In this document: positions 1 through 64,000 of the stretch, piece by piece
Layout: each line of letters starts with the position of its first letter
How positions within the stretch are numbered: the first letter of the stretch is position 1
Notes under the pieces: generated by a model
Database searches by the model: none
Told to the model about the DNA's origin: nothing
Seen by the model: only the letters and a program-made list of their open reading frames with translations
From: Elsinoe ampelina
Lineage: Eukaryota
Length of the DNA: 64,000 nt
Assembly: GCA_010093995.1 (NCBI GenBank)
Contig: ML992506.1
Location: 1,167,109-1,231,108, forward strand
Direction of reading: 5' to 3'
Position numbers and translations under genes: made by a program

Positions 1-3000
1 GATTTGGCGAGCTCCAGTTGGACGGAAGCTGCTTCGAGATATGCGGATTGTGCTTGGAAGTACTTCCAGAGAAGGTCGGCAGCATCGAGGGAGTCGTTCA
101 TCCGCCGACGGAGATAAGCAACAACAAAGGGAGACGAAAGCTCCAGCAGTCGGTCGGCCTGATCATTCGCCAAATACTGATCGAAGAGGACGGTCTGGAA
201 CACCTCATCTGTTGACTCGTTGATAACGCTGTATGCTTCTTCCCGCCGAGTCATTAGTAACTGTGACGGTCCGTCTTGAGGATGAGCATTCTCGTATGTG
301 GCGGTATCAACAGCATTGATGACATGGAAGATGAAATCGTAGACTGCTCGTCGCCTATCGAAAGCCTCTTTCCGAGCATCATCTGGAGGCGAGTTCTCCC
401 GCAACCAATTCAGAGCTCGATTAGCTCGATCCGACTCTTGTGCGACATTTAGACAAAGATGAATGGCGCCTGCATAGAATTGTGAACCAGTGTATTGTTG
501 CACGGCCCATTGTAGATGCTCCATGGACAGAGCCCCTGCCACTTTCTGGAATAGCCGAAGAGACTCGTTCAGCCAGGCTCGACCTTGCTCCGAATTCGCG
601 CCAGCCTCGGAAGCACGCTTGACCAGTTCCTGAGCTTTGAAGATGATGACATCGTCAGCGCTACAGAAGCTGCCGCATCGCCTTCGCAGAGCATCAGCAA
701 CCGTATCGACATTGGCGCCACTTGCTATGTTGCGATTGACAATAGCTTTTACGAGTTCCTTGGCCAGATCCCGAGCTTCAATAGATGAGAAGAGCTGCTC
801 AAATGTGAGTTGCTTGAGCTTGCCTCTCGATTGCTCGGGCAATGACATGACAATCTCGTCGACCCTTTCGTCGAAGAGGACAAGCACAAAAGCAATACCC
901 TCGATGATGCTGGAGACGAGTTGCACCATGGAATTCATTGCCCGGTGCTCAGCCTGCAGGGTGACCTCTTCCTGCTTGGTCGAGACTCGGCCTAGAGCTT
1001 CAGGTCCAGCGAGACCTTCGATCGACGTCCGATTCTTCTCCAGGAACTCTTGCAACGCATTCAATGACCTCTGAATGCTCTGTAGCTTCGTCAATGGGAA
1101 TGTTGGGATAACTTGCAAACCTCCAGTGGGTGATGCAGTCTCCATACAGACCGGAGCCTTCCAGATTGAGCGTACGATTCGAGACAAGTATAGCGCAATA
1201 CCCTCATGGCGCGGCGATGTCCGGACATTATCGATAGCCGGTACAGTATTGTCCAGCACAGAGTTCTCGTTGAAAGTCGGCCGACCGCCATGTTGGATGA
1301 ACATCTCTCGTGCAAAATCAATGACTTCTGGCTCCGTGATTTGTGCAATCCGTTCGTCATTGGTCACGTCCGAACCCTGCCCGCAAGCTACAGCAAGAGC
1401 AGATGCGGCGGACTCCGATCGTCCATAGAGTCGAATGAACTTCTTCATTTCACCTTCGCGGCCGTCATTGTCGCCACCGTACCGTACTGCTGCGGCCAGA
1501 ATGTCTACAAGCCTCCTCCGCCGAATAGTGTGCACTCCACTGCTGCTTAATATGGCGATCTCTGTGGCTGAAGCATCGAACTGCACGGCAAGCTCATTGG
1601 CAAATCCTAGTGGTGCTTTCGCGGCCCCAAAGGGAGGTGTCGCTCTGCCAAAGTCCTGCACTGGCATGCCGAGCTGAATGTACTGCGCGGTCTCCGGGTA
1701 TTTGGTCGGTTGTGACGGGTCCTTGGGCATTTTGATTTGTCCGGAATCTGGCGCACACAAGAAAAGTCGTTGCTGCTGCGTGTCTGGTGGATATCTCGCT
1801 ACCAGAAGGGAGAAACCAGGTGGGTACCTAGTTCCCATAGTCGTTGGCGTCAGCACGCGCGTGTTCAGATCGACTGCAGCGTTGTTCGCTTGATAGCCTC
1901 CGAGAGAGCCTTGTTGCTGCGCTTGGCCTTCTGAAGAACCAGCTGGATCCTTTGGTGGAAATTTGACATGGTGGACCTGCATGCTCGACGGCGCGCTGGA
2001 ATTGTTCGAAGGAAAATAGGAACCAGATGTAGCGCTCAGGAAAATGCGACAGCCGGACGACGTAACGAGTTGCAGACTCAAGCGAGAGCTCTCGGTTGCC
2101 GGGATCGGGCTGAGGGAAACGACTTCTGTGCTGGGTACGAGAAGATCTGTTCGCGGGATCATGTGGCCAATGTTGCTTAGTAGCGCTGTGAAAGGTCGAG
2201 TAAGTGCAAGCAAGACGCTGCCATCGTTTCTGATGTGATAGACGCGGATTGTGGACTTTGATGACAGGGTGTAGAGGAGATCACGAGTGTCGTCCACAGC
2301 CAGCTGTTTGATGTATTCGGTCTCTGTTCTGCCACCAAATATGCTCAGAGCTCCAGTAAGATCATAGCCCTGTTTGCTGTGATTAATCTTGTCGCATCGG
2401 CTTTTGAACCACCTCTCCTCTTGTGAATATGTCAGTTCCCACACGTCCTCATTCGCCCTGCCAGTGAAGAATATTCTCCCGCTCTTCTGCGAAGCCGTGA
2501 TCTGAGTACAGCTGATGCCCTTTGCTGGTACTGCCATTCGAGTAGAGTATAGATCGATGCTCTTGCCGCCGGCTGGATTCGCTGTTGTCGCAACTCCAAT
2601 GAGGGTGATCTCGCTCGTTGACGCTACCACCAGCAGATGGGTGATGGCCGCTACGAAGACTCCAGGACGTGGCTTGATCAGAGCGACTCCAGTAATCACA
2701 GAAGTGCTGTCCTCATATCCGATAAGCTCCGGGTTGGGATGGGTGTAATCCCAAAGGTAGAGCGAGCTGTCGATGGTGATGTAGGCATGGTTGATCTCGG
2801 CGAACAAGCCCAGAGCAGTCGCGACTTGAGATTGATTGGCTTGCTCGAAGATCTGCTCCGGTATGTCATAGTTCTTCACCCGCTGAAATGGGGCCCATGC
2901 AGAGTTGTCCAGCAGATCGTATTCAGCAGAGTATCCTTGCCCTACGTAGCTGTCCAACTCTGGATACCGACTCTCGCTGGCCAGTGCATCGTTTATCGTC

Positions 3001-3245
3001 CTCGCTCCTCTCGCTACTGGCGACAGATCCTGTGGTGCTTGCGCTCCCGATACTTGCTGTTGTGATTGTGAGGCAGTGTTGACCAGCGCTCCTGAGGACG
3101 GTTTCCTTTGAAGCGCGAGCGCGGATGAGGAGTTGGACCGGAAGATGGACGGCTGAGCTATGCGCTGTGATTGTGCTGGTGTCGAGATGTATCCTCCAGG
3201 AAGCTTTCTTTGAGGTGTCGCCGTCTGGGTGCTTGTCAAGGACAT
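1..3245 (-). CDS. NUP170: Nucleoporin Nup157/Nup170 (Nup155 family); 3' end lies beyond the window
   Basis: Manual minus-strand translation from ATG 3245 gives MSLTSTQTATPQRKLPGGYISTPA...ARTINDALASESRYPELDSYVGQGYSAEYD...WAPFQRVK...LGLFAEINHAYITIDSSLYLWDYTHPNPELIGYE, the characteristic fungal Nup170 N-terminal beta-propeller. The frame appears to run off the window edge, which would explain its absence from the ORF track. Confidence 0.92.
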   Translation of the reverse strand, partial: MSLTSTQTATPQRKLPGGYISTPAQSQRIAQPSIFRSNSSSALALQRKPSSGALVNTASQSQQQVSGAQAPQDLSPVARGARTINDALASESRYPELDSYVGQGYSAEYDLLDNSAWAPFQRVKNYDIPEQIFEQANQSQVATALGLFAEINHAYITIDSSLYLWDYTHPNPELIGYEDSTSVITGVALIKPRPGVFVAAITHLLVVASTSEITLIGVATTANPAGGKSIDLYSTRMAVPAKGISCTQITASQKSGRIFFTGRANEDVWELTYSQEERWFKSRCDKINHSKQGYDLTGALSIFGGRTETEYIKQLAVDDTRDLLYTLSSKSTIRVYHIRNDGSVLLALTRPFTALLSNIGHMIPRTDLLVPSTEVVSLSPIPATESSRLSLQLVTSSGCRIFLSATSGSYFPSNNSSAPSSMQVHHVKFPPKDPAGSSEGQAQQQGSLGGYQANNAAVDLNTRVLTPTTMGTRYPPGFSLLVARYPPDTQQQRLFLCAPDSGQIKMPKDPSQPTKYPETAQYIQLGMPVQDFGRATPPFGAAKAPLGFANELAVQFDASATEIAILSSSGVHTIRRRRLVDILAAAVRYGGDNDGREGEMKKFIRLYGRSESAASALAVACGQGSDVTNDERIAQITEPEVIDFAREMFIQHGGRPTFNENSVLDNTVPAIDNVRTSPRHEGIALYLSRIVRSIWKAPVCMETASPTGGLQVIPTFPLTKLQSIQRSLNALQEFLEKNRTSIEGLAGPEALGRVSTKQEEVTLQAEHRAMNSMVQLVSSIIEGIAFVLVLFDERVDEIVMSLPEQSRGKLKQLTFEQLFSSIEARDLAKELVKAIVNRNIASGANVDTVADALRRRCGSFCSADDVIIFKAQELVKRASEAGANSEQGRAWLNESLRLFQKVAGALSMEHLQWAVQQYTGSQFYAGAIHLCLNVAQESDRANRALNWLRENSPPDDARKEAFDRRRAVYDFIFHVINAVDTATYENAHPQDGPSQLLMTRREEAYSVINESTDEVFQTVLFDQYLANDQADRLLELSSPFVVAYLRRRMNDSLDAADLLWKYFQAQSAYLEAASVQLELAK

Positions 3246-3615
3246 GCTGGCGAGCTCCGCGTCGAGATGAGGTCGAAGGAAAGCGTCAGACACTGAGAGT
3301 AGCGGCTGTATAGCTTCTCATGAACTCGCATACATTGTGAAAGAGAGTTTCTGAGTGACTCCGACGGCAATTGACCCTCACTCGGCAGAATCGATCGCGA
3401 CTGTTGTGAGTTCTGAGATCTGAGAAATAATCGCAAACACACCTCGAAAGAGCTTCACGCGGAGCCGCCGCCAGCGCTCGGGCCACATCAAAAACGCGAC
3501 TCCTTGTCTACCTTACCTTTGTCTGCTACCTCATTCACTGCTCTGATCGAATTCGACATTCTTCCTTTCACCTGTTCTAGGAGACCTTATCACTTGGAGT
3601 CTGGATTTTGTAGAA

Positions 3616-4200
3616 ATGTCGAGGCTACCACCGGCCATGGCGACCAGATTCTCGATCGGGAGCTGCATCAAGTCGAAATGTCTTCCGCTCCGGCCACTCC
3701 AAATTCGATATTCTAGCAGTGATGCGCCTGCTCCGCCGCTTCTGTTGAAATTAAGAAACGACCTCAAAACAGCAATGCGAGCCAAGGATACCAACCGTCT
3801 CAATGTGGTCAGAGGCATACTCAACGAGGTCACAAACTCAAGCAAGACATCATCGCCGATCCAGACAGACATGCAACTTCTCTCATTACTACGGAAACGT
3901 GCAGCGGCATCAGAAACGGCAAGGAAGGAATTCAAGGATGCTGGTCGATCCGATCTGATTGAGAAGGAAGACGCCCAGCTCCATGTTCTGCAGGAGTATG
4001 CAGGTGGCGTGGAAACGTGGAACGACGAACAGATCAAGGAGGCTGTATCGACTGTCATCCAGGACATGAAATCGTCGAGTGAGAAGAAGATCGTCATGGG
4101 GGACGTACTGAAGAGGCTTTTCGCACCTGGTGGAGACCTTGATGGGAAGCCAGTCGAAAAAGCAAAGGTCAGTGTAGCTGTAAAGCAGTTGTTGAGCTAA
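3616..4200 (+). CDS. AIM41: Mitochondrial GatB/YqeY-domain protein (altered inheritance of mitochondria 41)
   Basis: A basic presequence-like N-terminus is followed by LLLKLRNDLKTAMRAKDTNRLNVVRGIL...EFKDAGRSDLIEKEDAQLHVLQEY, a YqeY-like signature. Confidence 0.88.
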   Translation: MSRLPPAMATRFSIGSCIKSKCLPLRPLQIRYSSSDAPAPPLLLKLRNDLKTAMRAKDTNRLNVVRGILNEVTNSSKTSSPIQTDMQLLSLLRKRAAASETARKEFKDAGRSDLIEKEDAQLHVLQEYAGGVETWNDEQIKEAVSTVIQDMKSSSEKKIVMGDVLKRLFAPGGDLDGKPVEKAKVSVAVKQLLS

Positions 4201-4761
4201 ATGCTGCTCTGCCACCCTCCTCTATCTCTTTTGCCCCATAGAAGATGCAAGAGGCACATGAGTCAGACCACACCATGTAGTAATAGTCGCTGGAGGCATG
4301 TCGTAGCGCACGAGGTTACCAAAACTCGCGCCTGCACCCTGGATCATCTCCGATCATGCTCAGGGGTAGTCTCCCAACCACTTGTATGATATGTACAGTA
4401 TAGCAAATCTCCACAATACAAACTCAGGCGACCGGACAACAAAGCGATAATTGCGCGTTGGCATAGACCGAAGCTCTGCTCCACAACTCGATGCGATTGA
4501 GTTAGGTGAAATCTGCAAGGAGAAAGCTAGAGAGCTCACTGAAAAGTCAACATTGTCGTCCCTCAAGCTGCACGAAGCTGCATAATGGGCTGGAGAACTT
4601 GCTCAAATGGAACAAATATGGTATGGATGAAAATAAATGGCTCTCAACCCACCGTCCACCTACGATTCGAGATAAAGTATAAAGCAAGCCGACTTTGCTA
4701 CCATCCTTTACTTGATCGCTTTCAACACCTTCGTTTCCTCGTTTGACAGTCGTCGATCAAG

Positions 4762-6054
4762 ATGAAGGCATCACTCTGCCTGACCGGCCTCGCCCTGCTA
4801 GAGCAGGCCTTGGCTTACCCACCAGTAGCACCGCATGGTGACAGAGAGCTTTCGCTGCAAGGACGAGATGTGGCTAAGATCATGTGTTACGATGCTGGAG
4901 CGTGCACCTCGACGGCTCAGATGTGCAAGCCATGTCCTGCACCAACAACACCAGTCAGTCCAATCCAGAGGCATACCACAACCTCAACACAACTGGTGAC
5001 CAGCTTCACTCACATCGTTTCTCAGCCTGCTCCCGTCAATCATCAGCCTCCACCACCGGCGTCTCCCGATTTGCCCAAGCCAACAACAACCCCATGCTCT
5101 TCCACTGTGAGCTGGGTGACTTGGACCTCGCTCATTCCACCGCCTCAAACTCCCGTCGTGAGGCCCCCTCCCCCACCACCGCCGCCACCACCACCACCAC
5201 CACCGCCTCAAACAACACCTTGCACAACATCTGCGGCACCCCCTCCGCCACCGCCGCCACCGCCGCCACCGCCACCGCCTCCTCCGCCTCCTCCCCCTCC
5301 AGCCACTACGCCTTGTACAACATCAATGCGGCCACTCTCACCAATTGCAAAAGCACCAACGCCAACACCTCTCCCACCTCCCCCTCCACCACCGCCTCCT
5401 CCTCCGCCTAAAACCACGCCTTGCACAACAGCTGCAGCGCCGCCTCCTCCTCCTCCGCCGCCGCCGCCACCCCCTCCCCCTCCTCCACCACCCGCACCTC
5501 CCTCACCGACGCCCGCGCCTCCTCCACCGATGCCAGCCCCACCTCCACCGATGCCCGCTCCTCCCCCACCACCTGCACCTCCCGCTCCCCAACCAAAGCC
5601 CAAGCAGTGCGCCCCCGAACTCAAACCCCACCTCTTCGTCCTCCCCAACAGCATCGTCATAACCTCCACGTCCGGCCAAACCTGGACCCACCAATACCTC
5701 CCCTCCCTCTCCCCGACCAACAGCACAACCTTCACCTACCCCATCCCCACGGCCTGGTCCTCCAAAACCTGCAGCCTGATCTTCACCTGGCCGACAAAGG
5801 ACAAGTTGCAGACGAGCGACTACTGGGTTTCCGGCAGCGGGGCGTTGAGTTTCGCAAAGGCCGATGGGGAGGGCGCAGGGGTGGAGTTGGGCAGGGTGCA
5901 GCCTGCTACTGAGGGGAGGTATGTGATTTGGTCGGGCGTGTGTGAGGCGGGGAAGGAGGTGAGGTTTAGGGGGAGTAGTGTCGGGGGAGTGGATTTGAGG
6001 TGGTTTCAGGATTATAATCCTGAGCCGATTGGGTTGTGGGTTGTTGCTTGTTAG
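4762..6054 (+). CDS. Secreted polyproline-rich protein with a C-terminal But2-like (ubiquitin-3-binding protein But2) domain
   Basis: Signal peptide MKASLCLTGLALLEQALA, then long poly-P tracts. The C-terminus TCSLIFTWP...LQTSDY...SGSG...FQDYNPEPIGLWVVAC matches the But2-family C-terminus. Confidence 0.78.
   Translation: MKASLCLTGLALLEQALAYPPVAPHGDRELSLQGRDVAKIMCYDAGACTSTAQMCKPCPAPTTPVSPIQRHTTTSTQLVTSFTHIVSQPAPVNHQPPPPASPDLPKPTTTPCSSTVSWVTWTSLIPPPQTPVVRPPPPPPPPPPPPPPPQTTPCTTSAAPPPPPPPPPPPPPPPPPPPPPATTPCTTSMRPLSPIAKAPTPTPLPPPPPPPPPPPPKTTPCTTAAAPPPPPPPPPPPPPPPPPPAPPSPTPAPPPPMPAPPPPMPAPPPPPAPPAPQPKPKQCAPELKPHLFVLPNSIVITSTSGQTWTHQYLPSLSPTNSTTFTYPIPTAWSSKTCSLIFTWPTKDKLQTSDYWVSGSGALSFAKADGEGAGVELGRVQPATEGRYVIWSGVCEAGKEVRFRGSSVGGVDLRWFQDYNPEPIGLWVVAC
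5160..5590 (+). repeat. Coding low-complexity repeat: poly-Pro (CCN)n blocks separated by TTPCTT spacers
   Basis: Runs of cca/ccg/cct/ccc, with three TTPCTT motifs inside the span and a related TTPCSS just upstream. Confidence 0.9.
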
Positions 6055-6315
6055 GTGGGGAAGGGATGGATGGAAGGGAAGGAGGGGAGAAGAGAGAAAA
6101 GAGGCGAGTTGTAATGGATGAGAGGTAGATAGATGGTAGAGGATAGTTTTAGAATGAGAAAACAAGTCACTCCTTTGACATTGGTTGCACGGTGGTCATA
6201 CTGGGTGACATCAAGGACAGATGAGATGGTCACATGTACTTGCCTCTATTGTGGACGGGAAGTGGAGTGCAATCTATACTTGCCATGAATTTCGCCTTGT
6301 TCCTGGGTATCATCG

Positions 6316-7536
6316 TCAAAGTTGACGCAGTATGCTATCTGGTAGCTGTCCACCACGATTCTTTACCCTCTTGAATTCCCTCATTGCTTTGGCCCGAGTG
6401 CTTGATACCAACTCAGCAGCAGTGCTGTCAGTCGAACTTTGGTCATTACTCTCGGCCCTGATGATAGCGTCGAGCAAGTCCACTTCCCATAAACCAACCA
6501 TGCCTCGCATCCTCAATAACGGGACGAAGCGGTCGTATGGTGGTGAGACGATGATGTCGTCGATCTGCGAGGCAATAGCTCTGGCTCTCGATAGTTCCGC
6601 ACGTTTGATGTCGGTGGCGGCTGCCTGCCTACCGCTGTCATGATCGGAGGCTTCATCTTCGCTGTCTGACGAATGATCGGAAGGGGTGGGCAGGGCTGCC
6701 ATTGCCGCCTTGGAGCCTTCGCTTGCTTCGTAAATCATCAGACTGAACAGGGCAGGGTAGAATGTTCGGGCATCTGTCGATTGCGGATTAAGCTTGTCGA
6801 ATGGATATTGGAGAATCAAGGACTCGTAGTACTTCTTCGCTTTTTCAATATTGTCGGCGGATATCGACTTTTGGCTGTTGAGATCTTCCCGGTCATGATC
6901 TGTGATTGAGGGTGGTGTAGGTTCCTCAGACGCCGAGGAGGAGGACGCGAGAGAAGAGAGTGCCTGCTTGTCACCTTGACGGAGAAGAATTTCTGCCCCG
7001 ATGCCCCAAGCACCTCCAGTTTTGAGATTGATATTTGTCTTGCTTGGAGCGGCACGGAGCAGCAGACCGAATGCTTGGCCGGCCCGATGATAGTCTCCCC
7101 GAAGCAAGCTTACGTGGAGTATGGATGTCATGACAGCAACGTGCTGGCGCTGCAAAGAAGCCTGCTCGACCTGCCGAGACGGTGGAACAGCATGAAGCGG
7201 TGGATTGAGACTAGCAAATGCATCTTCACTTTCGTTCGCAGACGGAGCGCCACGCTTGCCCGGGATCGGCGAGTGAGGGAAAGAGGCGGAAGGAATGATT
7301 TGACTTGGATCATGTCCCGCAACGTAGTATTGATCCTTGACATCGACAGGTCGGTAGTCGTGTCTATTCCGAGGGTCTGGAGATGGTTCATGGTCTTCGT
7401 CTTCGTAACCTCCAGTGTGAATGCTTCTAGATCGTTTCTTCCCCTTCTGAGGGACAGCGGCGCCAGTACCACCGGGAATGCTCGCCTTGAATTCGCCAAT
7501 CTCCCATAGAGGCGCGAAGTCGGCTGTCACACGCAT
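6316..7536 (-). CDS. RRN11: RNA polymerase I-specific transcription initiation factor (Rrn11-like)
   Basis: Motifs RQHVAVMTSILHVSLLRGDYHRAGQAFGLLLR, WGIGAEILLR and AKKYYESLILQYP are typical of fungal Rrn11. Confidence 0.72.
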   Translation of the reverse strand: MRVTADFAPLWEIGEFKASIPGGTGAAVPQKGKKRSRSIHTGGYEDEDHEPSPDPRNRHDYRPVDVKDQYYVAGHDPSQIIPSASFPHSPIPGKRGAPSANESEDAFASLNPPLHAVPPSRQVEQASLQRQHVAVMTSILHVSLLRGDYHRAGQAFGLLLRAAPSKTNINLKTGGAWGIGAEILLRQGDKQALSSLASSSSASEEPTPPSITDHDREDLNSQKSISADNIEKAKKYYESLILQYPFDKLNPQSTDARTFYPALFSLMIYEASEGSKAAMAALPTPSDHSSDSEDEASDHDSGRQAAATDIKRAELSRARAIASQIDDIIVSPPYDRFVPLLRMRGMVGLWEVDLLDAIIRAESNDQSSTDSTAAELVSSTRAKAMREFKRVKNRGGQLPDSILRQL

Positions 7537-8172
7537 GGCGGGGCTTGAGAATGTCTCAGAAACTCATTTTTGGCCCGCCCTGTCTCAAATACATTCGTGG
7601 CGAAGACAGAGTGACGCGACGGAGCAGCGAGCTATTGAAGATCGTAGGTAGATAGTGTGAACAAGTCAAAGTGTGTCATCCAGAGCATCCTGAGGCGGAA
7701 TCGCGTAAAGATAGGGCGTTCTCGTAGCAGACGCGCCTGATGTTGAGACCGGTAGATGTAGACAACGGTGGTGTCGAAATAGCACTGGATAATGGCCAGC
7801 AGTCGTCTCAAGCTGAAGAGCCGCAAAGGAACCTCTCTGACAGCGGCGGGTGCCTCGGATTATTCTGGAGCGGTATGAGAAGGGAACGTCATTTGCGACG
7901 GAGTGAAACAGGCATCGTGGTGCAGGTGTATTTGCTGTCTTGTTTGTCTTTGATCTTTGGAAATTTCATGTTTGGATTGGTTGTCTTTCGGGAGCATGAG
8001 CCAAGTCTCGTTTCGCCTCGTGACCCGCCTTGCACCAAGCACGCACATCTTCTGACAACCGCCAGCTTGCATCGCCTTTTCAACATCTTTCTCCCCGCCA
8101 TCTTTCTCTCTCTCCTCTTGCAATCCGACCTCTATCATCTCTTCCTCTCCCTCGTTGACCGCCATCACCACC

Positions 8173-10345
8173 ATGGGACAGAGCGCTTCCTCCCAAACGC
8201 CGCCGGCCGGCGCTCACGCTCACGACTCGCATTCACACCGTCGAAGCACCATCTGGAGACGTTCGAGCGCCGTTCGCCCGTCTGAATCACTCGAAACCGT
8301 CCACGCGAGCCCTCGTCCACGCACAAATCGCCCGCGGCCAGCATCAGTGAATAGGCTCTCACAGCTGTTCCCGCAATCGTCACAACCACGCGAGTCAAGC
8401 GCCCAGGACCATCATTCAGCACGTCACTCATTAGCTTCGAGGCTGCAAAGATCAAGGCACTCTATACTCCTCACCCCACAGAGCCTGTTCCCTCGCAGCA
8501 GCTCTAGAAATGCTTCGACCGCTGAGCCAGACCTGTGGCCGTCTGAGCAGCGGGGTGCTCCAGCTGCAGCTTCTTCAGCCGCACCGAGCTCATCCCACCA
8601 TCAGCGAACAGACATCACCCTCCCAGATGTAAGATTACCAGAACTTGACCTCGACTTCACACAAACACAATCGACCGCCTCCGGTCCTGCCACACAAAGA
8701 AGCCCTTCTCGCCGATCCAGCATTCGCTTACCAAGCGGTATCGCAGACCGTCTCGGCTTCAGATCACAGCGTCAATCAGTTGCTTCCGCCACGAGCAATG
8801 TCTTGAGCAGGAGAAGGAGAGCGCCTATCGGTCCAGGTGAGGACAGCACTGCACTCCTGTCTCGCCTGCTGTCCGTGGCTGCGGCTGCCACGGCTGCGAC
8901 ATTGCTGGAGGGAAGCGACCAATCCATGGCAGAAGCTAGGGGCACAGCCGGAGATGGTGACGACGGTACCTTTGACAGCTTCCTACAATCGCTCGAAAGC
9001 GGAAGATTAGCGGCGGCTCTGAGACAGGGTACTCAGGCTCACGAGAGCGCAGCTCCAGGATCGGGCCAGCCGCCGTTGAACTTCTTCCGCATGTTTCGAT
9101 TCAACCCAACGTCTGCCTCGCGCAACTCGCGTCAAGCTCAACAGAACAATGAAAATCGCATGGTGCCTATCATCATCGTGGGAATCCGAGCCGTCTCTCC
9201 CGGAGCCAACGTTAATGGATCTGAGGATACCGGTGTTCCACCGTTCTTAGATGCGCTTTCTACTCTTCCAACAACGCCTTTCAACGCCAACAACCTTGCT
9301 TCGGAGATCTCGGACGGTCTTCGAGGACCTCAGAATGGTACCAGGTTCAGTCATCGTCGTAGGGCTTCCATCGGTGGTCTCAGCCGATTTCCGTCCGGTT
9401 ATGACAACCAGCGACACCACCGCTCACCGGACCGTACGCGACCTCAGTCTGTAGCATCGGAAATTGCATCATGGCCACGACCACCGCCTGCGACTCCCGC
9501 CAGCCCTAACCTGTCTACGGTCAACTCTCGGAGTAATACACCTGCGCCTACCGTGCCAACTTCACGTCGTTCCAGCTTCAGTGGTACTCCCCGACGCGAG
9601 AGCATCATCAGAACCACCACTACCACCACTCTTGAGACCACGAACGAAGATGCACCGGTTGCTCGAGCCAGACCTACCCGTCCTCGACGCGCAAGCGATG
9701 CTGAGCGGAGGCATAGCAGCTATGCCTCGCGTAGGCATGGCTTCGTCGAGCCCGAAGCTGCTGTCCCGGCGGACAATACCCGCAGCTGGATCATTTACGT
9801 GCTTGGGGGTAGCTACCCCGAGAACCACCCGATTCTCACCACGCCCAGTCTCTTCACTGATTCTCCGACTTACGAAGACATGATGCTGCTTTCGACCCTC
9901 CTTGGTCCTGCCAAGCCCCCTGTCGCCACCGAGACGGATGTCGCTGCTGCAGGAGGCGTCTATCAGATCCGAGTTGGGGTGAACGAGAAGAGCGAGCCCA
10001 TTCTTGTCGCTTACGCCAACGAAGGCAGCGACCGTATCGAGCTTACTCACGAGCAGCGATGCTTGGTATGCCTGTGCGACTTTGAAAAGGAGGAGGAAGC
10101 CCGCAAGCTTACAGAGTGTGGTCACTTGTATCACCGCGAGTGCATTGACGAGGTATGTTTCTGTAAACTCTAAGGAAGGCCTTCTTACTGACATGTGAAA
10201 GTGGTTGACTAAAGGTCGCAACTCGTGCCCACTTTGCCGAGGCCAGGGAGTTCAAGAAAAGGACAAGAAGCCCGAGCCAGCTCCTGTCGACTCTGCACGA
10301 CCTTCCCCCGTCATCCCGAGCGAGCCTGAGGTTCCGGCGGCTTGA
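8173..10345 (+). CDS. RING-H2 finger E3 ubiquitin ligase with a disordered N-terminus; intron 10153-10201
   Basis: Removing the gtatgt...ctgac...aag intron gives CLVCLCDFE...LTECGHLYHRECIDE|WLTKGRNSCPLCR. The conserved block RSWIIYVLGGSYPENHPILTTPSLF precedes it. ATG at 8173, TGA at 10343-10345. Confidence 0.88.
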
Positions 10346-13300
10346 AGTCACACGGGATGTATACGAGGTGCTCCACCATTAGTGCCAGTCTGATTCGGCA
10401 AATACTCGGACGACAACCCGCAGGCCAAAAGCACGATCCCTCAATAGACGTAGATCAATCATCTACGTACTGTACACGGACACTCGGACATGGTGCTGGC
10501 CACCAACAGATGCGTCCCCATCGCCACGCACTTTTACAGAATATTCGAAACGATAACGTGAACACGAAACGAAATACCCTTTTGGCGAGTCTCTTAGCAC
10601 CAAGACTGGACTTCTCATCACTATGGAATTAGCCCGGCGTTTATCCATCTCCTTATGCACGACCCTGCGACTGCTCGGCTCTCTCGGAAGCTTTTCAATT
10701 AATTTACTATGGGCTTGGGTGGGACAGCAAGGCGTCAATCTCCAGCTTTTATGACAGAATGGTATACCCCATCGGATGCTTATGGACGGTACGGCCCACG
10801 GGAGAACGGCGAGGGAGGAACGAGTGGAAGCCTCGATAATCTAGTACACGATCGAATGAACGTACACACAGTAATGAATTGCATCATATCTCTACACGAA
10901 CGACTGTTCATCAGGCAAGTCAAAGATTGAGTGTGTGTGAGGTTGATTGCGGCTCTCTAGCATTGCAAGCTTGCCCCTGTCAGCATTGACAGATCGACAC
11001 GGGCGTGCATGAGTCGATGTTGATTGCCTGGAGGCTGGTTGGACATGGCAGCTTCCACGCCGGTGGGTCTGCGGCTCGGGGCGGCAAAGGAACTCATTGA
11101 GGCAGGTGGTCAATCTTGCAATCAGTGGTGATGGCGTGTGGGATCAGTGAAGTCGACCTGACGATCCATCGGGGGATGCTATCATGATGCAGGACGACGA
11201 TCCAGGGGACACGGCTTGACGTCTGTTGACTATGTGTGTGGGTGTGGGGAACAAGAGCGATATTGGCCAGATTCAGTCTGCGGTTGTCGTCCAATCACAA
11301 TCACGACTCATGTTCCATCACATCATTCTTTCTGCGCAACAACAGACCACACGAACCAAACGCATCGAGGAGCAAACTAATGCAGGTCAAAAACGTACCG
11401 GTCTCTTGTCAAAGCCAGACAGGCTCGAGCCTTGATACTAAAGAGGCAGGTGGTTGGGACAGGGCGTCGACTTCACTGCATAGACCAATCCTGACCACAT
11501 CCCTATAGCTAACGACCCCATCAGCGGATTGGACCTCGTCCGTGGCTGCTGATGACGACAGCATCCATGACAACGACTCTTTGCCTCGTCGAGCAGGAGC
11601 TGGCTCCGACAGCCTCTCCCCACGCCAACGACCATGGACGCCTGCTCCAGCTTCCCCCACAGTGAGATACGGGCAAAGTCAATGTGGCACAGACGTGGTG
11701 GACTCGGCGGTCGAGATCATGCCATCTCGACATGATCGGGTGACCTACGAATGTCGATACACAATGGTCTCTCACGAAACTGATGTGGTGACAGTGAACC
11801 ACTATTTGTGTCTTTACACGTTTCGACAGTACAGATCGGCCAGCACACACTCATTGAATGAACATGACGTTCTATACAATGATCCGGTGTCCGGGACTGT
11901 ATAGATCAAGTCCTATTCCGGTACTAGCAGCAAAGCCGAGTTGGTGGGCCCTACTGTCTTTCATGATGACCTATCCCTCGGTCTTTTCCAAAGTTCTTGC
12001 TCTTCACATGTCAATCACTCAATTACTTGTTAAAAGTACAGAGTCATGTCACCAATTAGCCACAAATCTTCAGGACATGGGACTGTGAGTCTACTACCAC
12101 AAACCCAAGCTAAGACCTCGACATTCAATAGCGCCCGCTGGCACACGGATCTCCTTGGCTTCGACAAGGCGGTCGGGCAATCTATCTCTGAGCTTCTTTC
12201 ACGCAAGCCACTCTTCCTTACCGTTCTTTGACTCTTCTACGTTTCAGCCGTTAGCTCGATCATGTCAACTTTCCTCCGACAGCTGCATGAGAAATGCAAG
12301 TACAAGCGGCGTGGGTACGTTTCAACTAATGCTACCAATGGGCCGTCACCGTCGTGAATCAAGCATTTCGTGCATCGCACTTGCAATCAACCATGACGGG
12401 CACTCCGAATGCTGGCACCCCTTCTCCGCACCACCCGACCACTTACCACGCCAGATTTCCGGACCTTTGGCGCGCACGGGTGTACAGACGCATGTAGTTT
12501 GCTTCAGAGCGGTTCCCATGGGACCCACCCTAGCTGGACAAGACTTGTAGGGTGTAGGGATAGGCTGTTGCACCGTTGTTGGTCATGACAAGCTCATGCA
12601 CGTCCAATCAAGGACGACAGATTCCCGCCCACTTGAGGTGAAGTACCTTGCATCCCCGAGAACGAAGTTCGTCACACAAAGGCAGACCAAGATCGCGCGG
12701 GACATGGGACACGATCATAATCGACAGGGGCACAGAGCGTTGCAGGGTTTGGCGCCCGGGTTCCTTGCAATGTGGGGCGTTGTTCTCGAAATTCCGAAGG
12801 CTTCAAAGGAGTGTCCTTGTCTCTCCACACCGGCGCGCCACAAAAGCTACACCTTGCATGCCCGGAGCTAAAATGCTAGTCTTGTGATCTGTCGCAGGCT
12901 TTGGGAAAGAATAAAAGTGACCGACATCCACCAATCACATTTCACTCGCATTGGTATCTTGGCGCGTACTCTTTCCCCTTCCCAGCGACATCTCAGGCCA
13001 ACGGGCCTCTCTCCACAGCTGCGGTGATGTCAATCACAGCCCTCAGACACTTTGACCATGTCAGTACCGCTATCATGGTACAGTAGCACTATCGTCCATG
13101 TCATGCACGAATCCGAGCCAACTGCGAGTCCGAGGGACCGTATTGCATACGGCCAAGCTGTTCACTCATCATACACTATGGTACAAGGAACAACATGATT
13201 CTTCCTGTACCGTTCCGCAGAGGCACGCGTTCCACGGCCGGGGGAACTGAACGTCAGTCCCGCTGCCAACCGTGCCCTTCTCTCTCACTCTGCAACAACC

Positions 13301-14713
13301 TTGTATTAGCCAAGCATGGTTGCTGATCGGCATCATGCCATGTGCATGAGCGGATCATGCCGCTGACAGACATCCTTTTGGCGGGGCCTTTTTTCTTGCT
13401 TGGTTGTCCTTTCGGGGGCTTGCACATCTCATCATGTCGTCAAACGCGCCCCCTTCCTCTGGGTCCTCGACGATCCGCCGGTGGAAATTGGATTCACGGC
13501 GGCCCATGATTCGGAACCGGACCCAGCAGCGTAGACAAACTACACGGATGGGCGCGGCAGCATGCGAATTCCTGTTCGACCAGCCTATCCAAAAGAGTGG
13601 CTCCACGAGTCGGACTGATGATCCCCTCACGTGTGGCCCGGGACTACTGTACCCAAAGCCACAGATCATCCTGCCAGATCGGCCCTCACCGTTCAACGAT
13701 ACACAAACGTCTTTCCCAAAGCCCACCAGCTGCCACAAACGTCGGGGCTAAGTCCATGCTGATACAGAACTGCCTGCCTGCCACAATCGAGCCCGGTTGA
13801 TCTGACGGAATGTGCCGCCGCATCCTCGAGGTGCCGTGTACGGACAATAAGTTACCTTGTGCAACGTGCGACCTGATTCTGTCGTTATATCGGACTGCGG
13901 AGCTGCTTTTCCCCTTTCCCATCAGACTTCCAGGAAGGCGTCACCGTCATCCTTGGGGAGTCCAAACTGCCCTGACCTCGAAGCTTGAGAAGTACGCACA
14001 AGAACCACACGAACCACGTCTTCGTACAGGGAACCACAAATCAACACCCCGTCCGAGATTGCTCTCCGTTTTCTGCCATCTCCACTGATCAACTTCTAGC
14101 GCCCGTGCCAGCCGCACGAGGTCCTTCCTTGACACCTTTTCTGTCCCACCTGCTACGAAACCCCCAAGCCCGGCGCTTGCCTTTCTGGCCACACCTATCA
14201 GACGGTATCAACCTTTACCTCCGGGAAGGGACACAACAGCCTCGCCCTACCTTACTGAATTTCGATTCGACCACCCGAGCCACAAATATCCCACGTTGAC
14301 TCGTAGCGTGTGTTGAACACCAGGCGCCATATCGCTCTACTGCTTCACCGTCTGTCGATCACAGGAACCTAAGTTGCAAGGGTGGAGCCTCCTGGGGTCT
14401 TCCACGGGTAAGCTCTGCGCTTATTCAAGCCCAGGCAATCCCGTACATCACTGTACCAGCTTTTGTTTCCTGGGTACCTTTCTCTGATTCTCGAACGCCA
14501 GGCCATCAGACCTGGTCGACGACCACCTCACTCTCCGACATTTTGATCACAAATCCACCCTTCAACATCTGGCCTTTCATGGACTTGTTGTCGCTCCGTC
14601 GAAAGTCTGTGTAATTGATATATCCTCGCAGCCCGACAGGAATATTCCCCCGCCGGAGTGGTTAGGGTTCTAGCCAGGGCTGTTTTTTGTTCGACGACCC
14701 CTCTTCCACACTC

Positions 14714-17300
14714 ATGACCAGCGCTTTTGCTCTCAATTCTTTTGGCATGGACGGGCATTATGGTTACATGCCTCCGCCGCCAGGCGCTTATTACGCGGAA
14801 GATGAATCGCCCATGATCTCGCCGGATATTTATGGTCCTCAGCTTCATCAATTGAATACCTTGTCGACGGAGAGCTTACATCAGTACGGCGACTTTGACG
14901 ATTCGAGCTTGAATTTGGTGTCACCTGTCGACGGACCGTCAAAGGGAAAGCGTCGACAGCATGGCATTGATCATGTCAAGCACAAGAGGACTCGTAGTGG
15001 TTGCTATACTTGTCGGCAACGACGAGTGAAGGTAGGACTTTCCACCTCCCGCTAGCTTCAATCAGGCCACTGACCACGCCCAGTGTGACGAGACACATCC
15101 TACCTGCGAGAGTAAGTGACGCCTGACACCATCTGCAGTGGAGGAAGGGAGAACTGATTGAAGCTATAGGATGTCGAAAGGGCAAGAGGGAATGTGTCTA
15201 CCCTGACCCAAGCTCTCTGAAACCCACCCGGGACCCTTCGAAGATCCGGTCAGTACCAGCCGACAGCGGATCGAATACTTCAGGGGACGAGGGTGATGGA
15301 AGTGAATCTCAGAGACTACCGCCGATCCCTGACGAGAAGGACGAATCTGGAACTGGTATGGCCAGCTCTGAACCATCCTCAGCCATCAGTGGACCGACCG
15401 ACGGAATGCAATTCCCTGCTCATGACTCCATGTCACCATCGAGTAAGGAGAAGTCGCCGACCTCACCGTCAGACATCATGGCCAAACCTGGAGCCAAACG
15501 ACCACAACCAAATCGACAAGCGTCCAAGCAGCAATTACGACTAGCTCAATTCGCGGGACCAAAATGGGCAAAGCTACCCAAGGACATTCGCTTCTATATC
15601 AAGTACCACCGGGATAACATCACTTGTGACCATTACGCCCTCAAATACGACGGCACCGACTTTCTCAAGACTACCTTTCTTGAGATTGCCCTTTCTTACG
15701 AGCCTTTGCTCTACGCTATCACTGCCTTTTCTGCATACTTCCACACCCTCACATTACCCAACGGCAAGCTGAGCATGTTTCTACGGTATTACGACAGATC
15801 AGTGCAGACTCTCCGAGAATCTCTGGCCAAGTCACCGCGACATTCGCCGGCAACACTCTTGACTATTCTTCAATTGGCAACGTTCGAGGTCAGTATTCAC
15901 ATGCTGCTTGTCGATCACTACTGATTTCTGCAGGAATACCTCGGCGACTGGGTCAACGTCATGTCACATCAAAGAGCAGCGCATGAGATCTTGACACAGC
16001 TCTTCACGCCCGAGAACATTATGCAGAACGAGACACGACGCAAGATCATCTCATGGTATCTGCGGTTCGACATTGTCACCGGACTCATCAGCAATAACGA
16101 GACCGTTCTAGGTAGGGAGTGGCATCACGCCGTAACCGAGTACTACATTCGACAAGAAGCAGACCGACCTGCAGACCTAGGATGCATCTTCGAGGCCTCC
16201 ATCGCCAAGAGCAGATTACTGGCGACCGACATCGCCCTCCTCTTCGGCCGCAAAGGCAAAGGCGCCATCACCGACGAAGAATTCATGAGCGGCCTCGAAG
16301 AGCTCAAGCAACGAGTCAACAAGCGCGAAGAAGAGATCACCACAGCCTTTGCCGACACGCGGACCTACGCGACCGACTTCCCTCGCGCTCCTCCTGCCTG
16401 CGAAAGGAAGGACGCCATCGTCGACTCCACCGCCCCCGACTTTCTCCTCTCAGGCGACCTCTCCATCTGGAACGTCATCCAAGTCGATTGGTGGGCCATT
16501 AAGCTCGTTTTTCTGGGTCAACTCTACCAGCTCGACAAGAGTATCAACCCCCTCACCATGGTCGAGATCAGTTACAATATCTGTCGCATGTTCGAGGCCA
16601 TGGAGTACGGCGCGCCAGGTTCTCAGAGCGCAATCTTAGGCGCCCATGCCTCGCTCGGCATAGCAGCGACGACATTGCCGAAGGATTCGCGACATGCCTC
16701 GTGGTGTAGGCGGAAATTCGCCGTGATTGAGCGATGCGGGTATGTGCCTCTCCCCTAACTCCTTGCCCCCATGTCTGCACGTACTGACTGTCCCAAAGCT
16801 ACGTCTACCCCCCCTCGTTCCGCGCCCGCATGTCCGACCTCTGGTCCGCCGACGTCACCGAATGGTGGCTCCCAGACAACGAACTCCTCCTCCCCATCCT
16901 GCGCTCGATCCGCGAATTCGTCGACTACCGCACCACGAACCCCCGGACCTCCCTCTCCACCTCTCTCCGCGAAATGAGCGCGATCTTCGAGGCGATGAAA
17001 GTGGAAGAGTCGGGTATGGGGTCGCACACTGGCCGAAGCACAGGGTTAGGCGCGGGGACAAGATCGCAGGCTGGGAGTACAGGGCAGAAAAGTCCAGGTG
17101 TAGGGGGTGGGGAGGGCTACGGGTATGGTAATTTTGGGACATTGGAGGATGGCAGGGAGGGAGGGGATGGGATGGATTTGATAGAGGAGGGGAGTTGGGG
17201 GGTCGGGAGCAGTCCTGATTTGGACTGGGGGCTCGTGGCGAGCGGGGAGGTGGGGCAGGGGGAGTGGGGGAGTATGGGGAGTCCTGAGAAGGGGATTTGA
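14714..17300 (+). CDS. Zn(II)2Cys6 transcription factor with a fungal-specific TF domain; four introns (~15032-15083, ~15112-15169, ~15889-15932, ~16740-16798)
   Basis: The spliced cluster reads RTRSGCYTCRQRRVK|CDETHPTCER|CRKGKRECVYP. Downstream exons carry YEPLLYAITAFSAY, LLTILQLATFE|EYLGDWVNVMSHQRAA. The start codon is inferred. Confidence 0.87.
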
Positions 17301-18473
17301 GAGGGGAACGAAAGGGGTTGGTGGATCGGAGAGGAGGGAAGGGAGGAGAAGAGAAAGGAGGAACGGGGGGAGAGCTGGGTGTCCCTACAACGGGCTTCGA
17401 CGGGAAGCAGGGTGCAAGAGCCGGGATGTCGCAAGGCACACATGTCGACGAGAAGACAACCAACCCTGGACACCAACGATTATGGACGGTGCTACCATGA
17501 CAAGAGCTCCGTAGGAACCACGATCTAAAACGGGACACGAGCCGGGGAACGAACCCACACACTCCCAGCACCAGCCTGATCCCCCCTCTCACACCTGCCA
17601 AGCTCAATATCGAGATATCACAGCCCGCTCCCTCGGACGACCCAGCAAGTACCCAACCATTGATCCAAGCTCCAACCCCCCTCACTCCTCCCGGATCCAC
17701 GAAAAACCCACCAGGACCTACTGTATTTGTACCACCAACAAGCAACACGTAACGCTCGCTACCATCTCCCGGCCACGTTGAGCCATTTTCGCTACTGTAC
17801 ACTACGCCACGCCTTTTCCTTCCACTTGTTCTTCATCTGCAGCGTCTTCATCTTCATCTTTCTATCGACGTTTGTCTCCAAACGACCATTTGTTTCGTTC
17901 AGCGCTTTGTAGGTGGTGTACGATAGCTTTCACGGCAGGGGGGGGCAAAAGAAGGGACGCACAGCTGAGGGGGGATGGGTAGAAGGGAAATGGGGAGAGG
18001 CGAAAGGGAAGGAGAAAAAGGAGAGGGGGGAAAGGGGGGAAGGGGATACCCTGAGGAATTCAGAGGGGTCCAAGGGAGGATAGAGGCAGAATTGATATGT
18101 TGCGACGATTCACCCGGATACAGACAAGTGGTTGCTACGTGTCGTGTGTTGGTGACTCTGGTATATGAGTGGTGCTTTCTCCGGTGATAGCACAATGTTG
18201 CTTTGCGCAAGGCCGGAACCAATCCAAGGTTGAGGGGATTAGCAGTGCCATGTGTAGGGGAGGAGACACAGAGCACACAGTGCGTCCATTCGACTATCTA
18301 TTACCCTCGCTTTCCTTCCCGGCGCCAATCATGACTCACTCCAGTCACTGGGGGAAAAGAGAACAGCGCTCGTCCAGCTGCGCCATTGCTTCATTCCATT
18401 CCGTGTCCATCCTGATCTTTCCGGCAGAATCACTGCACCTCATATCACTCCCACCTCTTCTTCCTTTCCCCGA

Positions 18474-19614
18474 CTAAGCCCCATCCCTCGACTTCCTATA
18501 CGCGTCCTACCACTCATCAGCCCTTTTCTCTCCACAGCTCAATAACTCGCATGCCTACTCACCTCCTGCTCATTCTGTGCCTTCTCGACCTCATCCTCGA
18601 CCTCGGCCAACACCTTGGCCGCATTCTCGTGAAACTCCCTCTGAGCCCGGACCAGCTCGACCAGATTCCTCAACGGCTCCGGCGTGTCCAGACAGTTCTT
18701 CATGATGCCGCTCGCCTCCTCGACTTTGGCCACGAATTCATCCTCGGCCTTTTCGATCTCGGTCCGCGTCTTCTCGTCGTAGCTGCTTTCGCTACCGAAT
18801 CGCGTGCGGGCTCGGCTCTTCACGGCGTCAAGGTTGAGGCGGGCGTCGCCGACGGCTCTGCGGGCTTTGGCGGCGTAGCCGATGGAGGTGTTGAGTGTTG
18901 TTTGCCAGGGGGAGAGGAAGCGGGATGCAATCTGTGTGTCTTGGTAGAGGCGGGCTTCGCCGACCTTCTCCTGCGCGACGGCGTACTTCTCCAGTGCTGT
19001 GGAGAGGGCATCGCCGCCTGCGCCGCCTGATGTACCTGTCGCGGAGCCGGCGCTCTCGACGCCGAGGTCTGCTTCGACAACGGCGCGGGAGCCGCCTAGG
19101 GATGCGCGGGCGATGGCGTGGTTGAAGGTTTTGGGAGCGGGTTTGGAGGAGGGAGGCGCGGTGAAGGCTGCTTGAGCTTCGGCTGCTGATGAGGCGGAGG
19201 AGAGGAGCTTGACTTTGTCGCCGACGGTGCGGGAGAGATCGGTGAAGGATTCTCGGATGTTGGGAGGGTAATCGTAGGACTCGTTGGAGTATTGGGAGGT
19301 TGCGGCGAGGAGCTTGGTGTGGACTGCCTTGAGGGCATCTACTCGACGTTCGAGAGCGAGGTAGTCGGGGGGTAGCTCGGTCTGCAAAAGGGATCAGAGA
19401 TAAGCAGGAATTTGATGCTGGCGGACTCTGGGATCAAGCTGTACCTTCTCATCAGCCTGTCCTAGCTGCTCCTTGACATACTGCTGAGTGCGCTGTGCAA
19501 AGGGAGTGATGGATGCCCTACAGTAATTCCTACGTTAGCAGATGGTGGGCTGAGGGAGGGGTCAGACAGTTGGACGCACCCTAGATTCTTGCCGAAGCTC
19601 GTGAAATTGTTCAT
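18474..19614 (-). CDS. GVP36: BAR-domain protein (Gvp36-like), four exons
   Basis: Spliced translation: MNNFTSFGKNL|..ASITPFAQRTQQYVKEQLGQADEK|TELPPDYLALERRVDALKAVH...YDYPPNIRESF...PKTFNHAIARA...EQE|DAYRKSRDGA*. Confidence 0.82.
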
Positions 19615-19884
19615 GATGGGCGTAAGATCGGGATGGAAGGCTCAAAGCTGCAGCAATTGAGTCGCAATGATGTGGTGACGAGGTATGCAAGTGCTGAAGA
19701 GAGATGCGCAAGAGAAATGGAAACATGGACGTGCCAAGACAAATGCTGCGGCTGGATGCCTTCATCTCAAGTGTTTCATTTACTGTACGATTCCTTCTTC
19801 TTACAAATGCGTGTAGAATGATATGATAATTTGTTTGTAGTGTGTAATTTGAGGCTCTGCCTCGTCCATTCGTTCACTTTCAAC

Positions 19885-21477
19885 ATGACGTTCTTGGGCG
19901 ACGACGAGATAGTCATTCTTCTCATAATCGAAGTTACCCTCTATGTCGCCATATGGCAAGCCTATCTCGTAAGACAGAGCAAGTCTCGTCGTGCATTTCG
20001 CCTCTTCACACTCTTCTACATCACCGTTCTACTCCATCTTGGCCAACGTCGAACCATCTTCGACAATAGCGAGGGCATCGACGTGATCTTCCATCCCTGG
20101 CTGGTCCCTTCGACTCCACCGCCGTATGACCCTGCTCCGCTTGACGGCGACGAACACTACTGGCCCGAGCGTGCAATTTCCCCTCCACCTGATGTATCGC
20201 CTGTACCACTCAACGTCACAAACGCTATCCAACTCCACAACCAAATCGTCGACCACGCCCTATACAACCTGCCCCATGCCGCTCAGCACATCTCCACCAA
20301 CTACTTTAGTTTACATAATGCCAGCTCCATCCTACCACGTCTCACTCCCACGACCATCGAGTTCCTCTCTGGCATCCATGTCTGGCAAGCCGATAAATTC
20401 TCCTTGACGCCGACATTCCGTTCCCCACCCTGGCCAGGCGATCTGTCCCCAGATCCAGAAGGGGATGACTGGATGTGGTACGATTCCTTCCCATTCGGCG
20501 TATTGCTGTACGCCTCGGGTGAAATGTCCAGCGATGATCGAGGACTGGTGCTAGATCAGCGAACGAACATGGTGAGATTCTTCGTTAGTACTGACCCTAG
20601 TTGGGAAGTGAAATCCTGGATCCCGCTCGAGTACGCGCTCGAGTTGATGTTGCGAGAGGTGCAGGAAGGGAGAGTGGCGATCGGAGGGGAGGCGATCGAG
20701 AAAGCAGGGTTTCAGGGGTCTGTGGAGAGGGCGAAGGATTTGTGGTTCGAGCAGGTGTGGGAGAGAAAGGAGTGGATCCAGAAGGACGTGGATAGGGCGG
20801 TAGGAATGTGGGAAGCGTACCTCGCCATCGTCGGTATGAAGATGGGCGAAGTGGTTGCTGGGGCGCAAAATATGATTGGTCGAGATGTGGTCGAGAGGCT
20901 TGAGTTGGGAAGTTGGGCTCGAACTCTCTTGCCGCGATTGAGACGGCCAAAGTTCGAGTTTGTCGCGCCAGACCTGAAATTGGTCGACGAAGAGATGCTA
21001 GTGAAGACGTCAGAACATGATCGCAGGAGGCGGAGAATCAAGGAGCACCACTGGGAAGATGAGAAAGACCCAGTCACTCTGCTGTTCTACATCGATGTCC
21101 GATTCAGCAACCTCAGCTGGGGCGCATGGGATCGACAATGGGTGGCGCCGTATTTCGCGAAGCACAGGGTCCTCGACGATAGGTGTGGTCTCTACTTGGG
21201 TAATGCGCATGAGGATAGAATGTCGTTTATTCTCCCCGGTCCTGATCGGGATAGCGAAGAAGTCGTCGTACGGTTCAGTGATCCACATGGGCGTTCCAGA
21301 GGGCAATTTCTTAACGCGACCGAGGAGTTGATATATGATGCCGTTCATGCGTACAGTCCTCTTCGCTTTCGGCATTTGGTGGCTCAGTGGGCGGATATGG
21401 TCCTTTCCGGTAGATGGTCGGTGGAGTCTGATGGCGTGCATGATGATTTGCAGGATGTCCGGAAGTCATCCTTATGA
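19885..21477 (+). CDS. Uncharacterised fungal protein with two N-terminal hydrophobic segments
   Basis: A ~530-codon open frame from ATG 19885 with protein-like composition; no family recognised with certainty. Confidence 0.7.
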   Translation: MTFLGDDEIVILLIIEVTLYVAIWQAYLVRQSKSRRAFRLFTLFYITVLLHLGQRRTIFDNSEGIDVIFHPWLVPSTPPPYDPAPLDGDEHYWPERAISPPPDVSPVPLNVTNAIQLHNQIVDHALYNLPHAAQHISTNYFSLHNASSILPRLTPTTIEFLSGIHVWQADKFSLTPTFRSPPWPGDLSPDPEGDDWMWYDSFPFGVLLYASGEMSSDDRGLVLDQRTNMVRFFVSTDPSWEVKSWIPLEYALELMLREVQEGRVAIGGEAIEKAGFQGSVERAKDLWFEQVWERKEWIQKDVDRAVGMWEAYLAIVGMKMGEVVAGAQNMIGRDVVERLELGSWARTLLPRLRRPKFEFVAPDLKLVDEEMLVKTSEHDRRRRRIKEHHWEDEKDPVTLLFYIDVRFSNLSWGAWDRQWVAPYFAKHRVLDDRCGLYLGNAHEDRMSFILPGPDRDSEEVVVRFSDPHGRSRGQFLNATEELIYDAVHAYSPLRFRHLVAQWADMVLSGRWSVESDGVHDDLQDVRKSSL

Positions 21478-21724
21478 GGGCAATGATTCTAGCTGGCCTC
21501 TCAAAGGTCAATAATAAAAAGCGCAACTCAATGTCATTGAAGTATGAGAGCAAGGCACGGTCACTGGGGAACGAAGAAGACAGGTGCGCAGAGGAAAATG
21601 CCATTTAGTCCATCGTCATGTGCATCGTGGGCACCATTACCGTACCCGGAGCCTCTTACACAGCTCTGGAGGTATGCTATGAAGCTTGTCTTGGTCTGTC
21701 GTTGCGCGTGTCGTCGTCGCGTGT

Positions 21725-22351
21725 TTATGCCTTCTTATCGTTGATCCCTTTGAGCTCGACATCACTAGACTCGTCAGCATGGACTCTGCATGAGACACGT
21801 AATAATTGAAGATTTACAAGATGAGATTGGCATTGGCAGGAATGTGACCGGGGAATCCGCTGTCGGTTTTGTCAGTTATGTACAATGAGAGGGTCTACTG
21901 TCTTGGGCCTCGTACCGGTCGCCATAGCCGTAGTCACTGTTGGCAGTTAGTGACGCATTGCTTGTGGAATAAGCGTGATGCTGACCTCGAAATGATAAGG
22001 GTGGCCTTTTCGCCCAGTGTCATGCCACCGTCGACAGTGAGAATGCCCTCATCCCAGCCTGAGAGGCACCTGAGTAAGCGGTCGATCAATCGAGGGCTGA
22101 GGATACACACCCTTGATGACCTTTCCCACGCCAATCTTTGTTACAAAGTCTCCACGGCCGACGGACGAGTCGAATCTTGATAGATTAGCTATGTTGGTGA
22201 AGCTCAAATGAAGAAAGATGTACTTCCTGCCCCTGTTGTCCTTGGCACCCTCGTCGGAAAGGAATCCGGTATACTCCATGGTCACTGTATCGCCGACTTG
22301 AGGCTTGTCGACGCCGTTGCCTGGCTTAATGGTCTTTTTGGTGACACCCAT
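21725..22351 (-). CDS. FPR1: FK506-binding protein FKBP12 peptidyl-prolyl isomerase, multi-intron
   Basis: Exons read MGVTKKTIKPGNGVDKPQVGDTVTMEYTG, FDSSVGRGDFVTKIGVGKVIKG, WDEGIL...MTLGEKATLII, DYGYGDR, GFPGHIPANANLIF and DVELKGINDKKA*. Confidence 0.93.
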
Positions 22352-25300
22352 GATGGTTTTGATGTGATATCTGATCGATATCGGATGTGATGTAACGTGC
22401 TGTGCAAGGTGTGGTTGTGAAGTCGAAGCTCAAATACTGTAACAAGTAAGCTCGGCTTGCTGTTTGACGCAACGAGGTGAAGGTTAAGTTTGTGAAAAGG
22501 GTCGGGTCGAATCACTGACGACAGAAAAGTAAATATAGGAGAAGCCGGGAGAGTGGGCAAAAAAAAATGTTTGTGGAACTGTGGCCCTTGAGTTGGTGCA
22601 TCATGCAGCTTGTTCAAAAGAAGTACAGGTAGCTTGCGCCGTTGCACAACCTAAGCTCAGACATTAGACTTCAATCGAGACCCAAACTGCCCGTACGCAT
22701 CTCGCTGGGATTATTCAAGCTCTGCATCTGACCCGAGTCACTACTGCTAGTCGCATCTTCAGCTGCAGCTACAGCTGCATGTCGCCTCGCATCACGTCAC
22801 AGGTACCTGTGAGAAGCTCGCAGGCGAGACACACCGTACTGTGGCCCGAGACGCAACCCGCAACAATGCATTAGATGCGATGGCCCGCTTGGTGGCGCTG
22901 CACGATTGCGGTGGAGGAAGGGAGGGGGCGCCACGTCTACCCCTCGGTCAATTGCAATTTGCAGTCCAAGAGCCAGGACGCGCAGCCAGGACGCGGAGCG
23001 GCCGTAGGGTGGTGAAGGAACAGCAAGGTCAGTAATCAGTGTGGAGAAGGTTGAGCACCGTGAGGTCAAGGTTGGTCTTCGGTACGGACGGTGCTGCAGA
23101 TCGCCCCGGCTGTTCCAGAGGTTCACCGATGTGCCTGAGGCCTCCCCGGTCCGCAGGAAACGACCCCGAGGCCAGCATTGGTTCAGCAAAAGGGCCTCCA
23201 TCTCACCCGAGGCCCACTCCCCGAAGCCCCGAATGTCGGCCTCGCCAGATTAGAATTAGGCCTCTTTCACGAATCGCGAGCCAATCAGGACTACGTGGAG
23301 TAGGACACCGGGACAGACAAGTGGAGGTGGAAAGAGCTAAGAGATGGCGCACAGCAGGATGAAGGAAAGTGGTACATCTCAAGATACACATGCAAGATAC
23401 AGAGGCGAGACTGAATATCTGTCCGACCTGAGACGACATTGGAACGATCTCTGCAGGTCCTTCCCTTCAGAAGCGCCCCCGAATACGCGGTACTTGAAGA
23501 GGAATGTCTTGGTACTGCGGTCGTCAACCATACCTTTCACTCGTCACGCCGCTTGTTGAAGATGCGGGCGCCAGCCTAGGATTCAGCGCCTTGGTGTCAC
23601 TACGAAAAGTATCTCTGCTCGAGCGAGTCGTTTGGGTAGTCTTGGGCCCGATTGCATAGAGCTTGCAGTAGCCTCGCATCTCCGCCAGCCACCAGCGGTC
23701 AACCCACAATAGCAAGACGACGCGTCCACGAAGCGTAAAGTTGCACTATCTACTACTGTATGTCGCGCCCGGCTGAGGACGAAACTCGGATCAATCTTGT
23801 CTTCGCTGACGTATAGACGACCAAGATGACCAGCACGACTTGCAATAACTCACTTTGGTGGGAATCTCTCCACCCAGCACTCGGTTCACTTCGGATCCAG
23901 GAGCCGAGCCAAACTACAGTACTGTCCGGCACGACGTCGACAAGCAAACACCCATCTCCACCCCCGGCACATTCTTACATGGGCCCAAAAGTGATCTTCC
24001 TTGCTGCGTCCGCTTCGCTAGTTAGTGGGTTCTATTGCATCGGGATCCATCGGTGTTAGACCAAAAGCGCCGCCTGCTTCACGCTGCATGCCTTGGTGTC
24101 ATATCCACCAACCACGTCTGGCCCATGAAAGTCTCGTCATTCAAGAGTTGTAAAAAAGCATCCAAACGATTAGAATCTACGCTGAAATCGAAATCTCTCA
24201 CCCCCGTCGAGTGGAAGCCACAAACCTCAACCGTACAGCTGTCAGTGAGCAGAGAATAATACTGGATTCTGGATCTTCTCCCTTTACCGCGCCGCTATCG
24301 CAAGGATCAATCTGGCATTCCACCTGGCGGCGCCAATACCGAGCAAATGCGCTTGCGTCAGTCCAAATGCATTGCCGGTGTTTGGAACACACCACACATG
24401 TGTTGAGAATTATTGGTGGCTGCAAACTCGAATCGCTGATGGTCCCGCGGGTTTTATCAGATGCCGCTTATCGCCGTGATGAGTCTGATTTGTCTCTCGC
24501 TACCTTCGCAAAGATGTATACGGCTGGTGCTACTGCCGGCTTGCTTGTCAAGCACACGTCTCAAGAGCCTCACAGGCGTGCTTGGATTAGATACATCCTC
24601 GCGACGTACGTTTCCTGTTGCCACGTCACCGCCCAGGTCAAAGTCCTTCCGTTTATACCCAGGCCATGCAACCACAGATCGTCGAGCATTTGCAACATCC
24701 ACGACGTCAAATTGCGCCGAAGTAGCAACCTTCCAGATTTCAATCTACTCAGCAACATGCAATATATTGGCAAATGTGGGATCAATCACTGCTGTGCCGC
24801 TCCAGAAACTTAATCGTCGTCCGGGAAATTTCGTTGGGATTCATGGCAGACCTTACTTGAATCGGTGGTCTTGGTGGTCAATTTCAATCACACCCCTCAA
24901 TCCTTCGGTCCTTGCTGCCTGACCTCCTGCCAGCCTCGAGTCGCATGCTCTCACTTCACCGCGCATCTGTGCCCTAAGCACAGCGGAATACCATGACCGT
25001 CGAATCCGATGTCGACTCATGCAACAGCGAAGCTATTCCAAGTCAGATGGAACAAGCACATTCAGACGCCTCGAACCTCACCGGTCTTCCCGATTAATGT
25101 CCGCTCACGATGGTCCTCATCATAGACCCACATGCATGTCCCAGGGAAACGGGTCGCACGCCCGACTGTTTACCTTCGCGACAACACCATCACAACTACC
25201 CGACGCTCGCAAACGTGAACGGTGTGTCAAAGATCGACTAGTAGAGCAACCACCACTTCATCCAAACACTCGCTTCCCTGATGCGTCATATCGCGTCTGT

Positions 25301-26242
25301 GGTCGCGGCATGTTCGTAGAACGACACGGCAGTATAATTTGACTGAAAGGAAGTGAGAAGCGCCACCGGGATCTCGATACTACTTGTCATCGGTAGGATT
25401 GCGCGAGTGAGCGGTCAACAGGATGTAAGCTCCGCACAGCTCTGCATGAACACTACTCCATGTGTTGGGTAATTTGAAGGTAGGAGACGAAAACACAATA
25501 GCTTAACGTGGCAGCCGATACCGCTCGCATGGTCGCCAACTAGAACAAGGAGAAACGAACACTGCGCGCCACTCTAGCCCAACACGAATCCGTCCCTGTG
25601 ACGCGTAATAGAAGAGGTCCGGCAAAACTAAGGATACACACGCGGGAGGACGCATCATGGACTCTTTTTACTTTCCAGGTCTGTTGATACTCGACGGGGC
25701 CACTGATGGTGACACGCTTGCAAGAGTAATTCAGCTTGGCGCATACCATCTTGAGCCTGTTTGATTTCTCGAATGCAAGATACGCTGATGACAGGGGCTG
25801 CATAGAACCCACTTGTCAAGCGGCTTGTATTCATGGCAACAGCTTCGTTGACTGATAAATGACACCTACTGGGCCGGAGCAATTCCCCACCGACAGCCTG
25901 CAGATATGACGCTGCTAGTGTATTGATGCCAAAGACGTATAGATGAAGACACGCCGCAATTTCCAGACGCGTGCTTTTGGCACTCCTGATTCAATGTTGT
26001 GCTGTCATTCGGTCCGACGACAACAAGACCATAGCATCCATGGACGGTGGTATGAAACTCGCATTGTTAGCTTGATCGGAGTCGGTGTGATAGGCCCGTG
26101 ATGCCCCTCTAAAGAGCACGTACGTGAAATGACGAATGGCGGCGAATACTCCGGAATACCTCGAGGTTGTTGACTCGTGTGACCTTTGCATTCTTCTCAA
26201 ATTGGGCAATGGCTCGAGCCACCTCGTTGGCTGGCAATTCTC

Positions 26243-27175
26243 TCACGAGACTGCCGAAGTAGACGACCTCAAAGTGTTCTTTACCCGAGCAATTTCCACA
26301 TCTTGCCACTCCAACGACCTCACGCTACCCACAACCGAGACCTTCGGGCACCATAGCGTCGTGAAACCCGCTCTTTCCACGCACTCCAGCGCCCTCCCAT
26401 AATTCGTACACAACTGCCCAACCCCATGACTATCATCACTAATCGTCAACCTCCCTCCCATCCCCCTCCACTCCTCCAATACCTCCCTCCTGGGATACAC
26501 ATCCTCCAAACCCTTCCTCAACGCCGCCGAATTCACCTCCAACACACCCCCATACCCCTTCGCCACCTTCAAATTCCTCACAATCCTCTCCCAAACCCCC
26601 TTCCACCCCCTCCAATCCCCATCCTTCCTCCCCGCCAACAACCTCACCAGATCAAAATGCGCCACCACCGGCGGTTCCCCCCGTAACATCTCGAGTTGCT
26701 CATCGAAATACCTCTCCGCCAACCCCTCGTCGTTTCCCCCGCACATATCCCTCGCCCGATCATACTCTCCCTGCGTGAAATCAATCGGCACCCCAGCAAC
26801 GTGGTGCACGCTGCCCAACCACAGATCAAACTCGTACTTGCTCCGAAGCTCCTCCATCACCCCCTCGGTGCGGCGGGAAGAGGAGATCCACTCCCCCTCA
26901 AACCCCACCAGCACCTGAATCCTGTCCGCGAACTCGTCCCGCAGCGCACAGGCCTCGGTGTGGTACGCCGCGAAGACGGCGAAGAGGTCCCCGTGGGTGA
27001 GCACGAGGGGGTGCGTCTCTTCGCCTGGGTAGAAGTCGGCGGGGTGGCGGGGGATGTGTTCCGTGAGACAGATTGTGGTGAGGCCGAGGGAGAGGGCGCG
27101 GAGGATCACTTCGCGCAGGGTGGAGGTGGCGTGGGTGCAGAATTGGCCGGAGTGGGTGTGGGTTGACCAGAGCAT
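26243..27175 (-). CDS. HIS2: Histidinol-phosphatase (PHP family)
   Basis: PHP metal-binding motifs STHTHSGQFC, LTEH, GFEGEW, GSVHHV, VVAHFDL, LEVNSAALRKG and SDDSHG. Confidence 0.92.
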   Translation of the reverse strand: MLWSTHTHSGQFCTHATSTLREVILRALSLGLTTICLTEHIPRHPADFYPGEETHPLVLTHGDLFAVFAAYHTEACALRDEFADRIQVLVGFEGEWISSSRRTEGVMEELRSKYEFDLWLGSVHHVAGVPIDFTQGEYDRARDMCGGNDEGLAERYFDEQLEMLRGEPPVVAHFDLVRLLAGRKDGDWRGWKGVWERIVRNLKVAKGYGGVLEVNSAALRKGLEDVYPRREVLEEWRGMGGRLTISDDSHGVGQLCTNYGRALECVERAGFTTLWCPKVSVVGSVRSLEWQDVEIARVKNTLRSSTSAVS

Positions 27176-27519
27176 GGTTGGGGGGGAGGGGGAGGAGGGT
27201 TTGGTGAGTGGGAGGGCGATGTTGTGGTGTTGGTTGCTTGGTGGTGGCGGGGAAATTTACTTGACGAGGAGATGTTGGGATGTCGATGCGTCTTCGGTGT
27301 CAGATTATGTATCCTGCTTTGAAGCATCGAAGGCAGCCGCAATCACTCTTCTGATTACTGTGTGGTCGCTGTGTGTGTTGGAGAGGTCGGCCGTGATCGG
27401 GTGCGACTCTCCGCAGAAAATGAAGCTGACGAAGCGATCTCACTCTCCCATTCTCACGACAAGACAGTGGCAGTTGACATCCAGCAGCGGATGCTCATTC
27501 TCGTGAGATTGTCGCCATA

Positions 27520-29045
27520 ATGGCAGCGACAGAGACTCGAGTGTGGAGGAAAAGTGATCTCTGACCTCCTACAATCGACGATGCTCGTGGCTGATCTGGA
27601 CAGACGGCGACGGACCGCTCAAGTCATGCAGCCTTTCCATCGTCGACTTGCTTGGACCTTGGACTCACGGGGAATGGCTCCGAGTTGCGTACTTGAGTAT
27701 CATACCTATCGTGTTGATAGCTTCTGACGTGAAGTAGACAGTGTTCGGTCACCCACAACCCGCCGTTTGATGAGATGCGTGAGCTTGAGCGGCGACTAGC
27801 ACTATCACAGTCGTTCTGGACAAGAGGGAGTGGCCATTATCGTATCAGCGGCTACTTTGGGGCGGACAGTCCTCCATCAAACATCAAAGGCACTTTTACC
27901 TACACTTCCGAAGCCCACTTTTTGTGGAAGCGAAGCATGCTATCAAGCAGCCTCCAGTCGCCCGGCATCGAGTGGATCTCAATGGGCGTTTTCGTGCACT
28001 GGGATTCGGATGGGCACACCTCGATTTTGCTGGAGTGCGAGGAGGTAGAAGCCACCAACTACTTGATCAAGGAGCTCTCCAACCGATTGGCCAAAGATAG
28101 CTGCCAGGCAGACCCATACGCCTCCCAAGCTCTCATACTCGAGCTCATGGTAGGCTTCTATGCGACGAATGTCGACGTCTGGCTAGGGTTTGTACGCTCT
28201 TTCGAGGCTCGACGACAGTACGGACTTGACGTCAGTGGCGAGCAGACGTACTCGATCGATGATCTGCCCAGGCACCTCAATCATTGTACCGAGTGTCTAG
28301 AGGTCACTGTTGGCGTGGTAGAGAGCATGATTGAAGAGCACACAGCTCTCCTTGCCGACTGTAACGACCTCGAGCAGCTAGATCCGGTTGTCCATCGGAG
28401 GACATCTCAGTCACTGAGGAAGTGCAGATCCCTGTTCCGCTCGCTTGTATTGCAAGCGAGATCTCTCGAATCTAGGATGCGGCATGAGGCTGAGTTGGTA
28501 TGTTCCTGCGATACTGGTAACCACTTCACAAGCTGATCCGGCACCAGGATCGCACATTCATAGCTAGGCAGGACAGTCGAACAGCAGCCAACATTGCTGC
28601 TCTCGCTCGAGCGGACAGTTCGTCAACAAAGACGATCAGCGTGCTGGGGTTGATCTTCTTGCCTACGACACTGGTCTGCGTAGGTCGATTCACATTGCAA
28701 GACTATCTGCATTCTACTTGTTGCTGACTATAGGTGTAGTCCATCTTCAGCACAACCTTCTTCACCCTGCAGCCTGCGGCACAACTCGGTGATATCTCTA
28801 CTAGACCCCCCTTCGGGTCTACTACCAGAAACGGTGTCACACTTTACTGGATCGTATCTGACCAGTTCTGGCTTCTCTGGCTGGTGTCCATTCCCTTGAC
28901 TTTGCTCACCGTACTCTGCTGGGCGCTCTTCACAGGTGTCAAGCTTCCGTCAGTCAGTAGGCTCGCAAACACGGCGACACGAAGACCTGGTAGGACGATC
29001 TCTTTCAATACGTGGGAGAAGGGTACCCCCAAGAACGCCAAATGA
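27520..29045 (+). CDS. Fungal CorA-like two-TM-domain protein, paralog A (four predicted introns)
   Basis: Spliced model MAATETRVWRKN|GDGPL...GPWTHGEWLRVA|QCSVTH...LSQSFW...ADSSSTKTISVLGLIFLPTTLVC|SIFSTTFF...VSDQFWLLWLVSIPLTLLT. The C-terminal TM pair is typical of CorA-like fungal proteins. Confidence 0.78.
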
Positions 29046-29776
29046 GAACGACCGGTGGACGTAGCTCACTTGCTGGGCGGATCTAGCAGAAAATGGCAGA
29101 GTACTGGTAGCTGGAACGAATCATTGACCATTCCACAGCCAGGGAGCTGTACCTTTGACAATGTACCAGCATGGTCAGAAAGGCAATCCTTCAAGTACTT
29201 GATGCCCCTACCACAACTTCCTGCCCGACTCACTCTACACACGAGCTGGCCCGCGTGCCGGGAGGTGAGTAGTGACAGTACTCAGAATGGGAGTTCCACA
29301 TCCGGATGGTACGTGCGGGGCACGACGTAGCACATCGGGTAACCGCGTAGTGTTCAACTTGAAGATACCATGGTAGCGGTGACTTGAGATCCGATGTGGA
29401 CACAAGATGAGAGGCAACAGCATGGCCATGAGGGGATGTGATGACGAGGCTACGTACGTAAATCATGCTACTGGACATAAATTCTATAGCAGCTACATGG
29501 TCAGCCATTTATGTGACTAGCATTTATATGGTTCAAACACGCGCATAGCTGAGCAATTGTGGCAAACTCAACCGAGCTGCGGGCGTCGTCCATAGATGAC
29601 GCAGAATTGATGTCTACACTCTGCTTCTCTACTGCTTTTCTACACCACTACTCAAATAACAACCACGACTGATGTGCTCGGTCGTGTACAAGTCAGAGCA
29701 CTGATCGACCTTGAGCCAATCAAAATGATTTGCGTGTTGGCATGTCAGCTGCGGCTGCAGCCAGGACGGTCGTGCA

Positions 29777-29822
29777 TACGGTAGCTTCCGCCAAAACCGT
29801 CAAAACCATCAAAACACTCAAA
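29777..29822 (+). repeat. Left terminal inverted repeat with 9-bp NNTCAAAAC sub-repeats
   Basis: TACGGTAGCTTCCGCCAAAACCGTCAAAACCATCAAAACACTCAAA. Confidence 0.92.
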
Positions 29823-30331
29823 TCCCCAAATCATCAAAGTTTGGAGGCCTCTAACTCCCTTAATTCTGTCAATATTGATATACAATTAACAGTAAATTGA
29901 TCAGATTAATCTATTCTATCATCCTCCAACTTCAAGCATTTTTTTTGAGCTGATTTTGGTGCTGGCGTAATTAGTGCGTGTTATAGCGGCTAGGCGGCGA
30001 GGTGCTTGGCACTCCGCCAGCACTCCTACCTCCAACACCTTGATATTACCTACATCATGCGACTGCGGCGGCGAATGCACTGCGAATACTGTCAGAATAG
30101 ATCTCTATTGTCCTCTATTTAAGCTGCTAAGAGTAAGGCTTAATCCGGTGGGTGTTTATTGTTCCTTGCCGCTTTTAGGTCTTTATATTGTTACTATTGT
30201 CACTATTGTCACTATTTAAACTAGCAACAATGATGGCAGCTTTAATATATATAAGCTTACAGTCACTATGTAGTTTAATTAGAACTCTGCTATACTATTA
30301 CGACCCTGTCAAATTTAATTAAATATTTACT

Positions 30332-31047
30332 ATAGCTAACACTACTAAAGTAACCTCTACTAAGTATGTATCACAGCATGTTCGCAGCTGGTTCGCTACT
30401 GACTTCGCCTTCTAGAAGATACAATCCACAAGCGCTAGACGCTACGATTAACAACGATCCCTATGCCTCTAATACCTCTAAGGAAACAACTAGTAACTCT
30501 AAGGCTATATATGTCTTTATAGCTCCTTAGGCTAGTGTTCGCCACTGATTCGCATAGCTACCCTATTACATACTCGTACCGCCGCCCTAAGACTGAGAAT
30601 CTAGCCAGATTTTGGTTTATCTCCGAGTTAAACTAGTTTAAGCTCGTTAACACCTGCGAGACTAGCGGCAACAAGTGTAGTAAGGACTTTATAACGCTCC
30701 GTATATACGACGCCATCGGCCGCATTATAGAGACAGACGAAGGCGGCATTAGCGAACGCGCCTGCGAACAGTATATAAAGGCAAACGAGCTGTGTGCTTG
30801 CTTCCTTAATAAGCCGTCTAAGTCGTGTATATACTACTGCCGCTACTATCGCTAGAGGTGCGCCCCTTAGCTTACAAAGGAGGAGCTAGAGGATTAGAAG
30901 CCGGTGACCGCGGGCCGCATTAAGGAGCTTAAGTAGAGAGTAGAGGCGCTAGAGAATAATACGCTCGCTACTAAGGCTAAGCTATAGTAGCTAAGGGATA
31001 GAATTACGGAACTTACGAATAGGCCTATAAACTAGTAGCGAACATAA
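30332..31047 (+). pseudogene. RIP-degraded transposon cargo gene: Zn2Cys6-like cluster followed by a coiled coil; introns 30364-30415 and 30509-30557
   Basis: The start reads actATAgct (from accATGgct). Intron 1 is gtatgt...ctgac...tag. Exon 3 reads C-E-Q-[TAT from TGT]-IKANEL-C-ACFLNKPSKS-C-IY-[TAC from TGC]-CRYYR*R-C, then RIKELK*RVEALENNTLATKAKL**LRDRITEL. All stops are TAA/TAG. Confidence 0.68.
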
Positions 31048-31167
31048 TACCTATATATTCTCCTAGAGTTTATAGACTATAATTTTACCCCCTTTACATT
31101 GCCTCCTCTAGTCGATATTAAATCGTGACTGTACGTACTACGAATTGCTTAGCGAACTACTAGCGAT

Positions 31168-31377
31168 TCTACTCGCACTGTCTACCTTGCACCGTCTAAC
31201 TCGTACACCGCTATCTAACTCGTTACCGCCGTCTAGCTCGCACTACTATCTAACTTGTCACCGCTGTCTAACTCGTATACTGCCGTCTAGCTCGCACTAC
31301 GAACTAGTCTACTACCTATCTAGCTCGCACTACGAACTGTTCTACTACTATCTAACTCGCACTATCTAATTCGTGCA
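31168..31377. repeat. Degenerate ~17-19-bp tandem repeat (core TCTARCTCGYAC) inside the transposon
   Basis: About ten copies such as gtctaactcgtacacc, atctaactcgttacc, gtctagctcgcactac and atctaactcgcactat. Confidence 0.75.
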
Positions 31378-31619
31378 CCCCTAACTAACACCTTTGCCCC
31401 TAACCCTACCCCTACTGCTACCCCTACCCCTACCCTCCCTCGCATCTCCCCTCTCTACCCTACTACCCTAATAGTAAGGCGGTGGGATGTAGTGGAGGGT
31501 ACTTGTACCCTCTACTACGTAGGGGGCTCTTGCCTCCCCTTCTCTCCTCTCTCCCCTCCGTAAAGAGGTTTTTTACTAGAAGAGAATTATCAGCAAGAAG
31601 AAGTATATATATAGGGTGT

Positions 31620-33250
31620 CAAACCACGCCTTACCCTTTTAGGCAAGCCTATAACCCTAGCATAGACTTGTAAGGCCTTTTAGCCTTATAGCCGGTGTAA
31701 CTACGGAGAGTGTAGTTAGTTAAATTAACTATAGTCTTTTAACGCTTACTAGCCTTAACCGAGTAATCGCTTCGTGTTCGCTTATGTATTCGAGGTTAAT
31801 ATGATTGCTTAGGCTCGTTAACTTACTCGTGCTGTTCTTAATGCTCCTTAGAGGTTGCCTTAGTCTTAATCCTTTACTCTGATTCTATAGACGACTTAGC
31901 TTTAAAGAGAGAGCTATATAGTAAGTTCATTAGCCTACCGAGGGTCTCCTTACTTAGCACTGCACGCTGTGGCTGCCGAGGGGTGTTAAAAGGTAGTAGA
32001 GGCTCGGCGGTACTATCTAAGTTAAAGAGATCGTCCTATACAGTCGATGACTTAACACTGCCGACTATGCTAGTCGGTATACTTGCAAGAAGGCTCCTAG
32101 CACGAAGCTAGAAGCGTAGAGTCTCTAGTAGTAGAGCTGGCACAGCGGCAGCAGGTGCGGCTAGTGAAGACTCTATAAGGTCGATAGTCTCCTTGCCGTC
32201 GACGAGCTAGCTAGGCTACTTCTCCTTCCCCTTTGCCCTAGCTACTAAAACTTGCTATGTGCGCTCCTCGATTAAGGCCTTAATCTTATCGTTAACCGAC
32301 AAGAGTTCCGGCTTAACATTAACGTCGTTAGAAGTATTCAAAAACGAGAAGTCGGTGTCCTCTATAAAAAGATTTTTATCCTACGAATTAGCCTTAATAT
32401 TCGCTTCGGTGTTTGTAGCTAGGGATATCGTCGTGTTTACATCGGCGTTCGTAGCGTGACTTAGAGATCCTAACCCTCTCCACGGATACTCTATATGCTC
32501 CTACTGTTCCTTCGACTTATCGTCCTTAGCTTATTTAATCACGACGTAAAGGAGATGCTCAATAGTAGTACGCTTCGATTTCGGCTTACGCGGGAGACTA
32601 ACTAACATCTTCTAGATGCTCGGCTACTAGAAGACGTTGTCGGCAATAGGTATAGCCTTATCGTCCTCTATTAGTACGAAATAGCGCTTCGTAAAGCGTA
32701 GTATTACTATTTCTAGATCGCGGATAGTAGGATTAGGGCAGTGACTATAGACTAAATTCAACAAGAAGGACGTTCTTTAGTAGTTACTCTCTAGTAATTC
32801 GGCATTAAACTCCGACGGCGTGATCTAGTCCGTCTACTTAGTTAGCTCTAGCTAAGAGACGATCTTCTTATAAGGCATACTATGCTTAAGCTTATACTCT
32901 ATCTCGATTGTTAGGCCGTAGAGGTGAAGTCTAATCCTTTGCTCTTTATTAGCCTTTAGTCCTTTAGGAGTTTCTTCGTTAGGCGAATCGTTTAGTAAGT
33001 CCTTATACGAACGCTAAGAGACTAGTAAAGATCCTACATGTGGCAATTGTGCTACTACGCCTTTAGCCTTTTTGCCCTTCTAGTATCTAGCACGCCTTGC
33101 TATATTGGCTTTAGTCGAGAGACTACTATATGCGGTTAGCGCCGGCGCTATAGATCGCTTTATATTCGCCGCTATAATCGCGAGTTAGTCTATGTTAGCC
33201 TAAGATAGCGCGCGAGTTAGACTACTAGATAGTGCGCGAGATAGACTAGC
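31620..33250 (-). pseudogene. RIP-degraded second ORF of the transposon, unknown function (boundaries approximate)
   Basis: One continuous minus-strand frame follows a ctaac...tag intron acceptor at ~33251 and is interrupted only by TAA/TAG. Segments include ANIARRARY*KGKKAKG, RIRLHLYGLTIEIEYKL and an acidic/Ser-rich region, ending near KRPYKSMLGL. Confidence 0.6.
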
Positions 33251-33560
33251 CTATACAGGTTAGCACTAAGGCTCTTCTAGCGTTAATGCTGTGCTTGCTT
33301 GTTAATAGTTTAGATTAGTCTTATAGCAAATAGAACACTCAGCGAGGTGTCTATATTTAACTACGTAATTAGAGCCTTTATATTTGTAAAAAGGTGCCTA
33401 AGAAGGTAGCGGCATCTCGCTAGTAGTAACAAACAAACAATATAGTAGTAATAAGCAAAAACCGTAGAGAAAATAGAGTAGGAAAGCCCTAGTATATTAG
33501 AGAGGGGATTTAATATACATGAGTTAGATGTTCGTAGTGTGTTTACTCGGCGTTTGCGAT

Positions 33561-35140
33561 TTACTCGGCAACTTCTGCACGCAATTAATAGCCTTAAGGA
33601 TTATCTAGTTTTTGGCACTCCGATAGTAGAGAATAGCGCTACTATTGATCGTGCTTGATTAGTGCATTACGAAGCATGAAATAAGCTCTCTAGTGGAGTC
33701 TAACACCGTAAGCATTAGTTGCTCGACTATTACAAGGCTAGAGGCTAGCGGCGGAGAGGATTAAGGTATAGAGATTAAGGGTGTTAGAGGGTAGATATTA
33801 CTTATAATCTAGTACTTAATTAGCTACAAATATCTATTAGCACTTGCACCTTACCGAATTCGCTAGTGTACTAGTCTAAATCGTCGAATTAGTTAGGTAG
33901 TATAGCAACGGTATAGTCCTGTGCGCCGACTACCCCTAGATAATAATATAGGAGCCTCGGCACCCCTATAATTATATATAGTTGTCTCGGCTGCTTCCGG
34001 ATGCAGTGATAGTTCTATTAATACACGAATTGCTACACCTCTACGCGAAGGATAGGCGTGTATATAGCTATAAGAGCGACTTAGTAAGCAATAAGATTGC
34101 GCTTCTAGCGCTTTAACTTCTTTAGCTTAGTAAACTATCTTCGCTAGCGGTTCGTAGTGCTCTTTGCAAGCTAGGCCTACTATAATTCAATACGCTAATT
34201 CTGCTTACTCGTGCCGAATAAGAAGGCTTTATTCACCTCTAAAGAGAGACTACTTAGCTAACGCCGAGCGTCGAGATGCACTTATAAGACTATCGCAGTC
34301 TCGCCCCCTCTATCCGTGTAGATCTCGAGGGAGATCCGGCTATATAAGGCAGCAATAGTAGTATACTACTTCATAATTGATATAGCCTTCCTTGCCGAGA
34401 AGCCTATATAGGCCTAAACGATGTAGCGTGAAAATTCGTTAATTGCGGCGTAAATCTCGATGCTATACTCCTTAAGCTTGCAATAGGCGTCCATTAACTA
34501 GGTATAGTTTAGCCCTAGCACGTCTTACACGCCGTGACTAGTAGGCCGCCAGTTACTACAAATCTAGAACACTAAGGGATTAATTGCAATTACGGCGCGG
34601 TAAAGGCGCCGACTAGGTTAGAGTTAGTGAACCGACTGGCGAACGTATTACAAATATGTATTACCTCCTAACAATCCTATGCTTCTGCCTTATATAGGTG
34701 TAAAGGTAGCTAAGGCCCTAATCCTCGATATTACTAGCGTTATATTTGCTTTATAGTAGCTGCCGTATTCGCTCGTACTTAACCTTGTCCTCTTCTCGAT
34801 CAATCCGATAGATGAGGCCTAACTCTTTATATAGGCGCTTTAGCATCCCTAACGATATATCGAAGCCTTACTCTTTTAGTACCTCTAGCGTCTCTTGCTA
34901 GCTAATACGTAGCTGGAATAGCTCCTTAATGCTGCGGTAGAGAGCCTCGGAGTCGACTAGTGCCTTAGGGTGGGTGGAGAGCTGCCAGCCTTGCAAGAGG
35001 CGCTAGAGCGTTCTAAGCGACAGGGTGTAACTACGCCTTAATAGCCTCTAGAGTACTTTAGGCTAATCACAGCGCTCGTGCAGCAACTAGTACTCGATAA
35101 GAGGCCTATCTACCTCGATTGTAGCGGATTGTGAAGCCAT
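33561..35140 (-). pseudogene. RIP-inactivated DDE transposase (integrase core plus N-terminal HTH/Clr5-like region), ~493 aa; introns 34613-34664 and 33809-33854
   Basis: ATG at 35140. De-RIP translation gives LSLRTLQRLLQGW, VPGPNYTWSMDAYCKL..YGIEIYAAIDEFSRYIVWAY.G, TDRGGET, FGTSKQNQRIESWWAQL and WN.H.IRKQP....GVP.LLYYYP. No frameshift was found. Confidence 0.9.
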
Positions 35141-35385
35141 ATCGAGTGGTGTGGTATGTTAGGGGGTAATAGGAAGGAAGGTACAGAAAACCAGCACACC
35201 TGGCTTTTATACCGGCGCCAAGCCACAAAAAACTAAAGGTATACAATAAGAGAATAATACTTACATTAAACGATAGAGCGTCATAAGAGCTGTCGATTGC
35301 AATAAGAATCATTGCAATAAGTGGTATAGGTGGTGCGCGGGGAGGTGGTGTAATAGCAAATGCTGGGTTTAAGCGTTTTGATGGT

Positions 35386-35431
35386 TTTGAGCGTTTTGAC
35401 TGTTTTGACTGTTTTGGCGGAAGCTACCGTA
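35386..35431 (-). repeat. Right terminal inverted repeat; 9-bp sub-repeats continue inward to ~35367
   Basis: Reverse complement reads TACGGTAGCTTCCGCCAAAACAGTCAAAACAGTCAAAACGCTCAAA(ACCATCAAAACGCTTAAAC). Confidence 0.92.
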
Positions 35432-35616
35432 TGCATGACGGTGGCCAGCTGAGACGGCGCCTCGACCTCGCTCGACTCGTGTGGTGAAGGACTGCTTTCA
35501 CCGTTGATACGTGAGCCACAGATAGGATCTCAGTTGCAAAGGCGCCAGAACGAAGTGTTTGATATCAGGACTGACCGCACTTGGACTTCGCCGAGTCTCA
35601 GTGAGACAGCAAGGTC

Positions 35617-37266
35617 ATGTCAGCACACACAAACCCGACATTTCCTCCAGGACCACGGTCATCACAACATCAATTAACTTTCTATGTATACAGCAGAGGT
35701 ACATATGCCCCATAGATCTGATTGCAATGCTGCTGATCACTATATAGGCTCTCACAATCGTGGCACAGGTCACACCTTGCGGCTTGAGGACTCGTGGGCC
35801 CCGTGGCAGCCAGGTGAGACATTCAGGTTGATGTAAGCTACACGGACTACTTGTGACATCCTTGGAAACTGATTCCCCAACGGTACATGCATGCGCACCC
35901 CAAATGATCGCGATCGACATCAACTCGACCTCAAGCTCGGCCTGAATCAATCGTTCTGGACATTCCTCTACAAGCACGCCAATGGCTTTTTCCGAGCTCG
36001 TGAGCACCACACCGAGTCTGGTGATCTTGAGAGCTACAGAATTACCACCCGTTCACTCTTTAAGCGTTTCCCCTCTCTCGAGAATGCGGATTATCGAGTG
36101 AATGACCCTACCCCTGCTGCGACCTGGACCTCTTTCGCGTCCTACACCAAATGGGAGCCTGCTGGGAGGGTTACCGTGCTGGTGAACGTCGAAAGGGCAC
36201 AGTTCCTGGAGCTACTAGGTATTCCTCGCCTCCTGGACGAGTCTTTCGCGCGGCGCTGCACCGCTGATCCCTTCGCTTTCCACGCCGCCATGATCGAGCA
36301 GATGCTTCATATCTGCAACTTGGCGATATGGTCCGTGAGAAAATCTATGCGATTGTTCCAGGACGAGGTCTTGACTGAGTCTACCGACAAACCCACCAAG
36401 AGCGAAGGGCCCGTCTCAGATATCCGTCTCCTCGAAGTCCCGGAGCATTTCGTCCACTGCAGCGAGCTGGCCGCCTCAGCTGGCGAGATTGTCGAGGCCA
36501 TGGTCGAGGAGCACGCCACGTTCGTCGAGGATAACACCAATATTCCTGCACTTTCGAAGAGGGTGGCCAGGAATGTAAGCAAAGACCTCAAAGCTCACAG
36601 AGCACTGTTCAAGTGTCTGGGCTATCGAGCGGCCAGTCACCAATCTGTACTGAGTCACAATATCAGCATGGTAGGGGTTCTGACTTCAAATGCAAGCATG
36701 ATACTCACACTATCACAGGCTATCGTCAAGATGCAACAACGAGACAGCCAGGTCCAACGGAAAGACAGCGAAACAGCCACGAAGATCGCCAAACTCGCAC
36801 AGGCTGACAGCTCTTCCACAAAGACTATCAGTGTGCTCGGTCTGCTGTTTCTACCAAGCACCTTCGTCTGCGTACGTGTTCCTCTCATGCTCACCCTTTC
36901 ACTTGACCCCTTATTCCCTTTCAGACGTTTACTAGGGGAACCTGCTGACACAACCAGTCCCTCTTCAGCACAACCTTCTTCTCCCTGCAACCCGCCGCAG
37001 ATCTTCAGGACCAGCCAGGCACTGCTCCGTCCAGGACAGGCGCCGATCGTCTACCGACGTACTGGCTTTTGTCGGATCGATTCTGGATATTCTGGGCTGT
37101 GTCGATACCTTTGACTTTGTTTACGCTGTGCTTTTGGTTTGTGTATACGAGAGGACATGTCAAGAAGTTTGCCAGGTGGGTCTTTGGCATACGAGAGGTG
37201 AAAGGTGGGAGGGAAGAGGGTGAGGCGGGCAAGGAGGCAGAGAAGGGGGACGGGGCGGTTGCATAG
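35617..37266 (+). CDS. Fungal CorA-like two-TM-domain protein, paralog B (intron-2 acceptor reads CGG; may be truncated or pseudogenised)
   Basis: Same exon structure as paralog A: WAPWQPGETFRL, LNQSFW, ADPFAFHAAMIE, ADSSSTKTISVLGLLFLPSTFVC|SLFSTTFF...LSDRFWIFWAVSIPLTLFT. Confidence 0.72.
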
Positions 37267-37434
37267 CGTGTGGAGAGTCACGTAGTTGGGAGGGTATATG
37301 TGACATGATTGATGAGCAGCACGGCGAACGCGCGATATGAAGCGACGTTTATAAACACGTAGGACAGCGAGCCAAGACTGAGCAAAGAGAACATCGCTAT
37401 TCCATTCTCGCTATTTGAAACCATTGAAGAGACC

Positions 37435-39756
37435 TTACCACTCCAACGGCTCTCCCACCTCCTCCCCTCTATTCGTCTTCGGCACCGGCGCCGCCTTGAT
37501 CTCCACCGGCTCCTTCCTATGCCGACTCATATACCCGCTACCCGCGATCCACGGATACTCCGTCCACTGCTTAACCTCATACCTCTTAATCTTATCCTCC
37601 ATCTTCATCGTGAGCCCAATCTCATCCAACCCCTCAATCAAACAATGCTTCCTGAACCCATCAACATCAAACCGTCCCAGCTCCTTCCCCTCCCCGTCCT
37701 TCACGACCTGGTTCTCCAAATCAACCTCAATCTCCCGTCCAGCCTTCGCTTCCGCAAAGATGGACTGCAACGACGCCTGGTCCGTGATCCGCACGGCCAA
37801 CATGCCGTTCTTGAACATGTTGTTGTAGAAAATATCACCAAACGACGAGGCGATGACGCACTTGATGCCGAAATCCAGCAGCGCCCACGGCGCGTGTTCG
37901 CGCGACGAACCGCACCCGAAGTTCGGCCCCGACGAGACCAGGATCTTGCTCCCCGACCAGGGCTGCTTGTTGAGCACGAAATCCGCCTTGTCCGACCCGT
38001 CCTCGTTGTACCGCCACGCGTGGAACAAGGCGCTGCCCAGCCCGGAGCGTTTGATGGTTTTGAGGAATTGTTTCGGGATGATGGCGTCCGTGTCGATGTT
38101 GGCGCGGTCGAAGGGGGCGGCGATGCCCCGGAGTTGGGTGAACTTGGGCATGCCGAGGGAGGCAGAGGAGGGGGCGCCGCTGCTGACGACGTTGCCGGCG
38201 GATGTCTCGTCGAGGTCCATGATTTCTTCGAGGTCGCTGTCGGACTCGGGGGCGGCGACTTCGGGCTCGAGGTCTACGTGGGAGGCGCTCTTGCCGGTGA
38301 CTTGTTGGAGGTTGTCGACTTTGCGGACGTCGGCGAGTTTGCCGGCGATGGCGCAGGCGGCGGCGGAGGCGGGTGACATGAGGTGGGTGCGGCCGAGGGC
38401 GCCTTGTCGGCCTTCGAAGTTGCGATTGGAGGTGGAGGCGCAGCGTTCGCGCGGGGAGAGGATGTCGGGGTTCATGCCTAGGCACATGGAGCAACCTGCT
38501 TCGCGCCATTCGAAACCGGCGTCGACGAAGATCTTGTCAAGGCCTTCTGATTCGGCTTGTTTCTTGACGAGACCTGAGCCGGGGACGATCATGGCTCTCT
38601 TGACGTTGGAGGCAACCTTCTTGCCCTCCACAACTCTGGCTGCTATCCGTAGATCCTCGATGCGGGCGTTTGTGCATGATCCGATGAAGACCTTGTCGAT
38701 TTCGACACTCTCCATAGGTACGCCTGCTGTCAAACCCATGTATTCCAAAGCTCTTTCGCATGCTTCTTTCCGTGCTGGGTCTTCAAAGTCGTCTGGACCA
38801 GGTACGTTGGCAGTGATAGGAACCACGTCTTGTGGCGAATTACCCCAGGAGACTGTGGGGGCAATGTCCTTCGCGTCAATGAAGACTTCTGTGTCGTACT
38901 TTGCGCCCTCATCGCTGCGTAAGCTCGTCCAGTATGCTACTGCCTTCTTCCATTCGGCCGAATCTGGTGCTGGGGCTAGAGGTCGTCCTTTCAAGTACTC
39001 GAATGTGGTTTGATCGGGAGCGACCATTCCGGCTCTTGCTCCTCCCTCGATGGACATGTTGCAAATCGACATTCTGGCTTCCATGCTGAGACCGCGAATG
39101 GCACTTCCACAAAACTCGATCACAGCGCCAGTTCCTCCAGCAGTGCCGATCTGACCGATGACATGCAGCACAATGTCTTTGCTGCTGACACCTGGGGCAA
39201 GCTGACCGTCGACTTGGACCTTCATGTTCTTGCTTCGTTGCGTGGTGAGGGTCTGAGTGGCGAGGACATGCTCGACTTCACTCGTACCGATTCCGAAAGC
39301 CAGCGCACCGAATGCTCCATGAGTGGAGGTGTGGCTGTCACCGCAGACCACGGTCGTGCCGGGAAGGGTGAAACCCTGTTCTGGTCCGATGATGTGAACG
39401 ATACCTTGTCGCTTGTCGCCAAGGCCAAAGTATGTGAGGTTGTATCTCTTGACATTCTCCTCCAGAGTCACGCACTGCGTTCTCGAATCGTCCTCCTGCA
39501 CAAATTGTGCAACATTCTTGAAGTTTTTCCGAGGAGTGGTAGGGACGTTGTGATCGGTGGTGACTAAGGTACAGTCTGGTCGTCTCACACCACGGCCAGC
39601 ATTTCGCAGGCCTTCGAAGGCCTGAGGTGAAGTGACCTCGTGGACCAAGTGTCGGTCAATGTAGATCAGAATCGTGCCGTCGTCCTTCTCGTCGACGATG
39701 TGGTCTTGAAGGACCTTGTCGTACAGCGTACGCGGGCCAACGATAACACCAGGCAT
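37435..39756 (-). CDS. LEU1: 3-isopropylmalate dehydratase (fused large and small subunits)
   Basis: Motifs [72 protein letters not shown] and [11 protein letters not shown]. Confidence 0.98.
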
Positions 39757-39939
39757 GTTCGCAAAACGTCAGGCGTGTGAGAGGGTAGTAAGAGGGGAAA
39801 TGAGGAAAGGGTGAGGTCAATTGTTCGAAGGGGATGTATTCCTCGAGCTCGTTATGAAAGAGGCTTGCATACGCCGATATCGCGGTCTGGAGGCGTGCAA
39901 GGACAGGATTGCTCACAGAAACACAAACTCAGCCTCGCT

Positions 39940-39949
39940 CCGGTATCGG
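39940..39949. promoter_or_regulatory. Putative Leu3/LeuB binding site (CCG-N4-CGG)
   Basis: CCGGTATCGG lies ~185 bp upstream of the LEU1 ATG and differs by one base from the palindrome CCGGTACCGG. Confidence 0.62.
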
Positions 39950-40108
39950 TTTCTCACTAATGTCAAGATTATGATTGGTTATTGCCCCACACGCTCGCTT
40001 GTTTGTGGGGTGTCGATCTCTCGTCTTGTCCCGAGCCACCGACGGGGTTAGCCCGAGACTCCGCTTTATACTCTGTATATCTTCCGCTTCAAACCGGACC
40101 AATCTCCT

Positions 40109-41649
40109 TCACATCATACGGAATATCTTGTTATCTTGAGAGAATACAAGCAGGGCAAGACTGTGTCGTACCCACAGTCCAATTAGACCAACCGCCAATT
40201 GGAAAGCTACCAGCTCTGTGGTCACTCGATCTTCTCGCAGGGGACCTCTCCAGACAAGCCACAGATTGATGATGGTGAAGTTCGTAGTGGAAGTGACCCT
40301 CCCTGTATCGTCTGTCTCGACCGACAATAGCCGAAACTTGTCCAGGATCTTCAGAATCTCTCCTACTTGTGTTCGAAGAGGTTTTTCTGGCGGAAAAGTG
40401 GCCCGGGACGGCTCCAGAAGTCCTGTCCTAGCATTGAAATTCGGCATTCGATGCCGGGGACAAGGCACAATGTGGAACAACTGTGGCGCCGAGTAAATGA
40501 AGTTGAAGATCTGAGGTAAGAGAAGAAGTAGTAGTGTCTTGCTGAAATGGCCGAGTATGCCGATGGTGGCAAAGATGATACCAGCAAAGTAGCAGTAAGT
40601 GTCGCCAACAAAAACTTTTGCCGGGTACCAGTTGTGCTTCAGGAGTGCCAAAGAAACGCCGATAAATGGCAGTAGAAGGTACAACGAGAAGAGGTGAGGA
40701 TTAGTCGCTGGATGGGGATTCTCGGAGAAAGGATACAAGTACAGGATGTCGTTGTACACGATGAGTCCAGCAATGACCACAGATTGTGCGACTTCTATGC
40801 CGTTGACTCCCGCAATGATATTGATACTGTTTGGACAGAAGATAGAGATTGCTGACATGTACAGATAATAGAAGCCGCCTAGACACTATTAAACGAGCTT
40901 ACAAGCTGAAGATCTGTACATACCGAGATCAACAAGATCACCCAGATAGGGGCGTAGAGGAGTCGGAACCACGACCTGAGTTACGCCAAAGTCGACAAAA
41001 TACAACCCCAGAGTAGGCAAAGAAGCAAAAGCTGGAATGAAAAACTTGTGTCGCCATCGGATGTCGAAGCAGTCATCCACAAAGCCGAGGATGATGACAG
41101 TAGCAATGGTACCGTATGCGAAGCCATAAGGAGCAAGCTGATAGGACTGTCAGCATGATCCTATCTCCCAGACAAGCCATCTTACTCGCTCAAGGGGGAA
41201 CCTGTGAAGGAATCTCCCAGTTTCGACCTGCTCGGGATGTACCACCACATCCTTGTTACCTCCTCCAGACGTGGCAGCTACGATGTCCCGCTTGAAGGCG
41301 AAGGGCAGGAAGACGATGATTGAGAGTAGATAGACCAGTGCGCTGACCAGACCCATCATCTCGGGACTAAGAAATTGTCAGCATCAGCAGCGTATTATCA
41401 TGGCTTGACTTCGTACATCTCAATCGGGACCTTCTTTGACCTATCCCGACCCTTGAGGCCCGCCTTCATGAATGCTGGTCCAGTCCATCGTATTACAGCG
41501 TATGTGAGTGCGAATGCTACACCACTTAGCGCGATTGATGCATAGATTGGTTCGCCGTCTTCGTTCCACGATTTGATCAGGATTGCAAGACACGCCGCGG
41601 AGCATGTCGCCAGTGAGAGGGCTTCCGTGCTGCTAAGCTCATTTGACAT
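40109..41649 (-). CDS. ALG7: UDP-GlcNAc:dolichyl-phosphate GlcNAc-1-phosphate transferase, multi-exon
   Basis: Motifs GLKGRDRSK, PEMMGLV, GFVDDCFDIRWRHK, FCPNSINIIAGVNGIE, NWYPAKVFVGDTYCYFAG, GHFSKTLLL and PCPRHRMP. Confidence 0.95.
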
Positions 41650-41929
41650 TGTGAAGTGTCTTTTCTCGTTCTCAATTTCCTGGTGATAATTACACTCCCT
41701 GCTTAGGGGTCTTCGGCTCGTAAGTTGATCATTTTGATGTGTTGTGGCGAGGTGTCAAGATCTTAGGATGAAGACCGACGCTTCGGGCACATCAATCGCC
41801 CACGGTAACATATCTCGACTTCTACACATTTCATTAACCACGACCAGCTACTTCCACTAAGATGAATTCAGGCATGTAAGGAGATTGCCTCACACTCGCC
41901 AGCCAATTCTCGTCGTATCCACATCTCTC

Positions 41930-43081
41930 ATGGCGACTGACGGCGGCTTTCACCGCTTCAAACACGGTCATTCAGATTTGGTGCTCGCGGTCGATTACAA
42001 CTTCTACGGGACGAGAGTAGTCACAGCATCATCAGATCACAAGCTCAAAGTGTGGGATCGCAAGGATGACGGCTGGGTCGAAGTGGACACCTGGACAGCA
42101 CACGATGCCGAAATCACAGACGTGAAATGGAATGGGCCTTTTGTTGGCGAGATCATTGCTAGTATTGCAGAAGACGGACTTCTCAGGATCTGGCAAGAAG
42201 ATCTCCTTGAGTCCGCCAATTCTGGTCGGCGATTCAAGCGCATCTACGAGCAGCCATCAGCGAGCAGAGTACCTTACATGTCTGTCGACTTCAAGAACAT
42301 CGGCACCGAAACCTACCTCGCGATGATCTCACGAGATGGCCAATTGACTGTGTGCGAGCCAGTTGATCACGACGATCTGTCGGACTGGCAGATCATGTGG
42401 CAGGACTACCTTTGCAAAACACCACCACGGACCGAAGAGACTGGCTTCACAGTCTGCTGGCATCATGAGAAGCTACCCGCCTGGCCAGCCATACTAGCGG
42501 GTCTAGATCGCAGGAGCCTCTCCCTCGCAGTCTCAGTCATGGACACCGTCAAGATCTTCCGGACCGACAAGGATCGAAAGTTCTACACGGCCGCAGAATT
42601 GACCGGTGCCAAAGGGTTGATCAGGCACGTCGCATGGGCAAATGGATCGATGCGAGGCTACGACGTTATCGCTACAGCATGCAAAGATGGCTTCATCCGA
42701 GTCTACGAGCTCCACACACCAGGAGCAGCAAAGCTTAACACAAATATGGACAACCTCAACAACGGAGACGCTGCTGGCCACAGGCCTTCGGTCAGCACAG
42801 TAGCGCGACCCGTCAGGTCTGGCATCGGAGCAGGTCTGGCGAACACGTCTCGTGGTGGCCGCGTGGAAGATGAGAATCGACCTGGCAAAGCTGTTCAAGA
42901 TGTCAAGCTGGTAGCAGAACTGAGAGCGGCGCATGATGAGGCAACGTGGAGGGTTGGATTCTCACAGATGGGGGATCTGCTGGTTTCGACCGGCGATGAC
43001 GGTCTTGTGCATGTCTGGAAGAAGGATATGAATCAACAATGGATCCAGTACGCTGAAGTGGACGCGACGAAGCAGGACTGA
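41930..43081 (+). CDS. SEH1: Nucleoporin/SEA-complex WD40 protein Seh1
   Basis: HGHSDLVLAVDYNFYGTRVVTASSDHKLKVWD, WTAHDAEITDVKW, VAWANGSMRGYDVIATACKDG and LVSTGDDGLVHVWK. ATG at 41930. Confidence 0.9.
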   Translation: MATDGGFHRFKHGHSDLVLAVDYNFYGTRVVTASSDHKLKVWDRKDDGWVEVDTWTAHDAEITDVKWNGPFVGEIIASIAEDGLLRIWQEDLLESANSGRRFKRIYEQPSASRVPYMSVDFKNIGTETYLAMISRDGQLTVCEPVDHDDLSDWQIMWQDYLCKTPPRTEETGFTVCWHHEKLPAWPAILAGLDRRSLSLAVSVMDTVKIFRTDKDRKFYTAAELTGAKGLIRHVAWANGSMRGYDVIATACKDGFIRVYELHTPGAAKLNTNMDNLNNGDAAGHRPSVSTVARPVRSGIGAGLANTSRGGRVEDENRPGKAVQDVKLVAELRAAHDEATWRVGFSQMGDLLVSTGDDGLVHVWKKDMNQQWIQYAEVDATKQD

Positions 43082-43433
43082 GACACGTCTGAGAGGATCA
43101 TTTGGGCAACGCTTGCGCTGCGAAGTAGTGTCATTACGCGGACAAGATGTGGATGGAAGTACGTCTATTAGCACCACACGCCAGCATTCAGTCGAACTAC
43201 TGGGTCCTATGGGCAGGCCCTGCTGCGAAGACCAACGCATTTGAGAGTGAGTCCAGCAGCGCAAATGACGATCGACTGAACGCTGACCAAAAACCTCCAG
43301 CGGCAACATGTGCCAGGTATAGACCAATTCGATCATCACCTTAATCTCCATCTTTCTACCTCAAGGTCGTCAGCGCTGAGTATGAAGCCACTCAGCCGGT
43401 TCCACGGGCCAAGCAGGCCCGGAAGCATCCATC

Positions 43434-44012
43434 TCACGACGAGATGACTGCGATTCCTAAGCAGAACGCAGCAAAGGGCATGACGATGCGTCCAACATGT
43501 CGCCGGCGCCACTTGTAGATCTGCTCTCGAATATACTTGTCGCATTTCTTGTCGTCATTCGCTAGCCCTGCGCTTCGCCTGTCGTCCATCTCGTTGCGCA
43601 TTTCAAGTATCTCATCGTTGATGGGAAAGATCAGAGATACCTCATACGGCGCTATAGGAAGGACGCAGGCCAACGCTACAGCCCAGTATGACCACTTAGC
43701 TGACTGAATGGGATCTGGGTGCGTGTAGGAGAGCACCGCTAGTGAAGCTAGACTGGCACCGAGTATGCGGCTCGTTGGCTGGAGGTATGCCGCTCCTTTA
43801 CCGACCATCAAACAGAATTGGGTGGCGATCGTGTGCGCAGACTGAGCCTCCAGAATAACAGGAACGGCCCAGGCGTAGAGGCTTAAAGCCAACCCTGTGT
43901 CTTTGTTCAGACTTGTGCGAGGGCTAGGGATGTGGTACTAGCCTGTCAGGACGCCGAGAACTGTCACGGCGACAAGCGACAGAGGGTATACAGCAACTTC
44001 AGAGACATGCAT
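43434..44012 (-). CDS. Small membrane protein, DUF1772/anthrone-oxygenase-like; probable intron 43895-43942
   Basis: Four hydrophobic segments, with motifs LIFPINDEI and IYKWRRRHVGR typical of DUF1772. Exon 1 reads MHVSEVAVYPLSLVAVTVLGVLTG. Confidence 0.68.
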
Positions 44013-44472
44013 ATTGCAAGCAATGGTGATGAATGATTCAGGCAGCGTGTCCAGGAGTCCACTCCATCTTTCTCACTCAACTGGAGGTCATGATATCACG
44101 AGTTGCTTGGCTGTCGCCGCTGTCAGCTTCCTCCCGCACCGCACTCGAAGCTGCAACGCGAGCAATCGTCGACGGCTAGACTGCCACCCGACATCAATCG
44201 AGTCAAGGAGCAATCGTGACAAGACCACAATACTTACCTGCCTCGAAACTGGGATTTGGAAGATCTCTAACAAGCGATTTGGCATTCTGGCCGGCCTTCA
44301 AAACAGGTTACCCGATTAGGCCTAGTGTGGTTTGGTGGAGTAAACAAACGTCGCGTGGAGCTCTCTCCATCTTCCCACCACTTCGCGCGCAAAAGTTTGA
44401 AGACCTCGTTTGCAGTGCAATCGCGAGACCTACACGAGATATACTGCTGAGTATTGATAGACAGCAGCAGCA

Positions 44473-46029
44473 ATGCCTGCACGAACACGCGTCTCGACTG
44501 GGGAGACATCCCTCGCCGACTTCGAGACAGACCCGAGCATCATGGCCGAAACAAAATTTCCCAAGATCAATCGCGCCGTCGCTAAAGCGCCCAAGAAACA
44601 AACATCTACCGCGAAGAAGGCTTCTACCACCACAAAGAAAGCAGCTGCGCGACAGCCTTTGAAGGACAGGACCAACATGAAGGACACGAGCGACGCTGAG
44701 GAAGAGGAAGAGATCGTGCCAACCAAGCCCAAAAGTCGCAAAGCCTCTGCGCGAGCTATCGATGATGATGTAGAGCCAAAGGCGAAGAAGGCGAGGACAA
44801 AAGCTGCGGCCAAAGATGAGCCAAAGAAGGCAGCCAAAGCACGAGCAAACACAAAGCGCGCCATGTCACCCGACCACATGCATACGATTCCGGAGACTCA
44901 GCCACTACAAGATGTGTCTGAGTCGATCGAGAATGATACGGAAACAATGGAGGTCGAGGAGACGGACTCCAGACAGGAGTCCGAGCGCGTTGTCGCACGT
45001 GCGAGATCGGCATCGCAACAGCGACAGGCACCAAGTTACGCCGTTCCTGCGCGCGCACGATCAACTTCACAGCAGCCTCGTGCATACTCTAGAGAAGGTA
45101 GCGCGGCGCTTGCCGAGCGCAGACTTGCCGAGAGTGAGGCGAGGCGGAAGCTGGCAGACATGACATCCAAGTATGAAGATATGCGCCTTCGGTATGAGAG
45201 CTTGTCTGAGCTCGGGTCCAAGGCAGCCGACAGCAATTTCGACAAGCTCAAACGCGCGACTGACCAAAGGGCGAAAGACGCGTCTGATCTGATCTCATCC
45301 CTCAAGAAAGAGCTTTCAGAGGCACGCAAGTCAACATCGACCAACAACGCCGAGAATGCAAAGCTCACTACCCAGCTTAATACGCTGCAGTCTTCACACG
45401 AGCAGGCGGAAAGCAAGATGAAGGAAATGAAGACAAGCCTTGCCGAGTCGCACAACGAGATCAAGTCCCTGACCGCGAAACTCGAGGCAGCTCGTGAAGC
45501 TGCACGCAAAGCAGCTTCGGAAGCGGCCAAGATGCCAGGGAGTGCGATTAAGAGTCGAGATCATTCCACGCGCAACAATCTGAATACGGGAAATCTGGAC
45601 AGCGCAAAGGAGGCAGCACTGAAGGAAGAGATTTACAGAGATCTGACAGGATTGATCATTAATTCTGTGAAGAGAAAGGACGGTGAAGACGAGTACAGCT
45701 GTATTCAGACTGGACGCAATGGCAGTAAGTCAAGACACAGACGAGCCTCCCTCGAGGACATACTAATGAGTTCGGCAGCTCTCCACTTCCATCTCTGCGT
45801 GAACAACGACTCGACACAGATGAACCCCAAGACTCCAAGCGGGTTGAGCTACGAAGACGCCGAGTTTGCATACGAACCCTTCCTGGATGACGACAGGGAC
45901 AGAGACCTCATCGACATCCTTCCCGAATATTTGACCGAGGAGATCTGCTTCCCGAGAGGTCACGCGGTGCGTTTCTACAGCAAGATTGTCGACAGTATGA
46001 CCAAGAAGGTTGTGATTGAGGATGAGTGA
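44473..46029 (+). CDS. pcs1: Monopolin complex subunit Csm1/Pcs1 (probable in-frame intron ~45725-45778)
   Basis: A coiled coil is followed by IYRDLTGLII...CIQTGRNG...LHFHL...FAYEPFLD...LPEYLTEEICFP...FYSKI, matching the Csm1 C-terminal domain. Confidence 0.85.
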   Translation: MPARTRVSTGETSLADFETDPSIMAETKFPKINRAVAKAPKKQTSTAKKASTTTKKAAARQPLKDRTNMKDTSDAEEEEEIVPTKPKSRKASARAIDDDVEPKAKKARTKAAAKDEPKKAAKARANTKRAMSPDHMHTIPETQPLQDVSESIENDTETMEVEETDSRQESERVVARARSASQQRQAPSYAVPARARSTSQQPRAYSREGSAALAERRLAESEARRKLADMTSKYEDMRLRYESLSELGSKAADSNFDKLKRATDQRAKDASDLISSLKKELSEARKSTSTNNAENAKLTTQLNTLQSSHEQAESKMKEMKTSLAESHNEIKSLTAKLEAAREAARKAASEAAKMPGSAIKSRDHSTRNNLNTGNLDSAKEAALKEEIYRDLTGLIINSVKRKDGEDEYSCIQTGRNGSKSRHRRASLEDILMSSAALHFHLCVNNDSTQMNPKTPSGLSYEDAEFAYEPFLDDDRDRDLIDILPEYLTEEICFPRGHAVRFYSKIVDSMTKKVVIEDE

Positions 46030-46583
46030 AGGACGGTCAATGTATGATGAGAAAGAAGGAGGTTAGGCACGAAGTGATTTTGATACCACACTGCGCGGAG
46101 TTTCTTGGGTAGGATGAGAAGAGCGCAAGCATGTACGAAGCAGTCTCCTTGTAATGTTCACGATTCGCTACAGTCATTGGACTTCTATTGACGCTCTTTG
46201 GTCACGTTCGAACATAAGGTTGCAATGACAACGCATTACGGATCCTGCTCTACCTGCAATTGATCAATATCTCTTCCTGGTTGTCTTGCTTGCTCCAACA
46301 GCAACCGGCATGAGTGAGCTGGAGACATGCATTCATTTGGCAGTGCAACTTCTCGGAGTTCGGAGTTGGTGATCTGCCCCTCAACGCGACCCCACCCCAA
46401 ACGCCCTATCTTATCCAGATATGGTATTGACCCCTGACAATTCGTCCCATTGTTTCCTTACACACGACGAACCGATCACCACTCATCGTCGTCTGACCAA
46501 TCCTCTCCAACCTCGATTGCCACCGTCCCACCACCCCAACTCTCAACATCTCAACTTGCTCCCCTTTTCTCCTCGAGAGAAAC

Positions 46584-47528
46584 ATGGCACCCACCGCCCT
46601 CTCACCGCCCTCGCCTCCCTCCTCCGCCCCGACCAAGCCTTCCCCCACCACAGACCTCACCACCAAATCCCCCCTCGCCGCCATCTCCTGCGGCACCACC
46701 CTCCCCTCCATCCCCACCTACCCCTCCTTCGCCGCCCACCGCCGCGACATCCTCGCCCACATGGCCGGGGCCTTCCGCGTCTTCTCAACCAAGAAATACA
46801 CCGAAGGCATGTCAGGCCACATCTCCCTGCGCGACCCCGAATTCCCCAGCACATTCTGGACCAACCCCTTGGGACGGCACTTCGGCCTCCTCAAAGCAAG
46901 CGACATGATCCTGCTCAACAGCCGCGGGGAGGCGATCGGGGGCAACCTCGCGCGGCCGGCCAACGCGGCGGGGTTCCTCATCCACGCGGCGGTCCACGAC
47001 GCGAGGCCGGACGTGAACGCCGCCTGCCACACCCACGGCGTGGCGGGCAAAGCGTGGAGTGCGTTCGGGAGGAAACTGGAGATTTTGAACCAGGACATGT
47101 GCTATTTCTACGGGGAGGCGCAGGGGTTGTACGCTGATTTCGGGGGCGTGGTGTTGACGCCGGACGAGGGGAGGAGGTTGGCTGCTGCGTTGGGGGAGAG
47201 GGGGAAGGGTATGGTGCTCAGGAATCATGGGTTGTTGACCGTGGGAGGGACGGTGGATGAGGCGGCGTATTTGTATACGCTTATGGAGAGGAGTTGTGAG
47301 GTGCAATTGCTGGTGGAGGCGGCGAGGGCGGGGGGGAAGCAGACGGTCGAGGTGCCGGATGAGGCGGCGAGGTTTACGTTCAAGATGGCGAGTGATCCTG
47401 AGGCGTTGTATTGGGAGTTTCAGCCGGATTTGGAGTGGGAGGTGGAGATGGCGAGGGAGAAGGGGGGGTTCGATGATCATACTGGGGAGATTGAGGGGTT
47501 TAGGAGGGACATGGTGGAGGTGGAGTAA
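46584..47528 (+). CDS. Class II aldolase/adducin-family protein (Mug14-like)
   Basis: EGMSGHISLRDPE, FWTNPLG, NAAGFLIHAAVHDARPDVNAACHTH and LRNHGLLTVG. Confidence 0.92.
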   Translation: MAPTALSPPSPPSSAPTKPSPTTDLTTKSPLAAISCGTTLPSIPTYPSFAAHRRDILAHMAGAFRVFSTKKYTEGMSGHISLRDPEFPSTFWTNPLGRHFGLLKASDMILLNSRGEAIGGNLARPANAAGFLIHAAVHDARPDVNAACHTHGVAGKAWSAFGRKLEILNQDMCYFYGEAQGLYADFGGVVLTPDEGRRLAAALGERGKGMVLRNHGLLTVGGTVDEAAYLYTLMERSCEVQLLVEAARAGGKQTVEVPDEAARFTFKMASDPEALYWEFQPDLEWEVEMAREKGGFDDHTGEIEGFRRDMVEVE

Positions 47529-47797
47529 GGAAAGGGAGGGATGTATGCGCTGAGTTGGATATCGTCATAAATGCTAAGGATTAATCTACAAGAGGGAAAA
47601 GGGGAAGCCTGGTGTGGGCAGTGATGTTCAACGATGATAGACCTCTCTCCGTGACACCATATCCCTGGTCATCTCGCGTGAAACTTTCCAGCATGATAGA
47701 TCATGTCGACCTCAAATGCTCGTGAACATCTCGAAGGAGTAATTCTGCCGTACCTGGAAAGAAGAAAGCTAGCCCGCTAGCCAATGCCCGAATTGAA

Positions 47798-48965
47798 TTA
47801 TATGTACCCTGCTCGCGGGTGGATTTCCTCTTCTGCTACCATCATGCGCTTGTATTGTTGAAGCTCGTTCACGCTGCGGTCCCACTCCGCATCTGCGAGA
47901 GCCTTCTCTCTCCGCCCTGCTCGTCGGTTCTTTATACAGCAAAAGGTGATCAAGAGGACGAGAATGGCTGCGACTGAGATGGCGGCAATGATGATGCCAA
48001 TCTTGACGCCTTGAGGAAGGGCGTTGAATCTGCCGTCAATACCTCTTGGAGTGGAAATGACCTCGGCAGCCGTTGAGTTGCCCCTGCGGTGTGTTAGTAT
48101 TGGTCTATCACACGTGCAGCGGTGGGATGTCTTACTCGGTCACTTGGATGCTCTGCCACGAGCCGGACTTGTCGCCATATGTGTAGAGCTTGCCTGCGGT
48201 GAAATCGTGGACCTCCACAGACTTGACAGTCTGGACGAAAGGTGCCTTGCTGTAATCGGGAAGACCTCCAGCCCATTCAACAGTACCGGTAGCATTCTCC
48301 ATGGGGATCCAGTTACCGATCTTGAGCACCATGGGAGTCTGAGGATAACGATCGCCAACGGTCTTGTTCGAGAAATTGCTCATTGCCTTGGGGTCGTCAA
48401 ACTTGAGTGTCCGGATGAGACTGTCATCGATGTAGAAGTCGGTCTTCTCGACAGTCCAGACGACAGTGTAGTTGTGCTCGTTCAAGGTGTTGTCGACTGG
48501 ATGCCATTGATCACGGTTGTAGGTGGTAGTATCTGCCTTGCCGAAGAAGTTGGTTTGTACGTGGGTGGTGTTTCCGCCAATCCACTCCCAATCGATCTCG
48601 TCACGGTCGGAAGACTCCATGACAATGGAACTGACCACGCCCTGACCAGCGGCGGCCTTCATGACTACTGAGGTTCTTCCCCAAAAGATGTGGAAGTTGG
48701 ACTTGATCGTAGGACCTACGGCGCCCTTGCGCGCAATGGTGAAGAGAGCACCATCTGGAGAGAAGTCGATTTTGCCCGCGGTTGTGTTCCATATCTTAGC
48801 ATCAGCAGCCTCCTGAGTCCAGTTGAATGAAGCATATGTCCCGAGGGCCTCGTTTGGCGGGCACTCTGTGAGCAGAGGATCGCAGTCGGTGAATGTTTGC
48901 GCGAATACTGAGGGGACAGCGGCGAAGAGGGCGGCAGCGGCCGCGAATCGGTAGCTGGCGAGCAT
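47798..48965 (-). CDS. GH16 Crh-family chitin transglycosylase with a C-terminal transmembrane helix; intron ~48085-48134
   Basis: Signal peptide, QTFTDCDPL, catalytic DEIDWEW, YPQTPM and WAGG. Exon 2 contains IGIIIAAISVAAILVLLITFCC and ends HPRAGYI*. Confidence 0.88.
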
Positions 48966-49768
48966 GGCGGAGGGGACAGAATGGTATACACTAGACTAGA
49001 TTGAAAGAGAGGTTTGAAAGAGTGGGTATGTGCTAGTGAGCGGATGCCGACCTCTGAGGGCTGGCGGCAGTTCTGACAAGGAATGACTGGAGTGAGTGGA
49101 CTCGAAGGAAAGATGCTGGACGTGCGCGCGCGACGAAACTCGAAAAGATGGAGGTTGGATGGGGGAAAACGGCGAGGGAGATGGTGGATGCCAGGTGCCC
49201 TGAGAGTGAGAGATCTTGGCCGGAGGCGCTTGACGGCGCTTGCGTTTCAGCTCGAGCCCCTGATTTCTATTGATTCGAGACCAGGCGACTGCGCATTTCT
49301 ACCACCTTGTCCAGCCAGATACGAAGAGCTTATTGTCGACCTGAATGGTCATTGTATCGACCTGCCAATGACCTAACATCATCATGAACAACTCGTGTTC
49401 CTCAATGCCTGGACCGCACAAGCTTCTTGTCGCATACCGGTCCCAGCCAGCCAAAATTGAGATCGACGACCAACGAAAATCATCGTCTGCTTCGCCGCAT
49501 CGCCAATGCGGCTCTGGCAGCGGCGAGATTAACACATTCTGTACTCAAGGTTGACTGCATCTTCAAACATAATGGTATCAAAAATCATGACAGAAGAAAT
49601 TGAATGCAGAATTGGATCACACGGGCTCTCGTGCAGTCCCTCCAGTGGTGCACTCACAAAGGTAGCTATATTTTCCTCAGGTACAGTATCTCTGGTGTGC
49701 TTCATACAATTCCTTCATCTACCTCTCCGAACTCTCTCTCAAATCACTTCAATCTCCAGTAATCCAAC

Positions 49769-50326
49769 ATGCCTCGATTCATGGCCCCACCGCCATCCGG
49801 CGAGTTCAGCGTCGCCCTCATCAAGCCCTTCTCAGGCAAGCTCCTCGCCCCTCACCACCCCCCATCTCCTCAGCTAATACTCCGCAGGCAAGCCCACCCA
49901 CACCGTCCAGATCACTGGCGAGCCCAACCGCCCCGCCACAGTCCTCGTCACTAACGACACCGGCTCCGGCAAGACCGAAAAGACCGGGCAGATGTCAGCG
50001 TATGTCCCCCGCCATACCCCTCCCTTCCCATCCCTCTTCACCCTGGTCCCACAAACCCCTAACTCCGCCGCAGGGAAGACGTCAACGAACTCATCTCCCT
50101 CACCGACCAGCTGCGCGGCTTCCCCTCGCACCCAACCGAGGATATCTTCGGGCACAACGTGAGGCTAGAGTTCCACACCATGGAGATCAACTGGAGCAAC
50201 AACGAGGATGATCCGGCGGGCGATTTGAACAGCGTGGAGAAAGAGACGAAGCAGACGTTCAAGGACGTGGCGGACAGCGTGGATGCGGCGGGCAGGACGT
50301 TCGCGAAGCAGGATAAAGCGATCTAG
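49769..50326 (+). CDS. Small hypothetical fungal protein (~143 aa); introns 49836-49887 (GC-AG) and 50000-50073
   Basis: Splicing at branch-site-containing introns gives one continuous ORF: MPRFMAPPPSGEFSVALIKPFSGKPTHTVQITG...EDVNELISLTDQLRGFPSHPTEDIFG...FAKQDKAI*. Confidence 0.72.
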
Positions 50327-50473
50327 ATGAATGGATCAAAAGCAGACTGCTGGGAATGTAAAAGTTGATGAGGTCTATGATCTTTGATTCCTGATTCCTG
50401 GTCGCTATGCAAGATAAATCACTGTGACATCTAAGCCGGCATTTGACTTCCCTCACCGCGAGTGGCTTGCCTT

Positions 50474-52096
50474 TCAGGCCCTCGCCTTGCCCCTGACGGT
50501 CAACGTCCCACTCCCCTGCTCCACCCTCCACCCTTCCGCAACCAGCGCCTTATGCACGGCAGGACCGATTCTACTCTTCCCACCTTCGCTGTGCCTGCCC
50601 AACCCAACCACGTTTCGAAACCCAATATCCCTCTCCGTCGCGCCCTTACGACCATTCAGCCTCGCCTCGCCAAGTCCGGCCCACCATGCCGCTGTTTCTC
50701 TCTTCGCAATGCGGACTGCGTCTGCCACCACTGTTCCGTGGAGATCCAGTTGATCAGGTGAGGACTGAGCTGCTACCTGCACGTCAGCTGCCGCGCTCGT
50801 CGCTGCCGCGGCAGAATTGGCTGCGTCGCGGGCTTCGGATGCATAGTACGCTGCTGCGCCGCCGTAGAGATGGTTGGAGCGGGACTTCCGGTAAGCTGCG
50901 GCTGCTTGGGAGGAGAGGAGGCGGTGAGCGTCGCGTTGGGAGAGGGCGTTGAGCCGAGAAGAGCCGGCGAGAGGATGGGGAGATGAGGTTGGAGTGAAGG
51001 ATTCGTCGTCGGAGAGGGAGAGGCCTTTGTATTGTGGGATGATGGGTCCGGAGGACTTGATGAGGGGCTTGGCTACCAGGGCGTCGGCCAAGGCATGGGC
51101 TGAGGCTGAGGATGGATGGGTGAGCTGGATTAGGGCGGTGAGGTAGGCCGCGGAGATGGTGGGAAAGTCGCGGCCTAGCTCCAGTGCGTTCTCCTTGATG
51201 GTGGTATTTGAGGATGTGACTTTTGATGCGGAGCCGACCATGTCGTCTAGCAAGTGAGTAATGGTTCTTGGCACAGATGCGTTGTTCGCGCTGTAGGCTG
51301 ACAGAATCGTCGCTGTTGACAGCTTAGTGTGTCTGACCAGGAAATCCACATCTCCAGAAGTAGACTTCCAGGGGTTACCGTTGACGATACTGACAGGCGA
51401 CGAAGGAAGGGAGCTTGTTCTGCGCTCGTCCAGCAGGACCCTCTGATTCGCACCTTTGCGCTTCTTCTTCCTTCCCCGCTTCGCAATTTGATCCTCCGAA
51501 AAGGCTTCGATGCCTCTGTTGGGTATGATGTCGCCATGTTGACTGTCAGGGTCACTGAAGAATGATATGTTGAGAAGCTCGTCCAAAGCACGATGCCAAC
51601 TAGAGTCACATTTCTTCAGCACATGCTCGATCTTATGTGCTCCGACGGCAGGAAATAGACCTTGGAGGACGAGAGACTTGGTTGCAGCGTCCAAGGCCTG
51701 CATGGACTGCTCATCCTCAGTGAAGTCGTTGGGCAACACAGCGGTAGAGCTAGTACTCAAGTCGGACATGCCATTGGAGAGGCTAGTGATGTCGGTTTCC
51801 TCAGAGCGGTCTCGGGAAGATGATTTCGCATGTTCTCCATTGAGTCCCGTGCCGTTGAGTCCAGAATCGTCAAAGTCTGTTGCAGCCTGCTCGACCTCTG
51901 CGTCTGCCTTGATCGCATTGAGCGTGACACGGGCTTCGGCAACAGATTTTTGGTCCGTCAAATCGTAATCTGAAAGTATAGCCAGGAGAACGGACGTGTC
52001 TATCGGAGGGCAGTATTCTGCCTGGACGAATTTAGTGATGGTCTCCAACTCAAATGTCACACTACTCACCTCCAATCTGGAAATCGGATCATCCAT
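50474..52096 (-). CDS. CUE/Smr-domain protein (Cue2-like endonuclease)
   Basis: YCPPIDTSVLLAILSDYDL, a CUE-like LQGLFP segment, GGAAAYYA, and Smr motifs LDLHGTVVADAV...VVGLGRHSEGG. Likely start is MDDPIS at 52096. Confidence 0.85.
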   Translation of the reverse strand: MDDPISRLEVSSVTFELETITKFVQAEYCPPIDTSVLLAILSDYDLTDQKSVAEARVTLNAIKADAEVEQAATDFDDSGLNGTGLNGEHAKSSSRDRSEETDITSLSNGMSDLSTSSTAVLPNDFTEDEQSMQALDAATKSLVLQGLFPAVGAHKIEHVLKKCDSSWHRALDELLNISFFSDPDSQHGDIIPNRGIEAFSEDQIAKRGRKKKRKGANQRVLLDERRTSSLPSSPVSIVNGNPWKSTSGDVDFLVRHTKLSTATILSAYSANNASVPRTITHLLDDMVGSASKVTSSNTTIKENALELGRDFPTISAAYLTALIQLTHPSSASAHALADALVAKPLIKSSGPIIPQYKGLSLSDDESFTPTSSPHPLAGSSRLNALSQRDAHRLLSSQAAAAYRKSRSNHLYGGAAAYYASEARDAANSAAAATSAAADVQVAAQSSPDQLDLHGTVVADAVRIAKRETAAWWAGLGEARLNGRKGATERDIGFRNVVGLGRHSEGGKSRIGPAVHKALVAEGWRVEQGSGTLTVRGKARA

Positions 52097-52791
52097 GTCC
52101 AGGATCAAGTGGTAAATAAGATGTAATTGCTGCAAGTCGAATGTGCATAGTCTTGTCTTTATAACATATCATGCTTCGAATCGCGCGTGATCCAAGCAAG
52201 TAATTGATCTTAGGTTCTAGGTTGATGGTCTGCTTGCCAAAAAATCAAAGACGAGTGGTGACGTGAAGTCAGACATGTGCTCGCCAAGCCGACCTGTCTC
52301 GCTGTCGCATGACTCGTTTTCAGCCGAAGATGGAGCGTGCGGGCATGCCTTTGGGCCCGGCATGTCTTGCTCATGCTTTGCCCTACCTGACGAACACACA
52401 TCCTCACTGTCGACCCGCTACCTAGGCGGTACAAAGCTGACACAGATCTCTCCGGACCCTCACATATGCGCTCAAGGCCTAGGCAATTTTTCAGATCCTC
52501 GCAAACACTTTCAAACAAACCACCGGCGTTAATGGCCGTCGCTTGTGGGCAGTTCCATGGACGGCCCACATAGCCCATTCGACGCTCCCCGTTTTGCATC
52601 TACTTCGGCATCAAGGTAATTCGCCCTTGCACTTTTGGGAAACTTCGGCCTTCCCTCCAGCCATCACATGAAATTTTGTCACGGCCATGAAAGCTCCAAA
52701 TTTTCATCCATCCAGTCCCCCCACCTTCATCATCCTTCATCTTCAGATCTTCTTCCCGGCATGATCAGCCACAGAATCATTCACCGCTGAC

Positions 52792-55700
52792 ATGTCACGA
52801 AGGGTTACTCGCTCTTCAGCGAGGCTTGCAGCAGACTCATCCAGCTCGGCTTCAGAAACACCTACCATCCCCGCCCCAGCATCGTTTACACCGCCAAAGA
52901 CGTCGGCGCCTAGTCGAAAGCGCAAGGCCGCACAGAACGAGGCCTCTCCACCTGAAGAAGCTCCATCCACTCGCAGATCTAAGAAGATCAAAGTCACAGA
53001 ACCAGAACAGACGCCCACGTCCGCCAATTCACGACCTAAGCGGCAGAAGAAGGTGCCCGCGCAAGAGTCTTCGGCGGCTATGTCTTCTGGGTATGACGAG
53101 GGTGATACCATCCGCCGCACCTCCTCAAGCCGACGACGTCAGGCTTCCCCACCAGGAACATCGGCAGAAACCTCTCCACAGAATCTGTTGCCGGCAGGAA
53201 ACCAGAAGAAGCGGGGTTCGAGGAAATCAGGATCGAACGAGAAGAGCAGGGCTACGTCAGCGGGCTCGTCGAACCGGAAATCAAAGAAGGCACTCCAGAA
53301 GAAAGACTTCAATACAACCGGAAGCAGTTTCACATCGCACGAGGTAGAGGAGGAGAAGAACGAGCCGGAACAACAGGAGGATGAGCCAAGAAAAGACGGC
53401 TCAGACGACCATAGCGAGGAAGACGAGCGACCATCCCCGGATAACGACCGTATGGACGAGGACGATCCTTTCACGAGTAATCTTCTTGGCAGGATGGCTG
53501 GATCGTCAAGCATATCTAACACATTGCGGGCTCTTGGGGGCATGATGAGCGGAGTCACGGGACGTTTGAGGGGTATTCTTGAGAACCTACGCATGAAGGA
53601 CGACCCATCAGTACAGCTCATCGCTCTCACCGAGCTGTCCGAACTTTTTCTCATCTCCAACGAAGATAATCTCGCCGGCCACTTCTCACCGGATCAATTC
53701 GTGAAGGAGCTGGTCTCGCTCATGCAGCCAAATGGCTTTGGTGAAGAGAATCCAGAGATGATGCTACTAGCCTGCAGATGTATTGCAAACTTGATGGAAG
53801 CTATCCCTTCGTCGACTGCAAGCGTTGTCTATGGCGGCGCTGTGCCTGTCCTTTGTCAAAAGCTTCTGGAAATCCATTTCATCGACCTGGCAGAGCAGGC
53901 TCTCAGCACACTGGAGAAGATCTCAGTCGAATTCCCATCGAGTATTGTTCGGGAAGGAGGACTGACTGCATGCCTGACCTACCTCGACTTCTTTGCGACC
54001 TCCACTCAGCGTACTGCTGTGACGACTGCCGCCAACTGTTGTCGCGGCATACCTGAAGAGTCCTTCCCAGTCATCAAGGATGTGATGCCTATTCTGCTCA
54101 ATGTGCTGAGTAGTAACGATCAAAAGGTGGTTGAGCAAGGGTCACTTTGTGTTTGCCGGATCATCGAAAGCTTCAAGTGGCAGGATGAAAAGCTTGAGGA
54201 GCTCATCAGCGTAGACCTCTTAAGAGCCGTACTTCGTCTGCTTCTACCCGGAAGTACCAACCTCATCGGTGCCAACATTCACACATCTTTCCTGCGTTGT
54301 CTGGCTATCGCATCGAGAGCCAGCCCGCGCATCTCCGTCGAACTCCTGCGTCTCAACGTGGTCGATACTCTGTACCAGATTCTCACCGGTATCTCGCCAC
54401 CCAGTGGTACAGACGACATTGCCTCCAAGATCGATAAGAACGTCATCATGCAAGCTCTGATTCGTAGCCCGAAGGACCAGATCTTCGAGACACTCAATGT
54501 CATTTGCGAGCTATTGCCGACCGTGGCAGATAATGGACTGACCTTCCTGGATGAGCTTAAGGACGCCGGACTTCCAGGCGTTGGAGTCACCGCAGTCGCA
54601 ACGAGGTCTAGAACATCTCCGAACGACAAGCGTATCAAGCTTCTTCAAGAGTCCGCCGATGAAGTTCGCCGTTTCGCAATCATTCTCTTTCCCACCCTCA
54701 TGCACGCCTATACGAGCACAGTCAACTTGAATGTCAGACAGAAGGTGTTGACTGCTCAGCTGAAGATGTTATCCAATTTCGACACCAACGTCATTCAGGA
54801 AGCCCTGGCTGGCATTCCCTTCGCTTCACATGTGGCGTCTATCCTGACCCAGGAAGAGAACCCAATTTTGGTCACGTGCGCTCTCCAGATTGCAGAGATG
54901 TTGATCAACCGACTTGGCGAGATATACAAGTCGCAATTCCATCGCGAAGGTGTGATTGCAGAGATCAAGAAATTGGCAGATCGACCTCTTTCGACGGACG
55001 AGGCTGAGCGACTAAAGCGACATGATGGCTCGAAGAAGGACCAGAAGAGCCAGGCTTCCGAAGATAAGCCTCCACCAGCAACATCTCAAGACGAGGACAT
55101 GGAAGTGGCAGAAGATGACGAGGAGCATCACGATGAAGACGACGAGGAAGGTGATGAAGACGAAGACGAGGACGGTTCAGACTCGGACTCATCCGAGCCC
55201 GAAGTCCTGGGGAGCAGAGGCATGCCTTTCACTGACGTTCGCGACGTGATCACCGTGCGTGCTCAAAAGTTTGTCAAGCTGATTACAACTGCTCACTCCA
55301 GCGAAAACGCCGACGAGGCTGCCTCAACAGTGGACGCCATCCGGACGCTGGGTTCCGACTTGTCTCGAGCCTATCAAGATGACAATTATGCGAAAGGGGC
55401 TGAACTTTTCGCACGACTGGCAAATTACTTCGCCAAAGATGGGACAGACGGCATCACCAGCTACGAACTCCTCAAATCCGACATTGTCGATACCCTACTG
55501 CAGATTTTCACAAACGAGAATGGCATCGGCAAAACACAAGCCAGGTCGGCATTCCTGAAGGCATTCATGTCAGCGTCCAATGGCAACTTCGCGACTGGTA
55601 GTGCAGACTCCCCAACCACAGCTTTCAGCGTCCTGGTCCACAAGCTGCAGGATCTTTTGAGTCGGACCGAGCATTTTGAAGTCATCACCGTTCATCAGAA

Positions 55701-58436
55701 TGCATTTGAGAGCAATCGCCATAGCGCCACTTCAATGCTTGCAAAGCAGCTTCGCCTCAAGTTGAATGCTTCCGACGACTCAGGTATACCTAAACCTTAC
55801 CGCAACATCATGGTCTCTATCCACGCCATCGCAACGTTCCGGGCATTGGACGACTATCTGCGGCCTCGGATCAGCCTCGCGGATCAGCCCGATCTGCGAC
55901 GGATCCGGCGCCAATTGTTGGGTAGCTCGGTGCCAAAAGCTCCAGAAGACTCGGAACGCCCAGGAGCAGAAGATCCGGCCACACCCAGCTCCACTGGCAA
56001 CCGTCCAGTAAAGACCTCAAAGAATCCAAAGACATTAGGGTCAAACAGTACGCCTGATTCAAGCAAAACCGGTGCACCTAGCTCGCTGCGACGGTCTTCG
56101 CGCCGCCTTGAACCAGAAGCTGGCGAAGCCCAGACACCTCAAGGACGCCAGCCAAGCAACGAGGGTACCACTGATAGTCCACTTGAATGTGCGGACGAAG
56201 AGAAGCTCTCTGGCGACAACGAAGATAGCGCAGATGCCGGTATGGATGCTATACTGGATGATCTGGACGACGATATGGAAGCTGATGAGGAGGATGATCC
56301 ATCCGCAGTCAACATGGAAATTGCAAATTCTGGAAAGGTGACTGCCCGAAAGGAAGATGGCACGCGCGTTGCGACACCGCAGCAGAGCTCTCAGGGATCA
56401 GCAATGTCGGCCGCGTCTGCTTCGCAGAGGCTTGCTGCCGCACGCGAGCTGCTTGGTACACCTTCGTCCCTTGGCCGTCCGATGTCTTATGCTTCAGCCG
56501 TGCAATCGACACCTCAGGACTGGCACATCGAGTTCAGCATTAATGGTCAGCCTATCTCCAACGACACTACCATCTACCGTGCTGTACACTTTACCCAAGG
56601 TGAGCCCGAGGAGGCGTCCGGCCGGGTCGTCTGGTCTGCTGTGCATAAGATCACATTCAAGCGCGTACCGGGACCGCCACCTGCAGAGCCAAAGTCTTTG
56701 TCACCACCACCAGAATCACCCACCCAGTCACATGTCGGCCTCCCTCCTTCGCTGTCTCGCTACCCACAGACCGCCAGCATTTTGCAGTTGATGGGCGCCC
56801 TCCACAGTATGAACAACAACTTGGGTGACATTGTCAGCAATGCTTCGGGGGATGCGTTATTGAAGCAGGAGCCACTTGCTCAGTTCATCAACACCAAGCT
56901 CACCGCAAAGCTGAATCGCCAGCTAGAAGAGCCCTTGATCGTTGCCAGCAATTGCCTTCCTAGCTGGAGTGAGGATCTTGCACGCTTCTATCCGTTCCTT
57001 TTCCCCTTCGAGAGTCGACACCTGTTCTTGCAATCGACGTCGTTTGGCTACTCTCGATCAATGTCAAGGTGGCAGAATGACCAGAACGAGAACGCATCTC
57101 GCCGTCATCGCGATGAACGTCCTTTCCTGGGACGTACCCAGCGACAGAAGGTGCGAATCTCCCGCAACAGGATTCTTGAATCAGCATTGAAGGTCATGGA
57201 GTTGTACGGCAGCTCACCAAGTATCCTGGAAGTCGAGTACTTCGAGGAGGTCGGCACTGGTCTTGGTCCCACTCTGGAGTTCTACGCAACTATCTCTCGT
57301 GAATTCTCGAAGAAGAAGCTCAAGCTGTGGCGTGAGAACGAGTCTGAAGGCACGAGCGATTTTGCCTTTGGAAAGAATGGTCTTTTCCCAGCACCAATGG
57401 GTGACGATCAAGCAGATAACGACAATGGCAAGAGGCTTCTGCACTTGTTCAAGATGCTTGGTAAGTTCGTCGCCAGGTCCATGCTGGACTCGCGAATCAT
57501 CGACATCTCTTTCAATCCCACTTTCTTCCGTGTGGGCAGCGCTGCTAATGTCGCCCCTTCTCTTGGAGCTGTCGCTACAGTGGACAAGGACCTGGCTACT
57601 TCGCTGAAGAGTCTCAGCGAGGTGGTGGCTGAGAAGCGTCTTATCGATTCTGACAGCACACTCTCGCATTCGGACAAGCAGGAGAAGTACAAAGCTATCC
57701 GTATCAAGGACGCAGCTATCGAGGATCTTGGACTCGATTTCACGTTACCGGGATACCCAGATATCGAGCTTGAAGAAAATGGCTCCAAGACTGACGTGAC
57801 CATCGACAACGTTGAGCGGTACATTGAACGTGTCCTGGATCTTACCCTGGGATCTGGCGTGCAGAAGCAGGTGGATGCTTTCCGTGCTGGGTTCAGTCAG
57901 GTCTTCCCCTACTCGGCGCTAAGGGCTTTCACGCCCGACGAGCTGGTGATGCTATTTGGCCGCAATGAGGAAGATTGGTCACTCGAGAGTAAGTTCGAAG
58001 CAGCAAAAGATGTAGTGCCTGTGCTGACACGATTCTAGCTTTGATGGATTCGATCAAGGCCGACCATGGCTTCAACTTGGACAGCGCAAGCATCCGCAAC
58101 TTGCTTCAGACTCTGTCCGAGTACACTGCAACAGAGCGCCGCGACTTTTTGCAGTTTGTCACCGGCAGTCCCAAGCTGCCAATCGGAGGTCAGTGTTACT
58201 TTTCTCTTCGTCAATGCACAGCTACTGATTGCAACACAGGCTTCAAATCACTCACACCAATGTTCACGATCGTTTGCAAGCCAAGTGAACCTCCTTTGAC
58301 ACCGGACGACTATCTTCCCAGCGTCATGACTTGCGTCAACTACCTCAAGATGCCAGATTACACCTCGGCAGAAGTGTTGAGGCAAAAACTCTCGGTCGCT
58401 ATCATGGAAGGCCAAGGCGCTTTCCATCTCTCTTAA
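52792..58436 (+). CDS. UFD4: HECT E3 ubiquitin ligase Ufd4/TRIP12 family; introns ~57989-58038 and ~58189-58240
   Basis: ARM-like region (LLACRCIANLMEA, IDLAEQALSTLEKIS) and HECT motifs LEVEYFEEVGTGLGPTLEFY, FLQFVTGSPKLPIGG and LPSVMTCVNYLKMPDY...GQGAFHLS. Confidence 0.96.
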
Positions 58437-59297
58437 TCAGCCAGTAGACAGCCGTTGTCGGAGCAAATCACAATCAGGCACAGAATGAAACAACGAATCA
58501 ACCAGTATAGATAGGCGGGTAGGAATATGCATGGGCGGGTAGGGACACGGGTGTTACTTTCATTTTGCTCTTCATGGGACGGACGGCATCAAGCAGAGAT
58601 ATCATAGTATGGATTCTTTCGTTAACGACATGATCGGGTGGGACGGGCATAGCGAGGCGTGCAGCACATGCTGGCGTAGGTAGTAATGCAATCATTTCGT
58701 CCGACTATTTTCTGGTGTGATATTCGTGCTGTAGTCGCCGGTCGGACTTTACGCGCAACGGCTGTTTGCCCCTCCACGTTGGTATCGATACCACCACCTT
58801 GGCCGTCAGGACGGCACAACGTCATCAATGTTGTACTTGCTGAACCAATACTCATGTCGAAATAATCGAAGCACTCCAAGAAAGACATTCGCGGCCTCTC
58901 CGCATAAAAAAATCATGGGAAACACGTCTCCGTCCGTGAAGAATGACGTGCGTTGCCCCGCCAACAGCTGGGTTCACCACACGGCGACGCCATGACGAAG
59001 CACGACCAGAGGCAGGGCATGGAGGCGCTGGCAATCTAAATTTCTACATATCGATATTTGCCATTTTGCATGCGCTGTCCTTTCACACACGACTATCGCT
59101 ATCACCGTCGCCATTAATTGTAGCATGATTACCTCGCCAAAGGAGTGACACGACCTTCTTTTCCGAGCAAAAGCACCACGACAGCAGATCTAGAGATCGT
59201 CCACGTCTCTGTCCGCATTCCTCGACCTCGAAACACCCAATCACCACCTTCCCTGCTCCCTCGAGAATCTATTGGGCTCCCAAAGACCTCCCGTACC

Positions 59298-62135
59298 ATG
59301 CCCCGCGAAGGAGGAGGCTACCGCCGTCCCTCCGCCTCCCGCGACCGGGACAGGGATCGAGACAGGGACACCGATCGCGAACGCCACAGACGCAAAGCCG
59401 CGCACGCCTCCGCGGACAGCAGCGCCGAGCTCCTCTCGCCCTATCGGGATAGCCCTAGCCCGACCAAGCGATATGACACCGGGAGAGGGGAGCGGAGTGA
59501 TAGTTCCCCTGAGAAGCGGCGACGGTATAGAAGAGGTGAAGGGGAAGACGATACTGATAGGGAAAGAGCGAGAGATAGGGACTCGGTGAGGGAGAAGGAG
59601 AGGGAAAGGGAACGCGAGCGACGACGGGAGAAACGGAGGGAGGAGAGGCGGCGGGAGCGTGAGGCGGAGGAGGGAGCGGAGAGGGATAGATCCAATGAGG
59701 TCGAAGTGGTGGAGTACCCCGCGTCCTCGGGTCTGAGCAGCGAGATGGACCGGTACGCCGCGCGAGAACGCATGCGAGAAGAGAAGCGAAGGAGGGAGAC
59801 CGAGGCTGACTCGCGGGAACGAGGGGCCAGGGAGGGTGAAGCGACACGTGAACGGGAGCGAGAAGTGCAGAGAGAGGAGAAACGTCGCCGACGAAGAGAG
59901 GAGCGAAGAGGTGCATACGACCAAACGCATGGACAGAAACAAAGAGACGATAGCCGGAGAAGGCTGGTCAATGATTCCGACACCAGCGGGCGCACCCCTC
60001 AAACCGCCAGCAGTGGAGCAGGGATGCTCTCCGCTGGCAGCCTCGCCGCCCTGAACGCATTGAACGAGAAATTGGGTTTCGCGCCCGGCGAGCAGCGGGT
60101 GCGAGACGAGGCTGACTCTGCGGAAGTGCGGCGACGGGAGGAGAAGAGGCGGCGGAAAGAAGAGGAAAGGAGGAGGAGGAAAGAAGACGGCTATGAGGGT
60201 GCGAGGAGGGGGGAGGGGGATGTTTATGATGACTACTTGGCCAAGGAGGAGAGGTATGAGATTGATTACCAACGGGGGAAACGGGAGAAGGGGGGTACGA
60301 GGGTTGTGAGTGGGCAGAAACTGGAGAAGGGGGACAGTGAAGGGAGTGAGGTTAGTTATAGGTGGTGGCGGAGAAGGGGAGGAGGGGGGAGTGGGGGTAG
60401 TGATTATACTGCGCTGTCTCCCGAGGAGGAGGAGAGGATGAGGCGGCGTAGGAAGAAGTTCTGTGAGTAGTGAACGGTGTTGAGGTGGGCAAGAACTGAC
60501 GGGTCGATAGACATTACGCTGGCGGTGATTACCATTATTCTCGCGATTGCTATTCCCGTGGGTGTGGTGGTCAGTAATCGAAAATCAAGCCCGGCGGCGA
60601 GCAGTGCGGCCTCAACAACCACAGGAGGCAAACCGAGCAATGCGAACCTTGAAGGGGTGGATCCGAATAGCGTCCCTGCTGATGCGAAGGGGACTTGGCT
60701 AGACCCGTTCAGCTGGTATGACACGACAGACTTCAACGTCACCTACACCGACGAGATGATCGGTGGTCTACCAGTCATCGGCTTGAACTCGACATGGGAC
60801 GATTCTACCCGAGCCAACTCGAATGTGCCACCACTTGACCAAGAATGGGAGTATGGCAAGATGCCGATACGGGGTATCAATGTTGGTGGTTGGCTGGTCA
60901 TGGAGCCTCTGATTACCCCTTCTTTCTGGAGCCAGTTCAAGACCTCTGATGGCGTCATTGACGAATATACGCTCGCCGCAAAGTTGCCGCCCAGTACGGT
61001 CAAAACGACCTTTGAGACACATTACTCCTCATTCTTGTCCGAGCAAGACTTCAAGGAGATGCAAGCAGCTGGTTTCGATCATGTCCGGATACCGTATGGA
61101 TACTGGGCAGTGACGACGTATCCTGGTGATCCATACGTTGCGAACGTGTCCTGGCGATATCTCCTGCGCTGCATCGAATGGGCCCGGAAATATGGACTGC
61201 GTGTCAAGCTTGACATGCACGGTGCACCTGGCTCTCAGAATGGTTGGAACCATAGCGGGAAGCAGGGTGACATTGGCTGGCTGAATGGGACCGCTGGAAC
61301 CGAAAATGGTCAGAGGACGACTGACATTCATGACCAGTTGTCGAAATTCTTCGCCCAGCCACGATACAAGAACATTGTCACCATTTGGGGACTTGTCAAC
61401 GAGCCGAAGATGACTTTCCTCGATACTTCAGCTGTACTGGAATGGACCAAGTCGACTGTGAGTATCATTCGCAAGAATGGTATCACTGCCAATATTGCCT
61501 TTGGAGACGGTTTCAGGGGTCTGGACAATTGGCAAGGACAGCTGCAGGATGTGTCCGGTCTCGTGCTCGACGTCCATCAGTATGTCATCTTCAACGTCCA
61601 GCAATTGATCCTGGACCATCAAGCCAAAGTAAATTTTGCTTGTGGAGGCTGGACCGCTCAGGCCGTGAGAAGCATGGATAAGACTACTGGCTTCGGAGCA
61701 ACCATGTTTGCAGAATGGAGTCAGGCCGACACTGACTGTGCCAACTATCTCAACAACGTCGGCGTAGGATCCAGATGGGAAGGTACACTGAACTTCGCCA
61801 CTGGTGCTGGTGGAGGCAACGGCAGTGTCCTCACGCCAACCTGTCCGACGAACAACAATCCCAGGTGTTCTTGCAGAGAAGCCAATGCTGACCCAGGAAA
61901 CTACAGCCCGGTATACAAGCAATGGCTCAAGGAATTTGCCGAAGCACAGATGGAGAGCTTCGAGAAAGGCTGGGGTTGGTTTTATTGGACCTGGAAGACC
62001 GAGAACAATGCTCAGTGGAGTTACCGTGATGGGTTGAAGAATGGGATCTTGCCGAGCAAGACTTGGGAGAGGTCGTTCAGCTGTGGCGATGGAGTGCCGG
62101 ACTATGCATCTCTGGGCTTGCCGGAGTATTACTAG
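59298..62135 (+). CDS. exgD: GH5 membrane-anchored exo-beta-1,3-glucanase (ExgD-like); intron ~60464-60510
   Basis: An R/E-rich cytosolic N-terminus and one TM helix precede IRGINVGGWLVMEP, DEYTL, HVRIPYGYW, DMHGAPGSQNGWNHSG, NEP, DVHQY and GWFYWTWKTE. Confidence 0.88.
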
Positions 62136-62517
62136 CGGGATGGAAAGAAGGAGGATGATATGATGGAGAATGCTGTGTGTCGTAGATACTTTGCATAGCG
62201 GCTGTCATTAGCGTTCGTTCTAAGATAAAGTCTCTCGTCAAGTGAAGACCCACTGGTCCAAGTCGGCCGTGTCAATAGATTTCCATCTCTGTCGCAGACT
62301 CGAATCGTAGATACACGGTCGAAACGAGCTCCTGAAGATGTGAACTGCAGTCTAGATGCTCGCTGTTGTCAATGAGGGCATTGAGGGGTGGAGGGGCACC
62401 GAGCTCGGACCATGACCCTTATCGATAAGCATCTCTGCAGTCATAATTTTGGGTTGACTCAGGATGAACGTCTCCACCAGGTCAGCCCAAGCACAGGTTC
62501 TCACATCTACCACAACC

Positions 62518-64000
62518 ATGGCTGAGCAGGCGCAAAATGCCGCCAATGCGGTCAAGGAGGCCGTCTCGGATGCAACAGCAAAGGTCGCGAACCTCACAAC
62601 ATCGGAAGGCACCGTCCAAACCTACCTAGATGAAGTCACTGGCGAGCGAGTGTCCAAGACCGAATTGAAGAAGAGGCAGAAGCAGAGGGAGAAGGATGCT
62701 AAGAAGGCTGAGAAGGCCGCATCTGCACCAGCGCCGGCTGCAAAGAAGAAGACTGCTAGCGCAGAGGAGGAAGAAGCTCACCTCAACCCAAACCAGTACT
62801 TTGAGATCAGGAGCAGAGCTATTCAGAAGTTCCGCCAGACTCAGAACCCCAACCCGTGAGCATGACAGAGAAATAGTGGTTTGCGCAGACTGACACCCGC
62901 AGGTATCCTCATAAATTCCAAGTGAACTACGACGCTCGAAACTTCATCAACGACTATGGGCACTTGAAGACTGGCGAGACCAAGAAGGAGCAGACGATAT
63001 GCGTAGGTGCGAGGATCTACAACAAGCGAGCATCTGGAACAAATCTGTGCTTCTATGATGTACGCGCGGAGGGCACGCGACTCCAGATCATGTGCCAGTC
63101 GCAAGAGTCAACCAGCGACAAGTCGTTCCAGGATCAGCACGAGCACCTCAGAAGAGGAGACATTATCGGTATCAAGGGCTTCCCCGGCAGAACGAACCCA
63201 CGAAACCGCGCAGAGGGTGAGCTGAGTATCTTTGCTCAGGAGGTTACTCTCCTCACACCATGTCTCCATCAACTTCCGGACGAATACTACGGCTTCAAGG
63301 ACCAGGAGCAGAGATACCGCAAGCGCTACCTCGATCTCATCATGAACGACAGTACCCGCAATGTCTTCCTCACCCGCTCCCGCATGATCACCTACATCCG
63401 CAGGTTCTTTGACGAAAGAGATTTTGTCGAGGTAGAGACCCCAATGATGAACGCAATCGCGGGTGGTGCAACAGCCAAGCCATTCAAGACACATCACAAC
63501 GATCTCAACATGGAGCTGTTCATGCGTGTCGCTCCGGAGCTGTATCTCAAGGAGCTGATCGTAGGTGGTATGGAGAGAGTGTACGAGATTGGCAGGCAGT
63601 TCCGCAACGAAGGCATCGACCTCACCCACAACCCAGAATTCACCACTTGCGAGTTCTACTGGGCGTTTGCCGATGTATACGACGTGATGGACCTCACTGA
63701 AGAGCTCGTGTCAGGACTCGTCAAGCACGTCACGGGAGGATACGAGACCAAGTTTCACACTCAGTCTGGAGAAACTTACGAGGTAAATTGGCAGAAGCCA
63801 TGGAAGAGGATCGAGATGATACCAGCGTTGGAGGAGGCCGTTGGGGAGAAGTTCCCGCCAGGAGATCAACTCCACACCAAGGAGACGAATGAGTTCTTCA
63901 AAAGGGTACTCAAGAAGGTCAACGTGGAATGCAGCCCGCCCCTGACGAACGCCCGCATGCTTGACAAGCTGGTGGGCGAGTTCATTGAGGAGAAGTGCAT
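62518..64000 (+). CDS. KRS1: Cytosolic lysyl-tRNA synthetase; 3' end lies beyond the window; intron ~62856-62902
   Basis: [70 protein letters not shown] and [22 protein letters not shown]. Confidence 0.97.

Follow-up and report, generated by a model that had tools for sequence, protein, structure and literature searches.

The IS3EU superfamily of DNA transposons is thinly described, mostly through Repbase entries, and ascomycete examples are few, namely Styx, one Tuber family and mentions at the level of RepeatMasker. Fungal IS3EU elements are reported to possess terminal inverted repeats of more than 30 bp, the ends of which read TAYGG..CCRTA (PMC12730594). The REP9-1 protein of Styx is described as having 193 aa and six Cys (PMC8232023; PMC10853768), and its overexpression turned on other Styx genes according to the account given in PMC8232023.

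Here we analysed a 64-kb stretch of DNA (the window, taken at its full length), which contains a block of 5,655 bp at 29777-35431 with inverted ends TACGG..CCGTA. This block is very probably a RIP-inactivated copy of a multi-copy IS3EU/GingerRoot DNA transposon that was inserted between ascomycete host genes. Inverted repeats, RIP signature, transposase family, multi-copy state and codon periodicity are direct observations on the block. The left terminal inverted repeat (29777-29822, plus strand) begins with TACGG and the right one (35386-35431, minus strand) ends with CCGTA; compared from TACGG inwards, the two block ends are identical at 21 of 21, 42 of 46 and 44 of 49 positions. The window contains two exact matches of the 21-nt tip TACGGTAGCTTCCGCCAAAAC, at 29777 (plus strand) and at 35411-35431 (minus strand), as compared to zero occurrences expected from 100 shuffles. 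A preliminary description of this DNA had regarded TAY...RTA ends as an IS3EU trait, in agreement with the termini described for fungal IS3EU (PMC12730594), and had seen 9-bp sub-repeats in the ends. Indeed, sub-repeats of the CCGTCAAAA type reach to ~29838 on the left and those of the GTTTTGACT type extend over 35364-35416 on the right, and Tandem Repeats Finder reports period-9 arrays at both ends (29788-29815, 3.1 copies; 35375-35416, 4.7 copies).

The RIP signature distinguishes the block from its surroundings: TpA/ApT amounts to 1.84 inside vs 0.52-0.56 in the flanks, (CpA+TpG)/(ApC+GpT) to 0.63 inside vs 1.23-1.26 in the flanks, and GC to 0.41-0.44 inside vs 0.51-0.60 outside. This RIP island is the sole one in the 64-kb window and forms one continuous stretch, and RIP is largely absent from the outer 300-500 bp at each block end. 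Copy data were taken from contigs of the only two sequencing runs that were found to contain the stretch; as both were made from a single sample, which is probably the one that the window came from, they do not lend each other independent support. The whole block is present as many diverged copies in the source sample: the summed depth of contigs that are at least 80% alike is 1,446-4,409 over 29735-35474 vs 180-211 in the flanks, stays approximately even across all 5.66 kb and falls to single copy at both inverted repeats. In run X1, transitions account for 892 of the 942 variable positions. The contigs of the two runs of this sample include no joint in which the element is skipped, and at the empty site no ORF of more than 73 codons spans the insertion point. 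The copy is situated between host genes. RIP, brought up in the preliminary description, is thus borne out by the indices and the transition-dominated divergence, and all three coding-like regions are wrecked by it. The same description had spoken of a full-length autonomous element; its full length is confirmed and it is one member of a multi-copy family, but this copy is no longer autonomous.

The inverted repeat pairs 29766-29825 with 35383-35442, that is, it continues for a further 11 bp on each side with 9 of 11 bases matching. Outer extensions can hence be delimited at 29765-29776 (plus strand), outside the canonical TACGG tip, and at 35432-35443 (minus strand), where the inverted-repeat match coincides with a recurring 30-mer. 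In contigs representing other copies, the common sequence reaches out to 29763-29765 on the left and to 35444 on the right, two of these contigs aligning up to 29765. On the left, the unique flank contig ends at 29792, and on the right its counterpart starts at 35415, which indicates that the 30-mers 29763-29792 and 35415-35444 recur elsewhere in the sample. Since both the inverted repeat and the similarity to other copies extend past TACGG/CCGTA, sequence comparison suggests that the actual edges of the element may lie 11-14 bp outside 29777 and 35431. Thus, the preliminary description placed TACGG and CCGTA correctly, with a match of 42/46, but the edges that it drew may be too narrow by the distance over which the repeat goes on. 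A start of the element at 29765, and only this start, yields a candidate target-site duplication, GCCAG, with its left copy at 29760-29764 and its right copy at 35444-35448; an alternative 6-bp pair at the outer ends, AGCCAG/GGCCAG, is one transition apart. At the canonical tips of the one copy examined there is no clean 6-bp target duplication, the flanks reading CGTGCA and TGCATG. An interpretation of these flanks as a RIP-altered CGCGCG duplication was rejected, as it needs 5 changes in 12 bases adjoining 21-bp tips that are identical. GACGGT (29765-29770 and 35437-35442) was likewise rejected as target duplication, being sequence common to other copies.

Alternatively, TACGG and CCGTA may be the true ends, in which case the outer 11-14 bp would correspond to a favoured, partly palindromic insertion site at which 4 bp (TGCA) were duplicated. 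This would be in line with the consensus sequences that Repbase gives for IS3EU of Puccinia and Tuber, which begin at TAYGG, with five of six complete-looking metagenomic elements, in which the inverted repeat begins exactly at TAYGG, and with TGCA adjoining both tips. However, we regard this reading as possible but rather doubtful: IS3EU duplications are described as comprising 6 bp without a clear target consensus (PMC10045372, PMC8232023, PMC6839031), and the 5-bp direct repeat GCCAG adjoins the outer ends. Moreover, as the unique flank contigs stop at 29792/35415 and two other-copy contigs reach 29765, near-identical flanks of 12-14 bp would be required at other insertions.

Three coding-like regions are present in the block, on the strands given in the preliminary description. 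The first is a DDE transposase pseudogene on the minus strand (33609-35140), which is distributed over three frames, contains 34 in-frame stops and comprises an N-terminal helix-turn-helix part (34652-35140), a catalytic core (33832-34608) and a C-terminal part (33609-33815). When the six read-through frames of the block were scanned with Pfam, one of them matched the rva_4 integrase core (E = 2.4e-9; 37.6 bits vs a cutoff of 26). A HMMER search with the core retrieved 429 proteins at E<=1e-3, of which 144 had E<=1e-10 and six E<=1e-30 (best E = 9.8e-37), and rva_4 was detected in 14 of 14 homologues scanned, accompanied by a Clr5 helix-turn-helix domain in four of them. In tblastn comparisons with 150 fetched proteins, every match was located inside 33651-34999; the N- and C-terminal parts align to homologues in two further frames, whereby the N-terminal 163 codons correspond to the helix-turn-helix part of the homologues. 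Alignments with homologues also reveal that the catalytic D, D and E are still present. The integrase motifs that had been noticed initially can be recognized in RIP-damaged form as GLNYTxLMDAYCKL, DRGGE and SKQNxRIE, and the assignment to an integrase-type transposase is corroborated by the Pfam match, the 429 relatives and the retained triad. GC content by codon position, assessed by chi-square, is significant in two transposase pieces (p = 1.5e-5 and 2.4e-5), and no significance was obtained in five other segments.

An AlphaFold model of a homologue (P0004, pLDDT 90.5) has TnsB transposases and retroviral integrases as its best solved neighbours in Foldseek, and a PDB sequence search with the transposase profile gave weak matches only (E>=0.004). 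The Repbase IS3EU cores in the supplement of PMC10045372 display the same W.[IV]D...KL / D.G.E / NQ[RK]IE..W pattern, as compared by eye rather than by tree. A related locus, L055 (E = 7e-32 with the window core), is a metagenomic element of 6,552 bp with a 6-bp duplication, TCCCTG, and its tips are almost identical with the start of Repbase IS3EU-1_TuIn from Tuber indicum. In our tree, the branch leading to the window transposase is very long (2.16), and this transposase groups with L001, L016 and L005/L006. Literature searches found no paper joining Clr5, transposase and integrase core, and nothing related to PF24764.

The gene at the opposite side of the block (30365-31041, plus strand) is convergent to the other two genes and has 9 stops in 149 codons. 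It contains a six-Cys-type motif at ~30757-30860, two positions of which are now Tyr, followed by a heptad-like tail rich in Leu, Glu and Lys. Codon periodicity is observed for 30595-31041 (p = 2.4e-4; purine at codon position 1 = 0.61), and the 5' part (30365-30594) is placed, with uncertainty, in another frame. DUF3716 is a fungal domain without assigned function. Pfam DUF3716 (PF12511) was negative in the Cys-rich gene at E<=10, a local DUF3716 profile made from three ORFs of relatives did not match it, and hhalign against DUF3716 ORFs returned a probability of 0.23%. Word-based homology searches found nothing among 18 and 168 candidates, which covered shorter, similar-length and longer proteins. 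RIP damage may hide a true DUF3716 match; on grounds of location, the gene might just as well correspond to the DUF3716 gene of relatives.

The preliminary description had labelled this third gene 'Zn-cluster', a label for which Pfam, homology and profile searches provide no support. Accordingly worded as a hypothesis, the gene would encode a Zn2Cys6 (Gal4-type) transcription factor with a coiled-coil dimerisation tail, either borne by the element or representing a captured piece of a host gene, which we consider unlikely. Translated, the stretch gives ..RACEQ[Y]IKANELCACFLNKPSKSCIY[Y]CRYYRxRC.., and its C-x2-C-x6-C-x10-C-x2-C-x7-C spacing presumably fits the Zn2Cys6 pattern if the two Tyr (TAT/TAC) are RIP-changed Cys (TGT/TGC). 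The heptad-like tail behind the motif would suit such a factor as well, as would the x7 spacing between the fifth and sixth Cys, which is x8 in all four DUF3716 ORFs of relatives. However, Pfam Zn_clus was not reported at E<=10, neither with the gene nor with the 50-aa motif alone, and there was no homologue in any length class. Moreover, the gene that relatives have at the same place and in the same orientation is DUF3716, and DUF3716 genes are also described for Styx (PMC8232023).

ORF2 (31622-33415, minus strand) has its start Met near 33415-33413, is interrupted by 30 stops over 580 codons and carries a basic tail towards its 3' end; its codon periodicity is clear in 32132-33031 only (p = 1.2e-5), that is in ~900 of 1,740 nt. 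An N-terminal CxxC..N(P>L).Y motif at 33337 is the one match in all six frames of the window; it follows the transposase at a distance of ~270 nt on the same strand, and an equivalent placement is seen in 12 of the 51 related loci having enough downstream DNA. These sequence features make ORF2 a probable counterpart of the 'second protein' of IS3EU, which has an N-terminal Cys motif. Searches for relatives remained negative: no Pfam match was obtained in sub-pieces of ORF2; at E<=10, sub-pieces of ORF2 and the Cys-rich gene gave noise only (ADAM17_MPD, Lipoprotein_17, Glyco_hydro_2_C); the word-based search yielded nothing among 8,000 candidates scored. A second-protein N-terminus profile from 14 ORFs of relatives did not match the window's genes, phmmer with the 14 second proteins of relatives did not pick up ORF2, and BLASTP of ORF2 against the second protein of the nearest relative was negative. 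A single-sequence AlphaFold model of ORF2 was unusable (pLDDT 35). The spacer between the convergent genes (31195-31470) contains tandem repeats (periods 54, 33, 14 and 6) and a C-rich low-complexity run, and is deleted in part in other copies, e.g. by a joint from 31188 to 31346.

That the block is a mosaic of degraded repeats unrelated to each other, flanked fortuitously by two short repeats of similar sequence, as might be suspected from two of its three 'genes' having no detectable homologues and from the tandem-repeat spacer in its middle, is highly improbable in view of the roughly even multi-copy depth that gives way to single copy at both inverted repeats, the unbroken RIP signature, and a gene order and size that agree with the complete relative L008. 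Equally remote is an assignment to Ginger1, Ginger2/TDD, Polinton or a LTR retrotransposon fragment, all of which share the RNase-H-like DDE fold, with retroviral integrases being among the Foldseek neighbours, as Pfam rve, Integrase_H2C2, reverse transcriptase and protease have no match in any block frame at E<=1, the N-terminus is helix-turn-helix rather than HHCC, the element has terminal inverted repeats with TA tips rather than LTRs or TG..CA ends, and the core motifs are unlike the Ginger2 rows of the alignment in the supplement of PMC10045372.

For the live IS3EU element, the following scenario can be envisaged. A transposase of ~510-550 aa, in which helix-turn-helix domains at the N-terminus precede a DDE core of RNase-H-like fold, would have bound the 9-bp sub-repeats of the terminal inverted repeats as its putative binding sites, and would have excised the element at its tips by a presumed cut-and-paste chemistry. 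Reinsertion elsewhere would have left behind a short target duplication. Two accessory genes, whose roles and identities are likewise predicted, would have been carried along with the transposase: ORF2, directly downstream on the same strand, probably as the 'second protein', which evolves fast and has a Cys/His motif at its N-terminus, and a small convergent Cys-rich protein at the far end, where relatives have the DUF3716 protein. RIP during sexual cycles would then have struck all copies, turning every gene into a pseudogene.

Together, the window copy and the metagenomic relatives suggest that transposase, second protein and a convergent DUF3716 gene form a recurring arrangement in fungi, by which two orphan protein families are put into a concrete context. 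Tentatively, one may go further and place the element in a clade of IS3EU elements with three genes (transposase, Cys-motif 'second protein', convergent DUF3716) that is widespread in fungi, and of which Styx would be the only described case, against the published view that there are none outside Zymoseptoria. DUF3716 would then be largely a transposon-borne regulator, an idea supported by the switching-on of Styx genes upon REP9-1 overexpression (PMC8232023), and the ends would be moved 11-12 bp outwards from TAYGG. The case also illustrates that heavy RIP does not prevent the recovery of a complete element, and its practical use for this genome is an improved repeat annotation.

Taken together, the element is a new, dead member of the known IS3EU superfamily. 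It shares with the IS3EU elements described so far (PMC6839031; Kojima 2025, PMC12730594) a DDE transposase whose core shows W.[IV]D...KL, D.G.E and NQRIE..W and which is devoid of an HHCC finger, a size of several kb and, probably, a second protein beside the transposase; its inverted repeats of more than 30 bp likewise read TAYGG..CCRTA, but these may not be the physical tips. It differs from these elements in that no clean 6-bp target duplication was seen, its inverted repeat and multi-copy signal go 11-14 bp past the TA tips, and none of its genes has survived RIP; it also has no alpha-kinase or TET/JBP gene, which sets it apart from the rust and Tuber families presented in PMC12730594. 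The three-gene architecture described initially is not new in kind: Styx/REP9 (PMC8232023) is an IS3EU-like element with several genes, among them DUF3716 genes, and metagenomic relatives have a transposase followed by a second protein and a convergent DUF3716 gene. Styx/ZtREP9 of Zymoseptoria (PMC8232023; PMC10853768), which we compared by its description only, is likewise ascomycete, IS3EU-related and multi-gene, with inverted repeats of 36-43 bp, and combines a transposase with a gene without homologues and small Cys-containing genes; fully RIP-mutated copies are described as well, in this case from the sister species. However, Styx has 7.9 kb and four genes, two of them DUF3716 by Pfam, as compared to 5.66 kb and three genes here, and shows clear 6-bp duplications in 33 of 36 copies, unlike the window element. 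The metagenomic loci L008, L009 and L042 differ in that Pfam identifies their third gene as DUF3716 (E = 3e-14, 1e-12 and 8e-7, respectively) and their transposases fall into other tree clades. Nevertheless, gene order and orientation in all three agree with those of the window element, the transposase being followed by one or two codirectional ORFs and, 2-3 kb downstream, by a small Cys-rich gene in convergent orientation, and the TACGG tip, short sub-terminal repeats and similar size recur among these relatives, chiefly in L008, a complete element of ~5.0 kb with a TACGG start, short sub-terminal repeats, transposase, middle ORFs and a convergent DUF3716 gene.

The block at positions 29777–35431 of the window (5,655 bp) is delimited by inverted repeats. 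Its 21-nt tip starting with TACGG has two sites in the 64-kb window, that is the two block ends on opposite strands, with zero expected from 100 shuffles. Read from the tips inward, the ends agree at 21/21, 42/46 and 44/49 bases, and both contain period-9 arrays (29788–29815, 3.1 copies; 35375–35416, 4.7 copies). GC content is 0.41–0.44 within the block as compared to 0.51–0.60 in the flanks, and both RIP indices are shifted (TpA/ApT, 1.84 versus 0.52–0.56; (CpA+TpG)/(ApC+GpT), 0.63 versus 1.23–1.26). No other RIP island exists in the 64-kb window; the signal is strong from ~30300 to 35100 and becomes weak toward either end. In the outer 300–500 bp of each end (29777–30300 and 35100–35431), the signature is nearly absent despite the heavily mutated interior. 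The preliminary description, made from the sequence alone, had claimed a block with inverted repeats, 9-bp sub-repeats and genes hidden under RIP. This observation is confirmed by the unique paired tip with its 42/46 match, the period-9 arrays and both indices, and the core of its interpretation is right.

The six frames of the block were read through, with an X for each stop, and scanned against Pfam. The sole match, in one frame, was rva_4, "integrase core domain" (E = 2.4e-9; 37.6 bits, cutoff 26). A full HMMER search of the matching stretch against 1.84 billion representative proteins retrieved 429 relatives at E ≤ 1e-3, 144 at E ≤ 1e-10 and six at E ≤ 1e-30, the best one with E = 9.8e-37 and 40% identity. 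Among 14 homologues scanned, all carry rva_4 and four also a Clr5 helix-turn-helix domain. In tblastn, 150 relatives produced 160 segments at E ≤ 1e-3 in the window, every one inside 33651–34999, and at looser thresholds the N- and C-terminal parts matched in two further frames. From these matches in three frames, the gene spans ~35140–33609 (minus strand), as a pseudogene with 34 in-frame stops and two frame changes. The catalytic residues are kept in the alignment, namely D (..MDAYCKL), D (YTDRGGE) and E (NxRIE), while GPN now reads GLN and stops have replaced several Trp codons; the motif set GPN/DxGxE/NQRIE of the preliminary description is present in RIP-damaged form. A structure model of P0004, an intact homologue (55-sequence alignment, pLDDT 90.5), predicts an RNase-H-like core, preceded by several helical bundles at the N-terminus and followed by a helical C-terminal part. 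Its Foldseek neighbours, at E values of 5e-5 and above, are TnsB transposases (Tn7/CAST) and retroviral integrases; by sequence alone, the best PDB match of the transposase has E = 0.004.

Three lines of evidence agree in assigning the block to IS3EU. First, IS3EU/GingerRoot, a named superfamily since 2013 (PMC10045372), is defined by a transposase of the DDE type that lacks an HHCC finger, by TA..TA termini and, usually, by duplications of 6 bp (PMC10045372, PMC6839031), and its fungal families have inverted repeats >30 bp with ends TAYGG..CCRTA (PMC12730594). In the supplement table of the latter paper, Puccinia consensus sequences start with TATGGAGG and the Tuber indicum family with TACGGCAAGGCAAGCGTACC. 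Second, W.[IV]D...KL, D.G.E and NQ[RK]IE..W are, by eye, common to the window protein and the Repbase IS3EU cores in the supplement alignment of PMC10045372, whose Ginger2 rows, again by eye, are unlike the window protein. Third, when the transposase alignment was used to scan metagenome contigs from JGI, 567 stretches matched, of which 429 encode a relative, and 80 loci were kept. One of these, L055 (E = 7e-32 against the window transposase core), contains a complete element of 6,552 bp (4555–11106) flanked by the 6-bp repeat TCCCTG, with tips, TACGGCAAGGCAAGTGTACC, that are almost those of Tuber indicum IS3EU (PMC12730594 supplement). Homology of its protein and likeness of its tips thus tie the window transposase to Repbase-classified IS3EU, as initially proposed. 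L055 also harbours a Tet_JBP-like gene, located upstream of the transposase, and an orphan ORF of 350 aa in convergent orientation.

Two public sequencing runs (X1 and X2) contain the stretch; both derive from a single sample, probably the source of the window. When their contigs were placed on 28300–36900 at ≥80% likeness, summed contig depth, a figure not equal to copy number, was 1,446–4,409 in every bin of 29735–35474 as compared to 180–211 in the flanks. The sample thus contains many diverged copies of the entire block rather than of sub-blocks, which argues for one unit and against nested fragments. Transitions account for 892 of the 942 variable places in X1 (C>T 332, G>A 349, T>C 110, A>G 101), with a similar picture in X2; the copies differ from one another in the way that RIP produces. 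Within the tandem-repeat spacer, internal stretches are deleted in some copies, e.g. with a joint 31188 -> 31346. This spacer (31195–31470), located between the convergent genes, is composed of tandem repeats of 54, 33 and 14 bp plus a CCCCTA run, and its deletions differ among other copies in the sample. A joint skipping the element was not seen in the X1/X2 contigs of this one sample.

The edges 29777 and 35431 of the preliminary description are not established, and the true ends probably lie further out. The inverted repeat runs 11 bp past TACGG/CCGTA, to 29766 and 35442, with nine of 11 bases matching. The unique flank contigs end at 29792 on the left and begin at 35415 on the right, which in a 31-mer graph means that the 30-mers 29763–29792 and 35415–35444 recur elsewhere in the sample, and two contigs whose outside sequences differ can be aligned as far as 29765. 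Directly next to the outer ends stands a direct repeat of 5 bp, GCCAG (29760–29764 and 35444–35448); it may alternatively be read as 6-bp AGCCAG/GGCCAG, one transition apart. That the canonical TACGG/CCGTA tips are the true ends is less likely, although the inverted repeat begins exactly at TAYGG in five of six metagenomic loci with a TAYGG/CCRTA pair, and likewise, with one mismatch, in L008. The six bases flanking the canonical tips differ (CGTGCA versus TGCATG), with only the palindrome TGCA common to both. In another locus (L056:178–4341), the inverted repeat extends at least 30 bp past the TAYGG/CCRTA pair, which may represent a second case, besides the window, of TAYGG not being outermost.

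ORF2 (31622–33415, minus strand) and the Cys-rich gene (30365–31041, plus strand) gave neither a Pfam match nor a detectable homologue in homology searches, and a single-sequence fold of ORF2 reached pLDDT 35, too low to be informative. Both look like former coding sequence: GC content differs between codon positions at 32132–33031 (-) in ORF2 (p = 1.2e-5) and at 30595–31041 (+) in the Cys-rich gene (p = 2.4e-4), with the pattern of the transposase pieces, that is GC2 lowest, GC3 highest and position 1 purine-rich. Five other segments, the 5' and 3' thirds of ORF2 among them, showed no significant periodicity. In related loci, the transposase is followed by an ORF starting with M..W..C...H...CxxC..NPx[YFP]. 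This motif has 16 matches in 15 of the 80 loci, 15 of them at such an ORF start; it lies downstream on the transposase strand in 12 of 51 loci with at least 700 nt downstream, and on the other strand in L029 and L070. These second proteins are interrelated (phmmer E 1e-5 to 1e-16 between different loci). Where present (15/80 loci), the protein is fast-evolving and adjoins the transposase, with a long Pro/Ser-rich middle, a basic tail and no Pfam family (e.g. L003:4414–5688; L005:1613–3124; L013:2294–3754; L070:4386–5720(-)). When loosened to P or L after N, the motif matches once in the six frames of the window, at 33337 (-) (..CSICYKTNLNY..), at the ORF2 start and ~270 nt downstream from the transposase; its deviations from the motif, namely His to Tyr, Pro to Leu and Trp to stop, are such as RIP causes. 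As the pattern was chosen with the window sequence known, this match is suggestive and no formal test. Profile, phmmer and BLASTP searches did not detect similarity between ORF2 and the second proteins.

Outside the transposase, the loci contain 216 ORFs of ≥130 aa. Leaving aside L061, a duplicate locus, and certain ORFs that were short or overlapped others, 135 were scanned, and three matched DUF3716 in Pfam, in L008, L009 (3585–4106 (-)) and L042 (4565–5116 (-)) (E = 3e-14, 1e-12 and 8e-7, respectively). All three lie 2–3 kb downstream on the strand opposite the transposase; a local profile built from them additionally picked up L036, L031, L048 and L025, where the matches are weaker and again on the opposite strand. 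L008:36–5050 is a complete element of ~5.0 kb with a TACGG tip and short sub-terminal repeats; its inverted repeats are 54 nt long (93% matching), and its three-part layout is that of the window element. The window Cys-rich gene corresponds in place and orientation to the DUF3716 gene of these three loci. It did not match the local profile, hhalign against the DUF3716 alignment returned a probability of 0.23%, and its fifth-to-sixth Cys spacing is one residue shorter than in four aligned DUF3716 ORFs. We consider the chances even that it is DUF3716-like. The "Zn-cluster" label given initially is not established: a Zn2Cys6 identity is doubtful, as no profile matches and the Cys spacing fits only if two Tyr are read as former Cys. 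That the gene is something else again is similarly improbable.

The window transposase core was placed among those of 68 loci in a quick IQ-TREE (69 cores in all; L061 and loci with a best segment <170 residues left out). Its branch is very long (2.16); it clusters with L001, L016 and L005/L006 (SH-aLRT 98) and stands apart from the DUF3716-carrying clades. Its nearest relatives lie on contigs too short to include a third gene. The host is an ascomycete, and the element is intergenic; a neighbouring 773-aa ORF is a 3-isopropylmalate dehydratase whose nearest Atlas clusters are mostly Ascomycota, and no stop-free stretch >73 codons spans the junction after in silico removal of the element.

Styx/REP9 of Zymoseptoria is 7.9 kb long and has four genes, of which two are DUF3716 genes and one is an orphan; it makes 6-bp duplications and is fully RIP-mutated in the sister species (PMC8232023, PMC10853768). 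The DUF3716 genes beside metagenomic transposase relatives suggest that the DUF3716–IS3EU link described for Styx recurs outside Zymoseptoria. DUF3716 genes and the Cys-motif second protein seem to recur with IS3EU-type transposases well beyond this genus, which is perhaps unpublished: in the literature searched, only the REP9 paper connects DUF3716 with transposons, although TIR-alignment figures and Repbase entries may bear on this. In rust and Tuber IS3EU families, the transposase is accompanied by TET/JBP and alpha-kinase genes (PMC12730594). With such multi-gene fungal forms in print, the novelty of the three-gene architecture claimed in the preliminary description is not established. Taken together with Styx/REP9, they mark the window element as a dead copy of an already known type.

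Follow-up and report, generated by a model that had tools for sequence, protein, structure and literature searches.

The closest described precedent for the locus analysed here is REP9/Styx of Zymoseptoria tritici, an IS3EU-like transposon that carries DUF3716 genes (PMC8232023; PMC10853768). According to its published description, REP9 is 7.9 kb long, contains four genes and has 43-bp TIRs and 6-bp TSDs, and it is reported only in Zymoseptoria. Two DUF3716 genes lie in it beside an integrase-core transposase, and REP9-1 is described as affecting host pycnidia formation (PMC8232023). The Styx model, as presented by its authors, is one in which added coding sequences are co-opted (PMC8232023; PMC10853768). 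More generally, fungal DNA transposons, IS3EU included, are reported to take up passenger genes repeatedly, for example TET/JBP (PMC12730594). The TSD of IS3EU is usually given as 6 bp (PMC10045372, PMC12730594, PMC8232023).

A DUF3716 protein has been reported to be orthologous to NCU05718 of N. crassa (PMC10776026). NCU05718 is described as binding double-stranded TTAGGG repeats directly, while the text of the 2015 paper leaves its DNA-binding domain unassigned (PMC4650311). We found no literature on binuclear-cluster proteins as transposon-encoded in fungi. Little is so far understood about the accessory genes that fungal integrase-type (IS3EU-like) transposons carry. For the DUF3716 genes of REP9/Styx, an effect on pathogen reproduction has been measured, but no fold or activity is known.

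Here, we analyse a gene within a 64-kb stretch of DNA, the whole of which is referred to as the window. We suggest, with a probability of roughly 0.6, that the gene is the RIP-killed pseudogene of an accessory gene on a multicopy rva_4 (IS3EU-like) transposon. The intact gene would encode a member of a zinc-cluster and coiled-coil family that is proposed to be a DNA-binding factor. As part of the same reading, the zinc cluster would be related to DUF3716 and would share its topology, and in many members its spacing too, with the Zn2Cys6 binuclear cluster.

Results

A multicopy DNA transposon mutated by RIP

The features of the locus are listed in Table 1. The TIRs of the element (29766-29825 and 35383-35442) are 60 nt long and 88% complementary. 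Two contigs of the DNA run X1 diverge from the window sequence before 29765, which supports the left edge. In run X4, from another sample, an empty-site contig joins 29759 to 35444, with five letters fitting either side. The initial annotation had called the gene transposon-borne, and the TIRs, the 5-bp TSD, the empty-site contig and the many diverged copies bear this out.

In run X1, 897 contig pieces fall on the stretch, 240 of them at a likeness of at least 99% and 175 under 90%. The summed word depth in the same run is 1405-3556 over the element, gene region included, compared with 180-218 in the flanks. As the depth of the gene region is raised like that of the rest of the element, the gene has spread together with the element. 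Within the 64-kb window, no second element or family member was found.

Both ends of the element contain short subterminal repeats. At the left end, Tandem Repeats Finder identifies 29788-29815 with a period of 9 and 3.1 copies, and 29803-29838 with a period of 8; at the right end, 9-bp repeats are found at 35364-35416. The motif CGG-N6-CCG is present in both TIRs (29779-29790 and 35418-35429), and it shows no enrichment over the window (20 matches, 16.5 expected). The internal tandem repeats downstream of the gene have inverted partners at 33179-33248.

The transposase is recognised by its rva_4 match (E 1.7e-9, 38.2 bits, cutoff 26), which covers residues 301-475 of a read-through frame at 31500-35400 on the minus strand. 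No homologues of the transposase were found in a word-index search of the region or by phmmer against the PDB with the fragment. A Clr5-like N-terminus of the transposase was also considered and is unsupported; Pfam is blank on the other two minus-strand frames.

The RIP setting of the element is real. At 30001-34000, TA/AT is 2.14 and 1.85, while the flanks have about 0.4-0.8, and (CA+TG)/(AC+GT) is 0.57 and 0.53, while the flanks have about 1.1-1.45. Transitions make up nearly all of the differences between the X1 copies and the element (C>T 295, G>A 297, A>G 77, T>C 81), with each non-transition kind seen at most 7 times.

Table 1. Positions of the transposon and of the accessory gene in the window.
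Feature	Position	Strand	Basis or remark
DNA transposon, RIP-mutated (5679 bp)	29765-35443		TIRs, 5-bp TSD, empty-site contig, copies
Left TSD copy, GCCAG	29760..29764	.	sequence and empty-site contig
Left TIR, element's first base 29765	29765..29825	+	inverted repeat
Subterminal 8-9-bp repeats (CCGTCAAAA type) in/beside left TIR	29788..29838	+	Tandem Repeats Finder
Accessory gene, RIP-inactivated	30532..31047	+	phmmer, alignment A1, tblastn; one frame
Conserved N-terminal domain (YRRPKTEN...FWFIS...LRIYDAIGRIIETDEG)	30577..30744	+	aligned to family consensus RRPxT..FWY...LRKFDAAGRIMETDEG
In-frame TAG in conserved Trp column	30634..30636	+	W in 24/25 homologues with a residue there
Six-ligand Cys cluster, ligands 2 and 5 now Tyr	30763..30861	+	homologue columns; pattern unique in window
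TAT (Tyr), Cys ligand 2	30772..30774	+	from TGT via G>A only
TAC (Tyr), Cys ligand 5	30835..30837	+	from TGC via G>A only
Coiled-coil region (KPVTAGRIKELK.RVEALENN...LRDRITELTNRPIN)	30898..31032	+	alignment with homologues' coil; P0002 models
Internal tandem repeats, 54-bp x2, 33-bp x2.4, CCCCTA x6.5	31195..31435	+	downstream of gene
Transposase catalytic core remnant, Pfam PF24764 rva_4 (integrase core domain)	33976..34500	-	hmmscan
Right TIR, element's last base 35443	35383..35443	-	inverted repeat
Right TSD copy, GCCAG	35444..35448	.	sequence and empty-site contig

The accessory gene is a dead copy

The initial annotation described a spliced gene with the cluster in its last exon. This model was not confirmed. 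The homology is in one continuous frame at about 30532-31047, with the N-terminal motif from 30577. The exons proposed upstream, at 30332-30530, are without any support, and the homologues in the metagenome contigs L001-L003 are single open frames. Read in this way, the accessory gene needs no splicing.

The plus-strand frame at 30763-30861 reads CEQYIKANELCACFLNKPSKSCIYYCRYYR*RC, i.e., C-x2-[Y]-x6-C-x10-C-x2-[Y]-x7-C, and the pattern spans an in-frame TAG at 30853. This is the spacing that had been proposed before, with the same Tyr codons, TAT and TAC, at ligands 2 and 5. The suggestion that these codons arose by RIP from Cys codons is also supported, as all 30 aligned homologues have Cys in both columns and the changes are in the RIP direction. 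The remaining columns are equally well conserved, with Cys at each of C1-C5 in 30/30 homologues and at C6 in 29/30. The TAG in the conserved Trp column can be derived from TGG, again a G>A change. Over 42 conserved columns there are 18 differences; C>T/G>A alone can account for 7 of them, the reverse direction alone for none, and neither for the other 11. From the alignment, two Cys ligands and one Trp have evidently been lost through G>A changes. The frame contains nine internal TAGs in addition to the terminal TAA, i.e., ten stops in 172 codons. The gene copy in the window is a dead pseudogene, which has lost two ligands and can make no protein. In the runs presumed to be RNA, no reads cover the gene region, which has no bearing on expression either way.

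In non-coding DNA degraded by RIP, a run rich in Cys and Tyr could mimic the spacing of a zinc cluster by chance. The ten stops are in line with this, as is the lack of any match of the 30532-31047 frame in Pfam (Zn_clus included, at E<=10) or of the gene in the word-index search. The strict six-Cys pattern has no occurrence in any frame of the 64-kb window. However, when Tyr is allowed beside Cys at ligands 2 and 5, the six frames of the window contain a single instance of this relaxed pattern, and none of 300 Markov-1 simulations of the element contains it. Since, in addition, the phmmer family described below reaches an E-value of 4.2e-17 over about 150 aligned residues and both Tyr columns are Cys in the aligned homologues, the chance reading is refuted, and we give it practically no weight. 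It can also be observed that the window holds a Fungal_trans_2 ORF, yet no canonical Zn2Cys6 pattern in any frame.

A conserved fungal family outside Pfam

In the family searches, natural homologues stood in for the de-RIPed protein. A phmmer search with the 30532-31047 frame against 1.84 billion (1.84e9) representatives gave 36 matches at E<=1e-3, five of them at E<=1e-10, and shared motifs were found in 34 of the 36. When 40 family proteins were searched with tblastn against the window, the gene at 30532-31047 was the single place matched. Judged by these sequences and by the models described below, this is a conserved fungal family outside Pfam, with an N-terminal helical domain, a six-Cys zinc cluster and a parallel coiled coil.

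The family proteins have only about 170-350 residues and lack a regulatory middle-homology region. In the alignment, many members have an acidic linker C-terminal to the cluster. In P0012 and P0028, the cluster is followed by AT-hook-like motifs of the GRP type, both sub-threshold (E 0.22 and 0.092). P0013, a Myriangium duriaei protein, is named 'Zn(2)-C6 fungal-ty...' in one source.

In the metagenome contigs L002 and L003, the homologues are found amid genes for Arb2, HET, DNA polymerase B, a lactonase, a DEAD helicase and an alcohol dehydrogenase. None of the 26 neighbouring ORFs of the homologues in L001-L003 belongs to an integrase or transposase family. As these homologues are ordinary genes without a transposase nearby, the family is not confined to transposons. 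The initial annotation had regarded homologues that are host genes unlinked to transposases as evidence against its proposal, and this is what was found in part, namely in the two metagenome contigs L002 and L003. The presence of the family both on transposons and as ordinary genes raises the question of capture versus domestication.

The Zn2Cys6 consensus spacing is C-x2-C-x6-C-x5-12-C-x2-C-x6-8-C. In the family, the spacing between Cys 2 and Cys 3 is 6 to 9 residues, with 7-9 in 25 of 42 modules. The canonical spacing is found in 17 of the 42, the module of the window being counted with Tyr taken as Cys. Against Pfam Zn_clus (PF00172), none of the 36 homologues matches at E<=0.01, and at E<=10 there are matches for 3 of 31 members, of which the strongest has E 0.4 and 11.3 bits (cutoff 21). 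The HMMER comparison with Zn_clus proposed earlier, which was run on the natural homologues, thus stays below the curated threshold.

For the Cys domain, the closest Pfam family is DUF3716 (PF12511), which is matched by more members than any other family, 8/31 at E<=10, with a best E of 0.019. The best match, P0002, aligns residues 66-107 to profile positions 8-56 of 59 and scores 15.3 bits, below the cutoff of 22, as do P0003 and P0039 (13.7 and 13.8 bits). In the ESM Atlas, two of the structure rows, 1 and 4, belong to DUF3716 clusters; their alignments cover residues 2-115 with TM 0.33/0.40 and 0.31/0.27, which we regard as a lead only. The first feature match of P0024 there is 'Zn(2)-C6 fungal-type domain-containing protein' at 0.80, a score that a third of shuffled proteins attain, and it is likewise a lead only.

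Predicted fold and dimer

The model of P0002 has a pLDDT of 93. Its N-terminal part, with helices at 27-39 and 41-62, has 96-97, and the coil is a helix at 118-171. In the AF2 model of the P0030 domain (pLDDT 81), two short helices, 27-32 and 48-53, each start at a CxxC. Foldseek with the model of the Cys domain places Zn2Cys6 DNA-binding domains at all of ranks 1-17, including Pho7, Hap1, Put3, Leu3, Ppr1, AlcR and Gal4, yet with E-values of 0.79-7.6. In VIA-align, Hap1 is matched by two structures, 1qp9_A (Z 2.2, rmsd 10.9, 61 aligned) and 1hwt_C (Z 2.0, rmsd 12.1, 57 aligned), and Leu3 by 2er8_A (Z 2.1, rmsd 12.4, 55 aligned). An unrelated GRIP domain, at Z 2.1, is level with 2er8_A and 1hwt_C. 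Thus, no significant structural match was obtained for the Cys domain (Foldseek E>=0.79, Z at most 2.2). The Zn2Cys6 fold that had been claimed is weakly supported by the short helix at each CxxC and by the top Foldseek ranks, while Zn_clus is not reached and the 7-9 spacing prevails in 25/42 modules.

The model of the whole protein has no Foldseek match at E<=1e-3, and a wider VIA search of the PDB gave only coiled-coil rows, with Z at most 6.3. The coil swamped these whole-protein searches, and the fold of the N-terminal domain was barely probed by them. The PDB profile search with alignment A1 returned coiled coils only. The coiled coil that had been noticed after the cluster is in agreement with both the helix of the homologue model and these profile matches, which fall there.

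The coiled coil is predicted to form a parallel dimer. The homodimer model of P0002 scores 0.39, compared with 0.00 for the best of three controls, and has a parallel in-register interface at 118-164. Contact agreement between the runs is at least 100% and the pLDDT of the partner at least 71. Of the proteins solved as one-chain pairs, 21 of 30 attain the mark used for the score; of those solved as single chains, 0 of 23 do. For eukaryotes the mark is reached by 17/29 versus 0/30, but by only 1/7 when there is no older solved relative. The model supports binding but does not show it, and the pass may stem from likeness to the many solved coiled coils.

Discussion

We suggest that the intact family protein would carry two zinc ions per chain and would bind DNA as a dimer formed through the coil. 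Within the element, its role could then be that of an accessory or regulatory factor that binds DNA, perhaps at the terminal repeats. The initial annotation went further and saw in the gene the element's own small regulator, which might recognise TIR sub-repeats or CGG triplets or counteract silencing. The homologues amid ordinary genes in two metagenome contigs and the pseudogene state of the copy speak against such a regulator.

The gene could instead be a passenger, i.e., a host gene picked up by the element, which had no role in transposition and acted on host processes or not at all. The homologues that are ordinary genes in L002 and L003, and the absence of transposases among the 26 ORFs neighbouring the homologues in L001-L003, agree with such an origin. 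The same is true of the reported recurrent uptake of such genes by fungal DNA transposons, IS3EU included (PMC12730594), and of the published effect of REP9-1 on pycnidia and the Styx co-option model (PMC8232023, PMC10853768). However, the depth of the gene region in X1 is as raised as that of the rest of the element. Further, a second, unrelated-looking integrase-type element, REP9, is described with DUF3716-type genes, which hints at a recurrent link. We find the passenger origin rather unlikely.

A different doubt concerns the six-Cys module, which might be a structural or protein-binding zinc domain and not a DNA-binding Zn2Cys6 domain, so that the protein would bind the transposase or chromatin proteins. 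That Zn_clus is not reached, that anything from 6 to 9 residues separates Cys 2 from Cys 3 and that the structural matches are weak all fit this, as do the acidic linker in many members and the conserved N-terminal domain, modelled at pLDDT 96-97 and foreign to Gal4-type factors. On the other hand, only Zn2Cys6 DNA-binding domains, also with a coil after the cluster, occupy the first 17 Foldseek ranks, and P0012 and P0028 have the sub-threshold AT-hook-like motifs. A DUF3716 protein is moreover reported as an orthologue of the TTAGGG-repeat binder NCU05718 (PMC10776026, PMC4650311). We judge the protein-binding role to be unlikely. It can also be speculated that proteins with the N-terminal domain, the six Cys and the coil are the sequence-specific DNA-binding subunit in one lineage of fungal integrase-type transposons with a transposase that has no HHCC domain, and that the host paralogues, including the DUF3716-type ones, are domesticated descendants and not the source. 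The dimers would then recognise paired sites in the terminal repeats (CGG-N6-CCG and the 9-bp subterminal repeats) and bring the transposase to the ends. We consider this last idea doubtful.

With the preferred reading, a dead accessory gene for a proposed DNA-binding factor, the element in the window ties a second, differently built transposon to a DUF3716-like gene. The accessory gene gains a concrete candidate reading, a dimeric, Zn2Cys6-like zinc-cluster protein.

Compared with Gal4, Ppr1, Put3, Hap1, Leu3, Pho7 and AlcR, the family has in common the arrangement of six Cys as two CxxC-x(n)-C halves, the linker and the predicted parallel dimerising coil. It differs from the Zn2Cys6 factors by an extra, conserved domain at the N-terminus that Gal4-type factors do not have, by the lack of a significant sequence or fold match and by the 7-9 spacing in 25/42 family modules.

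IS3EU/GingerRoot elements are, like the element in the window, bounded by TIRs and have an integrase-like DDD/E transposase without the HHCC domain; those described encode two proteins. The window transposase is likened to IS3EU by its Pfam rva_4 match only. At this one insertion, the TSD is 5 bp (GCCAG), which differs from the 6 bp usual for IS3EU. The published IS3EU termini are TA..TA (in fungi TAYGG..CCRTA), while here they are GACGG... and ...ACGGTG; TACGG / CCGTA are found 12 nt inside each end of the element.

Compared by description only, the element in the window differs from REP9 in its length of 5.7 kb, its 60-nt TIRs, its 5-bp TSD and its one recognisable accessory gene, which is below the DUF3716 threshold. 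According to the published accounts of REP9/Styx, the two have in common that they are multicopy class II elements with TIRs, a TSD, an integrase-core (RVE-type) DDD/E transposase and DUF3716-type accessory genes. REP9/Styx is further reported to be subject to RIP in sister species, and the element in the window is RIP-mutated. As the gene lies inside a multicopy transposon much as in the transposon of the wheat pathogen, this is not a new system.

A conserved family behind a degraded gene

The frame 30532-31047, read with X at TAG and TAA for the searches, had no Pfam match and no word-index match. Scanned in full with phmmer, a set of 1.84 billion representatives yielded 36 matches at E<=1e-3, of which five reach E<=1e-10 (best 4.2e-17). 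Two, P0017 and P0022, match the coiled coil only, while the N-terminal motif RRPxT..FWY(I)S..W, the block LRKFDAAGRIMETDEG, six cysteines, typically PCxWCxR...CxVF...CAYCKRxxKxGC, and the coiled coil are common to the other 34. On sequence evidence, a true gene lies here, and its family is conserved. The source name of one member, P0013 from Myriangium duriaei, begins 'Zn(2)-C6 fungal-ty'. Some members (P0001, P0003 and P0006, with 3, 2 and 2 phmmer-matched stretches, respectively) have two to three tandem modules of N-domain and six cysteines, followed by a single C-terminal coil.

The homology sets in around 30532-30580 and continues without a change of frame as far as about 31032, and in three metagenome loci each relative is encoded by one open frame. 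The spliced gene of the initial annotation is thus not needed, and nothing supports exons in 30332-30530; in-frame ATGs at 30463 and 30511 are candidate starts.

The plus-strand frame at 30763-30861 reads CEQYIKANELCACFLNKPSKSCIYYCRYYR, a stop and RC, with the cysteine spacing first described and tyrosine at ligands 2 and 5 of the putative zinc cluster. The strict six-Cys pattern matches nowhere in the window. The relaxed pattern, with Cys or Tyr at these two ligands, occurs once in the six frames of the window and in 0/300 Markov-1 simulations of the element. In the alignment of the homologues with the window, ligand columns 1-5 hold Cys in 30/30 homologues and column 6 in 29/30, while the column of the TAG at 30634 holds Trp in 24 of the 25 homologues that have a residue there. 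Of the 42 columns that at least 70% of homologues conserve, the window matches the consensus at 24 and departs from it at 18. Seven of these differences, including both Cys>Tyr changes and the Trp>stop, can be derived from a consensus codon with C>T or G>A changes only, none with only the opposite changes, and 11 with neither kind. These directions of change indicate that the guess of two cysteines lost to RIP was right. Nine internal TAGs and the loss of two ligands make the window copy of the gene a pseudogene.

Features of the element and of the gene that it carries (window positions)
Feature	Position	Strand	Details
Target duplication	29760-29764 and 35444-35448		GCCAG
Inverted repeats	29766-29825 / 35383-35442		60 nt, 88% complementary
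Tyr codon TAT	30772-30774	+	ligand 2
Tyr codon TAC	30835-30837	+	ligand 5
In-frame TAG	30853	+	inside six-ligand pattern
Internal repeat arrays	31195-31435		54-bp x2, 33-bp x2.4, CCCCTA x6.5
Inverted partners of the arrays	33179-33248		CGCGAGTTAGTCTA type, ~1.9 kb away
Pfam rva_4, integrase core domain	33976-34500	-	E 1.7e-9, 38.2 bits, cutoff 26

The element and its copies

A contig of run X4, which is the same organism in another sample and study, passes straight from 29759 to 35444, and five letters at the join can be assigned to either flank. This junction and the GCCAG on both sides therefore delimit an element of 5679 bp (29765-35443) with a target duplication of 5 bp; the X4 contig lacks the insertion. 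Subterminal 9-bp repeats accompany the inverted repeats. The region is strongly RIP-like: GC is 0.41-0.44 for 30001-35000 against ~0.50-0.60 in the surroundings, and for 30001-34000 TA/AT is 2.14 and 1.85 (0.4-0.8 elsewhere) and (CA+TG)/(AC+GT) is 0.57 and 0.53 (1.1-1.45 elsewhere).

In the DNA run X1, 897 contig pieces match the stretch at 80-100% likeness. Summed word depth, which is not copy number, is 1405-3556 over the element, the gene region likewise, against 180-218 in the flanks, and the differences are nearly all transitions (C>T 295, G>A 297, A>G 77, T>C 81; other kinds each at most 7). Therefore, the element, including the gene, is present as many RIP-diverged copies. The claim that the gene is transposon-borne holds, as it lies within the element bounded by inverted repeats and a target duplication and has the raised X1 depth in common with it.

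Run X3, guessed to be RNA, contains a 3871-nt contig in which unrelated sequence is followed by the first 52 nt of the left inverted repeat (29765-29816), which suggests another insertion site. A 403-nt contig of the same run covers 34865-35266 with 10 differences, the 5' part of another copy's transposase region.

The insertion lies in a host gene, within a stretch that is transcribed (29669-29759 and 35444-36500). The element-skipping X4 contig goes on through spliced gaps at 35697-35745 (GT..AG) and 35833-35883, both also in X3 and another run, X7, and an intron-like gap (GT..AG) at 28680-28739 is found in X3 and X7. The DNA around the element is gene-rich, since the rest of the window carries ordinary genes (aconitase, PHP phosphatase, HECT ligase, GH16, GH5). 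An ORF at 15127-15921 matches Fungal_trans_2 (E 1.2e-7); notwithstanding this ORF, the canonical Zn2Cys6 pattern is in no uninterrupted frame of the window, and the zinc cluster of the ORF may be intron-split or absent.

Besides the integrase core, the minus strand has a fairly intact-looking frame at 34600-35140, starting MASQSATIEVD..., upstream of the core and in a different frame. It probably encodes the N-terminus of the transposase, separated from the core by an intron or indel; a Clr5-like identity was an impression without Pfam support. Searches found no relatives of the degraded transposase. Also on the minus strand, at about 31700-33100, one frame has, from the right end to about 31800, 3-7 stops per 100 codons against 8-18 in most others. 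It has no Pfam match, its antisense is also almost open (31865-32600), and it may be a third gene or the C-terminal part of the transposase. The internal arrays and their inverted partners flank the middle third of the element, and the CCCCTA run loosely resembles a degenerate telomere repeat.

Class of the cysteine domain and the predicted dimer

The AlphaFold2 model of the homologue P0002, made with the family alignment (pLDDT 93, pTM 0.69), runs from an ordered N-terminal segment through helices 27-39 and 41-62 and the Cys domain to a long helix at 118-171. The coiled coil proposed after the cluster is thus present in the homologues and predicted in the model. In fold searches with the whole model the coil dominates the matches. 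The model of a short natural homologue, P0030 (pLDDT 81), has a short helix at each CxxC (27-32 and 48-53).

Foldseek with the P0030 model against PDB gave no match at E<=1e-3. Ranks 1-17 and 20 (E 0.79 upward) are all Zn2Cys6 DNA-binding domains (Pho7, Hap1, Put3, Leu3, Ppr1, AlcR and Gal4), while ranks 18, 19, 21 and 22 are unrelated. The former are all well established as Zn2Cys6 domains, although the title says so for the Ppr1 entry only. VIA-align gave Z of just 2.0-2.2 (rmsd 7.6-12.4, 49-61 residues); in the wide search a GRIP domain, which is unrelated, scored equally well. HMMER with Zn_clus, run on the natural homologues, fell short: 0/36 phmmer matches at E<=0.01 and 3/31 at E<=10, the best with 11.3 bits against a cutoff of 21. 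The Pfam family matching most members on the Cys domain is DUF3716, also below cutoff (8/31, best E 0.019, 15.3 bits against 22). The canonical Zn2Cys6 spacing, which the window shows, occurs in 17 of 42 Cys modules of the family; in the other 25, Cys 2 and Cys 3 are separated by 7-9 residues. The Zn2Cys6 fold first proposed is weakly supported: the top Foldseek ranks point to it, but no fold match is significant and no Zn_clus score is above threshold. Given the sub-cutoff Pfam scores and the variable spacing, we describe the domain as apparently Zn2Cys6-like and DUF3716-related and assign it to neither.

A zinc-cluster topology and a parallel dimer are predicted. The homodimer model of P0002, zinc included, passed with a score of 0.39 against 0.00 for the best of three controls; contacts agree between runs in at least 100%, partner pLDDT is at least 71, and the predicted interface is parallel and in register over 118-164. 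The mark for a dimer was reached by 21/30 proteins solved as one-chain pairs and 0/23 solved as single chains; for eukaryotes the figures are 17/29 and 0/30, but just 1/7 without an older solved relative. The pass may reflect likeness to solved structures, because coiled coils are abundant among them, and the model supports binding but does not show it.

A possible function and relation to known elements

We suggest that the intact proteins would bind DNA as dimers. DNA binding is favoured because the arrangement of cluster, linker and coil resembles that of Gal4-type factors, because AT-hook-like GRP motifs follow the cluster in P0012 and P0028, and because a DUF3716 protein is reported to be orthologous to a double-stranded DNA binder. 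The motifs (KRGRPRK / KRGRPPK) lie between the Cys cluster and the coil of these host-gene members (P0012 at 5163-6344 of metagenome locus L002), are sub-threshold with Pfam AT_hook (E 0.22 and 0.092) and contain GRP, the AT-hook core. The ortholog is N. crassa NCU05718 (PMC10776026), which directly binds TTAGGG repeats in double-stranded DNA by way of a domain yet to be identified, according to PMC4650311. These points argue against the second rival, in which the zinc module binds proteins and not DNA. A role of the protein at the element's ends is speculation: CGG-N6-CCG is present in both inverted repeats, and it is not enriched in the window (20 found, 16.5 expected).

The main rival is that the accessory gene is a passenger captured from the host. 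Relatives are encoded in four metagenome loci, of which L001 is too short to judge and L004 is without flank. In L002 (16 kb covered of a contig of 25 kb) and in L003 (13.5 kb), the neighbours of the relative are ordinary genes (Arb2, HET, fructosamine kinase, DNA polymerase B, lactonase, DEAD-box helicase, DUF3433, alcohol dehydrogenase), and 0/26 neighbouring ORFs of L001-L003 match integrase or transposase families. So some homologues are ordinary host genes, and to that extent a consistent residence in transposons does not stand.

IS3EU elements are described with TA..TA termini (TAYGG..CCRTA in fungal families) and target duplications of usually 6 bp (PMC10045372; PMC12730594), while our element ends in GACGG.../...ACGGTG with 5 bp duplicated at the window insertion; for now, IS3EU-like is the best name for it. 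A like element is REP9 (= Styx) of Zymoseptoria tritici, a 7.9-kb class II element with 43-bp inverted repeats, 6-bp target duplications and four genes, two with DUF3716 plus an integrase-core transposase nearest IS3EU; expression of REP9-1 leads to fewer pycnidia (PMC8232023; PMC10853768). By this published likeness, DUF3716-type genes beside an integrase-core transposase, the link between gene and transposon would recur.
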